Part shown: one piece after another, positions 1 to 64,000 of the stretch
How positions within the stretch are numbered: the first letter of the stretch is position 1
How the letters are laid out: the number at the start of each line of letters is the position of its first letter
Assembly (NCBI GenBank): GCA_902787955.1
Contig: CADAIJ010000010.1
Location: 1,942-65,941, forward strand
DNA from: an uncultured Erysipelotrichaceae bacterium
GTDB taxonomy: Bacteria; Bacillota_I; Bacilli_A; RFN20; CAG-826
Reading direction: 5' to 3'
DNA: 64,000 nt
Position numbers and translations under genes: made by a program
Notes under the pieces: generated by a model
The model's input: only the letters and a program-made list of their open reading frames with translations
Told to the model about the DNA's origin: nothing
Database searches by the model: none

Positions 1-152
1 TAATAGAAATACATTGCCATTTATTTAGTCTCCAAATTAAGTCTTTATGTTTCTATATAATAGACTAATAGAAATGAATATATCTATCAATAATAAAACA
101 TAGTTTTAAGTTAATATACATTACTCTATATAAGGAAAATAATCTAAAAAAG

Positions 153-182
153 TTTACTTATTTTAAAAATAAGCTCTATAAT
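153..182 (+). promoter_or_regulatory. sigma70-type promoter TTTACT-N18-TATAAT upstream of riboswitch/GGDEF transcript
   Basis: -35 TTTACT at 153-158, 18-nt spacer, -10 TATAAT at 177-182; predicted TSS a few nt before the aptamer. Confidence 0.4.
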
Positions 183-185
183 AGT

Positions 186-262
186 TAACGGCAAACCCGG
201 AGTAATCCGGCGACGCAAAGCTAGAGGGTCCTTATTAATTAAGGGCAGCCAGTTGCACTATA
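186..262 (+). promoter_or_regulatory. c-di-GMP-I (GEMM) riboswitch aptamer
   Basis: Read as RNA: ACGGCAAACC-CGGAGUAAUCCGG-CGACGCAAAGCUAGAGGGUCC...GGGCAGCCAGUUGCAC. All GEMM-I hallmarks in canonical order: GCAAAnCC, a GNRA (GUAA) hairpin, GACGCAAAGC, a GGG/CCC helix, and GCAGCCAGUUGC. Confidence 0.85.
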
Positions 263-292
263 TATTCATCCTTTATATAGTTCTTCTTTCAC

Positions 293-325
293 TCAGTATT
301 GCTTTGCGTAATACTGATTTTTTTT
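293..325 (+). terminator. intrinsic terminator forming the riboswitch expression platform
   Basis: 8-bp stem UCAGUAUU/AAUACUGA with loop GCUUUGCGU, followed by 8 U. The loop is the exact reverse complement of the aptamer's conserved ACGCAAAGC (213-221). Confidence 0.7.
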
Positions 326-338
326 ACCCTAAAAACAC

Positions 339-1814
339 ATGAAAAAAGAAAAGAAACCATTCCGATTCCCTATCAGAATTAAAACTATTCTCGTAATAGT
401 TATTTTTGGTCTTGTTTTAACTGAGATCGCGATGGTCTTCTTTTCCGTAGTAAGTTCTAACGATAACCAAATTAACTATAAAAATGATGCGACTGAATTA
501 TCTAATACAATCGCCTTATCTATTGATAAAACTAAAACAAAAACTTTAACTGACGCTGTTATTGCAATCTATAACTCATATGATGAAAAGCCAGTTAGAG
601 AAGAATATGAAGGCACTCCACTATATGAAGAGTATTTAGCAAAATTCGATACCATTAAAGAAACTGAAGAATATAAATATCTTCAAGAATATTTAGCAAG
701 CGTTAAAAGTGTAAACCTTAATACTGAAGGTATTTATTTAGGTTGGGTAGATACCACGCTTAAATACACTTTATATATTGTTTATGATCAAGAAAACGAA
801 TTATATCCGGTTGGTGTTATTGATTATTTATATGAAGAAGATTATCCGATGCTTGATAATCCAAAACTTGGCTTTGTTGCCTCTATTTATGACGCTGGTG
901 AAGAAGGTATATTAGTTACCGCTGGCGCACCTATAGTTGATGATAGTGATAACGTTATTTGTTACGCTTTAGTGGATATTGCTTTAGCAACGGTAAGAGC
1001 TAAACAAGCTAGCCGTATTATTCGTTTATTCTTCTATCTTTTATCCACGGTTATTGTCTTATGCTTCATTGGTATAATCGTTATTAACTTCATTCTTATT
1101 AAACCTATTAAGACTCTTCAAGATGTCACAAATAGCTACGATATTAATGATATTGAAGAAACTCATAAGAGATTCACTGATCTTAAACTTTATGTTCATG
1201 ATGAATTCACCGATTTAGCGGATAATATGAAACGTATGGAAAACGATATTCATAATAAGATTAATGAATTATCTGAAGTTAATAAGGAATTAGTGGAATC
1301 ACAAAAAGTCGCTGAAAAGATGACTGAACTCGCTAATAAAGATTCATTAACTGGAGTAAGAAATAAAACAGCTTACGATAACTTTGTTAATAATATTAAC
1401 ACTAAGATTACTAATAAAGAAAATCTTAAGTTTGGGGTGGCTATGGTTGACCTTAACTACTTAAAAGAAATTAATGATGATTATGGTCATGATAGCGGAG
1501 ACGTAGCTTTAATTAAGTTATGTAATTTAATCTGTGCGACATTTGCTCACTCCCCTGTCTTTAGAGTGGGTGGTGATGAATTTATCATTATCGTTAGAAG
1601 TAAAGACTATACTGAATCAGATAAACTTATTTCAACCTTTAACGCTAAGATTGATGAATTAAGTGAAGATGATGAACTTCTCCCAGAAGAAAAAATCTCT
1701 GCTGCTATCGGTTATAGCGAATTTAATAAAGCTATTGATAATAATGTCGATGATGTCTTTAAGCGCGCGGATAAAGCGATGTATGAAAGAAAGCATCAAA
1801 TGAAAAATAAATAA
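339..1814 (+). CDS. membrane sensor diguanylate cyclase (2 TM + ~200-aa extracytoplasmic domain + coiled coil + GGDEF)
   Basis: TM helices at residues ~17-37 and ~240-262. C-terminal GGDEF domain with an intact RVGGDEF active site and flanking DxLTG/GHDxGD-like motifs. Confidence 0.8.
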   Translation: MKKEKKPFRFPIRIKTILVIVIFGLVLTEIAMVFFSVVSSNDNQINYKNDATELSNTIALSIDKTKTKTLTDAVIAIYNSYDEKPVREEYEGTPLYEEYLAKFDTIKETEEYKYLQEYLASVKSVNLNTEGIYLGWVDTTLKYTLYIVYDQENELYPVGVIDYLYEEDYPMLDNPKLGFVASIYDAGEEGILVTAGAPIVDDSDNVICYALVDIALATVRAKQASRIIRLFFYLLSTVIVLCFIGIIVINFILIKPIKTLQDVTNSYDINDIEETHKRFTDLKLYVHDEFTDLADNMKRMENDIHNKINELSEVNKELVESQKVAEKMTELANKDSLTGVRNKTAYDNFVNNINTKITNKENLKFGVAMVDLNYLKEINDDYGHDSGDVALIKLCNLICATFAHSPVFRVGGDEFIIIVRSKDYTESDKLISTFNAKIDELSEDDELLPEEKISAAIGYSEFNKAIDNNVDDVFKRADKAMYERKHQMKNK

Positions 1815-1835
1815 TATATAATCCATTAAAAAAGA

Positions 1836-1890
1836 AAAGGGCTTAATCTATGAGGTGGACCAACCTCACTAGATGCCCTTTTTCTTTCCT
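1836..1890 (+). terminator. intrinsic terminator after the GGDEF gene
   Basis: Long hairpin AAAAGGGC...GAGGUGGACCAACCUCAC...GCCCUUUU followed by a U-run. Confidence 0.5.
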
Positions 1891-2261
1891 TTTCCTTTAC
1901 CGTTCTTATAAGGGGGTAGGAGGATTAATCTATGACATCATATATTAATCGTTTTCTTTTGCTAATATTAGCGATTATTTAACAAAAGAACGATAAAGTA
2001 AGGAATCACCTAGATAAAGCTTAGGATCAATATCTAGGATTATCTAGAAAGAAGAGATATAGCCTTTATAGGCCAAATTCATGTGCAAGGATTCTCTACT
2101 TTAGATAACTTAAATATATCTTTAAATATTTAGTGTTTCAATAGGGATTTTTAAGGTAAAAAAGGATCCCTATATTTATTAATAAGTACTACTTCTTATA
2201 TAGATTATAAACTATATAAATATAGGGATTTTTTCTAAAAATTTTTTGTTAGAAAAAAGAA

Positions 2262-2310
2262 AACCACCTAGGAACTCCCTTATTTGGGAAAATTAGGTGG
2301 TTTTTAAAAT
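2262..2310. terminator. bidirectional intrinsic terminator
   Basis: 11-bp stem AAAACCACCUA/UAGGUGGUUUU flanked by A-run and U-run. Ends the minus-strand operon after the BspA-like gene and any + strand readthrough. Confidence 0.6.
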
Positions 2311-2319
2311 ATAGGATAA

Positions 2320-5300
2320 TTACGCAAAAGTTGTTCCAGTTAAGGTATGTCCACTACTGAAGGTAACTATACTTCCATTCCATCCTGTAACTGTTCCTAA
2401 AAACATTGCTGAGCCATCAGGATTTGTGGTCCAGAATGGAATGTCACCATTAATAACGGTATAAGGAGCAGAAGCAGAAATAATTAAACTATTTGTGCTT
2501 AAATCAGTAACATTATCTACGAAATAGTGAATAGTTTCGAGATTACTGCCATTCTTTCTCCATTTCTCAGTGCTAGTGGTAGAAGAAGTAAATTCACCAT
2601 GATAATAAATAACTAACGAAGTGTCACAACCACTGATAATAGAGTTAGCACCATTCTTAATGTTAAACTTAGATGTAAGTTGTAATTCGGTTAAGCTGGT
2701 GCAATTATTAAATAAACTTTGATTGTGGCTTGGGAATAATGCATCGGTTTTAATGAATCTTACAGAAGCTAAACTTGCACTATTTTGGAAAGCTCCTTCG
2801 CCTAATGTAATTGAGGTTGTTGTCACAATAACTCTTGTAAGTCCACTATTATTAAAAGCGTTTTTGCTAACGTTAATACTCTTATTTGCATTGGCAACAG
2901 GATCTTTAAATGTCATTTCACCGGTTGATGTAATGCTTCCAGTATTTTGGAAAGAACCTTCACCGAAATCACGAAGTTCTGGGAACTTAGAAAAATCAAA
3001 ATTCGCTAGACTTGTACAACCTTTAAATGAAGCAGAGTTAGCTTTTTGAAGACTACAGTCACCACCATTTTGAGTTGTAACATTTACTAAACTTGTGCAG
3101 CCTTCAAACATTGAAGATGAAAAGCTAGTAAGGCCTTCAGGAATAGTAGCATTTACTAAAGAGGTGCAGTTTTGGAAACAATAGTTTCCTGGATTAACAG
3201 TAACTATAGAAGGATCATTATCTGGCCAAATGATAGTTGTTACACCAGTGTTTTTAAATGCACTGACATTTATGTTAATTGTGCCTGTAACATTACTTAA
3301 GTCGATTGTGGTTAAATTAGTGCAGTTTTCAAAAGCATTATCTTTAATTGTAAACGTAGAAACATCAGGAGCAATAAATGTCTGAATAGAAGCATTATTC
3401 TTAAATGACTCTTTACCAACATAAGAATATCCGGTACCTCTTAAGTCAAGAACATGGGCTTCACTACCTCGTGGCGCTGGAGAAGTTTTGTAATTTGTAT
3501 CCGCTAAAGTGACATCTTTAAATACACCATCAGGGATACCGTTACCAGTATCATTGTTTAACTCAACTGTAAGTAAATTCTCACACCCTGCAGTAGCATA
3601 TCTAGGCATTTTAGTAACAAGGCCTGCAATAGTGTCTAGATCACACATTAAGTTAGGATAATAATAACCTTCCGTGCCTAAATATAAATATTTAACAGTT
3701 AACTCATTGCCTTTAGAACCTCTTGTTCCAATTCCAGAGAATAATGGCTGAGCAAAGACATTAGAAGAACTATCAAGAGTAGGATTTCCTAAAACTAATT
3801 CTTTAATCCAATATCCCATCTTATACGCTCCAAAAAGGAATGGATTAGTTCTATATTGACCATTAAATCTAATGCCATTTGTATCATCGGATAAAGCTGC
3901 ATCGAGAGCAGTTTGTTTGAAATCTGCCTTAGTTCTATTTAAAACCATTAAAAGTCTATCTTTGTTATAGGAATAATCAGTTCCATTAGCGTCTTTTGAA
4001 TAAATAGAACCAGTATATGTTGGAGTTCCACTAGTTTTAGAAGTGTAAGTAATCGCCTTATAGTAAGCTGATTCATTTCCTTCGGTCGAATTATCACTTC
4101 CTAAAAATGTGATTTGTCTTAAGGAAACAGCATTAGCAAAAACACAAGCTTCTTTATATGTTTGAGTGTAATTTTCATAGAAAACGCATTCATATGGGAT
4201 TTTAAGAATCTTCTTAAGTCCTGAAAAAGCAAACGCCATTTTGCCTATTTTCTCTAAGCTTGAAGGCATACCTTCTGTAGGAGTATTGTTTCCAGTATAT
4301 GATTTAATAGTGGTAACACCATAAGCTCTCATAAAAGCATAATCGCCAATAGTTTCTATAGCGTTAGGTAGCACGACAGTTGTTAAATCATCAAAAGTAC
4401 CCGGATTTTTCTTTGGACTAGTATCTTGTCCATCACAGAAACACGCTGAGAAAGCATTATTACCAATGTGTTTAACTGTGTATTCTTCCCCATTTCTATC
4501 AGTAACAGTTTCAGGAACTGTGCAAGTTGTTAAATCAGCGGAACCATCATGAAGGTTATATAGATAGTTAGTCATTGTGGCGATATTAGAAGCATTAACA
4601 GTTTCACAAACAAAAGAGCATTTATCTTGTTCAACGTATTCTTTTGTGTTTGAACTACCAAGATTAACAGTGGTTATTACCGTTTCGGCTTCTATAACTT
4701 GTTTATAATAATGAATTTGATCATATATTTCTAATTCTTGGTTAATTCCAAAAGAATTAAGTTCACCATTATTATCTAAAGTGTATGTATCTGTTCTTTT
4801 ATTCGTAAAGCAATAACCAATTCTTGCTGGATTATATTTAGCAGAATAATAGTCTTCTGAGCCAATTGTTTTCCATTCTTTAGCTTGAGAAATTGGAGAA
4901 GCTAAGAAGTCTAAATTTTTCCAGTGACCACATCTACTATCAGAATAGAAATGTGAGCCAGCCTCATCAGGCATTAATCCAGTTAAATAGATTGCTGCTC
5001 TTGAGTTAGCATGGAATGCAAGGTTTTGAATATATAAATCAGTGTATTGATTTGGGAGAACTAAAGTTTGTAAGAATGGCTCGCCACGGAAATCATTACT
5101 ACCAGCACCGGAGTTACTACCAATTGATTCTTGGGCAGAACTTTGGTCCCCTACACCACCATTTGTACCAACTTGGGTATGAAAAACAATCTTATGTCCA
5201 GCCCGTTCTTCAAAAATAATGGTTTGAAGCGATTCGTTAAAAACGAAAGTCTGTAATGGAATAATTAAATCTGTAGTTTCTCCTGAATTCATGCTGCCCT

Positions 5301-7095
5301 TAAATATGACTGTTCCAAATAAAGAACAACCAAGGAAGGCGTGAGCAGGTCTAGTTGCCTTCGTAGAACGTTCAGCAGGAATAACACTAAAATGGAATGG
5401 GTTAGAAGGAAGAGAATTAAATCTAGTTACATCAGTATCAAGCAAACCAAAGTATTTAAATGTTTTAGGGAAAATAATAGTAGAAGCAGTGTGCGGCCTA
5501 TAAGTTTCATTTTTTGCTAAGGTGCCACCTGTAGTACAACCAAGTCCATAAAAAGCATCAGCACCAATACACTCTAAGCGAGAATTAGCATCACTATATC
5601 CCCAACTAAATGTTGTTACATTTGGAAGCGATCTTTTACTCGCTCCAAAAACACCAAAAGCTTCATCACCGATAGCGCGAATCTTGGCAGGAAGACGAAG
5701 AGTGTCTATTCTTTGAGTTGTGACACTTGGTTCATTAAACGCAAATGCTCTAATGCCAATAAACTCTAAATCTGTAATGCCACTTAAATCAATTCGAGCA
5801 GGAATATCATTTAAAGTAGGATATACACTAGTATCGCTATCACCGGCACAAGCCTTATTATCATCAATAACAAAAATGTTTGAGTAATTATATCTAAACA
5901 TTAAATTTTCAATTGAAAGTAATGTTGTTGGTAAATATAGTCTTCTAATTTTACCTTTTGTGGTTGTACTAAAAGCATTAGGGTCGATACGAATAACTTT
6001 ATTGCCTTCAGGAGCCGCCATGGTATCAGGAATAGAAATAAGCCAACCATGTGCTTCATCTGGATCTGGGCCGGTATATTCAGTTAAAGTAACCTCCCCA
6101 TTTTCATTACATTGATAAACCCAATCAGAAGTGAAATAACTATCACCAGTTTCTTGTCGGTAGGCGTAGCAGTTTGTAGGATCGTCAGGATCTCCTAAAT
6201 CATTTTTCCAACCCCACTTTTTATGTTTGTTTACCCAAGTAGTAACAGCGCTTTCCTCTCCGCAGAAACGAATATCTAAGTCAGCGTGACAGTAGTTAAA
6301 AGCGTGAGGTTCTATACCAATATTATTTCCATCATTATCGAATAATGTTTTAGAAACATAGACCTTTCTTAAGCCAATACAGCCTTGGAACGCTCTTTCA
6401 CGAACAATTCTAATACTTTGGAAGAAGATGGTTGATGTTAAAGCAGAGCAACCGTTAAAAGCTTCTTCCCCTACTTCTTGAATAGAACCAGGAAGAGAAA
6501 GTTCTCTAAGGGCAGTACACTTAAAGAAACACATTGTTGGTATTTTTTGCAAAGTTGTAAAGGTAGCGGATTCGCTTTCACCACTATCATCGCAGTTACA
6601 AGTAATCGAACTACCTGTACTAGCAGCGGTACTGTTTTTAAAGTTAGCAACAGCTAAACTTGAACAAGCATAAAAAGCACAATCGCCAATTTGTTGAAGG
6701 GAAACTGGAAGAGTGATACTTGTAATGGAACTATGTAAGAAGGCTTCAAAGTCAATGGTCTTAATACCTTCGTGTAAATTGATAGTTGTAGCAGGAGTAT
6801 TATGGAAAGCATTATGCCAGATTCCAGTAACAGGGATTTCATCATAAGCAGTTGGAACATTAATTGTGCCAGTTAAGGAAGTTTTAACACTATCTTTTAA
6901 AGATACATATAGTTCATTACCACCTTTTTTCTTATAGTAATCATAGTTACCGTTAGTAGCATAAAATGTTCCATCTAATAAATAGTGTGGCTTAATTTTA
7001 GGTGTATCTTCTCCATTAATGTTACATGAAACAGGAACAACAAAAACAAAAGAGAGCACGATTGCTTTAAGAATATTTCTAATTACATTTTTCAT
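2320..7095 (-). CDS. giant cell-surface protein with BspA-type (TpLRR/LRR_5) leucine-rich repeats; likely lipoprotein or signal peptide
   Basis: Many repeats of the IG..AF..C..L..I.IP pattern (IGDCAFYACSSL, VGEEAFNGCSAL, IRERAFQGCIGL, IGNNAFSAC, IGDYAFMRAYGV, IGKMAFAFSGL). Start chosen at ATG 7095 (MKNVIRNILKAIVLSFVFVVPVSC...), preceded by AAGGAG 9 nt upstream; the ORF-track start at 7113 overlaps that SD. Confidence 0.6.
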   Translation of the reverse strand: MKNVIRNILKAIVLSFVFVVPVSCNINGEDTPKIKPHYLLDGTFYATNGNYDYYKKKGGNELYVSLKDSVKTSLTGTINVPTAYDEIPVTGIWHNAFHNTPATTINLHEGIKTIDFEAFLHSSITSITLPVSLQQIGDCAFYACSSLAVANFKNSTAASTGSSITCNCDDSGESESATFTTLQKIPTMCFFKCTALRELSLPGSIQEVGEEAFNGCSALTSTIFFQSIRIVRERAFQGCIGLRKVYVSKTLFDNDGNNIGIEPHAFNYCHADLDIRFCGEESAVTTWVNKHKKWGWKNDLGDPDDPTNCYAYRQETGDSYFTSDWVYQCNENGEVTLTEYTGPDPDEAHGWLISIPDTMAAPEGNKVIRIDPNAFSTTTKGKIRRLYLPTTLLSIENLMFRYNYSNIFVIDDNKACAGDSDTSVYPTLNDIPARIDLSGITDLEFIGIRAFAFNEPSVTTQRIDTLRLPAKIRAIGDEAFGVFGASKRSLPNVTTFSWGYSDANSRLECIGADAFYGLGCTTGGTLAKNETYRPHTASTIIFPKTFKYFGLLDTDVTRFNSLPSNPFHFSVIPAERSTKATRPAHAFLGCSLFGTVIFKGSMNSGETTDLIIPLQTFVFNESLQTIIFEERAGHKIVFHTQVGTNGGVGDQSSAQESIGSNSGAGSNDFRGEPFLQTLVLPNQYTDLYIQNLAFHANSRAAIYLTGLMPDEAGSHFYSDSRCGHWKNLDFLASPISQAKEWKTIGSEDYYSAKYNPARIGYCFTNKRTDTYTLDNNGELNSFGINQELEIYDQIHYYKQVIEAETVITTVNLGSSNTKEYVEQDKCSFVCETVNASNIATMTNYLYNLHDGSADLTTCTVPETVTDRNGEEYTVKHIGNNAFSACFCDGQDTSPKKNPGTFDDLTTVVLPNAIETIGDYAFMRAYGVTTIKSYTGNNTPTEGMPSSLEKIGKMAFAFSGLKKILKIPYECVFYENYTQTYKEACVFANAVSLRQITFLGSDNSTEGNESAYYKAITYTSKTSGTPTYTGSIYSKDANGTDYSYNKDRLLMVLNRTKADFKQTALDAALSDDTNGIRFNGQYRTNPFLFGAYKMGYWIKELVLGNPTLDSSSNVFAQPLFSGIGTRGSKGNELTVKYLYLGTEGYYYPNLMCDLDTIAGLVTKMPRYATAGCENLLTVELNNDTGNGIPDGVFKDVTLADTNYKTSPAPRGSEAHVLDLRGTGYSYVGKESFKNNASIQTFIAPDVSTFTIKDNAFENCTNLTTIDLSNVTGTININVSAFKNTGVTTIIWPDNDPSIVTVNPGNYCFQNCTSLVNATIPEGLTSFSSSMFEGCTSLVNVTTQNGGDCSLQKANSASFKGCTSLANFDFSKFPELRDFGEGSFQNTGSITSTGEMTFKDPVANANKSINVSKNAFNNSGLTRVIVTTTSITLGEGAFQNSASLASVRFIKTDALFPSHNQSLFNNCTSLTELQLTSKFNIKNGANSIISGCDTSLVIYYHGEFTSSTTSTEKWRKNGSNLETIHYFVDNVTDLSTNSLIISASAPYTVINGDIPFWTTNPDGSAMFLGTVTGWNGSIVTFSSGHTLTGTTFA

Positions 7096-7160
7096 TGTTC
7101 TTACTCCTTCCATCTAATCTATCAATATTTAAATATTATTTTTCCTTAATTATTTAATAA

Positions 7161-10100
7161 TTATGGCGTTTCAGGCGCAGGATAAACAATTGGGGTTGTT
7201 GTCACGCCATCACCACTAAATAAGACAACAGTTGTGTTATAAATATCCGTTAAGGCATGGTTAATCGCATAGTTAGATACAGCGACATGTTCCATCGCCC
7301 CTAACGTGTCCGTTGTTATCTTAAATTTATTGTCTAAAGGATCAAAATAGAACCTTATATTACTTGTTGCATCAGTGAATAAAGAACGGTCTCTATTCGC
7401 TAATAAAACATATATTCTCTTACATTCAATATAATTGGTGGCTGGATCATAGCGAGGAGCGTCATCCATAGTAATGTTTGTCGTGGTTACATGAGTTTCT
7501 GGATTATAGGTATAACGTTCCACTCTTGTAAAGTCATAGTTTTTAACTTCATCAGCACTAGCGAAAATGTTAGAGGAGAAGTCAAGTTGACCATCAGTTT
7601 GACCTTGAGCACAAACGTAATAAATTTTAGCCGTGCCTTCTAAACCACCATCGCGATGTGTTCCAGTAGCAGAACCTAAACAATATCGGCCACGTGGAAG
7701 CTTAAAGGTGTGAGCATATAATCTTGTTGTTGGGTGTTCTTTATCATAACCATATTCAGTAACTTGTGAATAAGAAGTACCAACTGCGTCATCAGAAGCA
7801 TAAGTATTTGGAACGGTTGCGTCAGTATGCACATCTGCTTCTGACCAAGTACCATTTTTATCATAAGTTCCAATACGACCTTTACCTAATCCATCTACTA
7901 CATAGTCAAAATAAGCAAGATGATCATCAACTGGCATAAAGAATGCATAATCAGGACTTTCAAATGGCTTTTTGTAGTATTTATTACCGTCAACTGTTCC
8001 AGTTTCAGCGTTATCCAAACGATATACACCTAACGCGGCTGGTTTACTTCTATCCGCTAAACCGGCAACAACAGTAACGTTAGCAAGAGGTGTTTTAATT
8101 TCAAAGTTAACCATGTTAGAAGCAGGATCATCATAAGTAGCGTTTGAAACTGCAATCATTTTTGGTCTTGAAGCTTCAGATGCATTTGATAGATAAGAAT
8201 AATCAGGTGTAGCAAAACTAGATTCTAGTTTTCTAATTTCACGTCCTAAACTATCACGAAGCATAATACCACTTCGTTTACTATTAGCAGATGCTAGAAT
8301 CTTGTAGCCGTTTTGGTCTACAAGTTTATTTTCGAAATATTTAGAAAGGAATGAACCACCAACTGTAGTTTTATCAATATCAGAGAAATAGAACCCTTTA
8401 CCAGCGCGGTAATTATGATCGATTTGGAAACGGAAGAAGTAGTTTTGATAACGATCACGTTCTTCAAAGCTTTCTGATGTCATTTCATCAACACCAGGTA
8501 AATGGTAACCAAGGTGGAATGTACTTGGATTATTTGTATTAAATGAATCGCGGTATTTATCAAAAGTAATTCCTTTAGTGCTATCGTATTCACCAGTTGC
8601 ATAATAAACATAATATTTACTATTAACAGCGGTATTTTCTTTTAAAACAGTGGAAACATTTAAACCGTTAGTAGCGTCATCATACATACCAGTTCCATAA
8701 TAGTCAGTAGCGATTGTAAAAATACCTAAGTCAGTATTCGAAATAACTTTTTGACGGTTAAAGGAGACTGTATTCGCTTGTTGAGTAATATATTTGCCGG
8801 ATGAATTAACTCTTAAGAATCTTTTATATTTTTCCGAAGTTGATGGAACATAAGTTACACCATCTTCAAAAGGGGTAGAACCGCTAAAGGAGGTTGGAGT
8901 AATAACATCATCATAAACAGTTGAAAAGTCAAGAACACCGATGGATTTACCAATATCAGTCGCACCATCAGTTTCGTTAGCGTTAACATTATGAACAGTG
9001 CCACCAATCATACCAATAAGACCGGTATTTGAACCATTCGGCAAGGTGTAATATGTATTACCAGTAACAGCATTACCATTATTCATCTTAAATTCACCAT
9101 TATTGACATAACAGTGATCCAAAGAACCATCGCAGTGGCCAATAACAAAACCAATATTGTTAGTGTGTTCACCACCTAAAATAACATTTAATGTTAATAC
9201 TCCTGAATCAGCTTCAGGTAAAGAAATATCAAAGTCTAAGGAAGCAATAACTTTGGAGTGGTCTAAACCATAGTTATCGGTTGTAGAAGCAATTAAAGAA
9301 ACAGAAGATGAAGCGTTAAGTGGATAATCATCAGCTTCCAAATCAGCCTTTTGTTCTTTAAAGAATTGATAGATAGTTGGTAAATCAAGTCTTACTTCGT
9401 TTTCACCGTTTTCCGTTAGGAAGTCACCTGAAATTAACATTTTATATTTGTAGTTTGAGTTAGTAGATGTAAAGCCAATAACCGGATAATCTTCTGGTAT
9501 TGCAGGAGCGTCACCTTCACCATCCCACGCAAAATAGGCCGAAGCATCAAAATATAATTCTTTTACTTTTTCAGTATCTGATTTAGTAAATGTATCTTCA
9601 TCTTCACCACATTCATAGGTAAAAGCTGTACCTACCGCGGCAACTTGGGAATTGCCATATAAATCAGCGTAACTAGAGGTATAACCAAGCGCGTTAATTG
9701 TGATGTTACTTAAAAATAAATCATGAACAATTGAACCATGCGCTGTATAACCAAATAACCCAGCGTCTTCAGGGTCTGCAAAGACTTCAAGGTTTTTGAT
9801 TTCAAGTCCTTGACCATCAAATTCGCCATAGAATGGAACAGCTTCTGAACCGATTGCGTTAATAGGTTCATAAGTATAGGTGGATGATGTCATATCAAGG
9901 AATGGAACTGTTTCTGAAGTTGAGTCATTTAAATAACAAAGTGGTTTCCCGCTATCATCACCAGCTAAGCCAACTAAACCCAATTGGAAGAAAGTAGGTT
10001 CGTTAAAGACACCTAAACCTTGTAAACGAGAAAGGTTATACATGTGTCTTGGTCGAGTAATAACGTATGGATCCCCTGGATCATCAATGCCATTTGTGCC

Positions 10101-10304
10101 TTTTGGTCTACCTGTTCCACGTTCAAAGTATGAACGGAGAGCAACTTGACCATAAAAACCTTCACGTTCCGCGTCTTTTTCAAAAATAGCAATCGCAAAA
10201 GGTGCTACTAAAGCAAGTAAAGAAGTAGCAATTGAAGCGACGAAAGTGATTATAAAAGCTTTTGATTTAAGTAATTCAGTTTTTCTTTTATTCATTTTCG
10301 TCAC
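7161..10304 (-). CDS. large secreted or surface protein, hypothetical (N-terminal signal anchor with an A-x-A-x-F motif)
   Basis: 1047 aa. Basic n-region, long hydrophobic segment ...LVAPFAIAIFEKD. No recognisable enzymatic motifs. Translationally coupled to the upstream gene by a 17-nt overlap. Confidence 0.5.
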   Translation of the reverse strand: MTKMNKRKTELLKSKAFIITFVASIATSLLALVAPFAIAIFEKDAEREGFYGQVALRSYFERGTGRPKGTNGIDDPGDPYVITRPRHMYNLSRLQGLGVFNEPTFFQLGLVGLAGDDSGKPLCYLNDSTSETVPFLDMTSSTYTYEPINAIGSEAVPFYGEFDGQGLEIKNLEVFADPEDAGLFGYTAHGSIVHDLFLSNITINALGYTSSYADLYGNSQVAAVGTAFTYECGEDEDTFTKSDTEKVKELYFDASAYFAWDGEGDAPAIPEDYPVIGFTSTNSNYKYKMLISGDFLTENGENEVRLDLPTIYQFFKEQKADLEADDYPLNASSSVSLIASTTDNYGLDHSKVIASLDFDISLPEADSGVLTLNVILGGEHTNNIGFVIGHCDGSLDHCYVNNGEFKMNNGNAVTGNTYYTLPNGSNTGLIGMIGGTVHNVNANETDGATDIGKSIGVLDFSTVYDDVITPTSFSGSTPFEDGVTYVPSTSEKYKRFLRVNSSGKYITQQANTVSFNRQKVISNTDLGIFTIATDYYGTGMYDDATNGLNVSTVLKENTAVNSKYYVYYATGEYDSTKGITFDKYRDSFNTNNPSTFHLGYHLPGVDEMTSESFEERDRYQNYFFRFQIDHNYRAGKGFYFSDIDKTTVGGSFLSKYFENKLVDQNGYKILASANSKRSGIMLRDSLGREIRKLESSFATPDYSYLSNASEASRPKMIAVSNATYDDPASNMVNFEIKTPLANVTVVAGLADRSKPAALGVYRLDNAETGTVDGNKYYKKPFESPDYAFFMPVDDHLAYFDYVVDGLGKGRIGTYDKNGTWSEADVHTDATVPNTYASDDAVGTSYSQVTEYGYDKEHPTTRLYAHTFKLPRGRYCLGSATGTHRDGGLEGTAKIYYVCAQGQTDGQLDFSSNIFASADEVKNYDFTRVERYTYNPETHVTTTNITMDDAPRYDPATNYIECKRIYVLLANRDRSLFTDATSNIRFYFDPLDNKFKITTDTLGAMEHVAVSNYAINHALTDIYNTTVVLFSGDGVTTTPIVYPAPETP

Positions 10305-11832
10305 CTCCTTCTTTATAGATTGGAGATGGAGATGGTTCTAATCTTTGAGTTGCGGTAAAGTAGAAACCAAAATCACGGTCAAGATAATATGTTTTGCCTA
10401 AACGTTCTTGGTTAACGAAGAAATTTGTATAAGCGTAATCATAATCAATAGCGATATAGATATGGTATGTGCTTTCTTCAAGTGAACCAGGAATAATTGT
10501 AGAGTCTGACATTGTTTTACCTTTGACATTCATTTGGATTTCACGGTCAAAGGTAGTGTTATTTTGATATTTTTGATAGATATATTGAGCGTCTTCTTGT
10601 TGGTCAGTTTTTAAAGCATGGAAAGCTTCCCAAGCGAAAGTAGGCGATGCATATTTATTCTCTTCCTTAGCAATTACGGAATAGAAAGTATAGAAATCAC
10701 TAGCGTTTAATGGATTACGATGTTCATCATCTTGATAGCCACGATATGTATAAGCATCAGTTGTGTTATATTTTCCAGTAAAGCTATAAATAGATTGAGC
10801 AGAAACTCCTTCACGCATAATTTTTAAACCCGCATCAATATCGATTTTGTTTTGATATTTAACTTCAACATCTAAAACCACCATTGTGTTTTGTTCTTGG
10901 ATAGCGGTTGAAAGATAATCGGTAATTTCTGGGTATTCTTCTTTATCAACAGAACCGCGATAATCAATTGAAATCTTGGTTGGATCGATGAGGTTTGAAC
11001 CGATAATTGCGTTATCACCTCTAGCGGTTAAATTGATATCTAAGAACTTATCTCCAGAAGAATTGATGCGATATCTTATGGTATAAATGCCGCTTTCTAA
11101 ACATTTGATACGATTATTATCTATAATAGCAAAACGAGAATTCTTACTTGTTTCTGGAACTGGTGTCCCATAAGTAAAGTAAGAGCAAGTTGTGTTTAAA
11201 TTATTAACAGTTCTAACATCGAAAAGGATAAATTCAGAACCTTGTGATAAAACGACATTTTTAACAATCGCGGTTTGATCATCAGTTGGATCATCAGTCG
11301 CTACAGGAATATCACGTCTAGAAAATGCGGTAGCGGTTAATGTTGACCAAGGATTATTAGTAACTCCATTAAAAGTACTATTTCCGATGAGATAATATTT
11401 AAAGTCTTGCGATCTTTCAAAACTAATATTTGTTGAGGTTTTTTCTCCACCACCGTTACATGTTTGCCCTTCAAGTACAGTGAGAGGAATGGTAACTGTA
11501 TCGCTTAAGTTTTCAGGAATTTCAATTGAAGAATCCTTAACAACATAACTTTTAACAACACCGTCTCCTTCATAATCAATAAAGTCAGCGGAGTTATTGT
11601 AATATGGGTAAACATATTTATAGGCTGAGACTTTGTTAATGTTGATATCTAAGTCTCCAGAGAATGTGTTGATTGATGATTTTGTATTAGCGTTTGCCAC
11701 AAACCAGGCAAAAGTAATGGAGGATAAAGCGAAAAGATTTCCAATCGTTAGAGCGGCCAAAGCAGCAATCACTCTATTTTTCTTGGAACTAAGTAACTTT
11801 TCTTTTAGTAACTTAATCTTACTTTCCTTCAT
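10288..11832 (-). CDS. SipW-cognate secreted protein, TasA/camelysin-like
   Basis: N-terminus KKNRVIAALAALTIGNLFALSSITFAWFVANAN resembles the TasA GGGTWAAFND / camelysin GGGTFAYFSD class. C-terminus FGFYFTATQ matches the TasA C-terminal ..LQFSFEATQW strand. Confidence 0.55.
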   Translation of the reverse strand: MKESKIKLLKEKLLSSKKNRVIAALAALTIGNLFALSSITFAWFVANANTKSSINTFSGDLDININKVSAYKYVYPYYNNSADFIDYEGDGVVKSYVVKDSSIEIPENLSDTVTIPLTVLEGQTCNGGGEKTSTNISFERSQDFKYYLIGNSTFNGVTNNPWSTLTATAFSRRDIPVATDDPTDDQTAIVKNVVLSQGSEFILFDVRTVNNLNTTCSYFTYGTPVPETSKNSRFAIIDNNRIKCLESGIYTIRYRINSSGDKFLDINLTARGDNAIIGSNLIDPTKISIDYRGSVDKEEYPEITDYLSTAIQEQNTMVVLDVEVKYQNKIDIDAGLKIMREGVSAQSIYSFTGKYNTTDAYTYRGYQDDEHRNPLNASDFYTFYSVIAKEENKYASPTFAWEAFHALKTDQQEDAQYIYQKYQNNTTFDREIQMNVKGKTMSDSTIIPGSLEESTYHIYIAIDYDYAYTNFFVNQERLGKTYYLDRDFGFYFTATQRLEPSPSPIYKEGGDENE

Positions 11833-11837
11833 AATTC

Positions 11838-12716
11838 TTACGCTAATTCGAAATCTAATTTATCGAAGAATAACCTTTCGTAACAGTTGCTATTTCCGTA
11901 ATCATCTTGTGTATAGTAGCCAGTTTCCTCATCATAGCTATAGTGAGTGCTCACATCGTTAGAGAATTCTAAAGTGAAATAGATAATTACACGGTGACCG
12001 CTTTCCTTTTCTGGCATATCACCGCTTTCGATAATATCAATCACAGGTTTTGAAGAAGTTGGAGCAAGCGATTCTTCGGAATATTCAAATACATCTTCTA
12101 AAGTATCGTCGGCATAATATGTTCTAAAACCAGTTGCAACATCATTAGCGATTGCTTCGTTAGTATCTCCGGTGCTTGTCACACTGTAGGCGGCACCATA
12201 AATATCAATAGCCCAAGATAATCTAACAAATTGACTAACGCTTGTTTTAGCGGCGTCATCCGCTTCATGTCCTTCATTTTCACCCCAATCAGAAATGGAG
12301 AATTTTTCAACTTCACTAGATGTAATAACAACAGCAAATGTTAATTTATGAGCAGGCCATAAATGAGTAATATTAGTTGGGTTTGGATCATTTATAACAT
12401 GACCATCAGAATAATTTATTTTAGTAAATGTGGCGTCTTCGTAAGCAACTTCATAACCAGAGAAGCTTTCAATAGTAGGATTATAATTGCCTAATTTAGT
12501 ATTTCCTTCTCCATCATCAAATTCGCTTAAATAATAAAGGTCAAAGCCAATAGCTTCTGGGCCAACAACAGTAAAATTACCGGCGGTCGTATTAAACATA
12601 TTTAATGACTCAAACCAGGCAAAAGTCGCACTAAAAGTGGTCGCTAGTGTGAAAATAGTGATTAATGTAGCGATTGCAATCCTAACTTTAGGTTTTTTGA
12701 AGAAGTCACTTGCCAT
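11838..12716 (-). CDS. SipW-cognate secreted protein, TasA/camelysin-like
   Basis: Start at ATG 12716 (MASDFFKKPKVRIAIATLITIFTLATTFSATFAWFESLN). The longer ORF-track N-terminus is just translated riboswitch sequence. C-terminal IIYFTLEFSN motif. Confidence 0.55.
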   Translation of the reverse strand: MASDFFKKPKVRIAIATLITIFTLATTFSATFAWFESLNMFNTTAGNFTVVGPEAIGFDLYYLSEFDDGEGNTKLGNYNPTIESFSGYEVAYEDATFTKINYSDGHVINDPNPTNITHLWPAHKLTFAVVITSSEVEKFSISDWGENEGHEADDAAKTSVSQFVRLSWAIDIYGAAYSVTSTGDTNEAIANDVATGFRTYYADDTLEDVFEYSEESLAPTSSKPVIDIIESGDMPEKESGHRVIIYFTLEFSNDVSTHYSYDEETGYYTQDDYGNSNCYERLFFDKLDFELA

Positions 12717-12744
12717 TAAATAAAAATCCCAGTCACCTATAGTT

Positions 12745-12812
12745 GGCAACTGGCTGTCTTCTCTTATAAAGACCCTATAGCTTTGCGTCACCACATTACT
12801 GTGGTTTTGCTT
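12745..12812 (-). promoter_or_regulatory. c-di-GMP-I (GEMM) riboswitch aptamer
   Basis: Minus-strand RNA: GCAAAACC-ACAGUAAUGUGG-UGACGCAAAGCUAUAGGGUCUUUAUAAGAGAAGACAGCCAGUUGCC. Aligns element by element with the riboswitch at 186-262. Confidence 0.8.
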
Positions 12813-12819
12813 TTGTCTA

Positions 12820-12853
12820 TTTTTAGTTTTACTACTACAAAAAAAGAGTGTCA
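12820..12853 (-). promoter_or_regulatory. promoter TTGACA-N16-TAAAAC for the riboswitch-2 operon
   Basis: Perfect -35 TTGACA (rc of 12848-12853), weak -10. The transcript would begin a few nt upstream of the aptamer. Confidence 0.4.
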
Positions 12854-12878
12854 ATATTTTTTTATTTATATAAAAATC

Positions 12879-14984
12879 TTAATATACGTTGATGGAAATA
12901 ATTTGGCTAATAGAAGTAATGATTAATTCAAATGTTTTTTCGTCTTTTAGCCATGTTAAAGTGTATCCATATTCATCTTCGATTTTTGAAGAATATTCTC
13001 TTAAGACTTCTTTAAAGCAGTTCTCAACAACTACATATGTTTCATCACTAAAAGTTTCGGAATAAAAACCAAAATTTACTGCGCTTCCATCTCTTTCAAA
13101 TGATGACGACATTAAGGAAACATCCTCGAAAACTGGAATATTTGTTCCAAAGAGATAATTAAATGCGTATGTTGATTGTTCATAATCAAGATCAATTGAT
13201 TCTTGCATTAAAATGTTGATTGTAAACATATCGCTTTCAAGTGTATAAATTAACTCTAATTCATCTAAGAAAACCGAGGTGTATTTATAGCATAATGAAT
13301 CGTCATCTTTTGTGTATTGTTCTTTGCTCCAAGAAGTTAACTCATTATCTAAAAATTCATAAATTGTATCAAAAGTTTGACTTGATAAATTATCCCCTCC
13401 AATAACTTTGAATGAATATTGGGTATCACCTTCAGTATAAGGATAATCATCAACCTCAATTCCTTCTAACGCTGGAAGAAGTATATTGCTAACCAAATAG
13501 AATTCATCGCGAGCTTTCTTATATGATTCAGTCATATTTACTGGAGAATATTCAAATTTCCCATATATAGTCTCGTCTTTTTGGGAAACTAAGTATGTCA
13601 TTGGGCTTGAAGTTGAGACTTCTTCGTCGTTTATATACCAGCCTTTAAATTCATAATCTTGATTTGGATATGCGTTAAATTGAAGTGTCTCACCATCAAG
13701 AATTGCAATAGTGTTGTCGCTAATGAGATCACCATGATATCGCATAGAAACACTACCATTATCATCGCTCAATAAAGTTATAGTTCTATATTCATTTATG
13801 CTACCTAAAATGCTAATTACCTTATCGTTAATAGATAATACGAATGTTGCAAAATATTTTTTATCTGATTCTTCAAAATCATATTCCCACTTAACTTGGG
13901 TATCTTCTTTTAGAATTGGATCAGAACTTATATAAAGACTAAGATAGGTCAAAACATCATTAAATAGTGTTTCATCACCATTAAAGCAAATTTGCGCTAC
14001 ATGTTTATCGTAATCAAAATATGAACTATCAAGAATCTCAACACCATAAAGTTCCATCAGCAATAAACCGGTTATTTCATGGAACTTATTTCTACCTTCT
14101 TTATATGATTCGCTCATTTCTTGAGTAGAAGTAGGCTTAGTCTCAATTTGAATAGTTTTATCAAAGTGAGTTATATATTCACGGTTTAATAGCGTCCATT
14201 TAGCGGTTCTTCCATTCTCACTAGTTTCATCTCCTGTTGGATAACCTTCATCGCAATCGCCAATTAATTCTTTAAAGAAATTCTCAAATATTAAATAAGT
14301 GTCATAATTTAGTTTAGAGCCAAAAATAAGGGAGATTATATATTCTTTTTGACCCGGAACATATTTAGCAATATACATCTCGTCTGCTTTGACATCATAG
14401 ACAATTGGTAGTTCAATTCCAGTTACTTCTTTGAACTGTTCCCTACTTGTCACGTATGATTCATATAACACAGGATCTATTTTTCTTTGAGCTGTGTTAA
14501 TTGCAATCGTCTTAATAGAAGCATCCCAAAATGTTTGATACCACCTATCGTTTCTAGTCCATTCAGCGTATCTATTATTTTCTTCATGAGTGGTTTTATC
14601 GCTTTTATCTGGTTCGCCAAATAACTCGATAAAATAGTCTTCAAACACAAAATAATTTTGGTATTTAAGGTTCTTCCCACTTATGATTTTAAAACAATAT
14701 GTAGTGTCACCCTCTTTATAAGAGTAAGGCTCAACTTCCATATCGCTAAATATTGGTAGCTCCACACGTGTAACTTCATTAAATTCATCTCTCGCTTTAG
14801 CGTAACTCTCAGTCATAACAATTTCTTCTGATGTTGATTCGCTTGTAGTTTCACTACTAGAAGAAGATGAACTTGATGAATTACTTGGGTTAGGATTATT
14901 TCCGCAGCTAGATATAACAAAAGAGGCTATAGTTATTAAGCCAGTCATTAATAATTTTTTCTTTTGTTTTAATGCCATAACCAT
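12879..14984 (-). CDS. lipoprotein with four internal ~90-aa repeats, hypothetical
   Basis: Signal peptide + lipobox (LITIASFVISSC), poly-Ser linker, four repeats starting MTESYAKARDEF / LYESYVTSREQF / MSESYKEGRNKF / MTESYKKARDEF. Confidence 0.55.
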   Translation of the reverse strand: MVMALKQKKKLLMTGLITIASFVISSCGNNPNPSNSSSSSSSSSETTSESTSEEIVMTESYAKARDEFNEVTRVELPIFSDMEVEPYSYKEGDTTYCFKIISGKNLKYQNYFVFEDYFIELFGEPDKSDKTTHEENNRYAEWTRNDRWYQTFWDASIKTIAINTAQRKIDPVLYESYVTSREQFKEVTGIELPIVYDVKADEMYIAKYVPGQKEYIISLIFGSKLNYDTYLIFENFFKELIGDCDEGYPTGDETSENGRTAKWTLLNREYITHFDKTIQIETKPTSTQEMSESYKEGRNKFHEITGLLLMELYGVEILDSSYFDYDKHVAQICFNGDETLFNDVLTYLSLYISSDPILKEDTQVKWEYDFEESDKKYFATFVLSINDKVISILGSINEYRTITLLSDDNGSVSMRYHGDLISDNTIAILDGETLQFNAYPNQDYEFKGWYINDEEVSTSSPMTYLVSQKDETIYGKFEYSPVNMTESYKKARDEFYLVSNILLPALEGIEVDDYPYTEGDTQYSFKVIGGDNLSSQTFDTIYEFLDNELTSWSKEQYTKDDDSLCYKYTSVFLDELELIYTLESDMFTINILMQESIDLDYEQSTYAFNYLFGTNIPVFEDVSLMSSSFERDGSAVNFGFYSETFSDETYVVVENCFKEVLREYSSKIEDEYGYTLTWLKDEKTFELIITSISQIISINVY

Positions 14985-15046
14985 ATATGCAACCTTTGTA
15001 TTAATAATATTATATTATTTACTGAGAAAAACGATTAAAAAGAATA

Positions 15047-15066
15047 AAATTGGGGCCCCAATAAAG
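15047..15066 (-). terminator. GC-rich perfect palindrome TTGGGGCCCCAA followed by a U-run on the minus strand
   Basis: 12-bp perfect palindrome in an AT-rich intergenic region. On the minus strand it is followed by UUUUAUUCUUUUU. Could also be a protein-binding site. Confidence 0.35.
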
Positions 15067-15103
15067 GTATCCTAAGCTACCTCTATCAGGAATCTTCACG
15101 TTC

Positions 15104-15180
15104 TTGCCACATCTCAGTTGATATTATATAATGTAGTCAAGTTGTTGGAGGATTCGCGCTTAGGCACGAACCTTTTTTTA
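15104..15180 (+). ncRNA. putative ~45-nt small RNA unit A: near-consensus promoter + hairpin + U7
   Basis: TTGCCA (15104-15109), 17-nt spacer, TATAAT (15127-15132). Hairpin UUCGCGC-UUAG-GCACGAA then UUUUUUU (15173-15179). Convergent with small ORF 15193-15324 and downstream of it. Confidence 0.3.
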
Positions 15181-15192
15181 TCACTTAGGGGA

Positions 15193-15324
15193 CTAGCCCT
15201 TAAGCGCCAACAAGGCAACAAGAATCAATCCGAAGAGAATGATTCCAACCAGTGGTTCCACTAGATTTCTCCTTTCGAGATGTTTGGTAAGAAGTAGTGA
15301 AGATGATAATAAAATGGTAACCAT
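15193..15324 (-). CDS. small hydrophobic peptide (43 aa; alternative internal GTG start gives 22 aa)
   Basis: MVTILLSSSLLLTKHLERRNLVEPLVGIILFGLILVALLALKG. GGAGGA SD 7 nt upstream of ATG. An internal AAAGGAG + GTG would give VEPLVGIILFGLILVALLALKG, a paralog of the peptide at 15486-15554. Confidence 0.3.
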   Translation of the reverse strand: MVTILLSSSLLLTKHLERRNLVEPLVGIILFGLILVALLALKG

Positions 15325-15399
15325 CGTATTATCCTCCATCACTAAGAGTTCCTAGAAGATTTTTCCTGAGCAAAACCAACTAGGACACCCCTCACCCTA

Positions 15400-15475
15400 T
15401 TGCTATTTCAAGCTCGATATCGTAAAATATTATTGTTATTGAGGTGAACGGTGCTCAGGCGCCGTCCATTTTTAA
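15400..15475 (+). ncRNA. putative ~45-nt small RNA unit B: promoter + hairpin + U5
   Basis: TTGCTA (15400-15405), 17-nt spacer, TAAAAT (15423-15428). Hairpin ACGGUGC-UCAG-GCGCCGU then UUUUU. Similar in sequence to unit A (GUUGUUGGAGGAUUCGCGC vs GUUAUUGAGGUGAACGGUGC). Confidence 0.3.
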
Positions 15476-15485
15476 TAAGAGAGTG

Positions 15486-15554
15486 TTAGTCTCTTAAGAC
15501 CAAAATAGCCAATATTATCAAAGCTAATGCAATGATAAAGGCGAAGTCGCCCAT
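15486..15554 (-). CDS. small hydrophobic peptide (22 aa)
   Basis: MGDFAFIIALALIILAILVLRD. Excellent SD GAAAGGAGAGG 8 nt upstream of the ATG. An overlapping upstream 31-aa ORF (MVIIRKSPRYPCYSLSERRGNIWATSPLSLH) also has an AGGAGGA SD. Confidence 0.35.
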   Translation of the reverse strand: MGDFAFIIALALIILAILVLRD

Positions 15555-15744
15555 ATATTACCTCTCCTTTCTGAAAGGGAGTAACAGGGATATCGGGGCG
15601 ATTTTCTTATGATTACCATAAAAAAATCCTCCTACTATTAAATAGGGGTAAAAATATACTAAACGTTAAAAGTTTGGGAAATTTTGTCTCAAAGAGGGGA
15701 CTTCCTATATATTTATCCATCAAAAAATTTTTACATTGGACGAT

Positions 15745-15768
15745 AAAAAAGCCACCCTTACGGATGGC
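15745..15768 (-). terminator. intrinsic terminator ending the riboswitch-3 operon
   Basis: Minus-strand hairpin GCCAUCC-GUAA-GGGUGGC followed by UUUUUU, immediately after the stop of gene 15797-18883. Confidence 0.7.
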
Positions 15769-15796
15769 GATAAGTAGATAGGTTTTAAACTCTCCA

Positions 15797-18700
15797 CTAT
15801 TTGTTTTGTCTAAGGGCTTCGATAAATGTTGATTTATCAAGTGGCTTATAGAAGTGATAACCTTGTAAGGCGATATCTTTAGAAATATCTCTAAGTAAGG
15901 CGTATTGATCACTATTTTCAACACCAACGAGGGCGACTTTAACACCGCGAGATAAGGCGACATCAGCGAGGTCTTTAATGGTTTGATATTTATTCTTATC
16001 TGTATCGATACCATTAACGAGATAACGGCCAATCTTAATCTCACTAAAGCCAAGTTCTTTTAAGACATCAACAGAGAGGAATGAACCACTGTATTGGTCA
16101 CAAATAAGAGCAATTCTTTGATGCAAGGATTTAGATAGTTTCTTAAATTCGTCTAAGTGGTCAAAGACTTCTTTTTCCGTAATTTCAAAACCCAGGAATT
16201 CTTTTGGGAAGTGATAGGTATTAATTAAGGAATAGATTGTTTCAAAGAAGTTTGGATCAGAGAAATAAGAGAAGTCGGTGTTAATAGTTAAACGATGGAA
16301 ACCATAAACCTTAAACGCGGTTAAACCAAATTGTTGATATAAATTACCAATATATTCAATTAAGGCGTTAGAAATAAGGGAGATCTTACCATTTTCCGCG
16401 GCAACCTTAACAAGTTCATCAGCGTTAAAGACAATCTTTCGATAATCATCAGCGATACGTAAGAGTAACTCAGCACCAAAGATGGCTTTGGTTCCTGCTT
16501 TAACCATTGGTTGAAGTAAGACAGAGAAGGTCTTATTACCAAATTGATCATCGATAACAGAGAGCATAAATCTCTTACGAGAGGCACTTCTAGAGTAATC
16601 ACTATCAGCGAAGTAGATGAAGTCTTTATTAGAAGCGTAGTTACCGCTATCTTTGAATTTCCAAGCAAACTTAATAAATTCTTCCGCTGTAGAGTAGCCC
16701 ATTGGATATGGGATTGGTAAATAAGTGATATTAAAGCTATTATGAGTTTCGTTATAGATATAATCTTCTTTAGAAGCTTCATAAATAGATTCAATAATAT
16801 TAACGACGTTAGCTTGACCAACTTCAGGAAGTAGGATAGCCACTGTATAGTTAGAGAAATGGAAGATATTATCTCTTCTAATGCCTTTCTCTTTAAGTCT
16901 TTGTAAGAAGCCTCTTTCTAAGAAGAGAGCGCCTTCGCTACCATATTTAGTTATTAATTCTTCTAAGTTATCAATATTAAGAAGTAATAAATATCCATGG
17001 GAGTTAACTTTATAGTAGTTACCCATTGAAATAACTAATGAAAGATAAGAGTTAATAAGTAAGTCACGGTCAAAACGATCTTCCACCGCTTCATTATTTT
17101 CAAGTAAACGAATGAACATTCTTCTTAAATAAGTGTTCTTAACGTTAACGGATAGAGATGTTTCGATACGTGAACCACTTTCGATTTCACTAACTTTCTT
17201 CTTTTCAGTTAGAATTGGACAATCTTTACATGGTGCATCTAAACCATATAAAACTTTGTAGCACTTCTCGCCCCACTTAATATTTGGGAATAAAGTAGGC
17301 ATATGTTGAGAGAAAGATGTTAGTTCATAAGATTCTGGGTTAACTCTATATAACGCGGTATTAGACGCTTGCAAGGTGGAGTTAATCTCTAAGAATGTTT
17401 CACTAAAGGTCATCTCTCTTTGGATATTTAAGATATATTCGCCTAAACGAGAAGTAACAACATATAAAGCTTCTCTAATATATGAATTGATACGGAGTTC
17501 ACGGCCATTTTCATTAAAGAAATAACACATACCCATGAGTTTTCCGCGGTCTAAAATCATATTATAGAAGCCACTTGTGATATTAATTTTGTCTAAGATT
17601 CTCGCTAAAGAAGGGTTAGTGTGCTTTCTTGTGGAGAAATAATATGAACCATCTTCTTCACGAACTTCACTAAAGACTTTTAGAATTTCATATTCAACGA
17701 TTTTGCCACGGTCAAAGTAGGTATTATTACCGTTTTCAACATGGATTATAGAATCATAACCTCTATGTCTATTTGAAATCGAAACAATACCAGCGCAGTC
17801 GATATTTAAGTGTTTAGCGAGTAATTTAAAGGTTGTTTCAATCTTCTCTAAGTTACTTTCATGATCCGCGACACTTAATGGCAAATCATGAAGACATTTT
17901 AAAATCTTAGTCATGACATTAAGTGACATTGAAGATTGAAGTATCTTTGAATTAGCGGTGTCAGAAAGACGATTTGGAATATAGAAGTTAATGACTTTAC
18001 CTTGACGTTTTGCGTATCGAAGGTCACTAAAGATTTCATTAACATCACTATATGGATAAGCGACTAAAGAGAATCTAGCGGGAATAGTAACTAAGCCATC
18101 ATATGTTTTCTTTGAGATGGATAAAGTTTTCATTAATGTGAAGAGTTGTTCATGAAGACAAGAAAGGGTATCAAAGTTTGGTAAATAAACATATATTCCC
18201 TTCTTTTCATCATCATTAATGATATAAAGGACATTTTCATATTCCTTAAATAAACTGATTGCATAAGAAATAACACGGTTAGTTTCTTCCTTAGTTAAGG
18301 TATCATGATCCATTTGATAATAGATTTCGATAACCGCGTTTCTAAAAGCCTGCGCAGAATTAATGATCGGAACTAAGTTTTCTTTAAATGATTCTAAGGA
18401 AACAATGTTTCTTTCTTTATCTAAGAAATCTAGTGGGATATTTTTATAACCATTAGAGAAATTAAGGAATTCAGTATCGTGAAGTTGAACTTTTAATTCA
18501 TCAATCGCTTTATTTAGTTCATCTACTTCATTAATTGATACAAAGTTAGAAGTGTATTTTTCAAGACTTTTAGAGGAATTAGTTAAGTTCTTATAGTTTT
18601 CTTTAGTGACGGAATAGATTCCACGATAGAAAACTTCAAGAGCGATTTTCACTCCAAAATAGACTGTTAAGCCGAACAAAACAAATAAAACCGAAATAAC

Positions 18701-18883
18701 ACTAATTAAGACAACTAATAGAATAGTGTTTGGTTCTTTTAAGTAGAAGAAAGTAAGTGGAACCCCTACTGCAAAGATAGTAATTAAAACGACAAAAGGA
18801 ATAGCTACCCCGAGGACCGCGGCAACTTTAAGAGATATTGGCTTCTTAAAAAGAAGGTTATTATGTTCTTGCTTATTAGACAT
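15797..18883 (-). CDS. membrane protein with degenerate GGDEF and degenerate EAL domains; candidate c-di-GMP receptor/scaffold
   Basis: Start at ATG 18883 (MSNKQ...) with AAGGAGGAG SD. 2-3 N-terminal TM helices. GGDEF-like region with the active site replaced (..HFSNYTVAILLPE). C-terminal EAL fold with LLQPMV, AELLLR, CDQYSGSF (in place of DDFGTGYSS), KIGRYL, VGVE. Confidence 0.6.
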   Translation of the reverse strand: MSNKQEHNNLLFKKPISLKVAAVLGVAIPFVVLITIFAVGVPLTFFYLKEPNTILLVVLISVISVLFVLFGLTVYFGVKIALEVFYRGIYSVTKENYKNLTNSSKSLEKYTSNFVSINEVDELNKAIDELKVQLHDTEFLNFSNGYKNIPLDFLDKERNIVSLESFKENLVPIINSAQAFRNAVIEIYYQMDHDTLTKEETNRVISYAISLFKEYENVLYIINDDEKKGIYVYLPNFDTLSCLHEQLFTLMKTLSISKKTYDGLVTIPARFSLVAYPYSDVNEIFSDLRYAKRQGKVINFYIPNRLSDTANSKILQSSMSLNVMTKILKCLHDLPLSVADHESNLEKIETTFKLLAKHLNIDCAGIVSISNRHRGYDSIIHVENGNNTYFDRGKIVEYEILKVFSEVREEDGSYYFSTRKHTNPSLARILDKINITSGFYNMILDRGKLMGMCYFFNENGRELRINSYIREALYVVTSRLGEYILNIQREMTFSETFLEINSTLQASNTALYRVNPESYELTSFSQHMPTLFPNIKWGEKCYKVLYGLDAPCKDCPILTEKKKVSEIESGSRIETSLSVNVKNTYLRRMFIRLLENNEAVEDRFDRDLLINSYLSLVISMGNYYKVNSHGYLLLLNIDNLEELITKYGSEGALFLERGFLQRLKEKGIRRDNIFHFSNYTVAILLPEVGQANVVNIIESIYEASKEDYIYNETHNSFNITYLPIPYPMGYSTAEEFIKFAWKFKDSGNYASNKDFIYFADSDYSRSASRKRFMLSVIDDQFGNKTFSVLLQPMVKAGTKAIFGAELLLRIADDYRKIVFNADELVKVAAENGKISLISNALIEYIGNLYQQFGLTAFKVYGFHRLTINTDFSYFSDPNFFETIYSLINTYHFPKEFLGFEITEKEVFDHLDEFKKLSKSLHQRIALICDQYSGSFLSVDVLKELGFSEIKIGRYLVNGIDTDKNKYQTIKDLADVALSRGVKVALVGVENSDQYALLRDISKDIALQGYHFYKPLDKSTFIEALRQNK

Positions 18884-19622
18884 TTTCTCCTCCTTTAATA
18901 ACGTCATTATGAGAAATCTCACCAATGCAGGTAACAATAGCTTTACCTACAGAGGAGAACTCTTGTAAGACTTTAATATAACTATCTGTGGTTGCTGGAG
19001 TGTTTAACACTCTTTCAACAACCTTAACTGTAACAAATGGAACTTTATTGATATAGGCTGAGATACAAACCCCAACAGAAGTACAGTCAAAAACTAAATT
19101 GTTTTTATGACCAAACATATATCCACCCGTTTCAATGTTAGCAATTTTATTAGATGTATCGATAATTGTGTTAGAAGATATAAAACTAGCGATTTTATAT
19201 TTAGAGAATGATCTTTTTTCAATAGAAGATGCGACTAATTTCATAATTTCTTCTTCTGATTTAAAGTTAGGTGGAAAGCCAGGAAGTTGACCTAAACGGA
19301 CATTAGCCTCTCTTATTTGGTCAACGTCTCCAGCGATAACTCGTTTTGATATGGCTATTTCACCAGGTTTAAAGTCATCGTTAAAAGCGACACATTTACC
19401 TACCACAAAGATTAAAAGAACGAAGTATTTCTCAATTAAATAGTTTGTAAGCATCGCAGAGATATAAGAAGTATAAACATCATAAACAAGTAAGACTTCT
19501 TGGTTAAAAATCTTACCAATTTGAACTTTATAGTTATTCATTACTACTTCTTCTCGACGGTCAGTCATGACACTTTCGAAATATAAAACGTCATCATGAA
19601 CGCTACCAAGAATCATAATCAT
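18876..19622 (-). CDS. PNP/UDP phosphorylase-superfamily protein (MTA/SAH nucleosidase-like)
   Basis: MIMILGSVHDDV...VGKCVAFNDDFKPGEIAI...ETGGYMFGH resembles MtnN (MKIGIIGAMEEEV...TGSAGGL..GDVVI...ATGDSF). Divergent; assignment tentative. Confidence 0.4.
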   Translation of the reverse strand: MIMILGSVHDDVLYFESVMTDRREEVVMNNYKVQIGKIFNQEVLLVYDVYTSYISAMLTNYLIEKYFVLLIFVVGKCVAFNDDFKPGEIAISKRVIAGDVDQIREANVRLGQLPGFPPNFKSEEEIMKLVASSIEKRSFSKYKIASFISSNTIIDTSNKIANIETGGYMFGHKNNLVFDCTSVGVCISAYINKVPFVTVKVVERVLNTPATTDSYIKVLQEFSSVGKAIVTCIGEISHNDVIKGGENV

Positions 19623-19624
19623 AA

Positions 19625-21166
19625 TTAACGTTTACCCTCCTTTCTTTCAAATGGATTAGAAATAAGGAATTTCTCGTATTCTGCTTTTGGAATTGGACGA
19701 GAATAATAGAAACCTTGAATTGTATCGCATTTCGCTTTCTTTAAGACTTCAACTTGATCTTTATTATCAACACCTTCAGCGATAACTTCGAGTTCGTTAG
19801 CTTGGCAAAGTTCGATTAAGAATTTAACAATCGCACTAGCTTTCTTATCGGATTCAATGTTATCAATAAAGGATTTATCAATTTTAACCGCATCAAATGG
19901 CATCTTTCTTAAGTTACCAATGTTGGAGAAACCGACACCGAAGTCATCCATTAAAACACGAATGCCATGGTCTCTAAGTTTACGAATAACAGAACTTGCC
20001 ATAAAGGTATTAGTTTGAGAAGTTGATTCGGTAATTTCAATTTCAATTAAGGATGGGTTGATATCGTGTTTTTCAATCGTGGAGATAACTGAATCAAGGA
20101 AGTTCATCGAGTAGAATTCATGTAAAGAGAAGTTAATTGATACAGGAAGCACTCTTCTACCTTTTCTTTTAGCTTCATTTAAATCTTCACAAACACGGTT
20201 AAACACATAAGTATCAATGCTATGGATTAAACCAGCGTTTTCAGCGATAAAAATGAATTTAGAAGGTTCTAATAAACCGTGTGTTGGAGAATTCCATCTA
20301 ACAAGAGCTTCACTAGAAACAAATCTTTTCGCGGTTAAAGAGAATTTAGGCTGATAATAAACAACAAATTCATTGTTGGTTAAGGCTTTAGTAATTTCAT
20401 CAATTTCGGATTTAGAGGAATGCTTACGGAAAGATTCATGATAGAAAGTTAAAGATTCGAAGTTTCTTTCACTAACATCACGAGCGATAGAAGCATTTTC
20501 AATATCCTCGATTAATGGAGATTCATAGTTAACTTCGGTAACACCAAAGAATGGTTGAACCCAGACATGTAAATCTTCATCCTCGGCGATTCTAAATAAA
20601 TCATTAGAAATAGCGTTAACTAGGTTTTTAATATGGTCATCTTCATCAGAAACAGTGTACACATAGAATAAACCCTTGTTATACGCGAAGGCACTATCAC
20701 GATGGAGTAAACCTTTATCTTTATCAAAATAAGAAGTTAAGAAGTCCGCTATTTTGGCAGAGAAACTAATAATAGATTCATCGTGAGAAGTGTTCTCCAT
20801 GACTGATTGGTTCGCCGCGGAGAAGATAGTAATATATTGTTTTTTCTTACGGTTTAAGAACGATTTTTTAAGAAGAGACACTCTAACTTCAAAAGACGCT
20901 AAGTTAAAGAATGTTGTCTTTTTACCTAAGGCGTATAAGTTTTCATTTTCAAGGTTAATCTTCTTTTGAGTTTCTTGAGTAAATCTCATGAAGAAGAACA
21001 TTGCTGCGGAAATAACAGCAGGAACAAGAATAATTAATAAAATAGCAATAGCAGGATGTTCCTTAAGCATGCCATTAAGTTCAAAAATGAATGAAAGAAC
21101 AAAGCCAGCAAGGAAAATGGTGCCTGTTGTTATAAATAATGCAAGATATCTTCTACGTAGGTTCAT
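19625..21166 (-). CDS. membrane-anchored c-di-GMP phosphodiesterase (2 TM + degenerate GGDEF-like + EAL)
   Basis: EAL domain with YYQP, EALVRW, DDFGVGFSN, KIDKSF, EGVD and QGFYYSRP motifs all intact. Start overlaps the stop of the upstream SipW gene. Confidence 0.75.
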   Translation of the reverse strand: MNLRRRYLALFITTGTIFLAGFVLSFIFELNGMLKEHPAIAILLIILVPAVISAAMFFFMRFTQETQKKINLENENLYALGKKTTFFNLASFEVRVSLLKKSFLNRKKKQYITIFSAANQSVMENTSHDESIISFSAKIADFLTSYFDKDKGLLHRDSAFAYNKGLFYVYTVSDEDDHIKNLVNAISNDLFRIAEDEDLHVWVQPFFGVTEVNYESPLIEDIENASIARDVSERNFESLTFYHESFRKHSSKSEIDEITKALTNNEFVVYYQPKFSLTAKRFVSSEALVRWNSPTHGLLEPSKFIFIAENAGLIHSIDTYVFNRVCEDLNEAKRKGRRVLPVSINFSLHEFYSMNFLDSVISTIEKHDINPSLIEIEITESTSQTNTFMASSVIRKLRDHGIRVLMDDFGVGFSNIGNLRKMPFDAVKIDKSFIDNIESDKKASAIVKFLIELCQANELEVIAEGVDNKDQVEVLKKAKCDTIQGFYYSRPIPKAEYEKFLISNPFERKEGKR

Positions 21167-22098
21167 TATTTGCCGCCTTTCTTTTTCATCATTTCATCTA
21201 ATAATTCTTGTTTGAGTTTCTTTTTCTCTTCTTCACTGAAGCCATCTAATGAACTTGAATCAGATCCTCCTGGCTTTTTATCGCCTTTTGGATTATCTCC
21301 TCCACTAGCGCCTTCTTCAGGTTCTTTAACCGCCTTAAATATATCTAAGACAGAAGTGACAATAAGATATGAAGCTGGAATTAAGAGTAAAACAATTAAA
21401 CCCCAAGGAGTTGTAATGAAATACAAAAGTCCACCTAAAACAGGACTATTTAATATTACCACACCAAAGAGTTCTTTTTCGGTGAAAGTTTGATATTGAC
21501 CGAATTGGGATTTATAGCCTTCTTTATTAGTGCCAGAGGTAAAGAAGATATATCTTCCTTCGCCAAGAGGCTTAGATTCATCAATTTGAATTTCTCTTAA
21601 ACGGTGGGTCATTGGATAATTAGTTGGTGAAGTTGGATCACTTGGACCAATTTCCTTATCCCATTTAGTAATTCCGCCAGTAGTAGGAACATATGGGTAT
21701 CTTTGGTTATCGAAGAAAGTCAAATCAATAGTTTCTTCTTTTAAATACATTTGATAGATAGTTTCACAATCGTGTTTATGAGTAACAATTGCGGTATTTA
21801 CACCATATTCAGGAAGCATGGAATCAGTTTCAATAAGGAATGTTGAATAACCAAAGGCAACATTGCGGCCATAGTTTTCACCGCGATGAATCATTCCATC
21901 AATAACAAAAACACCAGCAAACACAAATACTGCGGCAAAGAAACCAGTAATAACCCATTCGATTATACGACGGGCTTTCGATTTTGGTTTCTTCTCTTTT
22001 TTATCAGTAGAGTCTTGAGGTTTAGCTTCATTATTAGCTTCACTTTCAGTAGCAGGTTTTTCTTCTACTGGAGTTTCTGTTTTCTTTTCTTCATCCAT
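21166..22098 (-). CDS. sipW: SipW-type (archaeal/ER-type, family S26B) signal peptidase I with long charged N- and C-terminal extensions
   Basis: TM helix; Ser box ..LIETDSMLPE (cf. SipW VLSGSMEP); His box MTHRLREIQI...FFTSGTNKEG (cf. SipW VTHRIVDIT...FKTKGDNN); C-terminal TM LGGLLYFITTPWGLIVLLLIP. ~50-aa acidic/K-rich N-tail and ~60-aa G/S/D/K-rich C-tail, which the ~190-aa B. subtilis SipW lacks. Confidence 0.7.
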   Translation of the reverse strand: MDEEKKTETPVEEKPATESEANNEAKPQDSTDKKEKKPKSKARRIIEWVITGFFAAVFVFAGVFVIDGMIHRGENYGRNVAFGYSTFLIETDSMLPEYGVNTAIVTHKHDCETIYQMYLKEETIDLTFFDNQRYPYVPTTGGITKWDKEIGPSDPTSPTNYPMTHRLREIQIDESKPLGEGRYIFFTSGTNKEGYKSQFGQYQTFTEKELFGVVILNSPVLGGLLYFITTPWGLIVLLLIPASYLIVTSVLDIFKAVKEPEEGASGGDNPKGDKKPGGSDSSSLDGFSEEEKKKLKQELLDEMMKKKGGK

Positions 22099-22100
22099 AG

Positions 22101-23795
22101 TTATTCAGCTTCCCCTCCTTCCTCTTTCTTTTCTTCATCTAAAAGTTTTTCAGAACCATCCTCATCGTTTTGTTCTTCGGATTCATCTTCTACACTTTGT
22201 TCTTCGGAATCTTTATTTTCTTCTAAAGACTCTTCATCCTCTTCAGATTCTTCAGCAGGAATTTCTTCATCTTCTTCCGCAGGAGTTTCTTCATTTTCAT
22301 CAGCTGAAAGTTCTTCAATAGGTTCTTCAACTACTTCATTTTCTTCAGTTAAAGGCTCAGAAGTCGCTTCGATTGGACTATTTGTCTCATCCACAGGAGT
22401 TTCTGCAGGTTTTTCTTCAATAACTGGTTCTTCAGGAATATCAAATTCATCAGTCTTAGCAGTATCGATAAGTTTTTGTCTTTCTTCTTCGATACGTTGT
22501 TGTTCGGCAAGACGAATATCTTCAAGACGTTTACGTTCAGCCTCAGCTTCTTCTTTTTGTCTTTTAGCGATAATATTTTGTACTTTCTTTTCCCAAGCTT
22601 TTTGTTCTTTTTCTTTACGCTTGGCGAGCTTCTCTTTTTCAGATTGTTCTTCTTTATTCTTTTTCTTTTGTTCTATCTCTTCTTTGTAGTATTCTTTTTC
22701 GAGTTTAGTTGGACGGACTGGGAGATCTTCTTTAACTAAAGAATTAAGATATTGTTGATATGCTTCATCAACACGAACATATTCCACTGGTCCTTTTAAA
22801 AGCTCATCATAGATGAATGGCTCATCGTCAAGAGATTTAAGAAGTTTTGGTTTATATACTCTATTTTTAGCTTTGAGTTTGTTCTTTTTGTCTTTAGATT
22901 TAAGCGCTAAATAGTTGGCAAACATTACCATATTGAGCTCTTTAAGTTCTTTTTCATTATAATTAAAGACATCTTCATTAACTTTATAAGCAACTCCTAA
23001 GTTTTCATAACGTTGAATGAAGTTAAATAATTCATAACATTTATGATATTTTGGGTTCTTTCTTAAGATGTTAGTCATAACGATAGGAGCACGAACATCG
23101 TGATCGGTCTTCATCGTTCTCATGAAGTTAGAGTTATAGTAATAAAGCACATATTCTCTAATATTTTTAATTCTTTCGATATATGAGTTAGATGATTGAG
23201 CAACCGCGTTTTCAGCGTTAGAACGAACTTTGACTTTGGTTTCTACTTCAACTTCTTCACCACCGATAATGGCTTTAGATTTGTAATATAAAATTTCTTC
23301 ATCGTGTAAAGGAGCGAAACCTTTAACGAATTCATAACGTTTTTCAACGAAAATAACTAATCTTCTAACAAGTGTAGCGATAAATCTATTTTCGTAAGTA
23401 TGAATATCAGTTTCGTTAGCGATATTTAAAATTTTAGAAGGAATAACTTGTCCACGTTCATCAACAGTTTTGATGTATTGAGTGTGGCTTGCTAAATGTC
23501 GAACTGATTCAGCGTTTGTTTTTCTAGCTAATTCAACAGGAACTAAATTAGCAACTGAAGCGGTAACTTCACGAGGATTAGTAATAATATCACCTAAGTC
23601 AAATAAGCAGTCTTCAATCTTTTTAATCCAGCTTAAGTCGAAGGAAGAGGATTCAACTCTATCCATTCTCATATAGGAATTTTGGCCTTCAGAAAGATGT
23701 GTCAAAGCTTCACGAGCGGTTTCGTCAGTGAAGAGTGATTTTGTCTTGGTGATATATCTACCAAAGAGTTTTTTGTTACGATTACGAACTGCCAT
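22101..23795 (-). CDS. hypothetical protein: ~330-aa globular N-domain + ~230-aa E/K/D-rich coiled-coil and acidic tail; possible partner of the adjacent McrB-like GTPase
   Basis: Tightly coupled downstream of the McrB-family gene (12-nt gap). The C-terminal half is a low-complexity EEQ/KEE/EEDEE repeat. I could not see a PD-(D/E)xK nuclease motif. Confidence 0.4.
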   Translation of the reverse strand: MAVRNRNKKLFGRYITKTKSLFTDETAREALTHLSEGQNSYMRMDRVESSSFDLSWIKKIEDCLFDLGDIITNPREVTASVANLVPVELARKTNAESVRHLASHTQYIKTVDERGQVIPSKILNIANETDIHTYENRFIATLVRRLVIFVEKRYEFVKGFAPLHDEEILYYKSKAIIGGEEVEVETKVKVRSNAENAVAQSSNSYIERIKNIREYVLYYYNSNFMRTMKTDHDVRAPIVMTNILRKNPKYHKCYELFNFIQRYENLGVAYKVNEDVFNYNEKELKELNMVMFANYLALKSKDKKNKLKAKNRVYKPKLLKSLDDEPFIYDELLKGPVEYVRVDEAYQQYLNSLVKEDLPVRPTKLEKEYYKEEIEQKKKNKEEQSEKEKLAKRKEKEQKAWEKKVQNIIAKRQKEEAEAERKRLEDIRLAEQQRIEEERQKLIDTAKTDEFDIPEEPVIEEKPAETPVDETNSPIEATSEPLTEENEVVEEPIEELSADENEETPAEEDEEIPAEESEEDEESLEENKDSEEQSVEDESEEQNDEDGSEKLLDEEKKEEGGEAE

Positions 23796-23807
23796 TTAGA
23801 CCTCTAA

Positions 23808-25325
23808 TTAGATTGATTTAAGTAAGTTTTGAATATAGGCGTGAGCCATTGGGAAAGTATTCTTTCCGTATAATTTATCGAGTTGAACTTCGAGTTCTTT
23901 AAGTTCGTCTTTTAAGAAAGCGATATTTAAAGATTCGAATTTCTTTAAGATTTTGTTTGTAAAGATAAAGTCAAAGCCATCGGTTTCTTTACCACCTGTC
24001 GCAACAAAGACTGGGATAAAGGTATCGAGTTGTTTTAAGATACGGTTACCAAAGGCGAGTTTGAATTTTTTAATGACGAAGTTATCAAGAGTTTCAAATT
24101 TCTTAAGCATAGCTTCGGAAATTGGATAGTTAGAAACAGCTTCATCATACAATGATTTGATTTGAGCGTATGGAACAGAAATAGCTTCTTGGTTTTCTGC
24201 TTCAAATGGACGGCCTTTATCATCAAAGAATAAGGAAACCGCACGGTCATAGACCTTATCAGAAATTGTATAGGTACTATCATCGTTGTTCGCAGTGCCA
24301 AAGAAGATGATGTTTTGTGGAATTAATAACTTACCATCTTTGAGGTTCTTTGGATCCCCTGCCATTGGAGATGGAATTAAGTCGATTAACCAGTCAGCTG
24401 GATCTCTCATTTCCATGACGGATAAGAATTCAGCAAAGTAGTATTCAATACGTGCTAAGTTCATTTCATCGAGGACGATAACGTTTAAGTCTTTACGGTA
24501 AGTAGAAACATATAATGCTCTTAAGAATTCAGATTCATTGAACTTCTTAGTGAATTCGTTATAGTAACCGATAAGTTCAGATCTATCTTTCCAAGATGGT
24601 TGAACTGGAATGATAGAGGAGTCAAAACTAAAGAATTTACCTAAAGCATAGGCCATGGAAGTTTTACCTGTACCAGAGATACCTTCTAAGATAATTAGCT
24701 TAGAAGTGGCCATACCTGCAAATAATTGTCTAATTGTTTCAATTTTATAGTAAAGATGTAATTGGCTTGCCGCATAATTTCTAAAAGCGTTACATAATTC
24801 TTCAAGTGATAAGCCTTCTTTATATGGAACAGACATATCAACACCGTTATAGGAATTATCAACACGGACAAGTTTTGGGAAACGAGATGTAACTTCTTCG
24901 ACAACTTCTTGGTCTTGTTTAGACATTTCACCAGGTTTAACGCCCATATAAGCAGTCTTTAAGTTGAGGATTTTATCTTTTTCTTGAACAGCTTGATAGA
25001 GTTCAAATGATAATCTTTCAACTTGACGATAGAGTTCATCTTTTTCAAGTTCTCTTTTATAGAATTTGACGTATTTACGGATTAAAAGATATAAGCCAAA
25101 TCCAATACCTCCAATTAAACCGATAAATAAGAGGAGGAAAAGAATCCAGAAGAACCAGAACCAGAAATCTGGTGGATTGGAATAATGTTCAAGTAACGAA
25201 TTATAGTAATTGAAGTTAGCAGGAACATCCGCCCACGGGGAAGCGAAGGCTTTGTTAAAGAAAGTGCCTAGATCGCTAAAAAATCTGATTAATAATTCTC
25301 TTAAGTATTCAAAGTATGCACTCAT
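23808..25325 (-). CDS. membrane-anchored McrB-family AAA+ GTPase (AAA_5)
   Basis: Walker A GISGTGKTSMAYALGKF; Walker B VIVLDEMNLARIEYYFAEFLSVMEMRD (cf. McrB FIIDEINRANLSKVFGEVMMLMEH); NxxD motif FFGTANNDDST (cf. McrB GLMNTADRS). Unusual N-terminal TM segment FWFWFFWILFLLLFIGLIGGIGFGLYLLI. Confidence 0.65.
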   Translation of the reverse strand: MSAYFEYLRELLIRFFSDLGTFFNKAFASPWADVPANFNYYNSLLEHYSNPPDFWFWFFWILFLLLFIGLIGGIGFGLYLLIRKYVKFYKRELEKDELYRQVERLSFELYQAVQEKDKILNLKTAYMGVKPGEMSKQDQEVVEEVTSRFPKLVRVDNSYNGVDMSVPYKEGLSLEELCNAFRNYAASQLHLYYKIETIRQLFAGMATSKLIILEGISGTGKTSMAYALGKFFSFDSSIIPVQPSWKDRSELIGYYNEFTKKFNESEFLRALYVSTYRKDLNVIVLDEMNLARIEYYFAEFLSVMEMRDPADWLIDLIPSPMAGDPKNLKDGKLLIPQNIIFFGTANNDDSTYTISDKVYDRAVSLFFDDKGRPFEAENQEAISVPYAQIKSLYDEAVSNYPISEAMLKKFETLDNFVIKKFKLAFGNRILKQLDTFIPVFVATGGKETDGFDFIFTNKILKKFESLNIAFLKDELKELEVQLDKLYGKNTFPMAHAYIQNLLKSI

Positions 25326-25328
25326 AAA

Positions 25329-26480
25329 TTACATCTCCCTTAATATCTTAAATTCAATTTGAGCAAGGAACTTTGCTCCCATAGTTGTATTAATACAATA
25401 TAAATCCCAGCCTTCTAAGTATATAGAAAGCACGAATTTAGATGGTACATTTCGATAAACTGGAATAACGATTCCATCATCTAAATCGAATACATTTGTT
25501 TTGTCATAAGCCTTCTCAGTTTTGATAGATAAGCCACCTTCTTGAACAGCTTTATCATAATCAAATGGATGAGCATATTCATGTGAACTCGCGGTAAAAG
25601 CAGAAAATTTGCTATTTGGAGGTAAAATTGTACCAGTTCCGACTTCACCATAATATGAATCTGAGAAACGTTCATTTAAAACTTCACCATAAATAGTTTC
25701 ATAACGGCTGCTATTTTTAGTAAAGGTGTCATAGTAAGAATCTTTATCAATATCAAGTCTACCACCTAATAAAGTTGGTTTTGTTTTAGCAGTTTTGTTT
25801 GGATTATAAATATAGTAGTTATAATCATCACCGTTATTGACAAGGATTGAGATTCTCATCGCATTCGCTAAATTGTTTAAGCATTCATAGATATCATCTT
25901 CTTCGTAGCCACGGAATCCAACATCTTTAGATTCAAATAATTCGTGAGCAATTCTTCTATTCTCATCTATATCTGGAAGAATGGAGGTAGTTTCAGGATT
26001 GATGCTGACGTAAACGTCATCATCAGCGATTAAATAAAGATCTTGAGAATAGTAATTATTTAAGTAATCTCTTAAGTTATGATCTTCGTCATAAACTTTA
26101 TTAGATACTTCCTCTAAACGTGGTTCTTCTTCAAATGATAAAGCAGTTTGATATTCATAGAATTTTGGTTCTTCCGCTCTATCAGCGATTGGAGCAGTTT
26201 TATCAAACCATTTTGACTCATACATGGAAGAAACTGGAGAGAAGATTCTAGTGTGTTTTAATTCATTATCTTTAAGTTCGTTTTTAGTGTAACTTTCGAT
26301 GTCATCGATATCTTTGGTGGTTGAGATTCTTAAATCTCTAGTGGCTTTCATCTCAATATCAATCGTGTCTACATAGGCGCGCGATGAAGAAGCAAACCAA
26401 GCAACTGATACAGATAAAGAAATCGTCGCAAGTGAAATAACTGCTACTAAAGTAGAGATAAATGCGCGACGAATATTCAT
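25329..26480 (-). CDS. SipW-cognate secreted protein, TasA/camelysin-like paralog
   Basis: N-terminus MNIRRAFISTLVAVISLATISLSVSVAWFASSS; C-terminus ..SIYLEGWDLYC...AKFLAQIEFKI. Confidence 0.55.
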   Translation of the reverse strand: MNIRRAFISTLVAVISLATISLSVSVAWFASSSRAYVDTIDIEMKATRDLRISTTKDIDDIESYTKNELKDNELKHTRIFSPVSSMYESKWFDKTAPIADRAEEPKFYEYQTALSFEEEPRLEEVSNKVYDEDHNLRDYLNNYYSQDLYLIADDDVYVSINPETTSILPDIDENRRIAHELFESKDVGFRGYEEDDIYECLNNLANAMRISILVNNGDDYNYYIYNPNKTAKTKPTLLGGRLDIDKDSYYDTFTKNSSRYETIYGEVLNERFSDSYYGEVGTGTILPPNSKFSAFTASSHEYAHPFDYDKAVQEGGLSIKTEKAYDKTNVFDLDDGIVIPVYRNVPSKFVLSIYLEGWDLYCINTTMGAKFLAQIEFKILREM

Positions 26481-26482
26481 AA

Positions 26483-27586
26483 TTAATCAACTCTATTAAT
26501 TTGGAAAGTTAATCCAAGATTAAATTTGTGAGAAATCTCCTCATTAACAACATGGTGGTCCCAACCTTCAATGTAAATGGTTAATGTAGCTTCTCCTAAC
26601 GCACTTACAGTGTTCGCGGTTGTACAAATTTGTTTACCACCACTTAATACACCAGTACCATCATCAATAGGCTTGATGGAATTTAAAGTTTCATAATCTG
26701 CTTCAAGTGGACTTAAAGCATCCATGCTATCGTACCCATATACGCCTGGGAAATGTTTGCCAACAAAAGTTGATGGATCAGTATTACCAACTCCATTGAC
26801 ATCAACAAAATCACTCTCAGTTGCATAATATGTTCTAGCAGCACTTGGATTTGTGACATGGCCATAAACGATTTCGTTATCAGAATCATCATGATCGTAG
26901 AAACCATCATCATTAAGGTCTAAAAGACCCCCTACAGCATTGGAGGCAGCCCCTCCTTCTGCGGATGGATTGAAGATATACTTTGTATCTCCGTTCACAT
27001 GTACACGAATAGATTTATAAATCTCGCCATCGGTAAGGATATTCTTTGGATTTGCATCCGCGCCAGAAATCCAAACCTTTTGGTTTCTCGCATAGTAATT
27101 TGGAGATTCTGAAACTTCGTTAGTTCTAATGATTCTAAACACAAACGGAATCTGCACATATTGATTCTTTGTAGCAATATTATCGTTTTGTGCATGGCCT
27201 GCAATTAAGCATTCGGTCAATGATAAAGTATCACCATAGTGATATTCATTTGATGAAACTGGTCTTAATTCATTAGTGGCATAGCCAGAGAGTTCAAGAT
27301 ACCCGTTAATGGCGTCGGAATCGAGACCTTTACCAGGCTGAGCCCAAGCATACGAAACAGCATCTATAACTTCGGTAGTTAAACCGTAGCTAGATAGATT
27401 TTTGTCTGTTTTGATACCTATTTGTAATTGCTCACCAACAGTGACAGATGTTCCAGAATAGGACATTGTCGCTTTAGTGACGTAATTGAACCATGAAATG
27501 GATCCAGCGATAGAACCTAAGAAGGTGAACATAGTCGCTGCAATCAAAGTCGTGGTTAATAGGCCCGCTTTTCTTGAACTCTTCAT
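26483..27586 (-). CDS. SipW-cognate secreted protein, TasA/camelysin-like paralog
   Basis: N-terminus ..FLGSIAGSISWFNYVTKATMSYSGTSV; C-terminus ..TIYIEGWDHHV..HKFNLGLTFQI. Close paralog of 27699-28670. Confidence 0.55.
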   Translation of the reverse strand: MKSSRKAGLLTTTLIAATMFTFLGSIAGSISWFNYVTKATMSYSGTSVTVGEQLQIGIKTDKNLSSYGLTTEVIDAVSYAWAQPGKGLDSDAINGYLELSGYATNELRPVSSNEYHYGDTLSLTECLIAGHAQNDNIATKNQYVQIPFVFRIIRTNEVSESPNYYARNQKVWISGADANPKNILTDGEIYKSIRVHVNGDTKYIFNPSAEGGAASNAVGGLLDLNDDGFYDHDDSDNEIVYGHVTNPSAARTYYATESDFVDVNGVGNTDPSTFVGKHFPGVYGYDSMDALSPLEADYETLNSIKPIDDGTGVLSGGKQICTTANTVSALGEATLTIYIEGWDHHVVNEEISHKFNLGLTFQINRVD

Positions 27587-27698
27587 TAGCTATTTCCTTT
27601 TTAAAATACGTTTAAAGTAAATAATATTTAATAATTAAAGATTTTATATAAATATAATTAAGACGAATAAATGTAGTATTTACAATACTAAGTTATTG

Positions 27699-28670
27699 TT
27701 ATGCGTGGTCGACGTGAGGTTTAACAGCAAATCTCATACCAACTTGGAAGTCGTGGATATATTTAGAGACATCCCAAATAGATTTAGCTGGAGTACCTAA
27801 TTCTGCCCAACCTTCTAACCAAATGGTAACTGTGAACTTTAAAGCTTGGTTATTACCTTTAGTGTTAGTTTGACCTAAAGCAGTTTTACCATCAACACTG
27901 AAGTCTGCAACAGAATCATCAACATCAAAAGAACTTAACTTTCCAGCAACTTGGGTTAAAGTATCATCGCCATATTTTGTAGCAACTGTTTCGTCCCATT
28001 CATAACCTGTAGACTTATCATTAGCTGTATCGTTATTTAAATCTAAATAACCACCTAATGTAGTTGTGACATCATCAGTATGGGTAGTAATTAAGTTACC
28101 AGTTGTACCATTAGTAATATGGAATCTTAAACCTTTAGCAAAGTCGGCAGCTTGAACACCAGCGCCAGCATAACCTGCACCAGTCTTAGCGTTAGCAGCA
28201 ACTGTTAAGTCAGCAAGATAGACATCCTTTTCAAGGAATTTTTCTTCAGCCGCACCATTAATGTCTTTAACTCTAAGATAGACATCATATTGTAAATAAG
28301 CAGCATTATCAGCAGCCATCCAAGTAGAATAATTAAAATATTGATAAATTGGGTTGCCTTTGAATGATGCTGGAGCGGTTGCTAAATTCTTAGCACGTGC
28401 TGCACCTTCGGTGACAGGTTGTAATTTCATACCTGTATGTGTATCGGCGGCAGCGATAATTTGAGCGCTAGTTAAATCAGAATACCAGTTAGTGCCATCA
28501 AGGCTTATTTGAAGAGCTTCAGTACAGTGAACAGAAGTTCCCATATAAGACATTGTGGCTCTGGTAGAATATTGGTACCATGCGACAGATCCTGAAAGGG
28601 AACCGACTAAACCTGCTCCCGCGAGAAGACCTAACGCACCAACAATGAGTTTTTTATTATTAGTTTTCAT
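27699..28670 (-). CDS. SipW-cognate TasA-like protein, Ala/Gly/Thr-rich (candidate major structural subunit)
   Basis: N-terminus MKTNNKKLIVGALGLLAGAGLVGSLSGSVAWYQYSTRATMSYMGTSV; C-terminus TIWLEGWAELG...HDFQVGMRFAV. Higher GC and Ala-rich composition than its neighbours. Followed by a hairpin + U-rich attenuator in the 112-nt gap. Confidence 0.55.
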   Translation of the reverse strand: MKTNNKKLIVGALGLLAGAGLVGSLSGSVAWYQYSTRATMSYMGTSVHCTEALQISLDGTNWYSDLTSAQIIAAADTHTGMKLQPVTEGAARAKNLATAPASFKGNPIYQYFNYSTWMAADNAAYLQYDVYLRVKDINGAAEEKFLEKDVYLADLTVAANAKTGAGYAGAGVQAADFAKGLRFHITNGTTGNLITTHTDDVTTTLGGYLDLNNDTANDKSTGYEWDETVATKYGDDTLTQVAGKLSSFDVDDSVADFSVDGKTALGQTNTKGNNQALKFTVTIWLEGWAELGTPAKSIWDVSKYIHDFQVGMRFAVKPHVDHA

Positions 28671-29490
28671 AAGCGTTTATTTCAACTCCTAATTTCATGT
28701 TTGCACCTTCTGGTGCTTCGAGACTTGAATTTGATTGAGGGTCTTCACCTTCAACCCAAGTCACGATTGTGTAACGTTTCATATCACCTGCATTGAAATT
28801 AGAAACTGGAATAGTAGCGATCGTAGTGTCATTTTCGAACTCTTCTGCAAATCCAGGGAATGGGTTAGCAGCGTCCGCTTTTGATAAAGGAATAGAAATA
28901 TACTCTTTTTGAGTAGGGTTTCCATCCTCATCATAGTTAATGCCTTCACTTCGTTTTGCGTACACGGTGTAATCGTGATCAGTGGAAATGCCATCATTTT
29001 CATAGATCATAACTCTAACAAGGTTATCAATGTATCTTCCATCTTTAGATGGTTTGTTTTCAGTGATATTAACCTTAAAGTCATATCTACAAGTAGAGTT
29101 TCCTACGTTTTTAAGGAAGAATGTGTACTTAAAGAAATCCATAGAGACGACTTCTTTGTTCTTTGAATCATAGTTAGCACCATAAAGGTAATCATAACTA
29201 TCATTGTCGATACGAGATTCGTCTTCTCTGATTTTCTCAAAAGTGTATTCCTCGTATGTCTTAATCTCACCAACGTGTAAATAAGATGTAGGATTACTGA
29301 AAGATGATTTTTCACTTAAAGCGATCTGAACACCCCCAGTTCCTAAAGTAACTGTGAATGTACCTGTGTATTGACCAAGAAAAGCGACTATCGCTAATGA
29401 AGTTACTCCACCTGCGCCAACAAGTGCAATAATAGCGGCAGCCTTTTTTCTTCGGTGCTTTTTCGCATACTCAATTTCTAGTTCTTTCAT
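28660..29490 (-). CDS. SipW-cognate secreted protein, TasA/camelysin-like; first gene of the riboswitch-3 operon
   Basis: N-terminus KKHRRKKAAAIIALVGAGGVTSLAIVAFLGQYTG; C-terminus IVTWVEGEDPQS...ANMKLGVEINAYEN. No obvious SD before the ATG. Confidence 0.5.
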   Translation of the reverse strand: MKELEIEYAKKHRRKKAAAIIALVGAGGVTSLAIVAFLGQYTGTFTVTLGTGGVQIALSEKSSFSNPTSYLHVGEIKTYEEYTFEKIREDESRIDNDSYDYLYGANYDSKNKEVVSMDFFKYTFFLKNVGNSTCRYDFKVNITENKPSKDGRYIDNLVRVMIYENDGISTDHDYTVYAKRSEGINYDEDGNPTQKEYISIPLSKADAANPFPGFAEEFENDTTIATIPVSNFNAGDMKRYTIVTWVEGEDPQSNSSLEAPEGANMKLGVEINAYEN

Positions 29491-29543
29491 AGATGATAAT
29501 AGTGTTGCTCAAATAGCTTGAGCTAAATGTCCCAAAGGAAGGA

Positions 29544-29606
29544 AATAAAAACCAGTTGCCTATCATCCAATCAATTGGCGGAATATTTCATCCTTTAAGG
29601 CAACTG
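29544..29606 (-). terminator. riboswitch-controlled terminator (alternative to aptamer P1)
   Basis: Minus RNA: CCAGUUGCC (the aptamer's conserved 3' element) pairs perfectly with downstream GGCAACUGG (9 bp), followed by UUUUUAUUU. Confidence 0.65.
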
Positions 29607-29668
29607 GCTATCTTTTTCAAGACCCTATAGCTTTGCGACCCCATATCTCTATGAGTGTGCTTTTATCT
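29598..29668 (-). promoter_or_regulatory. c-di-GMP-I (GEMM) riboswitch aptamer
   Basis: Minus RNA: AAAAGCACACU-CAUAGAGAUAUG-GGGUCGCAAAGCUAUAGGGUCUUGAAAAAGAUAGCCAGUUGCCUU. GNRA (GAGA) hairpin, UCGCAAAGC, GGGUC...GAU, GCCAGUUGCC. The first element is a variant (GCACAC instead of GCAAACC). Confidence 0.75.
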
Positions 29669-29675
29669 CGCTTAC

Positions 29676-29703
29676 ATTATACACACCCCAAAACAAGATG
29701 CAA
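29676..29703 (-). promoter_or_regulatory. promoter TTGCAT-N16-tgTATAAT (extended -10)
   Basis: -35 TTGCAT = rc of 29698-29703; TGTGTATAAT = rc of 29676-29685. The TSS falls just 5' of the aptamer. Confidence 0.45.
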
Positions 29704-29749
29704 ATATTTTTTTAAAAACTTTTTTTCTCAATAATATGTAATCTTTATA

Positions 29750-29780
29750 AATAAAAAATAGGACTTTCGACCTATTCCTT
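29750..29780 (-). terminator. intrinsic terminator (bidirectional) after the small membrane protein gene
   Basis: AAUAGG-ucgaaagu-CCUAUU hairpin followed by UUUUUUAUUU on the minus strand, with an A-run on the other side. The stop codon lies inside the stem. Confidence 0.65.
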
Positions 29781-30143
29781 ATTTTCTTCGTTTTGGAGAT
29801 CCTTGAGAAGTTCTTTTCTGAGAGCTTCTTTTTGTTCTTCACTAAGATCTGCAACTTTTGGAGTTTCTCTTTTAGCAGACTTTCTGACATAGATTACTAA
29901 ACCGATGATATTGACTGCTAGAAGAACGAATAATGGAAGAACAAATACAAGACCGTAGAATGTTGGATTATTTTGGAGGAATCCAATTAATCCATCTGCT
30001 TCTCTAACATCTGCAGGACCCTTACCTATTGTGGAAGCAAGCATAATTATAGAGATAACTAATAAGAATATAGTTAAACCAACATCTAAGGCAATGCCTA
30101 TAAGAAGTAATATTTTCTTACCAGTTAGTTTTTTAAGTTCCAT
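29772..30143 (-). CDS. small membrane protein (2 TM, K/E-rich C-terminal tail), hypothetical
   Basis: MELKKLTGKKILLLIGIALDVGLTIFLLVISIIMLA...GLVFVLPLFVLLAVNIIGLVIYV then a charged tail. Confidence 0.5.
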   Translation of the reverse strand: MELKKLTGKKILLLIGIALDVGLTIFLLVISIIMLASTIGKGPADVREADGLIGFLQNNPTFYGLVFVLPLFVLLAVNIIGLVIYVRKSAKRETPKVADLSEEQKEALRKELLKDLQNEENKE

Positions 30144-30256
30144 AAAAATAAATCCCCAGGAGAGAAATCCTAGGGATATATTGTAACATATTTATTCTTA
30201 AATCAAGAAATATTTACGCTTGATTAATCAAGAATTTATGCGAGATTTGAAGATAA

Positions 30257-31444
30257 CTATGCAGCGTTTGGAATATTGATGGCTTCAAAGGATAAGTAAG
30301 AAACCATTGTATCGTAAATGGTGTCAATAGTATTGACGATATTATCATCAGTACCTTCAAACCATGCAACAACAGTGTATTGTAAGGATACAATAGTTCC
30401 AGCTTGTGCTTTATCAAAGTAGCCAAGGAATAATGGAGAACCTGTATATGTGGTTCTAACTTCGCCTGTTAAGCTTTCTGGATTGGTAGCATTAGTGCTA
30501 TCAATAAGAGCAGGAGCTACATAAGAAGCAGTTTTACCATCGGTTGCAAATGCACCATTGACTGCAGCGGCTCCAACTACGTGTTTAGCAAGATGTTCGC
30601 CGCTGATTGGTCTGAAATCAGACCAGACACGTGTTTCGGCATGAGAATTTGTGCCAACAAATGCAAGGCGGAAACCTAAACCGGTATCAACACGATATGG
30701 GTTTTTAACATAAACATCAACAGCTTCACCTGATGCACCTCTTGCTTCAACATATGTGGTACAAGCAGCGGTTGTATAGTAAGTACTTGCAGGAATAGCT
30801 GTATTTTCTGGGATTTGGAACGCATAAGATAAAGCAGTACTTCTGGTAAAAGCAGTTTTAGCAGAAGTTTCTACAAAACCAGCTTCAATAGCTGTGGTAC
30901 ATTTTTCATCAGAATAGAAAATGCCAGTGCCAACAGCAAAGCCAACTGGAAGTGTAACTTTCTTAGCCATAATTGCTTCATTAGCTTTGAAGAAGAGACC
31001 AACGTCTTTTGCAGCAGCGCTAGAAAGAGCTAATTTGAAATTCATTGTAAATGTAAAAGCGGAATAGATTTCTTCATTTGTGTCTCTTTTGAGACCATTA
31101 GCGCCAGTAGTCATATCAGCATCTTCTAATGCAACTTTTTTGCCGACTTTATCGCCATCAGCATTTGGTGCAAAGATGTAATGATCTTCAGTAATGTGAT
31201 CAAAAGAAGCGTCAGTTAAAACTTTGCCACTATCAACAGAAACAATATTGGATTCAACATCTGTTCCAAGGCCTTTGCCCATTTCACAAACGAGGTTATC
31301 TTTAGTATTAACAACTGCGAATTCACCAACAGTTGTATTGAATAATCTGTTAGCAGTGAACCATGCAACGGTACCAGTAACGGAAGCCGCTGTGGAAAGT
31401 AATAAGACTGCTAAAGCAGGTACTATAATTTTTGATTTTTTCAT
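30257..31444 (-). CDS. SipW-cognate TasA-like protein, Ala/Thr/Gly-rich; candidate major fibre subunit with its own strong promoter
   Basis: N-terminus MKKSKIIVPALAVLLLSTAASVTGTVAWFTANRLFNTTVGEF; C-terminus ..YTVVAWFEGTDDN...MVSYLSFEAINI (cf. TasA KLQFSFEATQ). AAGGAG SD. Confidence 0.55.
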   Translation of the reverse strand: MKKSKIIVPALAVLLLSTAASVTGTVAWFTANRLFNTTVGEFAVVNTKDNLVCEMGKGLGTDVESNIVSVDSGKVLTDASFDHITEDHYIFAPNADGDKVGKKVALEDADMTTGANGLKRDTNEEIYSAFTFTMNFKLALSSAAAKDVGLFFKANEAIMAKKVTLPVGFAVGTGIFYSDEKCTTAIEAGFVETSAKTAFTRSTALSYAFQIPENTAIPASTYYTTAACTTYVEARGASGEAVDVYVKNPYRVDTGLGFRLAFVGTNSHAETRVWSDFRPISGEHLAKHVVGAAAVNGAFATDGKTASYVAPALIDSTNATNPESLTGEVRTTYTGSPLFLGYFDKAQAGTIVSLQYTVVAWFEGTDDNIVNTIDTIYDTMVSYLSFEAINIPNAA

Positions 31445-31580
31445 AATATTTACTCCTTAAACGACAAAATCATTCAAATAATTCGTCTTTTTACTTGAAT
31501 GGATGATAGGATTAAGATCGCATCGCTTTGTCGCTAATGAGCTTGGGACTTTGCCAACTAGTTTCCGGCTTTGCACCATT

Positions 31581-31610
31581 ATTATATTAAGTTTCTTTTT
31601 TTCTTGTCAA
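31581..31610 (-). promoter_or_regulatory. consensus sigma70 promoter TTGACA-N18-TATAAT with ~130-nt structured 5'UTR
   Basis: rc of 31605-31610 = TTGACA; rc of 31581-31586 = TATAAT. The 5'UTR contains three GCAAAG repeats and a long-range complementarity CGACAAAG / UUUUGUCG. Confidence 0.5.
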
Positions 31611-31707
31611 ACAAAAATGTGAAAGTTTATTTATTTTTATGATTATTTAGTAAGTAATACTTTCTAAAAAATATTGATGTGGTAACATTTATAGTCACTG
31701 GGACATT

Positions 31708-33648
31708 ATGAAAAGTAGAAGATTAGTTTTAGGAAGCTGGGCAATATACTTCATTCTATTGCTATGTTTTTACTTTATTGAAATGATCTTTATGAATAAG
31801 GATATGAGTGTGAGATTCATGGATTTAACTCACCTTGTTCCTTTTTTTATTGGAATCTTGCTTCTCGCTACTTTGTTCTTCTATTTTGAAAAGAAACATA
31901 ATAAGGAGAATCTGAATTTACCATTTATCATAATTCTTTCTTCTTTATTCATAATGTTTGCAATAGTTATCTTCCTTTTTCCAGAAGAAAAAGAATTTAC
32001 GGTTTTAGAAGAATTAGGAGACTATCATCCTAGCTCCCCTACTTTTATATATGAATTAAGTCTTAACGATAAAATCTATTTCATCCTTATGGCGTTTATC
32101 TCTTGCTTAATGTCATATATCTATATTGTTCTTCTTCCGAAGAAATATTATTTCACTAGGATTATAAATCCTATCTATTACACTGCTTTAGTGTTCGTGA
32201 CTGTAGTTATGGTTTATAGCTACATAACTGAATTTAATATGTATCTAGAGTTCCCTAAGAACTTATTTAATCTAGGTGTCGCGGGATATCCTAAACCAAA
32301 ATCATTCTTCTTAAATAGTAATAACCTTGGTTTTCTTTATTTAGCAATGATTTGTTTTACCTTACTTGTTCATCATCAGCATCCAAGATGGTGGTATTAC
32401 ATGATCGCAGGTATATTACTCGCTAACTCGTTAACAGTGGTTAGTAAAACTAACTTTGCTTTAAGTGTCTTTATTTTTGCCGCCTATTTCATTGGTAGAT
32501 TCTTCGCCACATTTAAAGAACAAAGGAAGATGAATATTATCGCGGGCTCAATAATTACATCTATCTTTGTCGCGTTAGTTATATCTGTAAGTATTTCTTC
32601 TATCTTTAGAAATGAATACTATTTATTCTTTGAAAGAATCTATTTAACCACCTTTAAGTTTGATGAATCTCATTTCTCCACTTTTACAGGGAGAACTTAT
32701 CTATGGGAGATGGTTATTGATATCTTAAATCAAACATCCTGGGTAGTAGGAGCAGGTCATGGGGTCTTTAATACCTTATTCTTAAAGTATTGCTCCATGT
32801 ATTGGGGAGAACACGCCACCACGATGCCACATAATGGCTTTATGCAGTTACTTGGTGAAGGAGGAATAATCTATTTAATCGCCTTCTTTGCCTTTATTGG
32901 ATATGTTATTTATAAACTCGTTAGAATTCAAAAAACCCATAAAGGGTTAGCTATTTTTGAGTGGCCAATGCTAATTGTTATTTTAGCCCATATGTTATTT
33001 GAATCCGCCACACCAGTAGTGTTTGCAATTCCAACTGTAGATTCGATGATCTTTGTCTTCTTATTCGCTCTTCCAATTCTTAATACTAGATTTAAAGATA
33101 AACATCAGGAAGTTTTAAAAGATATTGCGATAGAAAGTGAAGTAGTTAAATACTATAACTTAAAAGAAAAGCCACTTTATAAAGCTAATACGATTTTATT
33201 CTTCTTAACTCCTTTTGTCTCCTTCTTAATTGGTATTACTTATGCCTTATTTGGATTTAATGTTCCTTTATATTACTTTGTAATCATTTTAGGCGCGTTA
33301 TTTATTTATATATTTATTCCTTATTTATTTAATAGTAATGAGAAATTTAGCGATTATCTTAAGCACTCAGTATGGAAAGTACTACTCCTAGTGTTTGTCT
33401 TAGCTCTTTATTATTTCTTATTTACCTTATGGTCTAAATCTGATAAATCTGCACTTATGTTTATCGGCTTCAGCGGAGGAATGCTATATATCTTCCTTAT
33501 CTCTACGATTAAAGAGCTTCACTTCTTAGCAGATTTCTTATTCATGTTATTCGATAATTTAAATACATTCTTTATTCGCCTATATTCGAGCTTTGTAATT
33601 AAAGAGTTAGAACATAGAAAAGCTCAAAGACTAGAATTAAATAAGTAA
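31708..33648 (+). CDS. O-antigen ligase / Wzy_C-family polytopic membrane protein
   Basis: ~12 TM helices. Wzy_C-type motif ..SWVVGAGHGVFNTLF...HATTMPHNGFMQLLGEGGIIYLIAF. Confidence 0.5.
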   Translation: MKSRRLVLGSWAIYFILLLCFYFIEMIFMNKDMSVRFMDLTHLVPFFIGILLLATLFFYFEKKHNKENLNLPFIIILSSLFIMFAIVIFLFPEEKEFTVLEELGDYHPSSPTFIYELSLNDKIYFILMAFISCLMSYIYIVLLPKKYYFTRIINPIYYTALVFVTVVMVYSYITEFNMYLEFPKNLFNLGVAGYPKPKSFFLNSNNLGFLYLAMICFTLLVHHQHPRWWYYMIAGILLANSLTVVSKTNFALSVFIFAAYFIGRFFATFKEQRKMNIIAGSIITSIFVALVISVSISSIFRNEYYLFFERIYLTTFKFDESHFSTFTGRTYLWEMVIDILNQTSWVVGAGHGVFNTLFLKYCSMYWGEHATTMPHNGFMQLLGEGGIIYLIAFFAFIGYVIYKLVRIQKTHKGLAIFEWPMLIVILAHMLFESATPVVFAIPTVDSMIFVFLFALPILNTRFKDKHQEVLKDIAIESEVVKYYNLKEKPLYKANTILFFLTPFVSFLIGITYALFGFNVPLYYFVIILGALFIYIFIPYLFNSNEKFSDYLKHSVWKVLLLVFVLALYYFLFTLWSKSDKSALMFIGFSGGMLYIFLISTIKELHFLADFLFMLFDNLNTFFIRLYSSFVIKELEHRKAQRLELNK

Positions 33649-33650
33649 AT

Positions 33651-33680
33651 TAAAAGCCTCTCATAGAGAGGCTAAAATTT
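33651..33680. terminator. bidirectional intrinsic terminator
   Basis: AGCCUCUC-AUA-GAGAGGCU 8-bp hairpin between convergent genes, with A/U runs on both sides. Confidence 0.55.
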
Positions 33681-33693
33681 TATTATATTTCCT

Positions 33694-34638
33694 TTACTTT
33701 AGAAGGGCTTCTGCTGGTTCTTTAGGAGCGTCTAAGAAGGATAAGATATCGTTATAAACTTTATCTTTTTCTTTTTCATTTAAGATTTCATGTCTTAAAC
33801 CTTCATATAACTTAAGTTGAACATCAGTTAAACCAAGTTTGGTGTAGAGTTTTGCTAAAGAAGCTGGTCCTTTACCAAAGGCACCGACTGGGTCATCTTT
33901 ACCAGCGATAAGTAAGACAGACATATCTTTACGGATTTTCTTTAAGAATTTACGTTTAAATAATCTAGCGTTACCTTTAATGAATTCGCGGTAGAATCCT
34001 TTACTTGGAATAAATCCACAGTAAGGATCAGCGATATATTTATCAACGTTTTCTTCGTTAACACTTAACCAATCAAATTCAGTTCTAGCTGGTTTAAATT
34101 TCTTATTATAGCCACCAAAGATGATTTTATTTAATAAATCACCTTGTTCTAAATATTTGCGTTTAGGCGCTAAAAGTTTACAGGTTAAATAACCAACGGA
34201 GAATAAACCTTTGGCATTTGGTCCATTTGTGCCACAGATAACGACCTTATTAATATGGTCAGTAAATCTTTGGATGTAGTCTTGAAGCATAAAGCTTCCC
34301 ATTGAGTGAGCAAAGATAAATGTTGGTTTTAAAGAAGCGCGAAGTCTAACCACTAAATTATCGATATCTTTAACTGAACGAGAGAAGAAGGATGGTGGGA
34401 CTACACCAAGATTTTCGGTATTTCCTGCGGTTAAACCTTGGCCATAATGATCTAAACAATAAACATCATAACCATGTTCATTTAAAAAGTTAGCAAAGTC
34501 ATCATAACGGATCGCGGTTTCTGCCATACCGGTAACGATAATAACGTTAGCTTTTGGTTCTTTAATTGTCCAAGCGTAACCTCTTTTAATAGATTCACCT
34601 ATTTGTTGATATATTTCTTCTCGAGCCATAAGTTTCAC
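33694..34638 (-). CDS. alpha/beta hydrolase (lysophospholipase / monoacylglycerol lipase-like)
   Basis: GxSxG nucleophile elbow AHSMGSF; hydrolase_4-like length and pattern. Confidence 0.6.
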   Translation of the reverse strand: MKLMAREEIYQQIGESIKRGYAWTIKEPKANVIIVTGMAETAIRYDDFANFLNEHGYDVYCLDHYGQGLTAGNTENLGVVPPSFFSRSVKDIDNLVVRLRASLKPTFIFAHSMGSFMLQDYIQRFTDHINKVVICGTNGPNAKGLFSVGYLTCKLLAPKRKYLEQGDLLNKIIFGGYNKKFKPARTEFDWLSVNEENVDKYIADPYCGFIPSKGFYREFIKGNARLFKRKFLKKIRKDMSVLLIAGKDDPVGAFGKGPASLAKLYTKLGLTDVQLKLYEGLRHEILNEKEKDKVYNDILSFLDAPKEPAEALLK

Positions 34639-34650
34639 TCCTTTAATTAA

Positions 34651-35673
34651 TTATTTATCAAAACCTTTTGGATTTTTCTTTTGCCAGTTCCATGAGTCGC
34701 GGCAGCTATCCACTATAGTATATTTGGTTTTAAAGCCCATTTCACGGAATGCTTTATCTGCGTTCGCGTAGCTTTGTGGTAAGTCGCCAGGTCTTCTTCC
34801 TACGATTTTATATGGAATATTAACATGGTTAGCTTCCATAAAGGCATTGATGAGTTCTAAGACAGATGTACCGACACCAGTACCTAAGTTATAAATAACT
34901 CTTCCTGGTTTTTCTTCTAGTTTCTTAAGTGCTAATAAATGACCATGGGCTAAATCGACAACATGGATATAGTCTCTAATACATGTACCATCTGGAGTTG
35001 GATAATCATTACCAAAAACAGAAAGCATTGGAAGTTTGCCAACAGCAACTTGGGTAATATATGGCATTAAGTTATTTGGAATACCATTTGGATCTTCTCC
35101 AATTAAGCCAGATTTATGGGCACCAATTGGGTTAAAGTAACGAAGAATGACAGGGTTAAATTCTGGGTCATTTTTCGAAATTTCCTCTAACATCTCCTCT
35201 ATTTTGACTTTAGTTTCGGCATATGGGTTAGTGACATTACCGATTGGATCAGTCTCATAAAGTGGCATTCTTTCTGGTTGTCCATAGACTGTTGCAGATG
35301 AAGAGAAAACAATATTATGAACACCGTGTTCTTTCATCTTTTTAAGTAAGACTTCAGTGGAACCAATGTTGTTATCGTAATATAGTTGTGGTTTTTGGAC
35401 TGATTCTCCAACAGATTTTAAACCCGCAAAATGGATGACCGCGAAGATATCATGGTTAGAGAAGATTTTTTCCATACCTTCTTCATCACGGACATCATAT
35501 TCATAGAATGTTGGTCTAACTCCCGTGATTGTTTCAAGTCTATTTAAGACTTCAAGTTTAGAGTTAACTAAGCTATCAACAATAACTACTTCGTAGCCAT
35601 TTTCAATAAGCTCAATAACAGTGTGAGAGCCAATATAGCCAAGGCCTCCAGTAACTAAAATGGTTTTCTTCAT
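34651..35673 (-). CDS. galE: UDP-glucose 4-epimerase
   Basis: MKKTILVTGGLGYIGSHTV NAD-binding GxxGxxG; YxxxK (YAETK); full-length GalE pattern. Confidence 0.85.
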   Translation of the reverse strand: MKKTILVTGGLGYIGSHTVIELIENGYEVVIVDSLVNSKLEVLNRLETITGVRPTFYEYDVRDEEGMEKIFSNHDIFAVIHFAGLKSVGESVQKPQLYYDNNIGSTEVLLKKMKEHGVHNIVFSSSATVYGQPERMPLYETDPIGNVTNPYAETKVKIEEMLEEISKNDPEFNPVILRYFNPIGAHKSGLIGEDPNGIPNNLMPYITQVAVGKLPMLSVFGNDYPTPDGTCIRDYIHVVDLAHGHLLALKKLEEKPGRVIYNLGTGVGTSVLELINAFMEANHVNIPYKIVGRRPGDLPQSYANADKAFREMGFKTKYTIVDSCRDSWNWQKKNPKGFDK

Positions 35674-35678
35674 GCTTT

Positions 35679-37109
35679 TTACCTCTTCTTTAATTCTTCA
35701 AGTAATAAGTCATTAGTAAGTTTTGGGTTTACTTTGCCTTGGGTTTTCTTCATGACTTGTCCAATCATAAAGCCTAAAGCACGACCTTTACCTTCTTTAT
35801 AGTCAACGATGGAATTTGGGAATTCATCGAGAACTTCATTAATAACTTTAATGATAAATTCATTATCCGATATTTGTTCACTGATGCCTAGAGCTTTCTT
35901 AGCTTCTAAGGCAGTTAAGTTATCGGAAATCATCTTATTAAATATCTCTTTAGCTTGGTTAGATGAGATGGTGTTTTTAGCAACCATTTCCACTAAAGAG
36001 GCGAGTTCCTGTGGTTTTAATGAGAAATTAAGCACAGTAATATTGTTCTTATTTAAGTAACCATTGATATCAACATTAACCCAGTTTGCAAGGAGTTTAT
36101 ATTGCTTAGAATATTTAGTTAATTCATCGTAATAATTGCTTAAATCTTTATCGATTAAAAGTTGAGATGCATCGTATTCATTAAGTCCATATTCATTCAT
36201 ATAACGAACTTTTTTAGAATCGGCGAGTTCTGGACAATTTTTAATAGCATCATCTACAAATTCATCACTTAAAGCAATTGGGGTGATATTTGGTTCTGGG
36301 AAATATTTATAGTCAACCGCATCAGTTTTAACACGCATGAGAATTGTTTCTCGTTTAGCATCATCATAGCGGCGGGTTTCTTGAGCAATCGTACCACCTT
36401 CATTAAGAATCTTAGATTGTCGAGCAATTTCAAAGTCCACTGCTCTTTGGATATGAGAAATGGAGTTAATATTCTTAATTTCAACTTTAGTACCAAATGG
36501 TTCAGTTCCTTTTTCTCTAAGAGAAATGTTAACGTCACATCTTAGGGAACCTTCTTCCATCTTACCATCACTAACTTCACTAAAAACAACAATAGAACGA
36601 ATCTTTTCAACATATTTCATCGCTTCTTCACCACTTCTAATATCTGGACGAGAAACGATTTCGACAAGTGGAGTACCCGCACGGTTATAGTCAAGTAAAG
36701 TGAAGGTATTAAAGTGAAGTTGCTTACAAGTATCTTCTTCCATATGTAAGCGTTCGATATTGATACGTTTAGTTTTACCATCAACTTCAATCTCTAAATA
36801 ACCATCCGAACCAATTGGGCGGAGGTTTTGAGTGATTTGATAGCCCTTTGGAAGATCACTATAGAAATAGTTTTTACGATCAAAATGTAATTCATGATCA
36901 ATCTTCATATGAAGCGCATTACTCACTCTAATCGCATAGATAACCGCTTCTTTATTGACTACTGGCATAGTTCCTGGGAAGCCCATATCTAAAGGAACCA
37001 CTAAGGTATTTGGTTCTGCACCAAAAAGAACAGGACCATTAGAGAACATTTTCGATTTAGTTTTAAGTTCAACGTGGATTTCTAATCCAATGACAGGCTC
37101 AAATTCCAT
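35679..37109 (-). CDS. gatB: Asp/Glu-tRNA amidotransferase subunit B
   Basis: MEFEPVIGLEIHVELKT... canonical GatB N-terminus and length. Confidence 0.9.
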   Translation of the reverse strand: MEFEPVIGLEIHVELKTKSKMFSNGPVLFGAEPNTLVVPLDMGFPGTMPVVNKEAVIYAIRVSNALHMKIDHELHFDRKNYFYSDLPKGYQITQNLRPIGSDGYLEIEVDGKTKRINIERLHMEEDTCKQLHFNTFTLLDYNRAGTPLVEIVSRPDIRSGEEAMKYVEKIRSIVVFSEVSDGKMEEGSLRCDVNISLREKGTEPFGTKVEIKNINSISHIQRAVDFEIARQSKILNEGGTIAQETRRYDDAKRETILMRVKTDAVDYKYFPEPNITPIALSDEFVDDAIKNCPELADSKKVRYMNEYGLNEYDASQLLIDKDLSNYYDELTKYSKQYKLLANWVNVDINGYLNKNNITVLNFSLKPQELASLVEMVAKNTISSNQAKEIFNKMISDNLTALEAKKALGISEQISDNEFIIKVINEVLDEFPNSIVDYKEGKGRALGFMIGQVMKKTQGKVNPKLTNDLLLEELKKR

Positions 37110-37110
37110 C

Positions 37111-38571
37111 TTATTTGCCCTCCTTTGCTACTAGACCATATAGTCCAGTTATTTCTTCTATCTTATTAGCGAGTTGAAGTACTTCCGCTTCATGGAAATC
37201 TTTACCCATAATATTAACTCCAAGAGGTAAATCATTTTCAAAACCAACTGGAATAGTAATTGATGGTAAACCGGTGAAGTTACCAATAACCAAATGGTTA
37301 TCTGCGATTAAGTATTCATCGCTAAGTTTATCGCTAGCATTATCAAATGTTGGGGCAACTGATGGTGCGGCGATAGTATAGATTAAGTCATATTCTTCTA
37401 AAATCTTATTAATTTCTTCCACAATACGACGTCTATTCTTTTGTGCTCTTAAGAATAATTCGTTTTGGTTTTCTCTCATTAAGGCGTAACTACCAATAAC
37501 GAATCTTCTTTTAATAAGTTCAGAGAAACCTTTTGTTCTCGCTTTAGTCATAACTTCTTGATAAGTAGCACCATCATAAGCTGGGCCAAATTTAACTCCA
37601 TCAAGGTTAGCATTATTTGATGTAGCTTCCGCGCAAGAGATAACAAAATAGGTTGGGAATAAAGTTTCTAAAAGATGACGAGAAACACTAACATAGTGGA
37701 CTTCTGCGCCTTTATTTTCTAATTCCTTAACAGTTTTAGCGAATAAATCTAATAAAGTTTTATCGCTTGTTGCTTCGTTAATTTCTTTAATAATAGCAAT
37801 TTTTTTACCTTTGATTGGTTCATTCAGTAAGCGTGTATAATCTTCAACTTCTTTAGTGGAACTTGTAGAGTCATTTAAGTCTCTTCCTGCTAAAACGTTA
37901 AGAGTATAAGCACTATCTAAAACCGAACGAGTAAAGAAACCAATCGTATCTAAACTTGGTGCAAATGGGAATAATCCAAAACGAGAAATTCTAGACCAAG
38001 TAGGTTTAAAACCAACTAAACCAGCATAGGAAGCAGGTTTGCGTGTGGAGTCGCCAGTATCAGAGGCTAACGCTAAAGGAGTAACGCCATCTGCCACTAA
38101 AGCAGCAGAACCACATGAAGATCCACCGACTAAGTGTTTGTGACTTCTATCATATGGATTATAAGTTGTTCCTAAATGACCGGTTGTACCAGTTCCACCC
38201 ATAGCGAGTTCATCTAATGTAGCTTTACAAATTGGTACTGCTTGGGCTTCTTTTAGTTTAGTTACTACAGTAGCATCAAATAATGGAACATAGCCATTTA
38301 AGATATTACTACTAGCGGTAGTAGGAACATCTTTTGTGGACATATTATCTTTAATAATAAATGGAATACCCCAAAGTGGATTATTAACTTCAGGTTCTTT
38401 TAAATTTGAAGCAATTTCAAGAGCCTCTTTCTCCATTAAATATTCAATAGCGTTATTTGTGTCTTTTTTAGCTAACTCTAACGCTTCTTTAGTTAATTCA
38501 AGAGGTGTTACTTCTTTTTTAACTAATAATTCATGGAGCTCTTTGATGGTGAGATTACGATAGTTTTTCAT
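37111..38571 (-). CDS. gatA: Asp/Glu-tRNA amidotransferase subunit A (amidase family)
   Basis: Amidase signature GGSSCGSAALVA; operon position between gatC and gatB. Confidence 0.9.
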   Translation of the reverse strand: MKNYRNLTIKELHELLVKKEVTPLELTKEALELAKKDTNNAIEYLMEKEALEIASNLKEPEVNNPLWGIPFIIKDNMSTKDVPTTASSNILNGYVPLFDATVVTKLKEAQAVPICKATLDELAMGGTGTTGHLGTTYNPYDRSHKHLVGGSSCGSAALVADGVTPLALASDTGDSTRKPASYAGLVGFKPTWSRISRFGLFPFAPSLDTIGFFTRSVLDSAYTLNVLAGRDLNDSTSSTKEVEDYTRLLNEPIKGKKIAIIKEINEATSDKTLLDLFAKTVKELENKGAEVHYVSVSRHLLETLFPTYFVISCAEATSNNANLDGVKFGPAYDGATYQEVMTKARTKGFSELIKRRFVIGSYALMRENQNELFLRAQKNRRRIVEEINKILEEYDLIYTIAAPSVAPTFDNASDKLSDEYLIADNHLVIGNFTGLPSITIPVGFENDLPLGVNIMGKDFHEAEVLQLANKIEEITGLYGLVAKEGK

Positions 38572-38573
38572 AA

Positions 38574-38870
38574 TTAAAGCACCACCTTTGGAAGTTTGAT
38601 TTGTCCACCGGTCTTATTACCAGCGTTTTTAATCGCTTCTTCTCTTACTAATGGAGTTCCAGGGATATCTTCTCTTAAGAATGTAGTCGTACATTCAAAT
38701 GGGAAGGTCATTGGTTCAAGATTGTCTAAGGTATTATCTTCACCGATAAGTCTCATTTGTTTAGTGATAATATCAAATTCTTCGAGTAAGGTTTGATACT
38801 CTTCATCCGACATATCAAAAAGCAAACGGTTAGCGGCGTCTTTTAATACTTCAATGTTGTATTCTTTCAT
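38574..38870 (-). CDS. gatC: Asp/Glu-tRNA amidotransferase subunit C
   Basis: Start at ATG 38870 (MKEYNIEVLKDAANRLLFDMSDEE...) with GAGGAAAA SD. ~98 aa. The longer track ORF overlaps the ligA 3' end. Confidence 0.8.
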   Translation of the reverse strand: MKEYNIEVLKDAANRLLFDMSDEEYQTLLEEFDIITKQMRLIGEDNTLDNLEPMTFPFECTTTFLREDIPGTPLVREEAIKNAGNKTGGQIKLPKVVL

Positions 38871-38883
38871 CTTTTTTCCTCGC

Positions 38884-43151
<4,268 letters not shown>

Positions 43152-43221
43152 AATTTACCTATAGGTAATAATACCATAAGGTAGACGCTTAATAAAGAAT
43201 AATAAAACTTTATTTTCTTAT

Positions 43222-43710
43222 TTAAATGTGGAGCGCGTTTCTTATTGGAGCAACCCCAGCATATTGGTTTATTAAAGTCTTGTTTTCAATAACTAATAAA
43301 GTAGGAAATCCTCTTATTCCTAAATCATCAATATTGGTAACATTTATATTCATTGCTTTGTTTTCATCAATAACCACTGAAGATGATTCTTGAACAAAAT
43401 AAATAGTAGGAACTCCACTAAGTGCGTATTCAATGATCGGATTTTTCAGCTCTGCACAGTGCGAACAAGATAAGGAATAAAGGTATACATAATAGTTTGT
43501 TGATTCCACTAAAAAGATCTGTGACCAGAATATTTTTAAATGATTTATTTCATTATAGTCATGATTAATGAGGGCACTTATGGTTGTGCTTTGGTTAGGG
43601 TAGGATGAGTTATAGAAAGGTATGGTATTAGCCGAGCAACTGAAAGAAAAAAGCGAAAGAAATCCTATAATCAGTGCTTGGCTTTGTATTTTAAAATTGA
43701 AAATCTCCAT
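43222..43710 (-). CDS. secreted thioredoxin-fold protein with CxxC (CSHC) motif
   Basis: Start at ATG 43710 (MEIFNFKIQSQALIIGFLSLFSFSCS signal peptide). ..YVYLYSLSCSHCAELK thioredoxin-like active site. Confidence 0.5.
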   Translation of the reverse strand: MEIFNFKIQSQALIIGFLSLFSFSCSANTIPFYNSSYPNQSTTISALINHDYNEINHLKIFWSQIFLVESTNYYVYLYSLSCSHCAELKNPIIEYALSGVPTIYFVQESSSVVIDENKAMNINVTNIDDLGIRGFPTLLVIENKTLINQYAGVAPIRNALHI

Positions 43711-43902
43711 AATTGTGCCCTCACCATATAAGTAGGAAAAAATTAGAAAAAGCGCGCAAAAATTTTCTCTTAATAAACTTTTGTATCTTTGATACAGATG
43801 CATATATTAAAAATTTTTCATTATTTAGTTATTTTTATTGTTATTTTTCTAGCTCTTTCTTTATTTATTTTTTAAGTTAAATCACATAAAATCTTTGTAG
43901 AT

Positions 43903-44802
43903 ATGAAGTTTTTTAATAAGAAAGAAACCTTAATTGAAAATATGACATTTATGGCCATCACAGCTATTATCAATGTCATAGTTTCTTTAGTTGCCGGTTT
44001 TTCCGTTATCGCTTCTTTATTCTTGATTATCTTTTTACCACTTGTAAGCGCGCTTACTGAGATAGTTTGTAAAGATAAATATTATCCAATATATGCAGTG
44101 GTTGCGATTGGCTTATCCATTGTTACCACATTATGGAATATTGAAACCACTATTTTTTATACAATCCCATCAATCTTAACTGGGTTTATTTTTGGCTTCA
44201 TTTTGAAGCATAACTTTAAACCATTTTATAGTGTGGTTCTTGCTTCACTAGTTCAAGCTGGATTTGTCATGCTTTCCATCCTTTTTATTAACTATGTTTT
44301 AGAGATTGATATTGTTAATACTTTTAAGACTGCGCTAGGCTTAATTGACTCTCCAATAATTGCAATAATTTTCCCATCCGCGGTACTTCTTGCGGGTTTT
44401 ATTGAAATGTCGCTTGCATATTTTGTTATTCAAGCGGAGGCTGTTAAGTTTGGAATTAGCCTTAAAGAAGAAGGCCAAAATTACATAATTCCAGTCATTG
44501 CATTTGTTTCAAGTGCATCCTTATTTGGACTATATTTTTTAGATCTAACCACAGCATATTTCTTTATGTTCTTATCATTATTTGTAATTAGTTATGTTGT
44601 AGTTTTAGCTATTGTTCAAAAGGATATTCTTTTACTAATTTTATATGGTCTCTATTTTGTGATAACCATTATTTTATATGTACTATTTGGCTCTAAATTA
44701 GCTCCTAATAGTGGCTTTTTATTACTAGGTTCTTTCCCACTATTAGTTTCCTTAACAAATTTAAGTTATTCCTTCTTGAAGAAGAAAGATAACAAAGAAT
44801 AA
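43903..44802 (+). CDS. polytopic membrane protein, hypothetical
   Basis: ~8 predicted TM helices; no recognisable motifs. Confidence 0.45.
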   Translation: MKFFNKKETLIENMTFMAITAIINVIVSLVAGFSVIASLFLIIFLPLVSALTEIVCKDKYYPIYAVVAIGLSIVTTLWNIETTIFYTIPSILTGFIFGFILKHNFKPFYSVVLASLVQAGFVMLSILFINYVLEIDIVNTFKTALGLIDSPIIAIIFPSAVLLAGFIEMSLAYFVIQAEAVKFGISLKEEGQNYIIPVIAFVSSASLFGLYFLDLTTAYFFMFLSLFVISYVVVLAIVQKDILLLILYGLYFVITIILYVLFGSKLAPNSGFLLLGSFPLLVSLTNLSYSFLKKKDNKE

Positions 44803-44815
44803 AATATTTATACTT

Positions 44816-45427
44816 ATGAAACTATTTCTCAAAACACTAGGTTATGGAGCGCTTTATATTGTGCTATCTCCTGCGATAGCGGCAATTTTAGTGTTCTATT
44901 TTATCTATTGTATTGGGATTTTCTTATTCCAAGCTATTAGAAACACTATTGTGTTTTTCTCAGGTGGAACTGTAGGTGGAGACCTTGCTCCAGATGTTGA
45001 AGCTAAGAAAATTCTTCTTCAAAAACAAAGAGATAAACTTGAAGAAAAACCTGAGCCAGCCCCACAACCACAACAAAATATCTATGTCTTTAATGGTGCG
45101 GTTCCTCAAAACGGATTCCCAAATCCGCAAAGCCAAAACATGCAAAGACCTCAATTAGATCAACAAACACCTTTTGGAATCGAGCAACAAACTCAAAAGC
45201 AAATCGCTGAACCACAAAAAGAAGTTCCTAGTGAAGAAGTCGTTGAAGAAGCACCAAAACAAAATGATATGTCTTTTGATGATGCTTTAATGCAAGCTTT
45301 AGGAATTAAATCAAAAAGACCAGACATGTCTGATGAAAGTCCAAAAGAATCTCATTCAATGCCTAAATTCAATGAGAATGATTTTGATGATATAACAGTT
45401 TCTAGCGAGGAGGATGACGATGAATAA
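44816..45427 (+). CDS. membrane-anchored protein with Pro/Gln-rich and acidic disordered tail, hypothetical
   Basis: N-terminal TM hairpin, then PEPAPQPQQ... low complexity, ending SSEEDDDE. Confidence 0.45.
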   Translation: MKLFLKTLGYGALYIVLSPAIAAILVFYFIYCIGIFLFQAIRNTIVFFSGGTVGGDLAPDVEAKKILLQKQRDKLEEKPEPAPQPQQNIYVFNGAVPQNGFPNPQSQNMQRPQLDQQTPFGIEQQTQKQIAEPQKEVPSEEVVEEAPKQNDMSFDDALMQALGIKSKRPDMSDESPKESHSMPKFNENDFDDITVSSEEDDDE

Positions 45428-46091
45428 TTTATTTATCATTTATGATAAAGTCATGCCAGAAGACGCTAGAAGATTAATCATCTACGCTCTCCTTATTTTA
45501 GTGTTATTCATTATTATTGTAGGAGCAATCGGCGCTTTAGTTCGTCATATTATGAAAGAACAAGGTAAACAAGCCGATGGTTTAGTTCATGATGTCGTAG
45601 TAACTGGTGTAATTACTTCGGAAAAGAAATTATTCTGGTTTGGCGTTAAGAAAAACCAAAGATTATTCTTTAAAGAAGCCTGGATTCCTTTCTTAATAAT
45701 GCTTGTTTCTTCTTTAATCCTTCTTATCTTCTGCATCACAAATAATGCTTGGGGTAAGAACCCATTCGGCATGGATCAATTTGGAACAATCTTCCACCAC
45801 TTCGACTGGGATGGCGCTAAAGGTGAATTCTTTGGAATGTGGATTGTTGTTCGTTGGCCAGAAGTTATTTCTGAACCACATTTCAGTGCAGATGCCTGGG
45901 GCTCATATATTTTCGTTCCAGGAATTCTAGTTGGAGGAATTTGGTTCTTAGTGGATGTCCAAGCTTATATTGCTCGCGACTGGAAATTATACAAATTATC
46001 AAAAAGAGTCTTTAACAAGACCCTTGATGATTATAATCCTAATGATGCTCCCGCTCAGGAAGCTAATCCGGAAAACCCGGAAAATGAATAG
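45414..46091 (+). CDS. membrane protein, hypothetical
   Basis: 3-4 TM helices; overlaps the upstream gene by 14 nt (operon). Confidence 0.45.
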   Translation: MTMNNLFIIYDKVMPEDARRLIIYALLILVLFIIIVGAIGALVRHIMKEQGKQADGLVHDVVVTGVITSEKKLFWFGVKKNQRLFFKEAWIPFLIMLVSSLILLIFCITNNAWGKNPFGMDQFGTIFHHFDWDGAKGEFFGMWIVVRWPEVISEPHFSADAWGSYIFVPGILVGGIWFLVDVQAYIARDWKLYKLSKRVFNKTLDDYNPNDAPAQEANPENPENE

Positions 46092-46092
46092 T

Positions 46093-46248
46093 TTATTTAG
46101 TAACTAAAGTAACAATTTCAATAACAATAAAAGCCAATAGGAGAATATCGATTATAAGGAAAAGACCGAAGAACCTATTGGTTTTTCTTTGTTCTTTGAT
46201 TTCTTTACCAGAAACTTTTTCCTTAGTTAAATCTACTTCTTGTGCCAT
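46093..46248 (-). CDS. small C-tail-anchored membrane protein (51 aa), hypothetical
   Basis: MAQEVDLTKEKVSGKEIKEQRKTNRFFGLFLIIDILLLAFIVIEIVTLVTK. ATG 8 nt after the asnS stop; no SD. Below the ORF-track size cutoff. Confidence 0.25.
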   Translation of the reverse strand: MAQEVDLTKEKVSGKEIKEQRKTNRFFGLFLIIDILLLAFIVIEIVTLVTK

Positions 46249-46256
46249 AAAGTTTA

Positions 46257-47795
46257 TTAATATTTGATTGGATCAGATGTTCTTGGATATGGTTGGACAT
46301 CACGGATGTTACTCATACCAGTGCAGTACATAAGTAAGCGGTCAAAGCCAATACCGAAGCCAGCGTGTTTACAACCACCATATTTTCTTAAATCAAGGTA
46401 CCATTCAAGACCTTTGAGGTTGCCACATTCTTCCATTTTCTTCTTAAGTAAGTCATAACGTTCTTCTCTTTGAGAACCACCAACAAGTTCACCAACATAA
46501 GGAACGAGTAAGTCGCATGCGGCAACTGTCTTACCATCATCATTAAGTCTCATATAGAAAGCTTTTTGTTCTTTTGGATAGTCAGTAATGAAGACTGGAC
46601 CTTTTACAACAACTTCAGATAAATATCTTTCGTGTTCAGATTGTAAATCCATACCCCAGAAGATATTTTCGTTATCAAATTTATGACCGTGTTCTTTCGC
46701 ATATTTAAGTTCTTCAATCGCATCAGTATAAGTCATACGTTTGAAGTCACTATCTCTAACCGCGGTTAATCTATCAAATAAGGTGTTATCAACCCATTGA
46801 TTGAAGAAGGCTAATTCATCTTTGCAATCATCTAAAGCATAGTTAATGCAATATTTAATACATTGTTCGATACAATCCATATCACCTTCTAAGTCACAGA
46901 ATGCCATTTCTGGTTCAATCATCCAGAACTCAGAAGCGTGTCTAACTGTATTAGAATGTTCCGCGCGGAAAGTTGGACCAAATGTATAAACATTTCTAAA
47001 GGCTAAAGCGAAAGATTCAACATGAAGTTGGCCAGAAACTGATAAGCTAACTGGCTTGCCAAAGAAAGCATTTGGATCTTTATCTTTTGTGACAACATTA
47101 AATGTTTCACCCGCACCTTCTGCATCGTTAGCAGTTAAGATTGGAGTGTGAACATACATAAAGCCATTTTGTTGGAAGAAAGAGTGAATTGCCATTGATA
47201 AAGAGTTTCTCACTCTATAAACAGCATTAAACATGTTCGCTCTTGGTCTTAAGTGAGCAATATCACGTAGGAACTCAAGTGAATGGCGTTTCTTTTGAAG
47301 TGGATAATCTTGATCGACTTGACCTAAAAGTTCCCATTCTTCAACATGAATTTCAAATGGTTGTTTACCTTCTGGAGTAAGTACTAATCTACCAGTAACT
47401 TCAATGGCGGCACCGGTAATAATGTGACTTAGTTCTTCATAGTCTTTTGTTTTATCACTAGAATAAACAAGTTGGATATTATTGAAGCAAGAGCCATCGT
47501 TTAAAGCGATAAAACCAATGGAACCATTATCTCTATTAGTTCTAACCCAGCCAGATAAGACGAGATTAGATTCTTTAAGAATCTTTAAATAATCTTCCTC
47601 TTCTTCATCATGATGGCAGCATTCATGTTCTTCTTCGTGGCTATGGCAGCATTCATGTTCTTCGTTTTCATGTTTATGATGACCACAGCAACATTCATGT
47701 TCATTTTCCATCATTGATTCGGAAATGACAGTGTATATGTCTCTTACTAATACTTCATATGTTTCCATTTGCGTTACCTCTTTTATAGTATTCAA
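46257..47795 (-). CDS. asnS: asparaginyl-tRNA synthetase with His/Cys/Glu-rich N-terminal extension
   Basis: Class II motifs; AsnRS signature FRAEHSNTVRHASEFWMIEPEMAF; anticodon-binding LVLSGWVRTNRDNGSIGF. Preceded by ~70 aa containing HECCCGHHKHENEEHECCHSHEEEHECCHHDEEEED. Confidence 0.85.
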   Translation of the reverse strand: MNTIKEVTQMETYEVLVRDIYTVISESMMENEHECCCGHHKHENEEHECCHSHEEEHECCHHDEEEEDYLKILKESNLVLSGWVRTNRDNGSIGFIALNDGSCFNNIQLVYSSDKTKDYEELSHIITGAAIEVTGRLVLTPEGKQPFEIHVEEWELLGQVDQDYPLQKKRHSLEFLRDIAHLRPRANMFNAVYRVRNSLSMAIHSFFQQNGFMYVHTPILTANDAEGAGETFNVVTKDKDPNAFFGKPVSLSVSGQLHVESFALAFRNVYTFGPTFRAEHSNTVRHASEFWMIEPEMAFCDLEGDMDCIEQCIKYCINYALDDCKDELAFFNQWVDNTLFDRLTAVRDSDFKRMTYTDAIEELKYAKEHGHKFDNENIFWGMDLQSEHERYLSEVVVKGPVFITDYPKEQKAFYMRLNDDGKTVAACDLLVPYVGELVGGSQREERYDLLKKKMEECGNLKGLEWYLDLRKYGGCKHAGFGIGFDRLLMYCTGMSNIRDVQPYPRTSDPIKY

Positions 47796-47824
47796 TATTA
47801 TATGTGTCTTTTAATGAACTTTCA

Positions 47825-48835
47825 TTAATATTCTTTATATTTATCGATTCTCCAGTTTGGATCACTAGAGATAGTTAAAGGTGCAAAGACCTTCATTTCA
47901 TATAAGTGTTCACCTAATTTCGCAATCATCGCGGCGTTATCGGTCGTGCACCAAATAGGTGGAACGATTAAATCGATTGGAGAATTATCGAGTCTTTCGT
48001 GCATTCTTTCTCTTAAATAAGAGTTGGCAGAGACCCCACCTGCTAAAACGACTTGTTTAATATCATATCTTTCAATTGCTTTATCAAGTCGATCCATCAC
48101 CATACCAATCGCGGTATCTTGAAATGACTTACATAAATCAGGAACATTAATTTCATTTCCTCTCGCTTTTTCATTATTAACAAGATTAATAACGGCAGTC
48201 TTAAGTCCTGAATAAGAGAAATTAAGGCTATCATCATGAAGCGGAGTAGGTAATTTATAAGTGTGTTTACCTTCTTTGGATAATTTATCAATTGGAATAC
48301 CACCTGGATAAGGAAGGCCAAGAGTTCTCGCCACCTTATCAAAGCATTCACCAATTGCATCATCTTTAGTTTCTCCGATGATTTCAAATTCCATCGTATT
48401 TTTCATATATACGAATTCGGTGTTACCCCCACTAACAACGATAGATAGAAGTGGGAATTTAAGTTCTTTTACGTATTCGTTCGCGTAAATATGACCAGCT
48501 AAATGATGGACTGGAATTAATGGTTTTTCATATAGCATCGCCAGTGTTTTAGCCATTTGCATGCCGACATGAAGCGCGCCAATTAAGCCTGGACCACGGG
48601 TAAAAGCAAAAGCATCAATTTCTTCTAAAGTAACATTAGCTTCTCTAAGTGCTTCATCTAAAACAAATAAGATATTTTCCGCGTGTAATCTTGATGCAAC
48701 TTCTGGCATTACTCCACCGAATTGTTGATGCATCTTAATTTGAGTAGCAACAACATTACTTAATAGTTTTCCATCACGAGTAATAGCGATTGAAGTTTCG
48801 TCACAACTAGATTCAAGTCCTAATATAGTAGCCAT
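47825..48835 (-). CDS. tsaD: tRNA N6-adenosine threonylcarbamoyltransferase
   Basis: Kae1/Gcp family (ILGLESSCDETSIAI..., HxxGH metal site HLAGHIY). ATG at 48835 with AAGGTGG SD; 2 nt after the rimI stop. Confidence 0.85.
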   Translation of the reverse strand: MATILGLESSCDETSIAITRDGKLLSNVVATQIKMHQQFGGVMPEVASRLHAENILFVLDEALREANVTLEEIDAFAFTRGPGLIGALHVGMQMAKTLAMLYEKPLIPVHHLAGHIYANEYVKELKFPLLSIVVSGGNTEFVYMKNTMEFEIIGETKDDAIGECFDKVARTLGLPYPGGIPIDKLSKEGKHTYKLPTPLHDDSLNFSYSGLKTAVINLVNNEKARGNEINVPDLCKSFQDTAIGMVMDRLDKAIERYDIKQVVLAGGVSANSYLRERMHERLDNSPIDLIVPPIWCTTDNAAMIAKLGEHLYEMKVFAPLTISSDPNWRIDKYKEY

Positions 48836-48837
48836 AA

Positions 48838-49320
48838 TTAAAACCACCTTCCTAAGTATAAGGCGGTCTCCCCGTCTTTATAGTATCCTGGTTTCTTTCT
48901 AAGTTCTTTAAAACCAAGCTTTTTATATAAGTTAATTGCTTTAGTGTTCGATTCTCTAACTTCTAAAGTCATAGTTTCAATAAAGTTTTCTTCGATTTCT
49001 TTTTCATCTTTAAGAAGTTTATTGGAAGAGATGATTAAATTAATCATTTCATTCATTAAAGCTTCTCCAACACCTTGTTTACGGTATTCTTTCTTCACTG
49101 CGATTTGTGCGATTGTGGAAGAATTAAAGGTAATGTAATAAATAATAAATCCAATAACTTTGTTATTAAGTTCAGCGACTAAGATTCGAGCGAAAGGATT
49201 TGTTTGAAATTCTGATTCAAGATTTTCTTTCTTCCAAGGATCAATAAAAGATTCGGATTCTATTTCTAAAATCTCATCAACATCATTTATAGAAGCATTA
49301 CGAATAATTAAATCAGTCAT
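48838..49320 (-). CDS. rimI: ribosomal-protein-alanine N-acetyltransferase (GNAT)
   Basis: GNAT motif QIAVKKEYRKQGVGEALM; conserved position between tsaB and tsaD. Confidence 0.8.
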   Translation of the reverse strand: MTDLIIRNASINDVDEILEIESESFIDPWKKENLESEFQTNPFARILVAELNNKVIGFIIYYITFNSSTIAQIAVKKEYRKQGVGEALMNEMINLIISSNKLLKDEKEIEENFIETMTLEVRESNTKAINLYKKLGFKELRKKPGYYKDGETALYLGRWF

Positions 49321-49912
49321 TATTATATAAATCCTTTAAATAAACTGGATTGAGTTTATAAATATTTTCCACAAGATACTTATCGTTAAGCCCACTTAAT
49401 AAAGCATTAGCAACATTAAATTTTGCAGATTCAATTCCTAAATGTTCGGTCTCACCACTTACAAGATAGGTTGGGTGATTCTTAATATATTCAAGAACTT
49501 GTTCATTCTCTAAAATTTGGTCTTTTTCAATAACTTCATCATCATTATAAACCGCAAAATAAGAACGGTTAGAACGGGCGTTAGTTATGCAAATAGTGGA
49601 CTTCTGCGGGATTTTAAATAATCCAAGAGAAGAAACAGCATATATTTTAGCTTTCAAAACATAGCCCATTGTTTTAGCGATTGTTAAAGCAATTCTTACG
49701 CCTGTATATGAACCTGGACCAATGCCTACCACTATAGAATCAATATCTTCTTTTTTTATATTATTTCTTTTCATGATGTTGTGGATTTCTTCCACCATAA
49801 CTTCGGATTGTCTTTGCCAAGCGTTATAAGTGATATCATCCACTAAAACACCTTCTTTAGCTAAAGCAACACAAAGAAGACGATTAGAACTATCTAATAA
49901 AAGTTGATACAT
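49313..49912 (-). CDS. tsaB: tRNA threonylcarbamoyladenosine biosynthesis protein TsaB
   Basis: YeaZ-like inactive Kae1 homolog (MYQLLLDSSNRLLCVALAK..); operon context. Confidence 0.8.
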   Translation of the reverse strand: MYQLLLDSSNRLLCVALAKEGVLVDDITYNAWQRQSEVMVEEIHNIMKRNNIKKEDIDSIVVGIGPGSYTGVRIALTIAKTMGYVLKAKIYAVSSLGLFKIPQKSTICITNARSNRSYFAVYNDDEVIEKDQILENEQVLEYIKNHPTYLVSGETEHLGIESAKFNVANALLSGLNDKYLVENIYKLNPVYLKDLYNND

Positions 49913-50371
49913 TTATTTAGCCTCGAAAGAATTTAATAATCTTTCATAAGATGGATGAGTGGAAGAAATAACAATTTGACGAGTATTATCATCCACTCTT
50001 GTAATTACGATATTTAAATGTTTATTTGGGATTAATGGTTCAATAAACTTTGGCCATTCAATAAAAGCAATTCCATCCCCTTCAATATATTCTTCTAAAC
50101 CAATATCAATGTTTTGATCTTCAAGACGGTAAGCATCGATATGGTAAATATGAGGAGTAACTTCGAAATAGCACTTTAATATATTAAAAGTTGGAGAAAT
50201 AACATGGCCTTTATAACCAAGTTCTTCCATAACTCCTCCGACAAAGGTGGTTTTACCTGCGCCTAAGTCACCAGATAATAAAACCACATCACCAACACTT
50301 AGTTCGTGAATGAGTTTTTTAGCGATTAATTTAGTTTCTTCTACTGAATGTGTGACAATTACTTTTTCCAT
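49913..50371 (-). CDS. tsaE: tRNA threonylcarbamoyladenosine biosynthesis ATPase TsaE
   Basis: P-loop LSGDLGAGKTTFVGG; ~150 aa YjeE family. Confidence 0.85.
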   Translation of the reverse strand: MEKVIVTHSVEETKLIAKKLIHELSVGDVVLLSGDLGAGKTTFVGGVMEELGYKGHVISPTFNILKCYFEVTPHIYHIDAYRLEDQNIDIGLEEYIEGDGIAFIEWPKFIEPLIPNKHLNIVITRVDDNTRQIVISSTHPSYERLLNSFEAK

Positions 50372-50423
50372 AGCGTTGATTATTATAGCAAAAATAAAAA
50401 ATTATTTTTATAATGTTTTCATT

Positions 50424-51335
50424 ATGAATAGAAATGTAGATGTTATTATTGTCGGCGCAGGCCCTATTGGTTTATACCTTGCTTCCTTATTTGAAAATGC
50501 GAATAAATCATATCTTTTACTTGAAGCTAGCGATCATGTTGGTGGTCAATTAGTTAACCTTTATCCAGAAAAAGATATCGTAGATATTCCAGGAATTGAA
50601 TGTATTAAAGCTAAAGATTATATAGCATTAGTATCTTCTAAAGTTAGTTTTGATCATGTTTTATTAAATCAAAACGTCCTTTCAATTGATGAAATTAATA
50701 ACGAAGTAATAACAAAAACAAAAGATAATGAATTCCATTCTAAATACGCGGTTATTTCAGTTGGTTTAGGTTTTTCAAAACCAAGACCACTTGGAGTAAA
50801 TAATGAAGAGGAAGCTAAAAATATTCTTTATTCACTTAAAGATTTCACTTTCTTAAAAGATAAAAGAGTCGCGATTTTTGGTGGAGGTGATAGCGCGCTT
50901 GACTGGGCGAAAGCAATCAGTGAACTTAGTGATGACACTCATTTAATCCACCGCCGTTTAGAATTTAGAGGAAATCCAGAAACCATTAAAAATTCTCATA
51001 ACTTAAAAGTGCATCTTCCTTATGTTCCTAAAGAGATTGATTTTAAAGATGGATTAGCAAGATCTGTCACTATAAGTAAAGTAATTTCCGAAGGTGAAAA
51101 AGAGGAAGAAATTATAATTCCAGTGGACTATATACTAGTTAATTACGGAAATGTCCCAACAAATACACCATTTAATTTAGACTATGATGGTAACTTCATT
51201 AAGGTAGATGAAAACTTAAGAAGTAAAGGTAACATCTACGTTATTGGAGATGCTTGTAGTTACGAAAATAAAAAGAGGCGTATTGCCCCTGGAAATAATG
51301 AAGCTGATAAATTATTCAAGCTTCTAGCTATCTAG
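50424..51335 (+). CDS. FAD-dependent ferredoxin-NADP reductase / thioredoxin-reductase-like oxidoreductase
   Basis: Start ATG 50424 (MNRNVDVIIVGAGPIGL...). Two Rossmann GxGxxG motifs (IIVGAGPIG; IFGGGDSALD); YVIGDA. Confidence 0.7.
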   Translation: MNRNVDVIIVGAGPIGLYLASLFENANKSYLLLEASDHVGGQLVNLYPEKDIVDIPGIECIKAKDYIALVSSKVSFDHVLLNQNVLSIDEINNEVITKTKDNEFHSKYAVISVGLGFSKPRPLGVNNEEEAKNILYSLKDFTFLKDKRVAIFGGGDSALDWAKAISELSDDTHLIHRRLEFRGNPETIKNSHNLKVHLPYVPKEIDFKDGLARSVTISKVISEGEKEEEIIIPVDYILVNYGNVPTNTPFNLDYDGNFIKVDENLRSKGNIYVIGDACSYENKKRRIAPGNNEADKLFKLLAI

Positions 51336-51855
51336 TTTTATCTAAAAATTCCTGATACAAACGATAGATCTCGCTATCGACAAACGGGAATTTTTTCTTA
51401 TCCATCATCACTAAAATATTATCGACTGCGTTAGTAAGAATATCTTTAACATCACTTGGATAATTTAATTCTTCAGCGTGCTTTTTATATTCACTAACAT
51501 CAAGTAATCTAGTGCTACCATCATGATACTTTTTAACATCTAGATCGTAATCAATATATTTTAGGAAGCCTTTATCCTTAATAGTTGGAGAGGCAACATT
51601 AACATAATAGGTAATTCCATCTTCCTTAAGCATAGCGATAACATTAAACCATTCTTTCTTAGAAAGAATCATAAGGGCTGGTTCTCTAGTGTGCCACACT
51701 CTTCCATCAGATTCAACAACACTACTTCTAACGGAAGCTACCATATAATAATTATCATTTTCTTCAACAAGAAAACCATGACTCCATTGACGATGAAGTT
51801 CACCATTATGTTTATATGCTTGGATAATAATCCAGTTATTATTAGTAGTAGTCAT
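51328..51855 (-). CDS. DUF402 family protein (YgaC/Ntdp-like nucleoside di/triphosphatase)
   Basis: ~175 aa with ..YIDYDLDV.. motif typical of DUF402/FomD-like proteins. Confidence 0.45.
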   Translation of the reverse strand: MTTTNNNWIIIQAYKHNGELHRQWSHGFLVEENDNYYMVASVRSSVVESDGRVWHTREPALMILSKKEWFNVIAMLKEDGITYYVNVASPTIKDKGFLKYIDYDLDVKKYHDGSTRLLDVSEYKKHAEELNYPSDVKDILTNAVDNILVMMDKKKFPFVDSEIYRLYQEFLDKTR

Positions 51856-51917
51856 AAGTTCAATACAATAAGAATTAGCCTTGCTATAAGTATAGCGAAT
51901 GAAAAATAAATTTATAG

Positions 51918-52946
51918 TTATTTATTAAGTAGTTCGATAAATTTTACTGTCTTTAATAAATCTTCCTTATATTCTTTGTTTGGAGTTGGGTTAAATGGTT
52001 TTTCAAGTGGAATAATCATTAAATCATCATCATAACCTAAGCAGACAAAGACTTTACCGTCTCTAATAGAGACCGCAACATCGATTAAGGTGTTATCTGG
52101 TTTAATTTGGAATAAGGCTTGTTTAAATTTAGCGTTAACAACTTTATTCCAGTTTTCATTATTTGAATAAACGCTCATCTTTTCATCATCGAAGACAAGC
52201 TTAATGTCATCAATATTGGTTGGAGGAATTGATCTCTTATCGCCTTTTAAGTAAACAATAATTTGTTCATCATTATAATTTGCTGGAGCGATAAAGAATT
52301 TACCAACAAAGATGGTTTGCATGGATTTACCGTTATTGATTTTGGCGCCAGCATCTGCCACTAGGAAGTTAAGACCATGATATTTAACATCACAGACGTT
52401 ACGGGAATTAACTTGAATGACATTCTTATATAGATAAGCTTCATCGAATTGAATCTTTTCAAGTGTCTTTTTTGCACCGCCTTCGAGAAGTTCAAGTTCG
52501 CCATCAAAATGATACTTATTTAAAGTTTCATATAAGGTATCAAAATATGTTCTTAACTTTTTATTCATTGAGCGACGGACAACAAATGAATAAGTAAACA
52601 TAATAAGTAAAGATATAGCCGCCATAACAACCATAAGAGAAATTCTTAAGGTGTTATATTCTTCACCTTTAATGATATTTGGAACCCCAATAAAGGCAAA
52701 AATCAAAACACCAATACCAAGTAAAGAAACAATTATTTTAATAACATTTTGTTTTTTATAAGCTTGATAAAGCTCTTGTCTAGATTCTTCAATTACATTC
52801 AAAAAATCAATAGGAAGTCCATCCTTTTCGTCTAAAACTGGTTCTTCTTCTTTTTGATTAATAACTTCTATTTCTTCGTTATTTTCTTCTGTAACAGGTT
52901 TAGTTTCTTCCGTTACTTCTTCATTCTTTAATTCTTTTTCTTCCAT
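51918..52946 (-). CDS. membrane protein with acidic N-terminus and 2 TM helices, hypothetical
   Basis: ATG 52946 with AAAGGAAA SD. TM segments VIKIIVSLLGIGVLIFAFIGV and LRISLMVVMAAISLLIMF. Confidence 0.45.
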   Translation of the reverse strand: MEEKELKNEEVTEETKPVTEENNEEIEVINQKEEEPVLDEKDGLPIDFLNVIEESRQELYQAYKKQNVIKIIVSLLGIGVLIFAFIGVPNIIKGEEYNTLRISLMVVMAAISLLIMFTYSFVVRRSMNKKLRTYFDTLYETLNKYHFDGELELLEGGAKKTLEKIQFDEAYLYKNVIQVNSRNVCDVKYHGLNFLVADAGAKINNGKSMQTIFVGKFFIAPANYNDEQIIVYLKGDKRSIPPTNIDDIKLVFDDEKMSVYSNNENWNKVVNAKFKQALFQIKPDNTLIDVAVSIRDGKVFVCLGYDDDLMIIPLEKPFNPTPNKEYKEDLLKTVKFIELLNK

Positions 52947-52998
52947 AAGCAAACATTTCCTTTAAAAGGACTATAACACAAATTCACTTAATTATTAA

Positions 52999-53982
52999 TT
53001 AAAATGATTCTCCATCAGTTGGGAATCTTGCTTCGATCATTTTAATTGGGCCAAGTAAGAAGATAAGGATAATCATCGCAACTCCACCGGTTAATGGAAT
53101 ATAGGCTGCGTTATATGCTAAAGCTGCAGCAAAATCATATTCATAAATAATCATTGAGGAGGCTGTAGAACCGATTAATCTAATTAAAGTTGCTAGAACA
53201 CAACCAACAATAATAAATAAGATGCTCTTTAAGTTATATAAGGAGCTATCTTCATTAAGAATAAGTTTTCTAAAGAAACCTAAAGCCATAACACTACCAA
53301 AACCAATAAGGTAATCAAATGGATAAGTAGCAAAGCCATAGCCATCAGTTAAGCAAGTAATTAAACCAAAGATAATACCACCTGAAACAAAGGCGTGCAT
53401 TGGTCCTCTTCTAATTGCAATTAAGAATAATGGGAGCATTTGGAAGTTAAATGAACCACCAGTGCTACCAATTTGAACTTTAATTAAGTTAAAAACAAAG
53501 GCTAACGCAATTAAAATACCATCTTCTGACATTCCTTTAATAGTCGCGTTATTAAATGAAGACAATGAGGTGATAAGTCCAATTGTGACAAATAATGTGG
53601 AGATTGGCACACCAAATGAAACCTTAACTGATTTCATCGTTTCAATTGGATTATAAGAATAAAATTCTCTTTGAAGGATGATAAATACCACCGCAATAGC
53701 AAGCACCATTGCAGCAGCACTAGCACATTCCTTTTTTACAAATGAACCTAGCATTAATAAAACGCCACCACTAACTAAAAGGGCTAAATATCCATACATT
53801 GCCCAGTTAAATGGTTGAATATCACTAAAGAAGTCCCATAAATAGAGATCACTATAAGTGCTATCGGTATATTTAACAGTTAAGATAGGTAGTAAAAGCG
53901 ATAAAATCGCTAACACAATAGCGCCTAAACCAATATAAGCGGTACTGTGTTTAATCAAAGATTCATCATTGTCTCTTTTCAT
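52999..53982 (-). CDS. polytopic membrane protein under a TPP riboswitch; putative thiamine or thiamine-precursor transporter
   Basis: 8-9 TM helices. Function inferred only from the upstream THI-box. Confidence 0.45.
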   Translation of the reverse strand: MKRDNDESLIKHSTAYIGLGAIVLAILSLLLPILTVKYTDSTYSDLYLWDFFSDIQPFNWAMYGYLALLVSGGVLLMLGSFVKKECASAAAMVLAIAVVFIILQREFYSYNPIETMKSVKVSFGVPISTLFVTIGLITSLSSFNNATIKGMSEDGILIALAFVFNLIKVQIGSTGGSFNFQMLPLFLIAIRRGPMHAFVSGGIIFGLITCLTDGYGFATYPFDYLIGFGSVMALGFFRKLILNEDSSLYNLKSILFIIVGCVLATLIRLIGSTASSMIIYEYDFAAALAYNAAYIPLTGGVAMIILIFLLGPIKMIEARFPTDGESF

Positions 53983-53994
53983 AAAAAATTCCTC

Positions 53995-54100
53995 TCTAGG
54001 AGGTGAGCAAAATTGTTACCTCCGCCAGCATTACCTGGATCAGGTTCCGTTTGGTCTACTATAGACTCTTCTCAGCCTTCTGATAGAAAGCACCGGTTGA
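53995..54100 (-). promoter_or_regulatory. TPP (THI-box) riboswitch
   Basis: Minus RNA: ..ACCGGUGCUUUCUAUCAGAAGGCUGAGAAGAGUC..ACGGAACCUGAUCCAGGUAAUGCUGGCGGAGG.. matches the THI-box consensus (GGUGC..GGCUGAGA..AACCUGAUCUGGAUAAUGCCAGCGUAGGGA). Then GGAGGU...ACCUCC hairpin before the SD GAGAGGAA. Confidence 0.8.
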
Positions 54101-54120
54101 CATGATTAATTATAGTCTTA

Positions 54121-54777
54121 CTAATTTTTCCAATCAATAGGCTTAACACCATGTTCTAATAAGTATTCATTGCAACGTTTAAATTGATTGGTGTTAAACC
54201 ACCCACCTCTATTTGCGCTAAGTGGCGATGGATGCGAACTTTGTAAGACTAATTTATTAGGATTAGTGATGTATTTAGCGAATTGTTTAGCGAAATTTCC
54301 CCAAAGCATAAAAACAATAGGTTGATCTAGATTATTTAAAAATTTCATTAAGTCTATGGCTAGTTTTTCGTATTCCACTCTTTTATGAGATAAGGCATGA
54401 CTAGCCACTACACTTAAATAAACGTTATAAAGTAGAACTCCTTGTTTAGCTAAATAGGTTAGGTCGCCATTCCTTTTCATCTTATAGCCAAATTCAAGAT
54501 ATATTTCTTTATAAATATTAATTAGACTTGGAGGAATTTCAGTTGTAGATGGAACACTAAAAGATAAACCCATAGCCTGATTTACTTCGTGATATGGGTC
54601 TTGTCCAATAATAACGACTTTAAGATTGTCAAGTTCACATAATTCAAAAGCTTTAAACATATTTTCGCGAGGTGGAAAAATAGTTTTTGTCTTATACTCT
54701 TCATCTAAAAAAGACATCAGAGATTGATAATAATCTTTTTGTTTTACTTCGTTAAAGAAGGAATCCCAATTTGGCAT
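54121..54777 (-). CDS. ung: uracil-DNA glycosylase
   Basis: Family-1 UDG motifs GQDPYH and HPSPLS; full length ~218 aa. Confidence 0.9.
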   Translation of the reverse strand: MPNWDSFFNEVKQKDYYQSLMSFLDEEYKTKTIFPPRENMFKAFELCELDNLKVVIIGQDPYHEVNQAMGLSFSVPSTTEIPPSLINIYKEIYLEFGYKMKRNGDLTYLAKQGVLLYNVYLSVVASHALSHKRVEYEKLAIDLMKFLNNLDQPIVFMLWGNFAKQFAKYITNPNKLVLQSSHPSPLSANRGGWFNTNQFKRCNEYLLEHGVKPIDWKN

Positions 54778-54827
54778 ATAACTATTATATCTTTGAAATA
54801 AATGATAACAAAGTTATAATTTTAGCA

Positions 54828-55922
54828 ATGAAAAAAGTTCTATTTGTGTTTAATCACCCTGCTCCATATAAAGTTAAGCTCTTAAACGAACTCGCTAAAT
54901 ACTTAGACTTAACTGTTATTTTTGAACGCGAAAAAACCGGTGGAAGAAATAATGAATTCTATAGCGAACATAAATACAACTTTAAAACTGTACCTATTAA
55001 ACATATTAGCTTGGGTGATGAAAACGTTATCTCATCCGGAGTAAAAAAACATATTAAGAAAAACCACTACGACTTGATCATTATGAATGGTTATCGTAAT
55101 TTTGCTGAGATGAGCGCTATTAAATGGATGAAAAAACATAATGTTGAATTTGTTCAATATATTAATGGTGGAATCATCCATCAAGATGAACCTAAGTGGG
55201 TTAAAAGAATTAAAACTAAATATATCTCTGGTGCGAAATACTATATGTCTCCAGATGAAAGATCTAATGAATATCTAGTCTATTATGGTGCTGATAAAGA
55301 TAAAATCTTCAATTATCCTTATAGCACCATCTATGAAAAAGAGATTCTTAACAATAAACCAACTGAAGAAGAAATTGCTAAGGTTAGAAAAGAATATAAC
55401 TTAAATGCTAAAAACATCTTTGTTTCATGTGGCCAATTAATCGAAAGAAAAAACTACTTAGAACTTGTTAATAAGTGGGCAGAAATAGATAAAGAAAACG
55501 AATTAATTATCGTTGGAGAAGGCCCACAAAAAGAACAAATAGAAAGTCTAATCAATGAGAAAAAAATCCCAAATGTCCGACTTCTTGGGTACTTATCTCA
55601 TGAAAATCTCTTTAAACTCTATAAAGCATCTAAGGCTTTTGTCTTCCCAAGTAAGGAAGATATTTATGGACATGTTGTTAATGAAGCTTTCTCCCAGGGA
55701 TTACCTGTTATCTGTTTAAATAATGTTAATTCAGGTGTTCATTTAATTCATGATAAGGTTAATGGTTTTGTTCTAGAAAATATTAATTCTCAAAGTTTCA
55801 TTGATGCGATAAACTATGTTTTATCTCATGATATGTTTGATGAGGCAATTAAAACTGCAAAAGCAAACACAATAGAGAAAATGGTTGAAGCTAACTTAAA
55901 AATTATTGAGGAAAACGAATGA
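54828..55922 (+). CDS. glycosyltransferase family 4
   Basis: Start at ATG 54828 (MKKVLFVFNHP..). C-terminal Glycos_transf_1 E-x7-E region ..FPSKEDIYGHVVNEAFSQGLPVI. Confidence 0.7.
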   Translation: MKKVLFVFNHPAPYKVKLLNELAKYLDLTVIFEREKTGGRNNEFYSEHKYNFKTVPIKHISLGDENVISSGVKKHIKKNHYDLIIMNGYRNFAEMSAIKWMKKHNVEFVQYINGGIIHQDEPKWVKRIKTKYISGAKYYMSPDERSNEYLVYYGADKDKIFNYPYSTIYEKEILNNKPTEEEIAKVRKEYNLNAKNIFVSCGQLIERKNYLELVNKWAEIDKENELIIVGEGPQKEQIESLINEKKIPNVRLLGYLSHENLFKLYKASKAFVFPSKEDIYGHVVNEAFSQGLPVICLNNVNSGVHLIHDKVNGFVLENINSQSFIDAINYVLSHDMFDEAIKTAKANTIEKMVEANLKIIEENE

Positions 55923-57091
55923 ATATAGTTGTACTAACTAGCTCTATGGCCGATGCGGACTTTAACGAATTCGCTAAAAGTGCTCGCATTAAACCAAATC
56001 CTAGTAACCAAAACTTCTACAATAAACTCATTAAAGCACTTTCATTTTATAACAACGTTAGTGTTCTTTCCTTACGTCCTTTTGTTAAAGGTATGTTTGA
56101 TGATGATTATTTGGATTCCCGTGATGGTAATGACGGTACAATTAAGTATTATTATCCTTATATAAAAGCTTCTAAATCATTTAAAGTTTCTAAGCAAACC
56201 GATGAAATCTTAGGTACATTTGAAAGATTATTAATTGAACAAGGTTACAAAACATTTGTTTTAGTTGTTGATACCTTAAGGTATTCATTACTTAAAGCCG
56301 CGAAAGAAATAGTTAAAAAATATGGCTGTAAAGTTATTGGTGTTGTTACCGATAACCCATCTAATATAAGTGGAGCAAGACCAAGCTATATTGCTTCAAT
56401 TAAAAGATTAACTAATAACCTAGATGGCTATATTGCTCTAACCGAATCTTTAAATAGAGTTATTAATATTAAAAAGAAACCTTCACTTGTTACTGAAGGT
56501 CTTGTTGAGGATATTGAAGAATCACCAAAACTTCCTATTGGAGAATATATCTTCTTTGGAGGAGCCTTATCCGAGCGTTTTGGGGTTAGAAGAATGTTAG
56601 ATGCTTTCCATAAATCTAATTCTAAATTTAAATTTGTTATCGCAGGTTCAGGTGAACTTACAAAATATATTTATGATTTAAGTGATAAAGATAGAAGGAT
56701 TTTATTCTTAGGTTTACTAGATAAATCCACTTTATATATGCTTGAACAACATGCTGTTGTTAATATTAATCCACGCCCATACGATTGGAGAATGGATAGA
56801 GAATCAGTTCCATCTAAATTATTAGAATATTTTGCTAGTGGCGCGCCTGTAATGTCTACTAAACATTCTAAGACTCAAGAGATTTTCTATAACAGTGCGA
56901 TTTGGTTAGAAGATGATAGCGAAAAAGGACTTCAAAGAGCAATAGAATCTTTAGATCATCAAGATTTCGTCGAATTAAAAAAGCGCGCTATCAATGCCCG
57001 CTTAAGAGTGTATGAACTTTATGGATTAAGAAGCCAAGGTGAATCTTTCACTCACTTTATTGCTTCTATTAATTCTTCTTCTATTAAATAA
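55919..57091 (+). CDS. glycosyltransferase (GT4-like)
   Basis: 4-nt overlap with the upstream GT. C-terminal ..SKLLEYFASGAPVMSTKHS.. GT-B motif. 3' end overlaps the convergent GT gene by ~40 nt. Confidence 0.6.
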   Translation: MNIVVLTSSMADADFNEFAKSARIKPNPSNQNFYNKLIKALSFYNNVSVLSLRPFVKGMFDDDYLDSRDGNDGTIKYYYPYIKASKSFKVSKQTDEILGTFERLLIEQGYKTFVLVVDTLRYSLLKAAKEIVKKYGCKVIGVVTDNPSNISGARPSYIASIKRLTNNLDGYIALTESLNRVINIKKKPSLVTEGLVEDIEESPKLPIGEYIFFGGALSERFGVRRMLDAFHKSNSKFKFVIAGSGELTKYIYDLSDKDRRILFLGLLDKSTLYMLEQHAVVNINPRPYDWRMDRESVPSKLLEYFASGAPVMSTKHSKTQEIFYNSAIWLEDDSEKGLQRAIESLDHQDFVELKKRAINARLRVYELYGLRSQGESFTHFIASINSSSIK

Positions 57092-58236
57092 GATATCTTT
57101 GTAGCAGTTAAATTCTCATCAAAATATTTCTTATTATTGTTACCCATTTCTAATTTCGTTTCTTCGTCTAAGGAAACGATTTTTTCTATAATTGAGGCGA
57201 TTTCTTGTGGGTTTTCCGATGAAAACATTGATCCATTAGCTTTACTTAATAAATCTTTTCCATCTCCAGTTAAAACTCCTAATATTGGTCTTCCATAAGA
57301 CATATATTGATTAACTTTATTTGGAATAGTTTTTCCAACTGAACCTTTACTTGATAAAGACACAACAAGTGCATCAGCGTTATAAAAATAAGCTTCAGCT
57401 TTTTCAATTGGAAGCGCACCATGATAAGTAACTACATCACTAAGTTTTTCTTCTTCAATTCTATGTTTAATATGTTCTAGTTCACTACCCATACCAGAGA
57501 TATGAAGCATGATATCTTTCCCTTTTAAGATTTTCATCGCATTAAGAAGTTCATCAAGAAGCTGGATCTTACCAATATTACCCGCATAAACGATGTTATA
57601 TTTATTTTTATATTCAATCGGTTTTTCGCTTCTTTTTGATTTAAGAATTGGCTGATTAATATACACGAATGGTTTTTCAACATGAAGAACGTTTTTAAAA
57701 TAATCCACGAAAGATGGGGAAGAAACGATTATCTTATCAGTCTTTTCGTATAACGCTTTTGACCATTTATATAAGATTTTATAAGGTAGAGAATTCATCT
57801 TAAATGTGCCTGTTACTACAGTAGATTCAGGCCATAGATCTTGGCAGAAAAGAACATGAGGTACTTTATGCTTTTTAGCGTATAAGTTAGCGCACGCGAT
57901 GGAAATAACTGGAGAAATAGAGAAAGATAAAACAACATCAAATTCTTTCTTAAAGCGCCTTACAAATCTTTTAGAGGTACGATGAAAACTTAAATAATTA
58001 AAAATAATTGATAATTTACCTCTTTTACGCGCATGTAAATTAACGCGGTGAACTTTAACCCCATTAATTATTTCTTCTTTAACATTTTTGTATTCTTCAA
58101 GCTTTTTATCGAAACCACAGTTAGGTTTCCCTGTTATTACTTCAACTTCGTGACCAAGGCGTAATAAACCTTCTGCTACTTCGTTAACAGAAAATCTTTC
58201 CGGATAATAAACTTGAGAGGTTATTAATATTTTCAT
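57052..58236 (-). CDS. glycosyltransferase family 4
   Basis: ATG 58236 (MKILITSQVYYPE..). ..GSVGKTIPNKVNQYMSYGRPILG.. GT4 C-terminal motif. Confidence 0.7.
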   Translation of the reverse strand: MKILITSQVYYPERFSVNEVAEGLLRLGHEVEVITGKPNCGFDKKLEEYKNVKEEIINGVKVHRVNLHARKRGKLSIIFNYLSFHRTSKRFVRRFKKEFDVVLSFSISPVISIACANLYAKKHKVPHVLFCQDLWPESTVVTGTFKMNSLPYKILYKWSKALYEKTDKIIVSSPSFVDYFKNVLHVEKPFVYINQPILKSKRSEKPIEYKNKYNIVYAGNIGKIQLLDELLNAMKILKGKDIMLHISGMGSELEHIKHRIEEEKLSDVVTYHGALPIEKAEAYFYNADALVVSLSSKGSVGKTIPNKVNQYMSYGRPILGVLTGDGKDLLSKANGSMFSSENPQEIASIIEKIVSLDEETKLEMGNNNKKYFDENLTATKISYLIEEELIEAIK

Positions 58237-58269
58237 TGAGACAATTATACTCAATCTATTATTAATTAA

Positions 58270-59481
58270 CTAAACATTATGTTCTTTTAAATATTCTTTT
58301 CGAGAATACATTAACTTATCAGCGCGGCTAAACACTGCTCTATAAGTGTTATCTTGTCCTCTACGATAAATCGACATTCCCGCGGAAATAATTGGTTTAT
58401 CTGAATCCACTGCTTCATCAATTTGGTGGTTAAAGGAAGCAAATAATGATTTACGGTTTTGATAATTATCATTTTGTAAAATAACAACAAATTCATCGCC
58501 GCCAAAACGATATAAGTTATCTTCACCAAAATATTTCGCAATTACTTTAACTGAATCACAAATATATTTATCACCTGCATCATGGCCTAAAGTATCATTT
58601 ACTTGTTTTAAACCATTGAGGTCAAATACGATAACACCAAATTCTTTAATCTCGTCTTTCGCGATTAATTTATCCATCTTTTCTTCCATTTCAACATAAG
58701 CGTGTTTGTTATGAATATGAGTTAATGGATCAGTATAGGCTAAAGTAATGGCACTACCTAATGCTTCATCTTTAATCTTTTCATTATCTTTAGATACTTT
58801 TAAAGCATCATCTAGTTCTTTTCTAACATCGCCCACCATAAAGGCATGGAGAGAACAGATACCTATTAATAAACCCATTGAATAAAGTGGGAGATGAGTA
58901 TCAAATGTTTGGATAAGAATAAAAACGCCATTAATTAAAGAGAATGAAGAAATTGCAAAATATCTTCTACTCATCTTGTCTTTATTTCTCAAAGTAACGA
59001 TGAGGGTATAAACAAATAAGATAAAGTAAAAACCAGTTTGAACATAAAGTAAGATATCTCTAGCAGGTCCGCCAACATATTCAGCGGTTTCAAGATTCAC
59101 TGCAAAGAAAATTGGGGTGAAGAAGTTAATTATAATACAAACTATTTCTGCAACTAAAAAGGCCAAGCCAGTAAGCCGGGCAATTCTAGTAAATACTTTA
59201 TTCGATTGTAAAAATGTAATAACAAAGTGCATCCAGAAGAAGATTGTTAAACCTGTAAATAAGAAATAGAAAACTGTATCAATATAAAGAGGTAGACCTA
59301 ATTTAGCTTCTTCAAAAATACCCCATATAAAATCACTTATAAATAAGGATAATAAAGCGGTTAGAAATAACTTAAATGGTCTTAAGATATAAATGGCTTT
59401 AGATTCTGGGCGTCTTAAAGAATCAAAGTTAATTACTAAATGAATAGAAATAGCTAATGCAAGAAAGGCCCAATATGGCAT
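58270..59481 (-). CDS. integral-membrane diguanylate cyclase (6-7 TM sensor + GGDEF)
   Basis: C-terminal GGDEF domain with RFGGDEF and GLKQVNDTLGHDAGD. AAGGAGAAG SD. Confidence 0.85.
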   Translation of the reverse strand: MPYWAFLALAISIHLVINFDSLRRPESKAIYILRPFKLFLTALLSLFISDFIWGIFEEAKLGLPLYIDTVFYFLFTGLTIFFWMHFVITFLQSNKVFTRIARLTGLAFLVAEIVCIIINFFTPIFFAVNLETAEYVGGPARDILLYVQTGFYFILFVYTLIVTLRNKDKMSRRYFAISSFSLINGVFILIQTFDTHLPLYSMGLLIGICSLHAFMVGDVRKELDDALKVSKDNEKIKDEALGSAITLAYTDPLTHIHNKHAYVEMEEKMDKLIAKDEIKEFGVIVFDLNGLKQVNDTLGHDAGDKYICDSVKVIAKYFGEDNLYRFGGDEFVVILQNDNYQNRKSLFASFNHQIDEAVDSDKPIISAGMSIYRRGQDNTYRAVFSRADKLMYSRKEYLKEHNV

Positions 59482-59569
59482 AAGCTTCTCCTTGTTCTCT
59501 TTAAATAAAATTATAAAGAAATTTGTATAATTATCTAGATTAATAATATTAGAGGGGACTTCCTATAGG

Positions 59570-60598
59570 TTATTTACTTAAAATTGCGGAGTCAGGTGGC
59601 AAATCACCAGCAGTATTAAATTTCTCAAGCAAGTCCTCAATGGTGAGCTTTTGTTTCTCTTCTCCTCTAACATCTAGGATGATATGTCCACCATGGAACA
59701 TAATTAATCTATTTCCGTATGTTAACGCATCTTTCATATTATGAGTAATCATTAAAGTGGTCATCCCGTTTTCTTTAACAATCTTATCGGTTAATTCTAA
59801 AACCTTCTTCGCGGTTTTAGGATCAAGCGCGGCAGTGTGTTCATCTAAAAGAAGGATTTGTTTAGTTAAATCGAACTTAGAAACTTTCTGACAGAATAAT
59901 CTATTTGCTTCAATTAACTTAGCTCTTTTTTCTTTATGTTTTAACGTTCTATCAAATAAGATAGCGCGGAATTCTTTTTTAAATTCTTGATATGCAGGAT
60001 TATAAAAATCTTCGAATTCCTTTTTAGCGACATCGTGATCTTTTTCTGAGAATCTAATGTAATCTTTCTTCATTGTGCGGTGAGTTGGTTTATTACGGAT
60101 TGTCGCCATTAAGAGGGTTAGTGCTTGCCTTTGTCCACCAGACATAACACCAACTTTTTGATTGAGTCTATCTTCTAAACCTAAATCAAAGCGTTTAAGT
60201 TCATTAATAAAGATTTGTTTATGTGATTTTCTAAAGCCCCAAAGGAATGGAGAATGTTTTCTTCCGCGTCTATAGGCTATTTCTAGATTTTCTAATACTG
60301 ACATATCGCCAGAAGTACCAAGCATTGGGTCTTGGAATACATGACCAAAATATGACGCTCTTTGATGTTCGTCTAATTTCGTAATATCAACATTATTAAG
60401 TAATACCTGGCCTGAATCAGGTTTAACTGAACCAGTGATAACGTTAACTGTTGTAGATTTACCTGAACCATTACTACCAATAATAGTTACGAATTCACCA
60501 CTTTCGATTTGAAGATTAATATGGTCTAATGCGGTTCTTAAGTCTTCTTTATTTCCAGTAAGGTTGAAAGTCTTAGTTACATTTCTAAGTTCTAGCAT
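59570..60598 (-). CDS. ABC transporter ATP-binding protein with ~85-aa K/E-rich insertion between the signature motif and Walker B
   Basis: Walker A GSNGSGKST; Q-loop; signature MSGGQRQ; Walker B ILLLDEHTAALD; H-loop MITHN. Confidence 0.7.
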   Translation of the reverse strand: MLELRNVTKTFNLTGNKEDLRTALDHINLQIESGEFVTIIGSNGSGKSTTVNVITGSVKPDSGQVLLNNVDITKLDEHQRASYFGHVFQDPMLGTSGDMSVLENLEIAYRRGRKHSPFLWGFRKSHKQIFINELKRFDLGLEDRLNQKVGVMSGGQRQALTLLMATIRNKPTHRTMKKDYIRFSEKDHDVAKKEFEDFYNPAYQEFKKEFRAILFDRTLKHKEKRAKLIEANRLFCQKVSKFDLTKQILLLDEHTAALDPKTAKKVLELTDKIVKENGMTTLMITHNMKDALTYGNRLIMFHGGHIILDVRGEEKQKLTIEDLLEKFNTAGDLPPDSAILSK

Positions 60599-61557
60599 GA
60601 TTCACTTTCTCCCTTCTTAGTAAATAATCTAACGAAAAATGGGATTATATGTTTCTTGAATAAATCCTTAAATAACGGAATACATAAAGCAGTCGCGATT
60701 AAGAAAGCATAGAGTAAGCTCTTTAATTCAGTTGGAAGACCAAGTCTAATCGCAATCGTAATAATTGTGAAATAGAAGATAGCCCCTAACGCAACCGAAA
60801 TAAGCCAGTTCTTAAAGGATCTTTTACCAAATATAGCTTCTCCCATAAGGATACTTGCTAAACCAATTACTAAATACCCAGTCGCACTTACAGTTGAAAC
60901 ACTTAAAGCATCTTGAACATATAACGCACCCGCTAAACCAATTAAGCCATTAGATATAGCAATACAGGTAATAGTTGATATGTTAGTGTTAATTCCTTGG
61001 CTTCTAGCCATCTTTTCATTCATTCCTGTCGCTCTAATGGCCATTCCATATTCAGTGCCAAAGAAGTAGTAGATAAGTAAAATAACAACTAAAACTACTA
61101 CCACCATAACAGCGGCTTCAACAATCTTATTCCATTCATTCCAAGGATAGAAAACAGAATAAATAGTTTGTTGACCAGCGGCTAAAGAGATAGGAACTTG
61201 AGTAGCAAAGATTTGATCTGGACGAGTAATACCCATAATTAACATTGCAATCGACATCGACGCGGTTAAAGTGATAATTCCACTTAATAACTTAGGTATT
61301 TTTAATACTCGATTAAGTATTCCAGTTAGAATACCACAGGCTATTCCCACTAATACACCTAATAATGTAGCTAAGAATGGATTCATGCCGTTATAAATAC
61401 ATGAGCCAGTTAAAGCGGCACCTAAAAGGAAACTTCCTTCCGCCGACATATCGGCAAAATCGAGTAATCTAAAAGTTAGAAATACTCCTATTGCAAGTAA
61501 GCAACACGGAAGTCCGCTCGTTAAGATATTGAATATTACATTAACTATATCTGGCAT
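60592..61557 (-). CDS. ABC transporter permease
   Basis: ~9 TM helices; operon with the ATPase and the substrate-binding lipoprotein. Confidence 0.65.
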   Translation of the reverse strand: MPDIVNVIFNILTSGLPCCLLAIGVFLTFRLLDFADMSAEGSFLLGAALTGSCIYNGMNPFLATLLGVLVGIACGILTGILNRVLKIPKLLSGIITLTASMSIAMLIMGITRPDQIFATQVPISLAAGQQTIYSVFYPWNEWNKIVEAAVMVVVVLVVILLIYYFFGTEYGMAIRATGMNEKMARSQGINTNISTITCIAISNGLIGLAGALYVQDALSVSTVSATGYLVIGLASILMGEAIFGKRSFKNWLISVALGAIFYFTIITIAIRLGLPTELKSLLYAFLIATALCIPLFKDLFKKHIIPFFVRLFTKKGESESC

Positions 61558-61562
61558 AAGTC

Positions 61563-62549
61563 TTATTTATCTAAATTTTTCCATTCGTGTTTATTTAATA
61601 ATTCTTCACTCATTGTTAAACCTGAAGAGGCTAATGCGGAAGCACTATAAGCATATGTACATTCACTACTTGCAACAGGAACAACAGGGAAATCAGTTGG
61701 TTTCTTTTCGTTTTTAAGTATTTGAGCCGCCATCTTACCAGTAGCAAAACCTAAACTAAAGTAATCAATTGATAAAGTGACATGTCCACCACCTAAAACC
61801 ATGTTTTCTTCACCACAAACAATTAAGACACCTTTATTAGTGGCAGCATCTTTAACTGCATTCATATTAGCAGCGATATTATTATCAGTTGGTAAATATA
61901 TAGCGTTAACACCTTCACTTACTAATGCTTCAGCGGTTGCTTTAATATCGCTTGAATTAGAGCAAGTTTTAATAGAAGAGGCCATTCCTGCCGCTTTAAT
62001 TGCCGCGTCAGCTTGATCAGCTTGAACTTTAGAATTTACTTCTGTTTGAGTATACATAATACCAACTTTAGTGGCATCTTTATTGAATTCTTTAACTAAA
62101 GCAATCTGTTCTTCAACTGGGTTAGCATCGGTTGTACCACAGACATAACCAGATGTATTGTCTTTAGATTTAACTAAACCAGCTTGAACTGGATCAGTTA
62201 CCGCGGTAAAAAGAAGAGGCTTATTATAACCAGCGTTATCTTCTGCACCTTTTAATGCTAGGGACGCGCCTGTACCTATACCTAATGTTAAAGAAGAAGT
62301 ATCAACTAAATCTTTAGCAAGTAAATTTAAGTCAGCGTCATTTCCGCCAGCGTTACGATAATCGATTTTAGCGTTTTCAAAACCGTTTTCTTTTAAACCT
62401 TTAATAAAACCATCACGGGCAAGACCTAACGCAACATGTTCGACTGGTTGAAGAATTCCAATCTTAACTCCTCCATCACCACCACAGCCCGATAATGCGC
62501 CAGCGGCAAGGACGGATAATCCTAATACAGAAATTAAATTCTTTTTCAT
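61563..62549 (-). CDS. ABC transporter substrate-binding lipoprotein (ABC_sub_bind/PF04392-like; putative aromatic amino-acid binding)
   Basis: ATG 62549 with AGAAGG SD. Lipobox LSGC. ..VKIGILQPVEHVALGLARDGFIKGLKENGF.. typical of the uncharacterised-ABC SBP family sometimes annotated Trp/Tyr transport. Confidence 0.55.
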   Translation of the reverse strand: MKKNLISVLGLSVLAAGALSGCGGDGGVKIGILQPVEHVALGLARDGFIKGLKENGFENAKIDYRNAGGNDADLNLLAKDLVDTSSLTLGIGTGASLALKGAEDNAGYNKPLLFTAVTDPVQAGLVKSKDNTSGYVCGTTDANPVEEQIALVKEFNKDATKVGIMYTQTEVNSKVQADQADAAIKAAGMASSIKTCSNSSDIKATAEALVSEGVNAIYLPTDNNIAANMNAVKDAATNKGVLIVCGEENMVLGGGHVTLSIDYFSLGFATGKMAAQILKNEKKPTDFPVVPVASSECTYAYSASALASSGLTMSEELLNKHEWKNLDK

Positions 62550-62569
62550 AATAAGTACCTTCTCTTTCA

Positions 62570-62597
62570 ATAAAAATTTGGTGTTACGAGCACCAAA
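62570..62597 (-). terminator. attenuator terminator 2 in the SBP leader
   Basis: UUUGGUG-CUCGUAA-CACCAAA + UUUUUAUUG, immediately 5' of the SBP SD. Alternative pairings GCACCAAGU/AUUUGGUGC and GGUGUUA/UAACACC can act as antiterminators. Confidence 0.5.
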
Positions 62598-62643
62598 TTC
62601 CAATTTATTACTTGGTGCTACCTTTAAGCGATAACACCACTAG

Positions 62644-62677
62644 CCAAAAAGCCAAGATATTATCGATTCCCTCTTGG
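62644..62677 (-). terminator. attenuator hairpin 1 overlapping the leader-peptide stop codon
   Basis: CCAAGA-GGGAAUCGAUAAUA-UCUUGG followed by CUUUUUGG. Confidence 0.45.
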
Positions 62678-62716
62678 ATAAAAATAGCTATAAAAGTAAT
62701 AAACGTATCTTTTCAT
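62660..62716 (-). CDS. Tyr/Phe-rich leader peptide (18 aa) of a transcription attenuator
   Basis: AAGGU SD, then ATG AAA AGA TAC GTT TAT TAC TTT TAT AGC TAT TTT TAT CCA AGA GGG AAT CGA TAA = MKRYVYYFYSYFYPRGNR (6 Tyr + 2 Phe in 18 aa). Confidence 0.6.
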   Translation of the reverse strand: MKRYVYYFYSYFYPRGNR

Positions 62717-62876
62717 ACTTACCTTTTTCTTGAAAATTAATCTATCACTCGGCTGAAAACTTTTCAATATATTCTTAGTAAAGATGGGAATTTTTTCCTA
62801 AACACGTCATTTCTGAGTGATTTTTTAATAAATTAAAGCAAAATGTAAGCGAAGAAAAATTTTCATTATTTTCATA

Positions 62877-62912
62877 TTAAAAGGCCTCCACCTAATGATG
62901 GAAGCCTTATGT
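62877..62912 (-). terminator. intrinsic terminator after fusA
   Basis: AGGCUUCCAUCAUUAGGUGGAGGCCU hairpin followed by UUUU on the minus strand. Confidence 0.55.
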
Positions 62913-62922
62913 TTAATTTAGA

Positions 62923-64000
62923 TTATTCTTTAATCTTATTTTCAGCGATTACTTTATCAACTAAGTAGTTTGGTAATTCTTCGTAATCGACGAATTCTCT
63001 ATTGAAGTAACCGCTAGCTTGGGTAATTGACTTAAGTTGTGTAACATAGTCAATAATTTCTGCTTCTGGTACAAGGGCTTCAATTTCTTGATAACCATGT
63101 TCTTTTTCTTCAATATTTTGAATTCTGGCTCTTCTTGTATTTAAGTCGGAAAGAATGCTACCAGTATAACGAGATTCAACGTTAACTTTGACTCTCATAA
63201 TTGGTTCAAGAATAATTGGACGGCATTTCATATATGCATCTTTAAAGGCTAAGATACCGGCCATCTTGAAGGCTTGTTCATTGGAATCTACTGGATGGTA
63301 TTTGCCATCAATTAAGACACCTTTAACACCAATAACTGGGAAACCTGCAAGTAAACCACTATTAAGAGCTTCAAAGAAACCTTTTTCAACAGCTGGGAAG
63401 TAATTCTTTGGTACGGCTCCACCGAAGACTTCTTCAGCAAATTCATTTTCTTCAGCTGGTTCAAATCTCATCTTAACGACGCCATAGAAGCCACTACCAC
63501 CAGATTGTTTTACGTAACGGCCATCGCCTTCCGCGGTACCTTTAATAGATTCTCTATAGACTACTTTCATCTTTTCAGTAGTTAAGTTGATCTTATAAAG
63601 TGTTTTTAGTTTTTCTAATGCGAAGTTAATGTGGGATTCAGATAAACCACCAAGTAATAATTGTTTAGTTTCGTTATTACGTTTAACTTCTAAAGCTGGA
63701 TCTTCAAGTTGCATCTTTGCTAATGCTGGACCTAACTTAGATTCATCATTCTTATTCTCTAAGATAATAGCTTTAAAGATAACAGCGGTTGGGAATTTAA
63801 CAGGTTTAAAGATAGTAATTGATTTTGGAGAGGATAAACTATCACCAGATTTAACTTTTTCCACTCTAGTAATGGCGCCGATATCACCTGCGATAATTTC
63901 ATTAGCGTTATCAAGTTTCTTACCAGTCATGGTGTAAAGCATACTGATTCTTTGGGTTTCACCATTAACATAAACTTCATCACCAACATGAAGAACACCA
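62923..64000 (-). CDS. fusA: elongation factor G-type translational GTPase, C-terminal part (gene continues beyond the window)
   Basis: Domain IV GRYVKQSGGSGFYGVV (cf. EF-G GKFVRQSGGRGQYGHV). Domain II/III sequence continues in frame to the window edge. Confidence 0.7.
   Translation of the reverse strand, partial: GVLHVGDEVYVNGETQRISMLYTMTGKKLDNANEIIAGDIGAITRVEKVKSGDSLSSPKSITIFKPVKFPTAVIFKAIILENKNDESKLGPALAKMQLEDPALEVKRNNETKQLLLGGLSESHINFALEKLKTLYKINLTTEKMKVVYRESIKGTAEGDGRYVKQSGGSGFYGVVKMRFEPAEENEFAEEVFGGAVPKNYFPAVEKGFFEALNSGLLAGFPVIGVKGVLIDGKYHPVDSNEQAFKMAGILAFKDAYMKCRPIILEPIMRVKVNVESRYTGSILSDLNTRRARIQNIEEKEHGYQEIEALVPEAEIIDYVTQLKSITQASGYFNREFVDYEELPNYLVDKVIAENKIKE

Follow-up and report, generated by a model that had tools for sequence, protein, structure and literature searches.

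Riboswitch and promoter

What does the c-di-GMP-I riboswitch at this locus control, in which direction does it switch, and how much of its conserved leader can be accounted for by a terminator? We analysed the leader together with the genes around it in a stretch of 64,000 nucleotides (the window) and in orthologous loci; the features are presented in Table 1. Taken as a whole, the locus is probably a transcriptional c-di-GMP-I ON riboswitch of the A20 type, which leads an operon of secreted fibre proteins. Neither the aptamer nor the ON logic departs from the textbook, and the riboswitch alone would be ordinary; the novelty sits in the expression platform, which is a new variant.

Table 1. 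Position of the leader elements, genes and upstream leader, with the basis of each assignment
Feature	Position	Strand	Basis
-35 box TTGCAT	29698..29703	(-)	sequence reading, promoter scan; TTGnnn at equal distance in orthologous loci
-10 box TATAAT, preceded by TGTG	29676..29681	(-)	sequence reading, promoter scan, orthologous loci
c-di-GMP-I (GEMM-I) aptamer	29596..29671	(-)	RF01051; compensatory pairs in first hairpin, 24 orthologues
A at Rfam model position 11, mapped to Vc2 G20 ('A20' variant)	29661	(-)	cmscan alignment
T5', switching strand GCCAGUUGCCU; aptamer 3' strand and terminator 5' arm	29598..29608	(-)	Rfam match, folding, orthologue alignment
P-alt 5' strand UAAAGGAUGAAAUAU	29583..29597	(-)	duplex test; ON-state fold
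H1, local hairpin of the OFF state, uses part of P-alt 5' strand	29580..29593	(-)	
H2, hairpin of the OFF state	29567..29579	(-)	folding
Decoy strand GCCAAUUG, 5' arm of H2; partner of T3' in the ON-state fold (anti-terminator hairpin AT)	29579-29572	(-)	
M1 GGAUGAUAGG	29559..29568	(-)	invariant or nearly so, 24 orthologues
T3', terminator 3' arm AGGCAACUGGU	29551..29561	(-)	folding, orthologue alignment
U-run UUUUUAUUU, putative termination site	29543..29551	(-)	sequence; U-rich tails in orthologues
P-alt 3' strand UUAUUUCCUUCCUUU, overlaps end of U-run	29534..29548	(-)	duplex test; ON-state fold
M2 UUGGGACA, contains UUGGGAC; single-stranded, immediately 3' of P-alt	29528..29535	(-)	
H3, hairpin GCUCAAGCUAUUUGAGC	29507..29523	(-)	sequence varies, hairpin here in most orthologues
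First regulated gene, 276 aa; N-terminal membrane helix and beta-sandwich domain	28660..29490	(-)	
Remaining putative operon	19625..28670	(-)	shared strand, short gaps
Upstream gene, 395 aa	30257-31444	(-)	
Promoter and structured leader of upstream gene	31445..31610	(-)	TTGACA 31610-31605, TATAAT 31586-31581

According to the Rfam search, the minus strand from 29671 to 29596 matches RF01051 (c-di-GMP-I, GEMM-I) over the full model (1-87), with 54.9 bits against a gathering threshold of 35 and an E-value of 5.6e-08. The identity proposed in an earlier note, which had left the strand unstated, is thereby confirmed: the riboswitch is a genuine member of the c-di-GMP-I type and its sensor is of an ordinary, known kind. 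The c-di-GMP-I-GGC variant (RF03167) scores 52.1 bits, below its gathering threshold of 59. The label '#3' is also correct, since the window contains two additional RF01051 matches, at 12821..12742 (-) and 180..260 (+).

The aptamer is composed of a first hairpin with a GAGA (GNRA) tetraloop, a junction of the ACGCAAAGC type which reads GUCGCAAAGC, and a short second hairpin. Among 24 orthologues, changes on both sides are found at six of the eight pairs of the first hairpin. Towards its distal end the second hairpin is short and the canonical tetraloop receptor is missing; cmscan aligns this part with low posterior probability. An RF01051 aptamer lies ahead of the orthologous gene, 90-210 nt upstream, in the genomes of 42 of 43 other species. 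A search of the platform and the paralog leader for a second known RNA family (Rfam, E <= 10) returned matches at chance level only, and a ribozyme, a tandem aptamer and a TPP-like RNA were rejected on this basis.

The RF01051 match, the two-hairpin aptamer, the type of junction and the position in a 5' leader are shared with Vc2 of Vibrio cholerae, Cd1 of C. difficile (an OFF switch) and Bc2; the canonical members of the class also use transcription termination to control genes for adhesion or motility. Bc2 of Bacillus thuringiensis is an ON switch ahead of a collagen-adhesin gene. In contrast to the canonical members, the riboswitch studied here has A for G20, a second hairpin which is short and without the canonical receptor, a composite platform, and a regulated gene family for which there is no Pfam model.

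Concerning the promoter, which had been read as TTGCAT-N16-tgTATAAT, both boxes and the 16-nt spacer were found as described, but the 'tg' abuts the -10 box (TGTG-TATAAT) and is not a canonical TGn extended -10 element. The consensus promoter scan reads TTTGCA-17-TATAAT (10/12). The position of the promoter is kept across orthologous loci and its -10 box stops 5 nt short of the Rfam match, in agreement with the earlier placement at the 5' end of the aptamer. Transcription would start at about 29671-29669, near that end.

Putative regulated operon

The first regulated gene has no Shine-Dalgarno site, and the UAUCAUC in front of its AUG (29498-29492) is complementary to part of the M1 motif. The homologue search gave 359 matches for this gene, whose family is found in uncultured rumen and gut Bacilli. 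Because the genes that follow lie on the same strand with short gaps, we infer one operon of at least eight genes. Its other products would be three more secreted proteins of 323, 367 and 383 aa, which have the motifs 'S(V/I)(A/S)W(F/Y)' (N-terminal) and 'EGW' (C-terminal) in common, a protein of 310 aa weakly similar to SipW, a 505-aa AAA_5-like ATPase, an acidic protein of 564 aa and an EAL phosphodiesterase (513 aa).

The five motif-sharing proteins match no Pfam or NCBIfam family at E <= 0.01, a profile search found no match among PDB sequences, and looking up the exact protein sequence from the window returned nothing. The fold of the regulated proteins appears moderately TasA-like. To our knowledge, the tapA-sipW-tasA operon of B. 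subtilis is not controlled by a riboswitch. Like the archaeal TasA-like filaments (PDB 8aur, 7pnb, 7ueg) and the TasA/SipW biofilm-fibre system of Bacillus subtilis, the locus appears to encode secreted beta-sandwich subunits, and several related subunit genes share one putative operon with a weakly SipW-similar protein. In contrast to TasA and camelysin, the proteins here have no match in Pfam (Peptidase_M73), NCBIfam or, at the sequence level, the PDB, and the operon adds the ATPase and the EAL protein. The operon products are probably secreted TasA-like fibre proteins with accessory proteins, and the riboswitch most likely turns on this fibre-like operon. Such control would tie c-di-GMP signalling to a widespread and nameless family, whose members are secreted and seem to be fibre proteins of the TasA-like kind, and would be the first functional handle on these genes.

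Predicted terminator and anti-terminator structures

The strands CCAGUUGCC (29607-29599) and GGCAACUGG (29560-29552), described earlier as perfectly complementary, 45 nt apart and forming a 9-bp terminator followed by a U-run, do pair, and the U-run is present directly after the second strand. Their spacing, however, is 38 nt (47 from start to start) and the stem is longer, with 11-12 bp (AGCCAGUUGCCU / AGGCAACUGGUU). As in the ON platforms that use an intrinsic terminator, the aptamer 3' strand (29608-29598) is at the same time the terminator 5' arm, and because of this overlap only one of the two, aptamer or terminator, can form at a time.

The terminator hairpin alone folds with -22.9 kcal/mol, compared with -12.65 +/- 2.39 for dinucleotide shuffles (z -4.3; 0/200 as good). 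The terminated transcript reaches -36.1 kcal/mol with the T stem and -21.8 with T3' blocked; all energies given here are ViennaRNA energies, which contain neither tertiary structure nor the energy of ligand binding. The loop does not fit a compact hairpin (loop of about 3-8 nt): it has 38 nt and is branched, and for this reason the hairpin was not listed by a simple terminator scan with a loop limit of 8 nt. Both this loop and the interruption of the U-run are unusual for an intrinsic terminator.

The T stem with a U-rich tail, mostly 6-8 U in the first 9 nt, is found in 35 of the 43 leaders; L017 and L020 are among the few orthologues without a recognisable T3' strand. A standard pair is formed by 90.5% of the T-stem alignment cells, compared with 21-46% in slid registers, and compensatory substitutions are seen in L011, L025, L037 and L041 (for example GCCAGCUGCC/GGCAGCUGGC, GCCAGGUGCC/GGCACCUGG and GCCAGUUACC/GGUAGCUGG). 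In riboswitch #2 of the window the T5'/T3' pair recurs, there with a plain loop of 7 nt and together with a U-run.

Parsing the leaders on anchor motifs revealed a further, long-range helix (P-alt). Its two strands covary: duplexes of strands from the same species have a mean of -10.4 kcal/mol and those from different species -4.6, and none of 10,000 permutations was as good. P-alt is part of the ON-state minimum-energy fold in all 35 leaders. It was missed by MAFFT and RNAalifold on whole leaders because the variable segments were misaligned. Since its 3' strand overlaps the end of the U-run, the helix is possible on read-through RNA only.

Based on these structures we propose the following course of events. 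In the absence of ligand, the aptamer 3' strand GCCAGUUGCCU would pair with AGGCAACUGGU; this OFF stem (11-12 bp) would close a three-way junction with H1 and H2 and abut UUUUUAUUU, and transcription would terminate. When ligand is bound, the aptamer would retain the GCCAGUUGCCU strand, the weak local decoy GCCAAUUG, which lies within the 38-nt loop of the terminator, would capture the terminator 3' arm, and the polymerase would clear the U-run. After read-through, P-alt (10-15 bp) would join the segment behind the aptamer to that behind the U-run and lock the ON fold. The aptamer is, in this model, not the sole anti-terminator, and the decoy hairpin and the P-alt helix would also participate. 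The decoy, P-alt, A20 and the complements of M1 and M2 are additions to the earlier note.

With a decoy, a read-through-only helix and two invariant motifs, the platform is constrained beyond the needs of a terminator, and it offers a natural model for strand-displacement control and post-decision locking in riboswitches.

Motifs M1 and M2 and their complements in the upstream leader

M1 is placed in the apical loop of the anti-terminator in the ON state (26 of 35 leaders in a strict test) and is partly paired in H2 and T in the OFF state; the window has only two exact copies of it. The GGGACA of M2 is invariant in 24 orthologues, whereas the most distant group has AGGACU or AAGACU at this place. 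Reverse complements of both motifs are present in the leader of the upstream gene: CCUAUCAUCC (31510-31501) corresponds to M1 and GUCCCAA (31550-31544) to the UUGGGAC of M2. The complements in the window are an exact 10-mer and 7-mer, a 9-mer complement is found in about 20 species, and GUCCCAA lies in a hairpin loop of most paralog leaders. The W3 leader-leader duplex has -58.3 kcal/mol compared with -37.4 +/- 4.6 for shuffles (mean z -2.3), figures of which the comparison alone is meaningful, as RNAduplex makes unrealistically long duplexes of whole leaders.

Conserved complementarity of this kind is expected of a trans-acting (SreA-like) leader, and the two leaders may pair. It is conceivable, although we think it less likely than not, that the read-through (ligand-bound) leader is also a trans-acting RNA which couples the aptamer-less upstream fibre-subunit gene to c-di-GMP. 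In this case the ON fold, with P-alt and the anti-terminator hairpin, would show GGAUGAUAGG in the apical loop and UUGGGAC single-stranded alongside, and both would find their pairing partners, CCUAUCAUCC and the loop GUCCCAA, in the leader of the upstream gene, which is a mirror image of this one and belongs to a separate transcript.

The closest precedents are riboswitch leaders complementary to the leader of another mRNA: the SreA and SreB SAM riboswitches of Listeria, which act in trans (Loh 2009, cited in PMC7395162), and the SAM riboswitch sRNAs of Desulfovibrio (10.1101/803072) and Sinorhizobium (PMC9373788). Their trans-acting RNA is the terminated (ligand-bound, OFF) transcript, whereas the motif pair here is complete and exposed in the read-through (ON) form only and its interaction is predicted. 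The literature found reports no trans-acting role for any c-di-GMP riboswitch; if the model is true, this would be the first, and an ON-state rather than terminated-state trans-acting riboswitch. The exact and conserved complementarity makes it possible to ask directly whether a second-messenger riboswitch can relay its decision to a second transcript by RNA-RNA pairing.

The motifs and their reverse complements could also act as DNA, either as sites of a double-strand DNA-binding regulator common to both promoter-proximal regions or as the bipartite inverted repeats of an invertible (phase-variable) segment of ~2 kb, an inverton, a reading which would leave the riboswitch itself unaffected and which we judge unlikely. 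The copies are indeed inverted and 1.6-3.6 kb apart, in at least eight species when both motifs are scored and in about 20 by the 9-mer test, and leaders combining a riboswitch and an inverton exist in the flgB and cmrRST switches of C. difficile. An inverton would imply inversion junctions, e.g. ...ACTTGAAT/GGATGATAGG/CAACTGG...; the relative orientation, however, is identical in all ~21 species assemblies, and the ORFs scanned include no recombinase gene beside the locus. A rigid DNA site is at odds with a block spacing which ranges from 31 to 46 nt. The loop positions of M1 in the ON hairpin and of GUCCCAA in the paralog leaders also speak against DNA sites, as does an A-to-G change in the paralog leader of L021, which preserves a G.U pair as expected for RNA.

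Further explanations of the motifs were considered, and several were rejected. A small upstream ORF starting from the AUG inside GGAUGAUAGG was rejected because it would not keep its frame, with an AUG-GGGACA distance of 31 to 37 nt and a different frame in L010. As read from the sequence, a sigma-54-type promoter at TGGGAC would have the wrong spacing to the GC element, and the sequence downstream is unconserved. GGGACA is unlikely to be a displaced Shine-Dalgarno site, as a hairpin separates it from the AUG, the distance is 45-60 nt and its pairing with the anti-SD is poor. The motif copy on the opposite strand is not the sense leader of a divergent gene, as the neighbour lies on the same strand in most loci. 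CsrA-type GGA sites or a K-turn at GGAUGAUAGG would presumably both leave the complementary copy unexplained. UGGGACA is also found directly before the ATG of a Wzy-like gene at 31708.

Ligand specificity

G20 of Vc2 contacts one ligand base; its equivalent here is A, and those of A47 and C92 (Vc2 numbering) are present (GCAAAG and UGCC). Because position 20 is A, the ligand is ambiguous. Based on the flanking AAAAGCA / AAAGGCA motif, A20 is found in most of the 42 orthologous leaders and G20 in six (L022-L024, L038, L039 and L041); riboswitch #2 also has A at this position. In characterised aptamers, G-to-A at position 20 permits binding of 3',3'-cGAMP (PMC6140456, PMC6456294): Vc2 with G20A accepts cGAMP, and aptamers with a natural A20 either select cGAMP or are bispecific (PMC6140456), while A20G turns a Geobacter aptamer to c-di-GMP, for which G20 selects (PMC6456294).

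The same architecture could then have 3',3'-cGAMP as its physiological ligand, in a sensor of the GEMM-Ib type or a truly bispecific one. We consider this quite improbable, because the six G20 leaders, which are expected to reject cGAMP, control the same gene, and because A20 aptamers still bind c-di-GMP via a protonated adenine (PMC6140456). Also, the putative operon ends with an EAL c-di-GMP phosphodiesterase, and the Pfam scan of 19 predicted proteins of the window found one GGDEF and two EAL genes and no DncV/CD-NTase-like gene or cGAMP synthase. The GGDEF protein appears to keep its base-recognition Asp (RNKTAYD). Since some orthologues carry G20 and GGDEF/EAL genes are nearby, c-di-GMP is favoured; it is most likely the ligand, possibly together with 3',3'-cGAMP.

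The pilM riboswitch of Geobacter metallireducens, a GEMM-Ib 3',3'-cGAMP sensor, is an experimentally studied transcriptional ON switch (PMC9262584). It shares with the present one the GEMM-I fold, the A at the G20 equivalent, the control of a cell-surface filament operon (here a probable one) and a terminator that takes the aptamer 3' strand, including the ligand-pairing C, so that ligand leads to read-through (here predicted). In contrast to pilM, the terminator here closes a three-way junction containing a decoy strand, and the aptamer is followed by the covarying P-alt across the U-run and two invariant motifs. The orthologues here mix A20 and G20 in a GGDEF/EAL context, which makes c-di-GMP the likelier ligand, and the host is an uncultured low-GC gut or rumen bacterium of the Bacilli (RF39-like), whereas that of pilM is a Deltaproteobacterium.

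Direction of the switch

Since the two alternative hairpins have T3' in common as their 3' arm and each lies next to the U-run, the direction of the switch has to be judged from their relative stability. At the decision point, leaders with T5' free have a mean of -22.9 kcal/mol, and the stem adjoining the U-run is uninterrupted over 10-13 bp in about half of them (mean 8.8). When T5' is withheld, which mimics the ligand-bound aptamer, the mean is -8.5 kcal/mol: usually there are 4-6 weak pairs or T3' is unpaired, and no hairpin of comparable stability is found beside the U-run. Together with the overlap of the T stem and the aptamer and its conservation in orthologues, this asymmetry agrees with the ON switch proposed earlier, and this direction of the predicted ligand-dependent termination is well supported by sequence and modelling.

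An OFF switch, in which the decoy:T3' hairpin of the ligand-bound state is the true terminator and the T5':T3' stem the anti-terminator, could draw on the common 3' arm and U-run, on bottom pairs (GCCA:UGGC) that are alike in many loci and on the faster formation of a local hairpin than of one closing a 38-nt loop, but it is very improbable, as the decoy makes a weak hairpin (in most cases 4-6 bp in a row; mean energies given above), T3' is unpaired in the ligand-bound-state fold of L014, L018, L019, L023 and L024, riboswitch #2 has homologous strands without a decoy and is an unambiguous ON design, a GC-rich 10-13-bp stem right before the U-run would have to be non-terminating, and the usual polarity is that c-di-GMP activates adhesion and fibre genes. 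Compared with the other leaders, the two alternative stems are closer in stability in the most distant group (L036-L041).

Riboswitch #3 and its conservation

We searched the window with cmscan against Rfam 15, and three matches to RF01051 (c-di-GMP-I) exceed the gathering score of 35. The c-di-GMP-I riboswitch described in the earlier note, here riboswitch #3, is borne out on the minus strand with 54.9 bits; the two further matches are named #1 and #2. At a permissive threshold the clan winner for the #3 aptamer is RF03167 (c-di-GMP-I-GGC), under which the aptamer was not filed because its 52.1 bits are below the gathering score of 59. The coordinates of all features are listed in the Table.

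Table. Features of the three riboswitches and their surroundings (window positions)
Feature	Position	Strand	Details
#1 aptamer	180-260	+	RF01051, 59.1 bits
#1 terminator	294-316	+
#1 U-run	318-325	+
#1 gene	339-1814	+	GGDEF diguanylate cyclase
#2 ATG	12716	-
#2 T3' strand GGUGACUGG	12737-12729	-	homologous to #3
#2 T5' strand CCAGUUGCC	12753-12745	-	homologous to #3
#2 aptamer	12821-12742	-	RF01051, 66 bits
1036-aa protein	15797-18907	-	C-terminal EAL domain
PNP_UDP_1 phosphorylase-family protein	18876-19622	-
EAL protein		-	downstream of #3, operon end
310-aa protein		-	downstream of #3; weak SipW match, E 6.6e-05
Acidic 564-aa protein		-	downstream of #3
AAA_5-like ATPase		-	downstream of #3
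276-, 323-, 367- and 383-aa proteins		-	share motifs with each other and the upstream 395-aa protein
First regulated gene (276-codon ORF)	ATG at 29490	-	sequence read
Pre-AUG bases UAUCAUCU	29492-29498	-
#3 U-run UUUUUAUUU	29551-29543	-	sequence read
#3 T3' strand AGGCAACUGGU	29561-29551	-	sequence read; runs into U-run
Between T5' and T3'		-	sequence read; 36-38 nt
#3 T5' strand GCCAGUUGCCU	29608-29598	-	sequence read
#3 aptamer	29671-29596	-	RF01051, 54.9 bits, E 5.6e-08, whole model
#3 promoter	TTGCAT 29703-29698; TATAAT 29681-29676	-	sequence read; 16-nt spacer
Upstream gene (395 aa)	30257-31444	-
Paralog leader	31445-31610	-	also L001, L002, L004, L006, L007, L009, L010, L013, L015, L017-L019, L021-L025, L027, L028, L043
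Opposite-strand copies of M1, M2	31501-31510; 31544-31550
UGGGACA	31699-31705	+	directly before ATG
Wzy_C (O-antigen-ligase-like) gene	ATG at 31708	+

The terminator is formed by the 3' strand of the aptamer (T5') and a downstream arm (T3'). The complementary strands and U-run proposed earlier are present; however, this T stem has 11-12 bp instead of 9, and the gap between the strands measures 38 nt rather than 45 (47 nt from start to start). The hairpin has -22.9 kcal/mol, whereas shuffled sequences have -12.65 +/- 2.39 (z -4.3), and it also appears when the whole leader is folded to minimum energy. A simple terminator scan did not report it because its loop exceeds the 8-nt limit of the scan. 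The promoter scores 10/12 in a promoter scan; its boxes and spacing are as proposed, but the 'tg' abuts the -10 box and is not a canonical TGn extended -10.

A homologue search with the first gene product gave 359 matches, none of them named. A profile built from 28 homologues yielded 43 loci in species-representative genomes (handles such as L011); nearly all are MAGs of rumen or gut origin and bear the labels Bacilli, Erysipelotrichaceae, Mollicutes, 'Candidatus Enterosoma' or Clostridium sp. CAG:288. In 42 loci the gene is preceded on its own strand, at 90-210 nt, by an RF01051 aptamer (41-70 bits); the sequence of the remaining one is cut off before the gene start. Most loci carry a -35/-10 pair at a constant distance from the aptamer, which backs the suggested transcription start at the aptamer 5' end.

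The T stem with a U-rich tail is found in 35 of the 43 leaders (-13 to -25 kcal/mol, RNAduplex), with several G.U variants and compensatory changes in L011 (U-A to C-G), L025 (U-A to G-C) and L037/L041 (G-C to A-U). In a MAFFT alignment, 90.5% of the cells of its 11 pairs are standard pairs, compared with 21-46% after shifting one strand against the other by 1-3 columns. The near-invariance of both strands leaves limited room for covariation; this is expected, as T5' must also fit the aptamer.

Direction of the switch

Since two alternative hairpins use T3' as their 3' arm, both states were compared at the decision point, in RNA ending at T3' with T5' either free or withheld, the latter mimicking the ligand-bound aptamer. 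With T5' free, the mean fold of the orthologous leaders is -22.9 kcal/mol, and the stem adjoining the U-run is uninterrupted for 10-13 bp in about half of them (mean 8.8). With T5' withheld, the mean is -8.5 kcal/mol; usually no more than 4-6 weak contiguous pairs form, and T3' is wholly unpaired in five loci. The terminated transcript of the window has -36.1 kcal/mol with the T stem and -21.8 with T3' blocked.

Riboswitch #2 (A20) is an unambiguous ON design. Its minimal platform consists of a 9-bp stem including two G.U pairs, a plain loop of 7 nt and a U-run whose end is 2 nt upstream of the start codon. The pilM GEMM-Ib switch, which has been studied experimentally, has the same mutually exclusive aptamer/terminator logic as #3 (PMC9262584). 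Based on the energy asymmetry, the homologous strands of #2 and the pilM precedent, we infer that #3 is most likely an ON switch, in support of the architecture put forward in the earlier note.

Expression platform

The observation on #3 is correct and its interpretation supported; the sensor and its ON logic are already known and ordinary as stated. What distinguishes #3 is its A20 state and a platform with a decoy anti-terminator, a post-read-through helix and invariant motifs to which another leader has the complement; these merit modest follow-up.

The 38-nt 'loop' and the sequence past the U-run are conserved far beyond the needs of a terminator. Across 24 orthologues with a protein identity of only about 40-50%, motif M1, GGAUGAUAGG(C), shows no or almost no variation, and GGGACA, which belongs to motif M2, does not vary. 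The segment just past the aptamer is complementary to one reaching from inside the U-run to just before GGGACA. This helix, P-alt, covaries in L004 (GGGAGAAAUA / UAUUUCUCCC), L002 (GGGACUGA / UCAGUUCC) and L011 (GGCUUGAAUC / GAUUCAAAGCC); same-species duplexes have a mean of -10.4 kcal/mol vs -4.6 for cross-species ones, a mean reached in 0 of 10,000 permutations.

With T5' withheld, P-alt enclosing a hairpin is the minimum-energy fold of the platform in 35/35 leaders. In the enclosed hairpin, the partner of T3' is a decoy strand provided by the 5' arm of hairpin H2 (GCCAAU...; a different subgroup has UUGUU), and M1 occupies the apical loop in 26 of the 35 leaders by a strict criterion. The local hairpin H1 is absent in several species, which have P-alt only. 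P-alt and the T stem are taken as alternatives because the loops of a joint pseudoknot are too short to span the helices. The OFF state would thus comprise the T stem, H1 and H2, and the ON state the aptamer, decoy:T3' and P-alt. As its 3' strand includes the U-run end, P-alt can form only after read-through and is interpreted as a lock on the ON fold.

Some leaders have additional elements. An aptamer-like sequence directly upstream of the annotated aptamer (L033:3700-3757) may form a tandem aptamer; in L013:3745-3900 the aptamer 3' end is duplicated, followed by an extra hairpin and U-run ahead of the normal platform. GGGAC/GGAC is repeated two or three times in the distant leaders L008, L026 and L031 (L031: UGGACUUACG...UUGGACUUACGGGAC), and looks like a putative multi-site binding element.

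Complementary leader of the upstream gene

Exact opposite-strand copies of M1 and M2 fall in the 5' leader of the upstream gene. This gene has a separate promoter (TTGACA-18-TATAAT) and a Shine-Dalgarno site and is followed by a strong terminator. In its own sense this paralog leader reads GUCCCAA and CCUAUCAUCC. The complementary motifs are also found in such leaders in about 20 other species, in constant orientation and 1-3.6 kb upstream. The possibility that the copy is the sense leader of a divergent gene was ruled out, the neighbour usually being on the same strand.

The paralog leader has no match in Rfam. It is a conserved structured RNA: a CGAC/GUCG helix around two hairpins (GAUG/CAUC and CAUUCAA/UUGAAUG), with a U-rich tract; AUUUUUGUCGUUU and the Shine-Dalgarno site come after these. 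The many G.U pairs identify the sense strand as the folding strand, and GUCCCAA lies in a hairpin loop in most species. This leader of a secreted protein may by itself constitute a new cis-regulatory RNA.

The two leaders have a mirror-image layout. Substitutions fitting RNA pairing occur in L002 (AUGGGAC with GUCCCAU), L037 (CGAUGAUAGG with its exact complement) and L021 (A-to-G in the paralog leader, G.U pair kept); uncompensated changes are found in L017 and L025 (A.C mismatch) and in L010 and L027 (mismatches in the flanks). Complementarity of the whole leaders is -58.3 kcal/mol in the window vs -37.4 +/- 4.6 for shuffled sequences (0/200), with a mean z of -2.3 over 21 species. A possible role of M1 and M2 at the DNA level, as a regulator site or as inverted repeats of an invertible segment, fits poorly with their variable spacing, loop positions and uniform orientation. 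Both motifs are kept in L044, the closest relative with a long contig, where a riboswitch-controlled gene and not the paralog leader lies upstream; they are therefore independent of an adjacent partner. Pairing of the #3 leader with the paralog leader is a tentative prediction, which we consider rather unlikely. A trans-acting role of the #3 leader in its ON state is possible, as a testable hypothesis.

Ligand and c-di-GMP context

Concerning the ligand, Rfam model position 11, which we map to G20 of Vc2, is A at 29661 in #3; the equivalent is A in #2 and G in #1. With G20A, Vc2 binds 3',3'-cGAMP as well as c-di-GMP, and the A20 aptamers found in nature are either bispecific or selective for cGAMP (PMC6140456); A20G turns a Geobacter aptamer c-di-GMP-selective (PMC6456294). 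Dual specificity for c-di-GMP and cGAMP is therefore possible for #3, which carries A20. Most orthologous leaders have A20, but G20 is found in L022-L024, L038, L039 and L041, so the ligand common to them is, judged from sequence, most probably c-di-GMP. The EAL phosphodiesterase ending the inferred operon (Pfam, E 2.2e-69) and a second EAL protein and a GGDEF protein nearby agree with c-di-GMP; a Pfam scan of 19 predicted proteins revealed no cGAMP synthase.

Riboswitch #1 (G20) lies ahead of the diguanylate-cyclase gene. In the minimum-energy fold its terminator does not depend on the aptamer. The aptamer contains ACGCAAAGC and the terminator the complementary GCUUUGCGU; this suggests an OFF switch, with c-di-GMP exerting negative feedback on its own synthase. 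The first protein of the operon after #2 has 292 aa and the shared N-terminal motif ('FAWF'); the last is a BspA-type leucine-rich-repeat protein of 1597 aa. The 1036-aa EAL protein and the PNP_UDP_1 protein follow the #3 operon on the same strand; counting these, c-di-GMP turnover proteins in the window number at least three, in addition to its three riboswitches.

Regulated genes and translation start

The genes listed downstream of #3 are all on the minus strand, separated by short gaps. The 276-, 323-, 367- and 383-aa proteins belong to no family in Pfam or NCBIfam. Based on pairwise comparison, a C-terminal 'EG' motif preceded by W is common to these four and the 395-aa protein; an N-terminal 'VAW(F/Y)'-type motif is found in all of these except the 276-aa protein.

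The first gene is without a Shine-Dalgarno site, unlike most genes of the window. Its pre-AUG bases (UAUCAUCU-AUG) are complementary to GGAUGA, part of M1; close relatives have UCAUCU-AUG, and the match is present in L001, L002, L010, L028 and L044. Only in this subgroup might M1 interact in cis with the region of the translation start. The Wzy_C gene, preceded by UGGGACA, is also without a canonical Shine-Dalgarno site, and UGGGA lies 10 nt before the ATG of #2; these occurrences are either a weak Shine-Dalgarno variant or coincidence.
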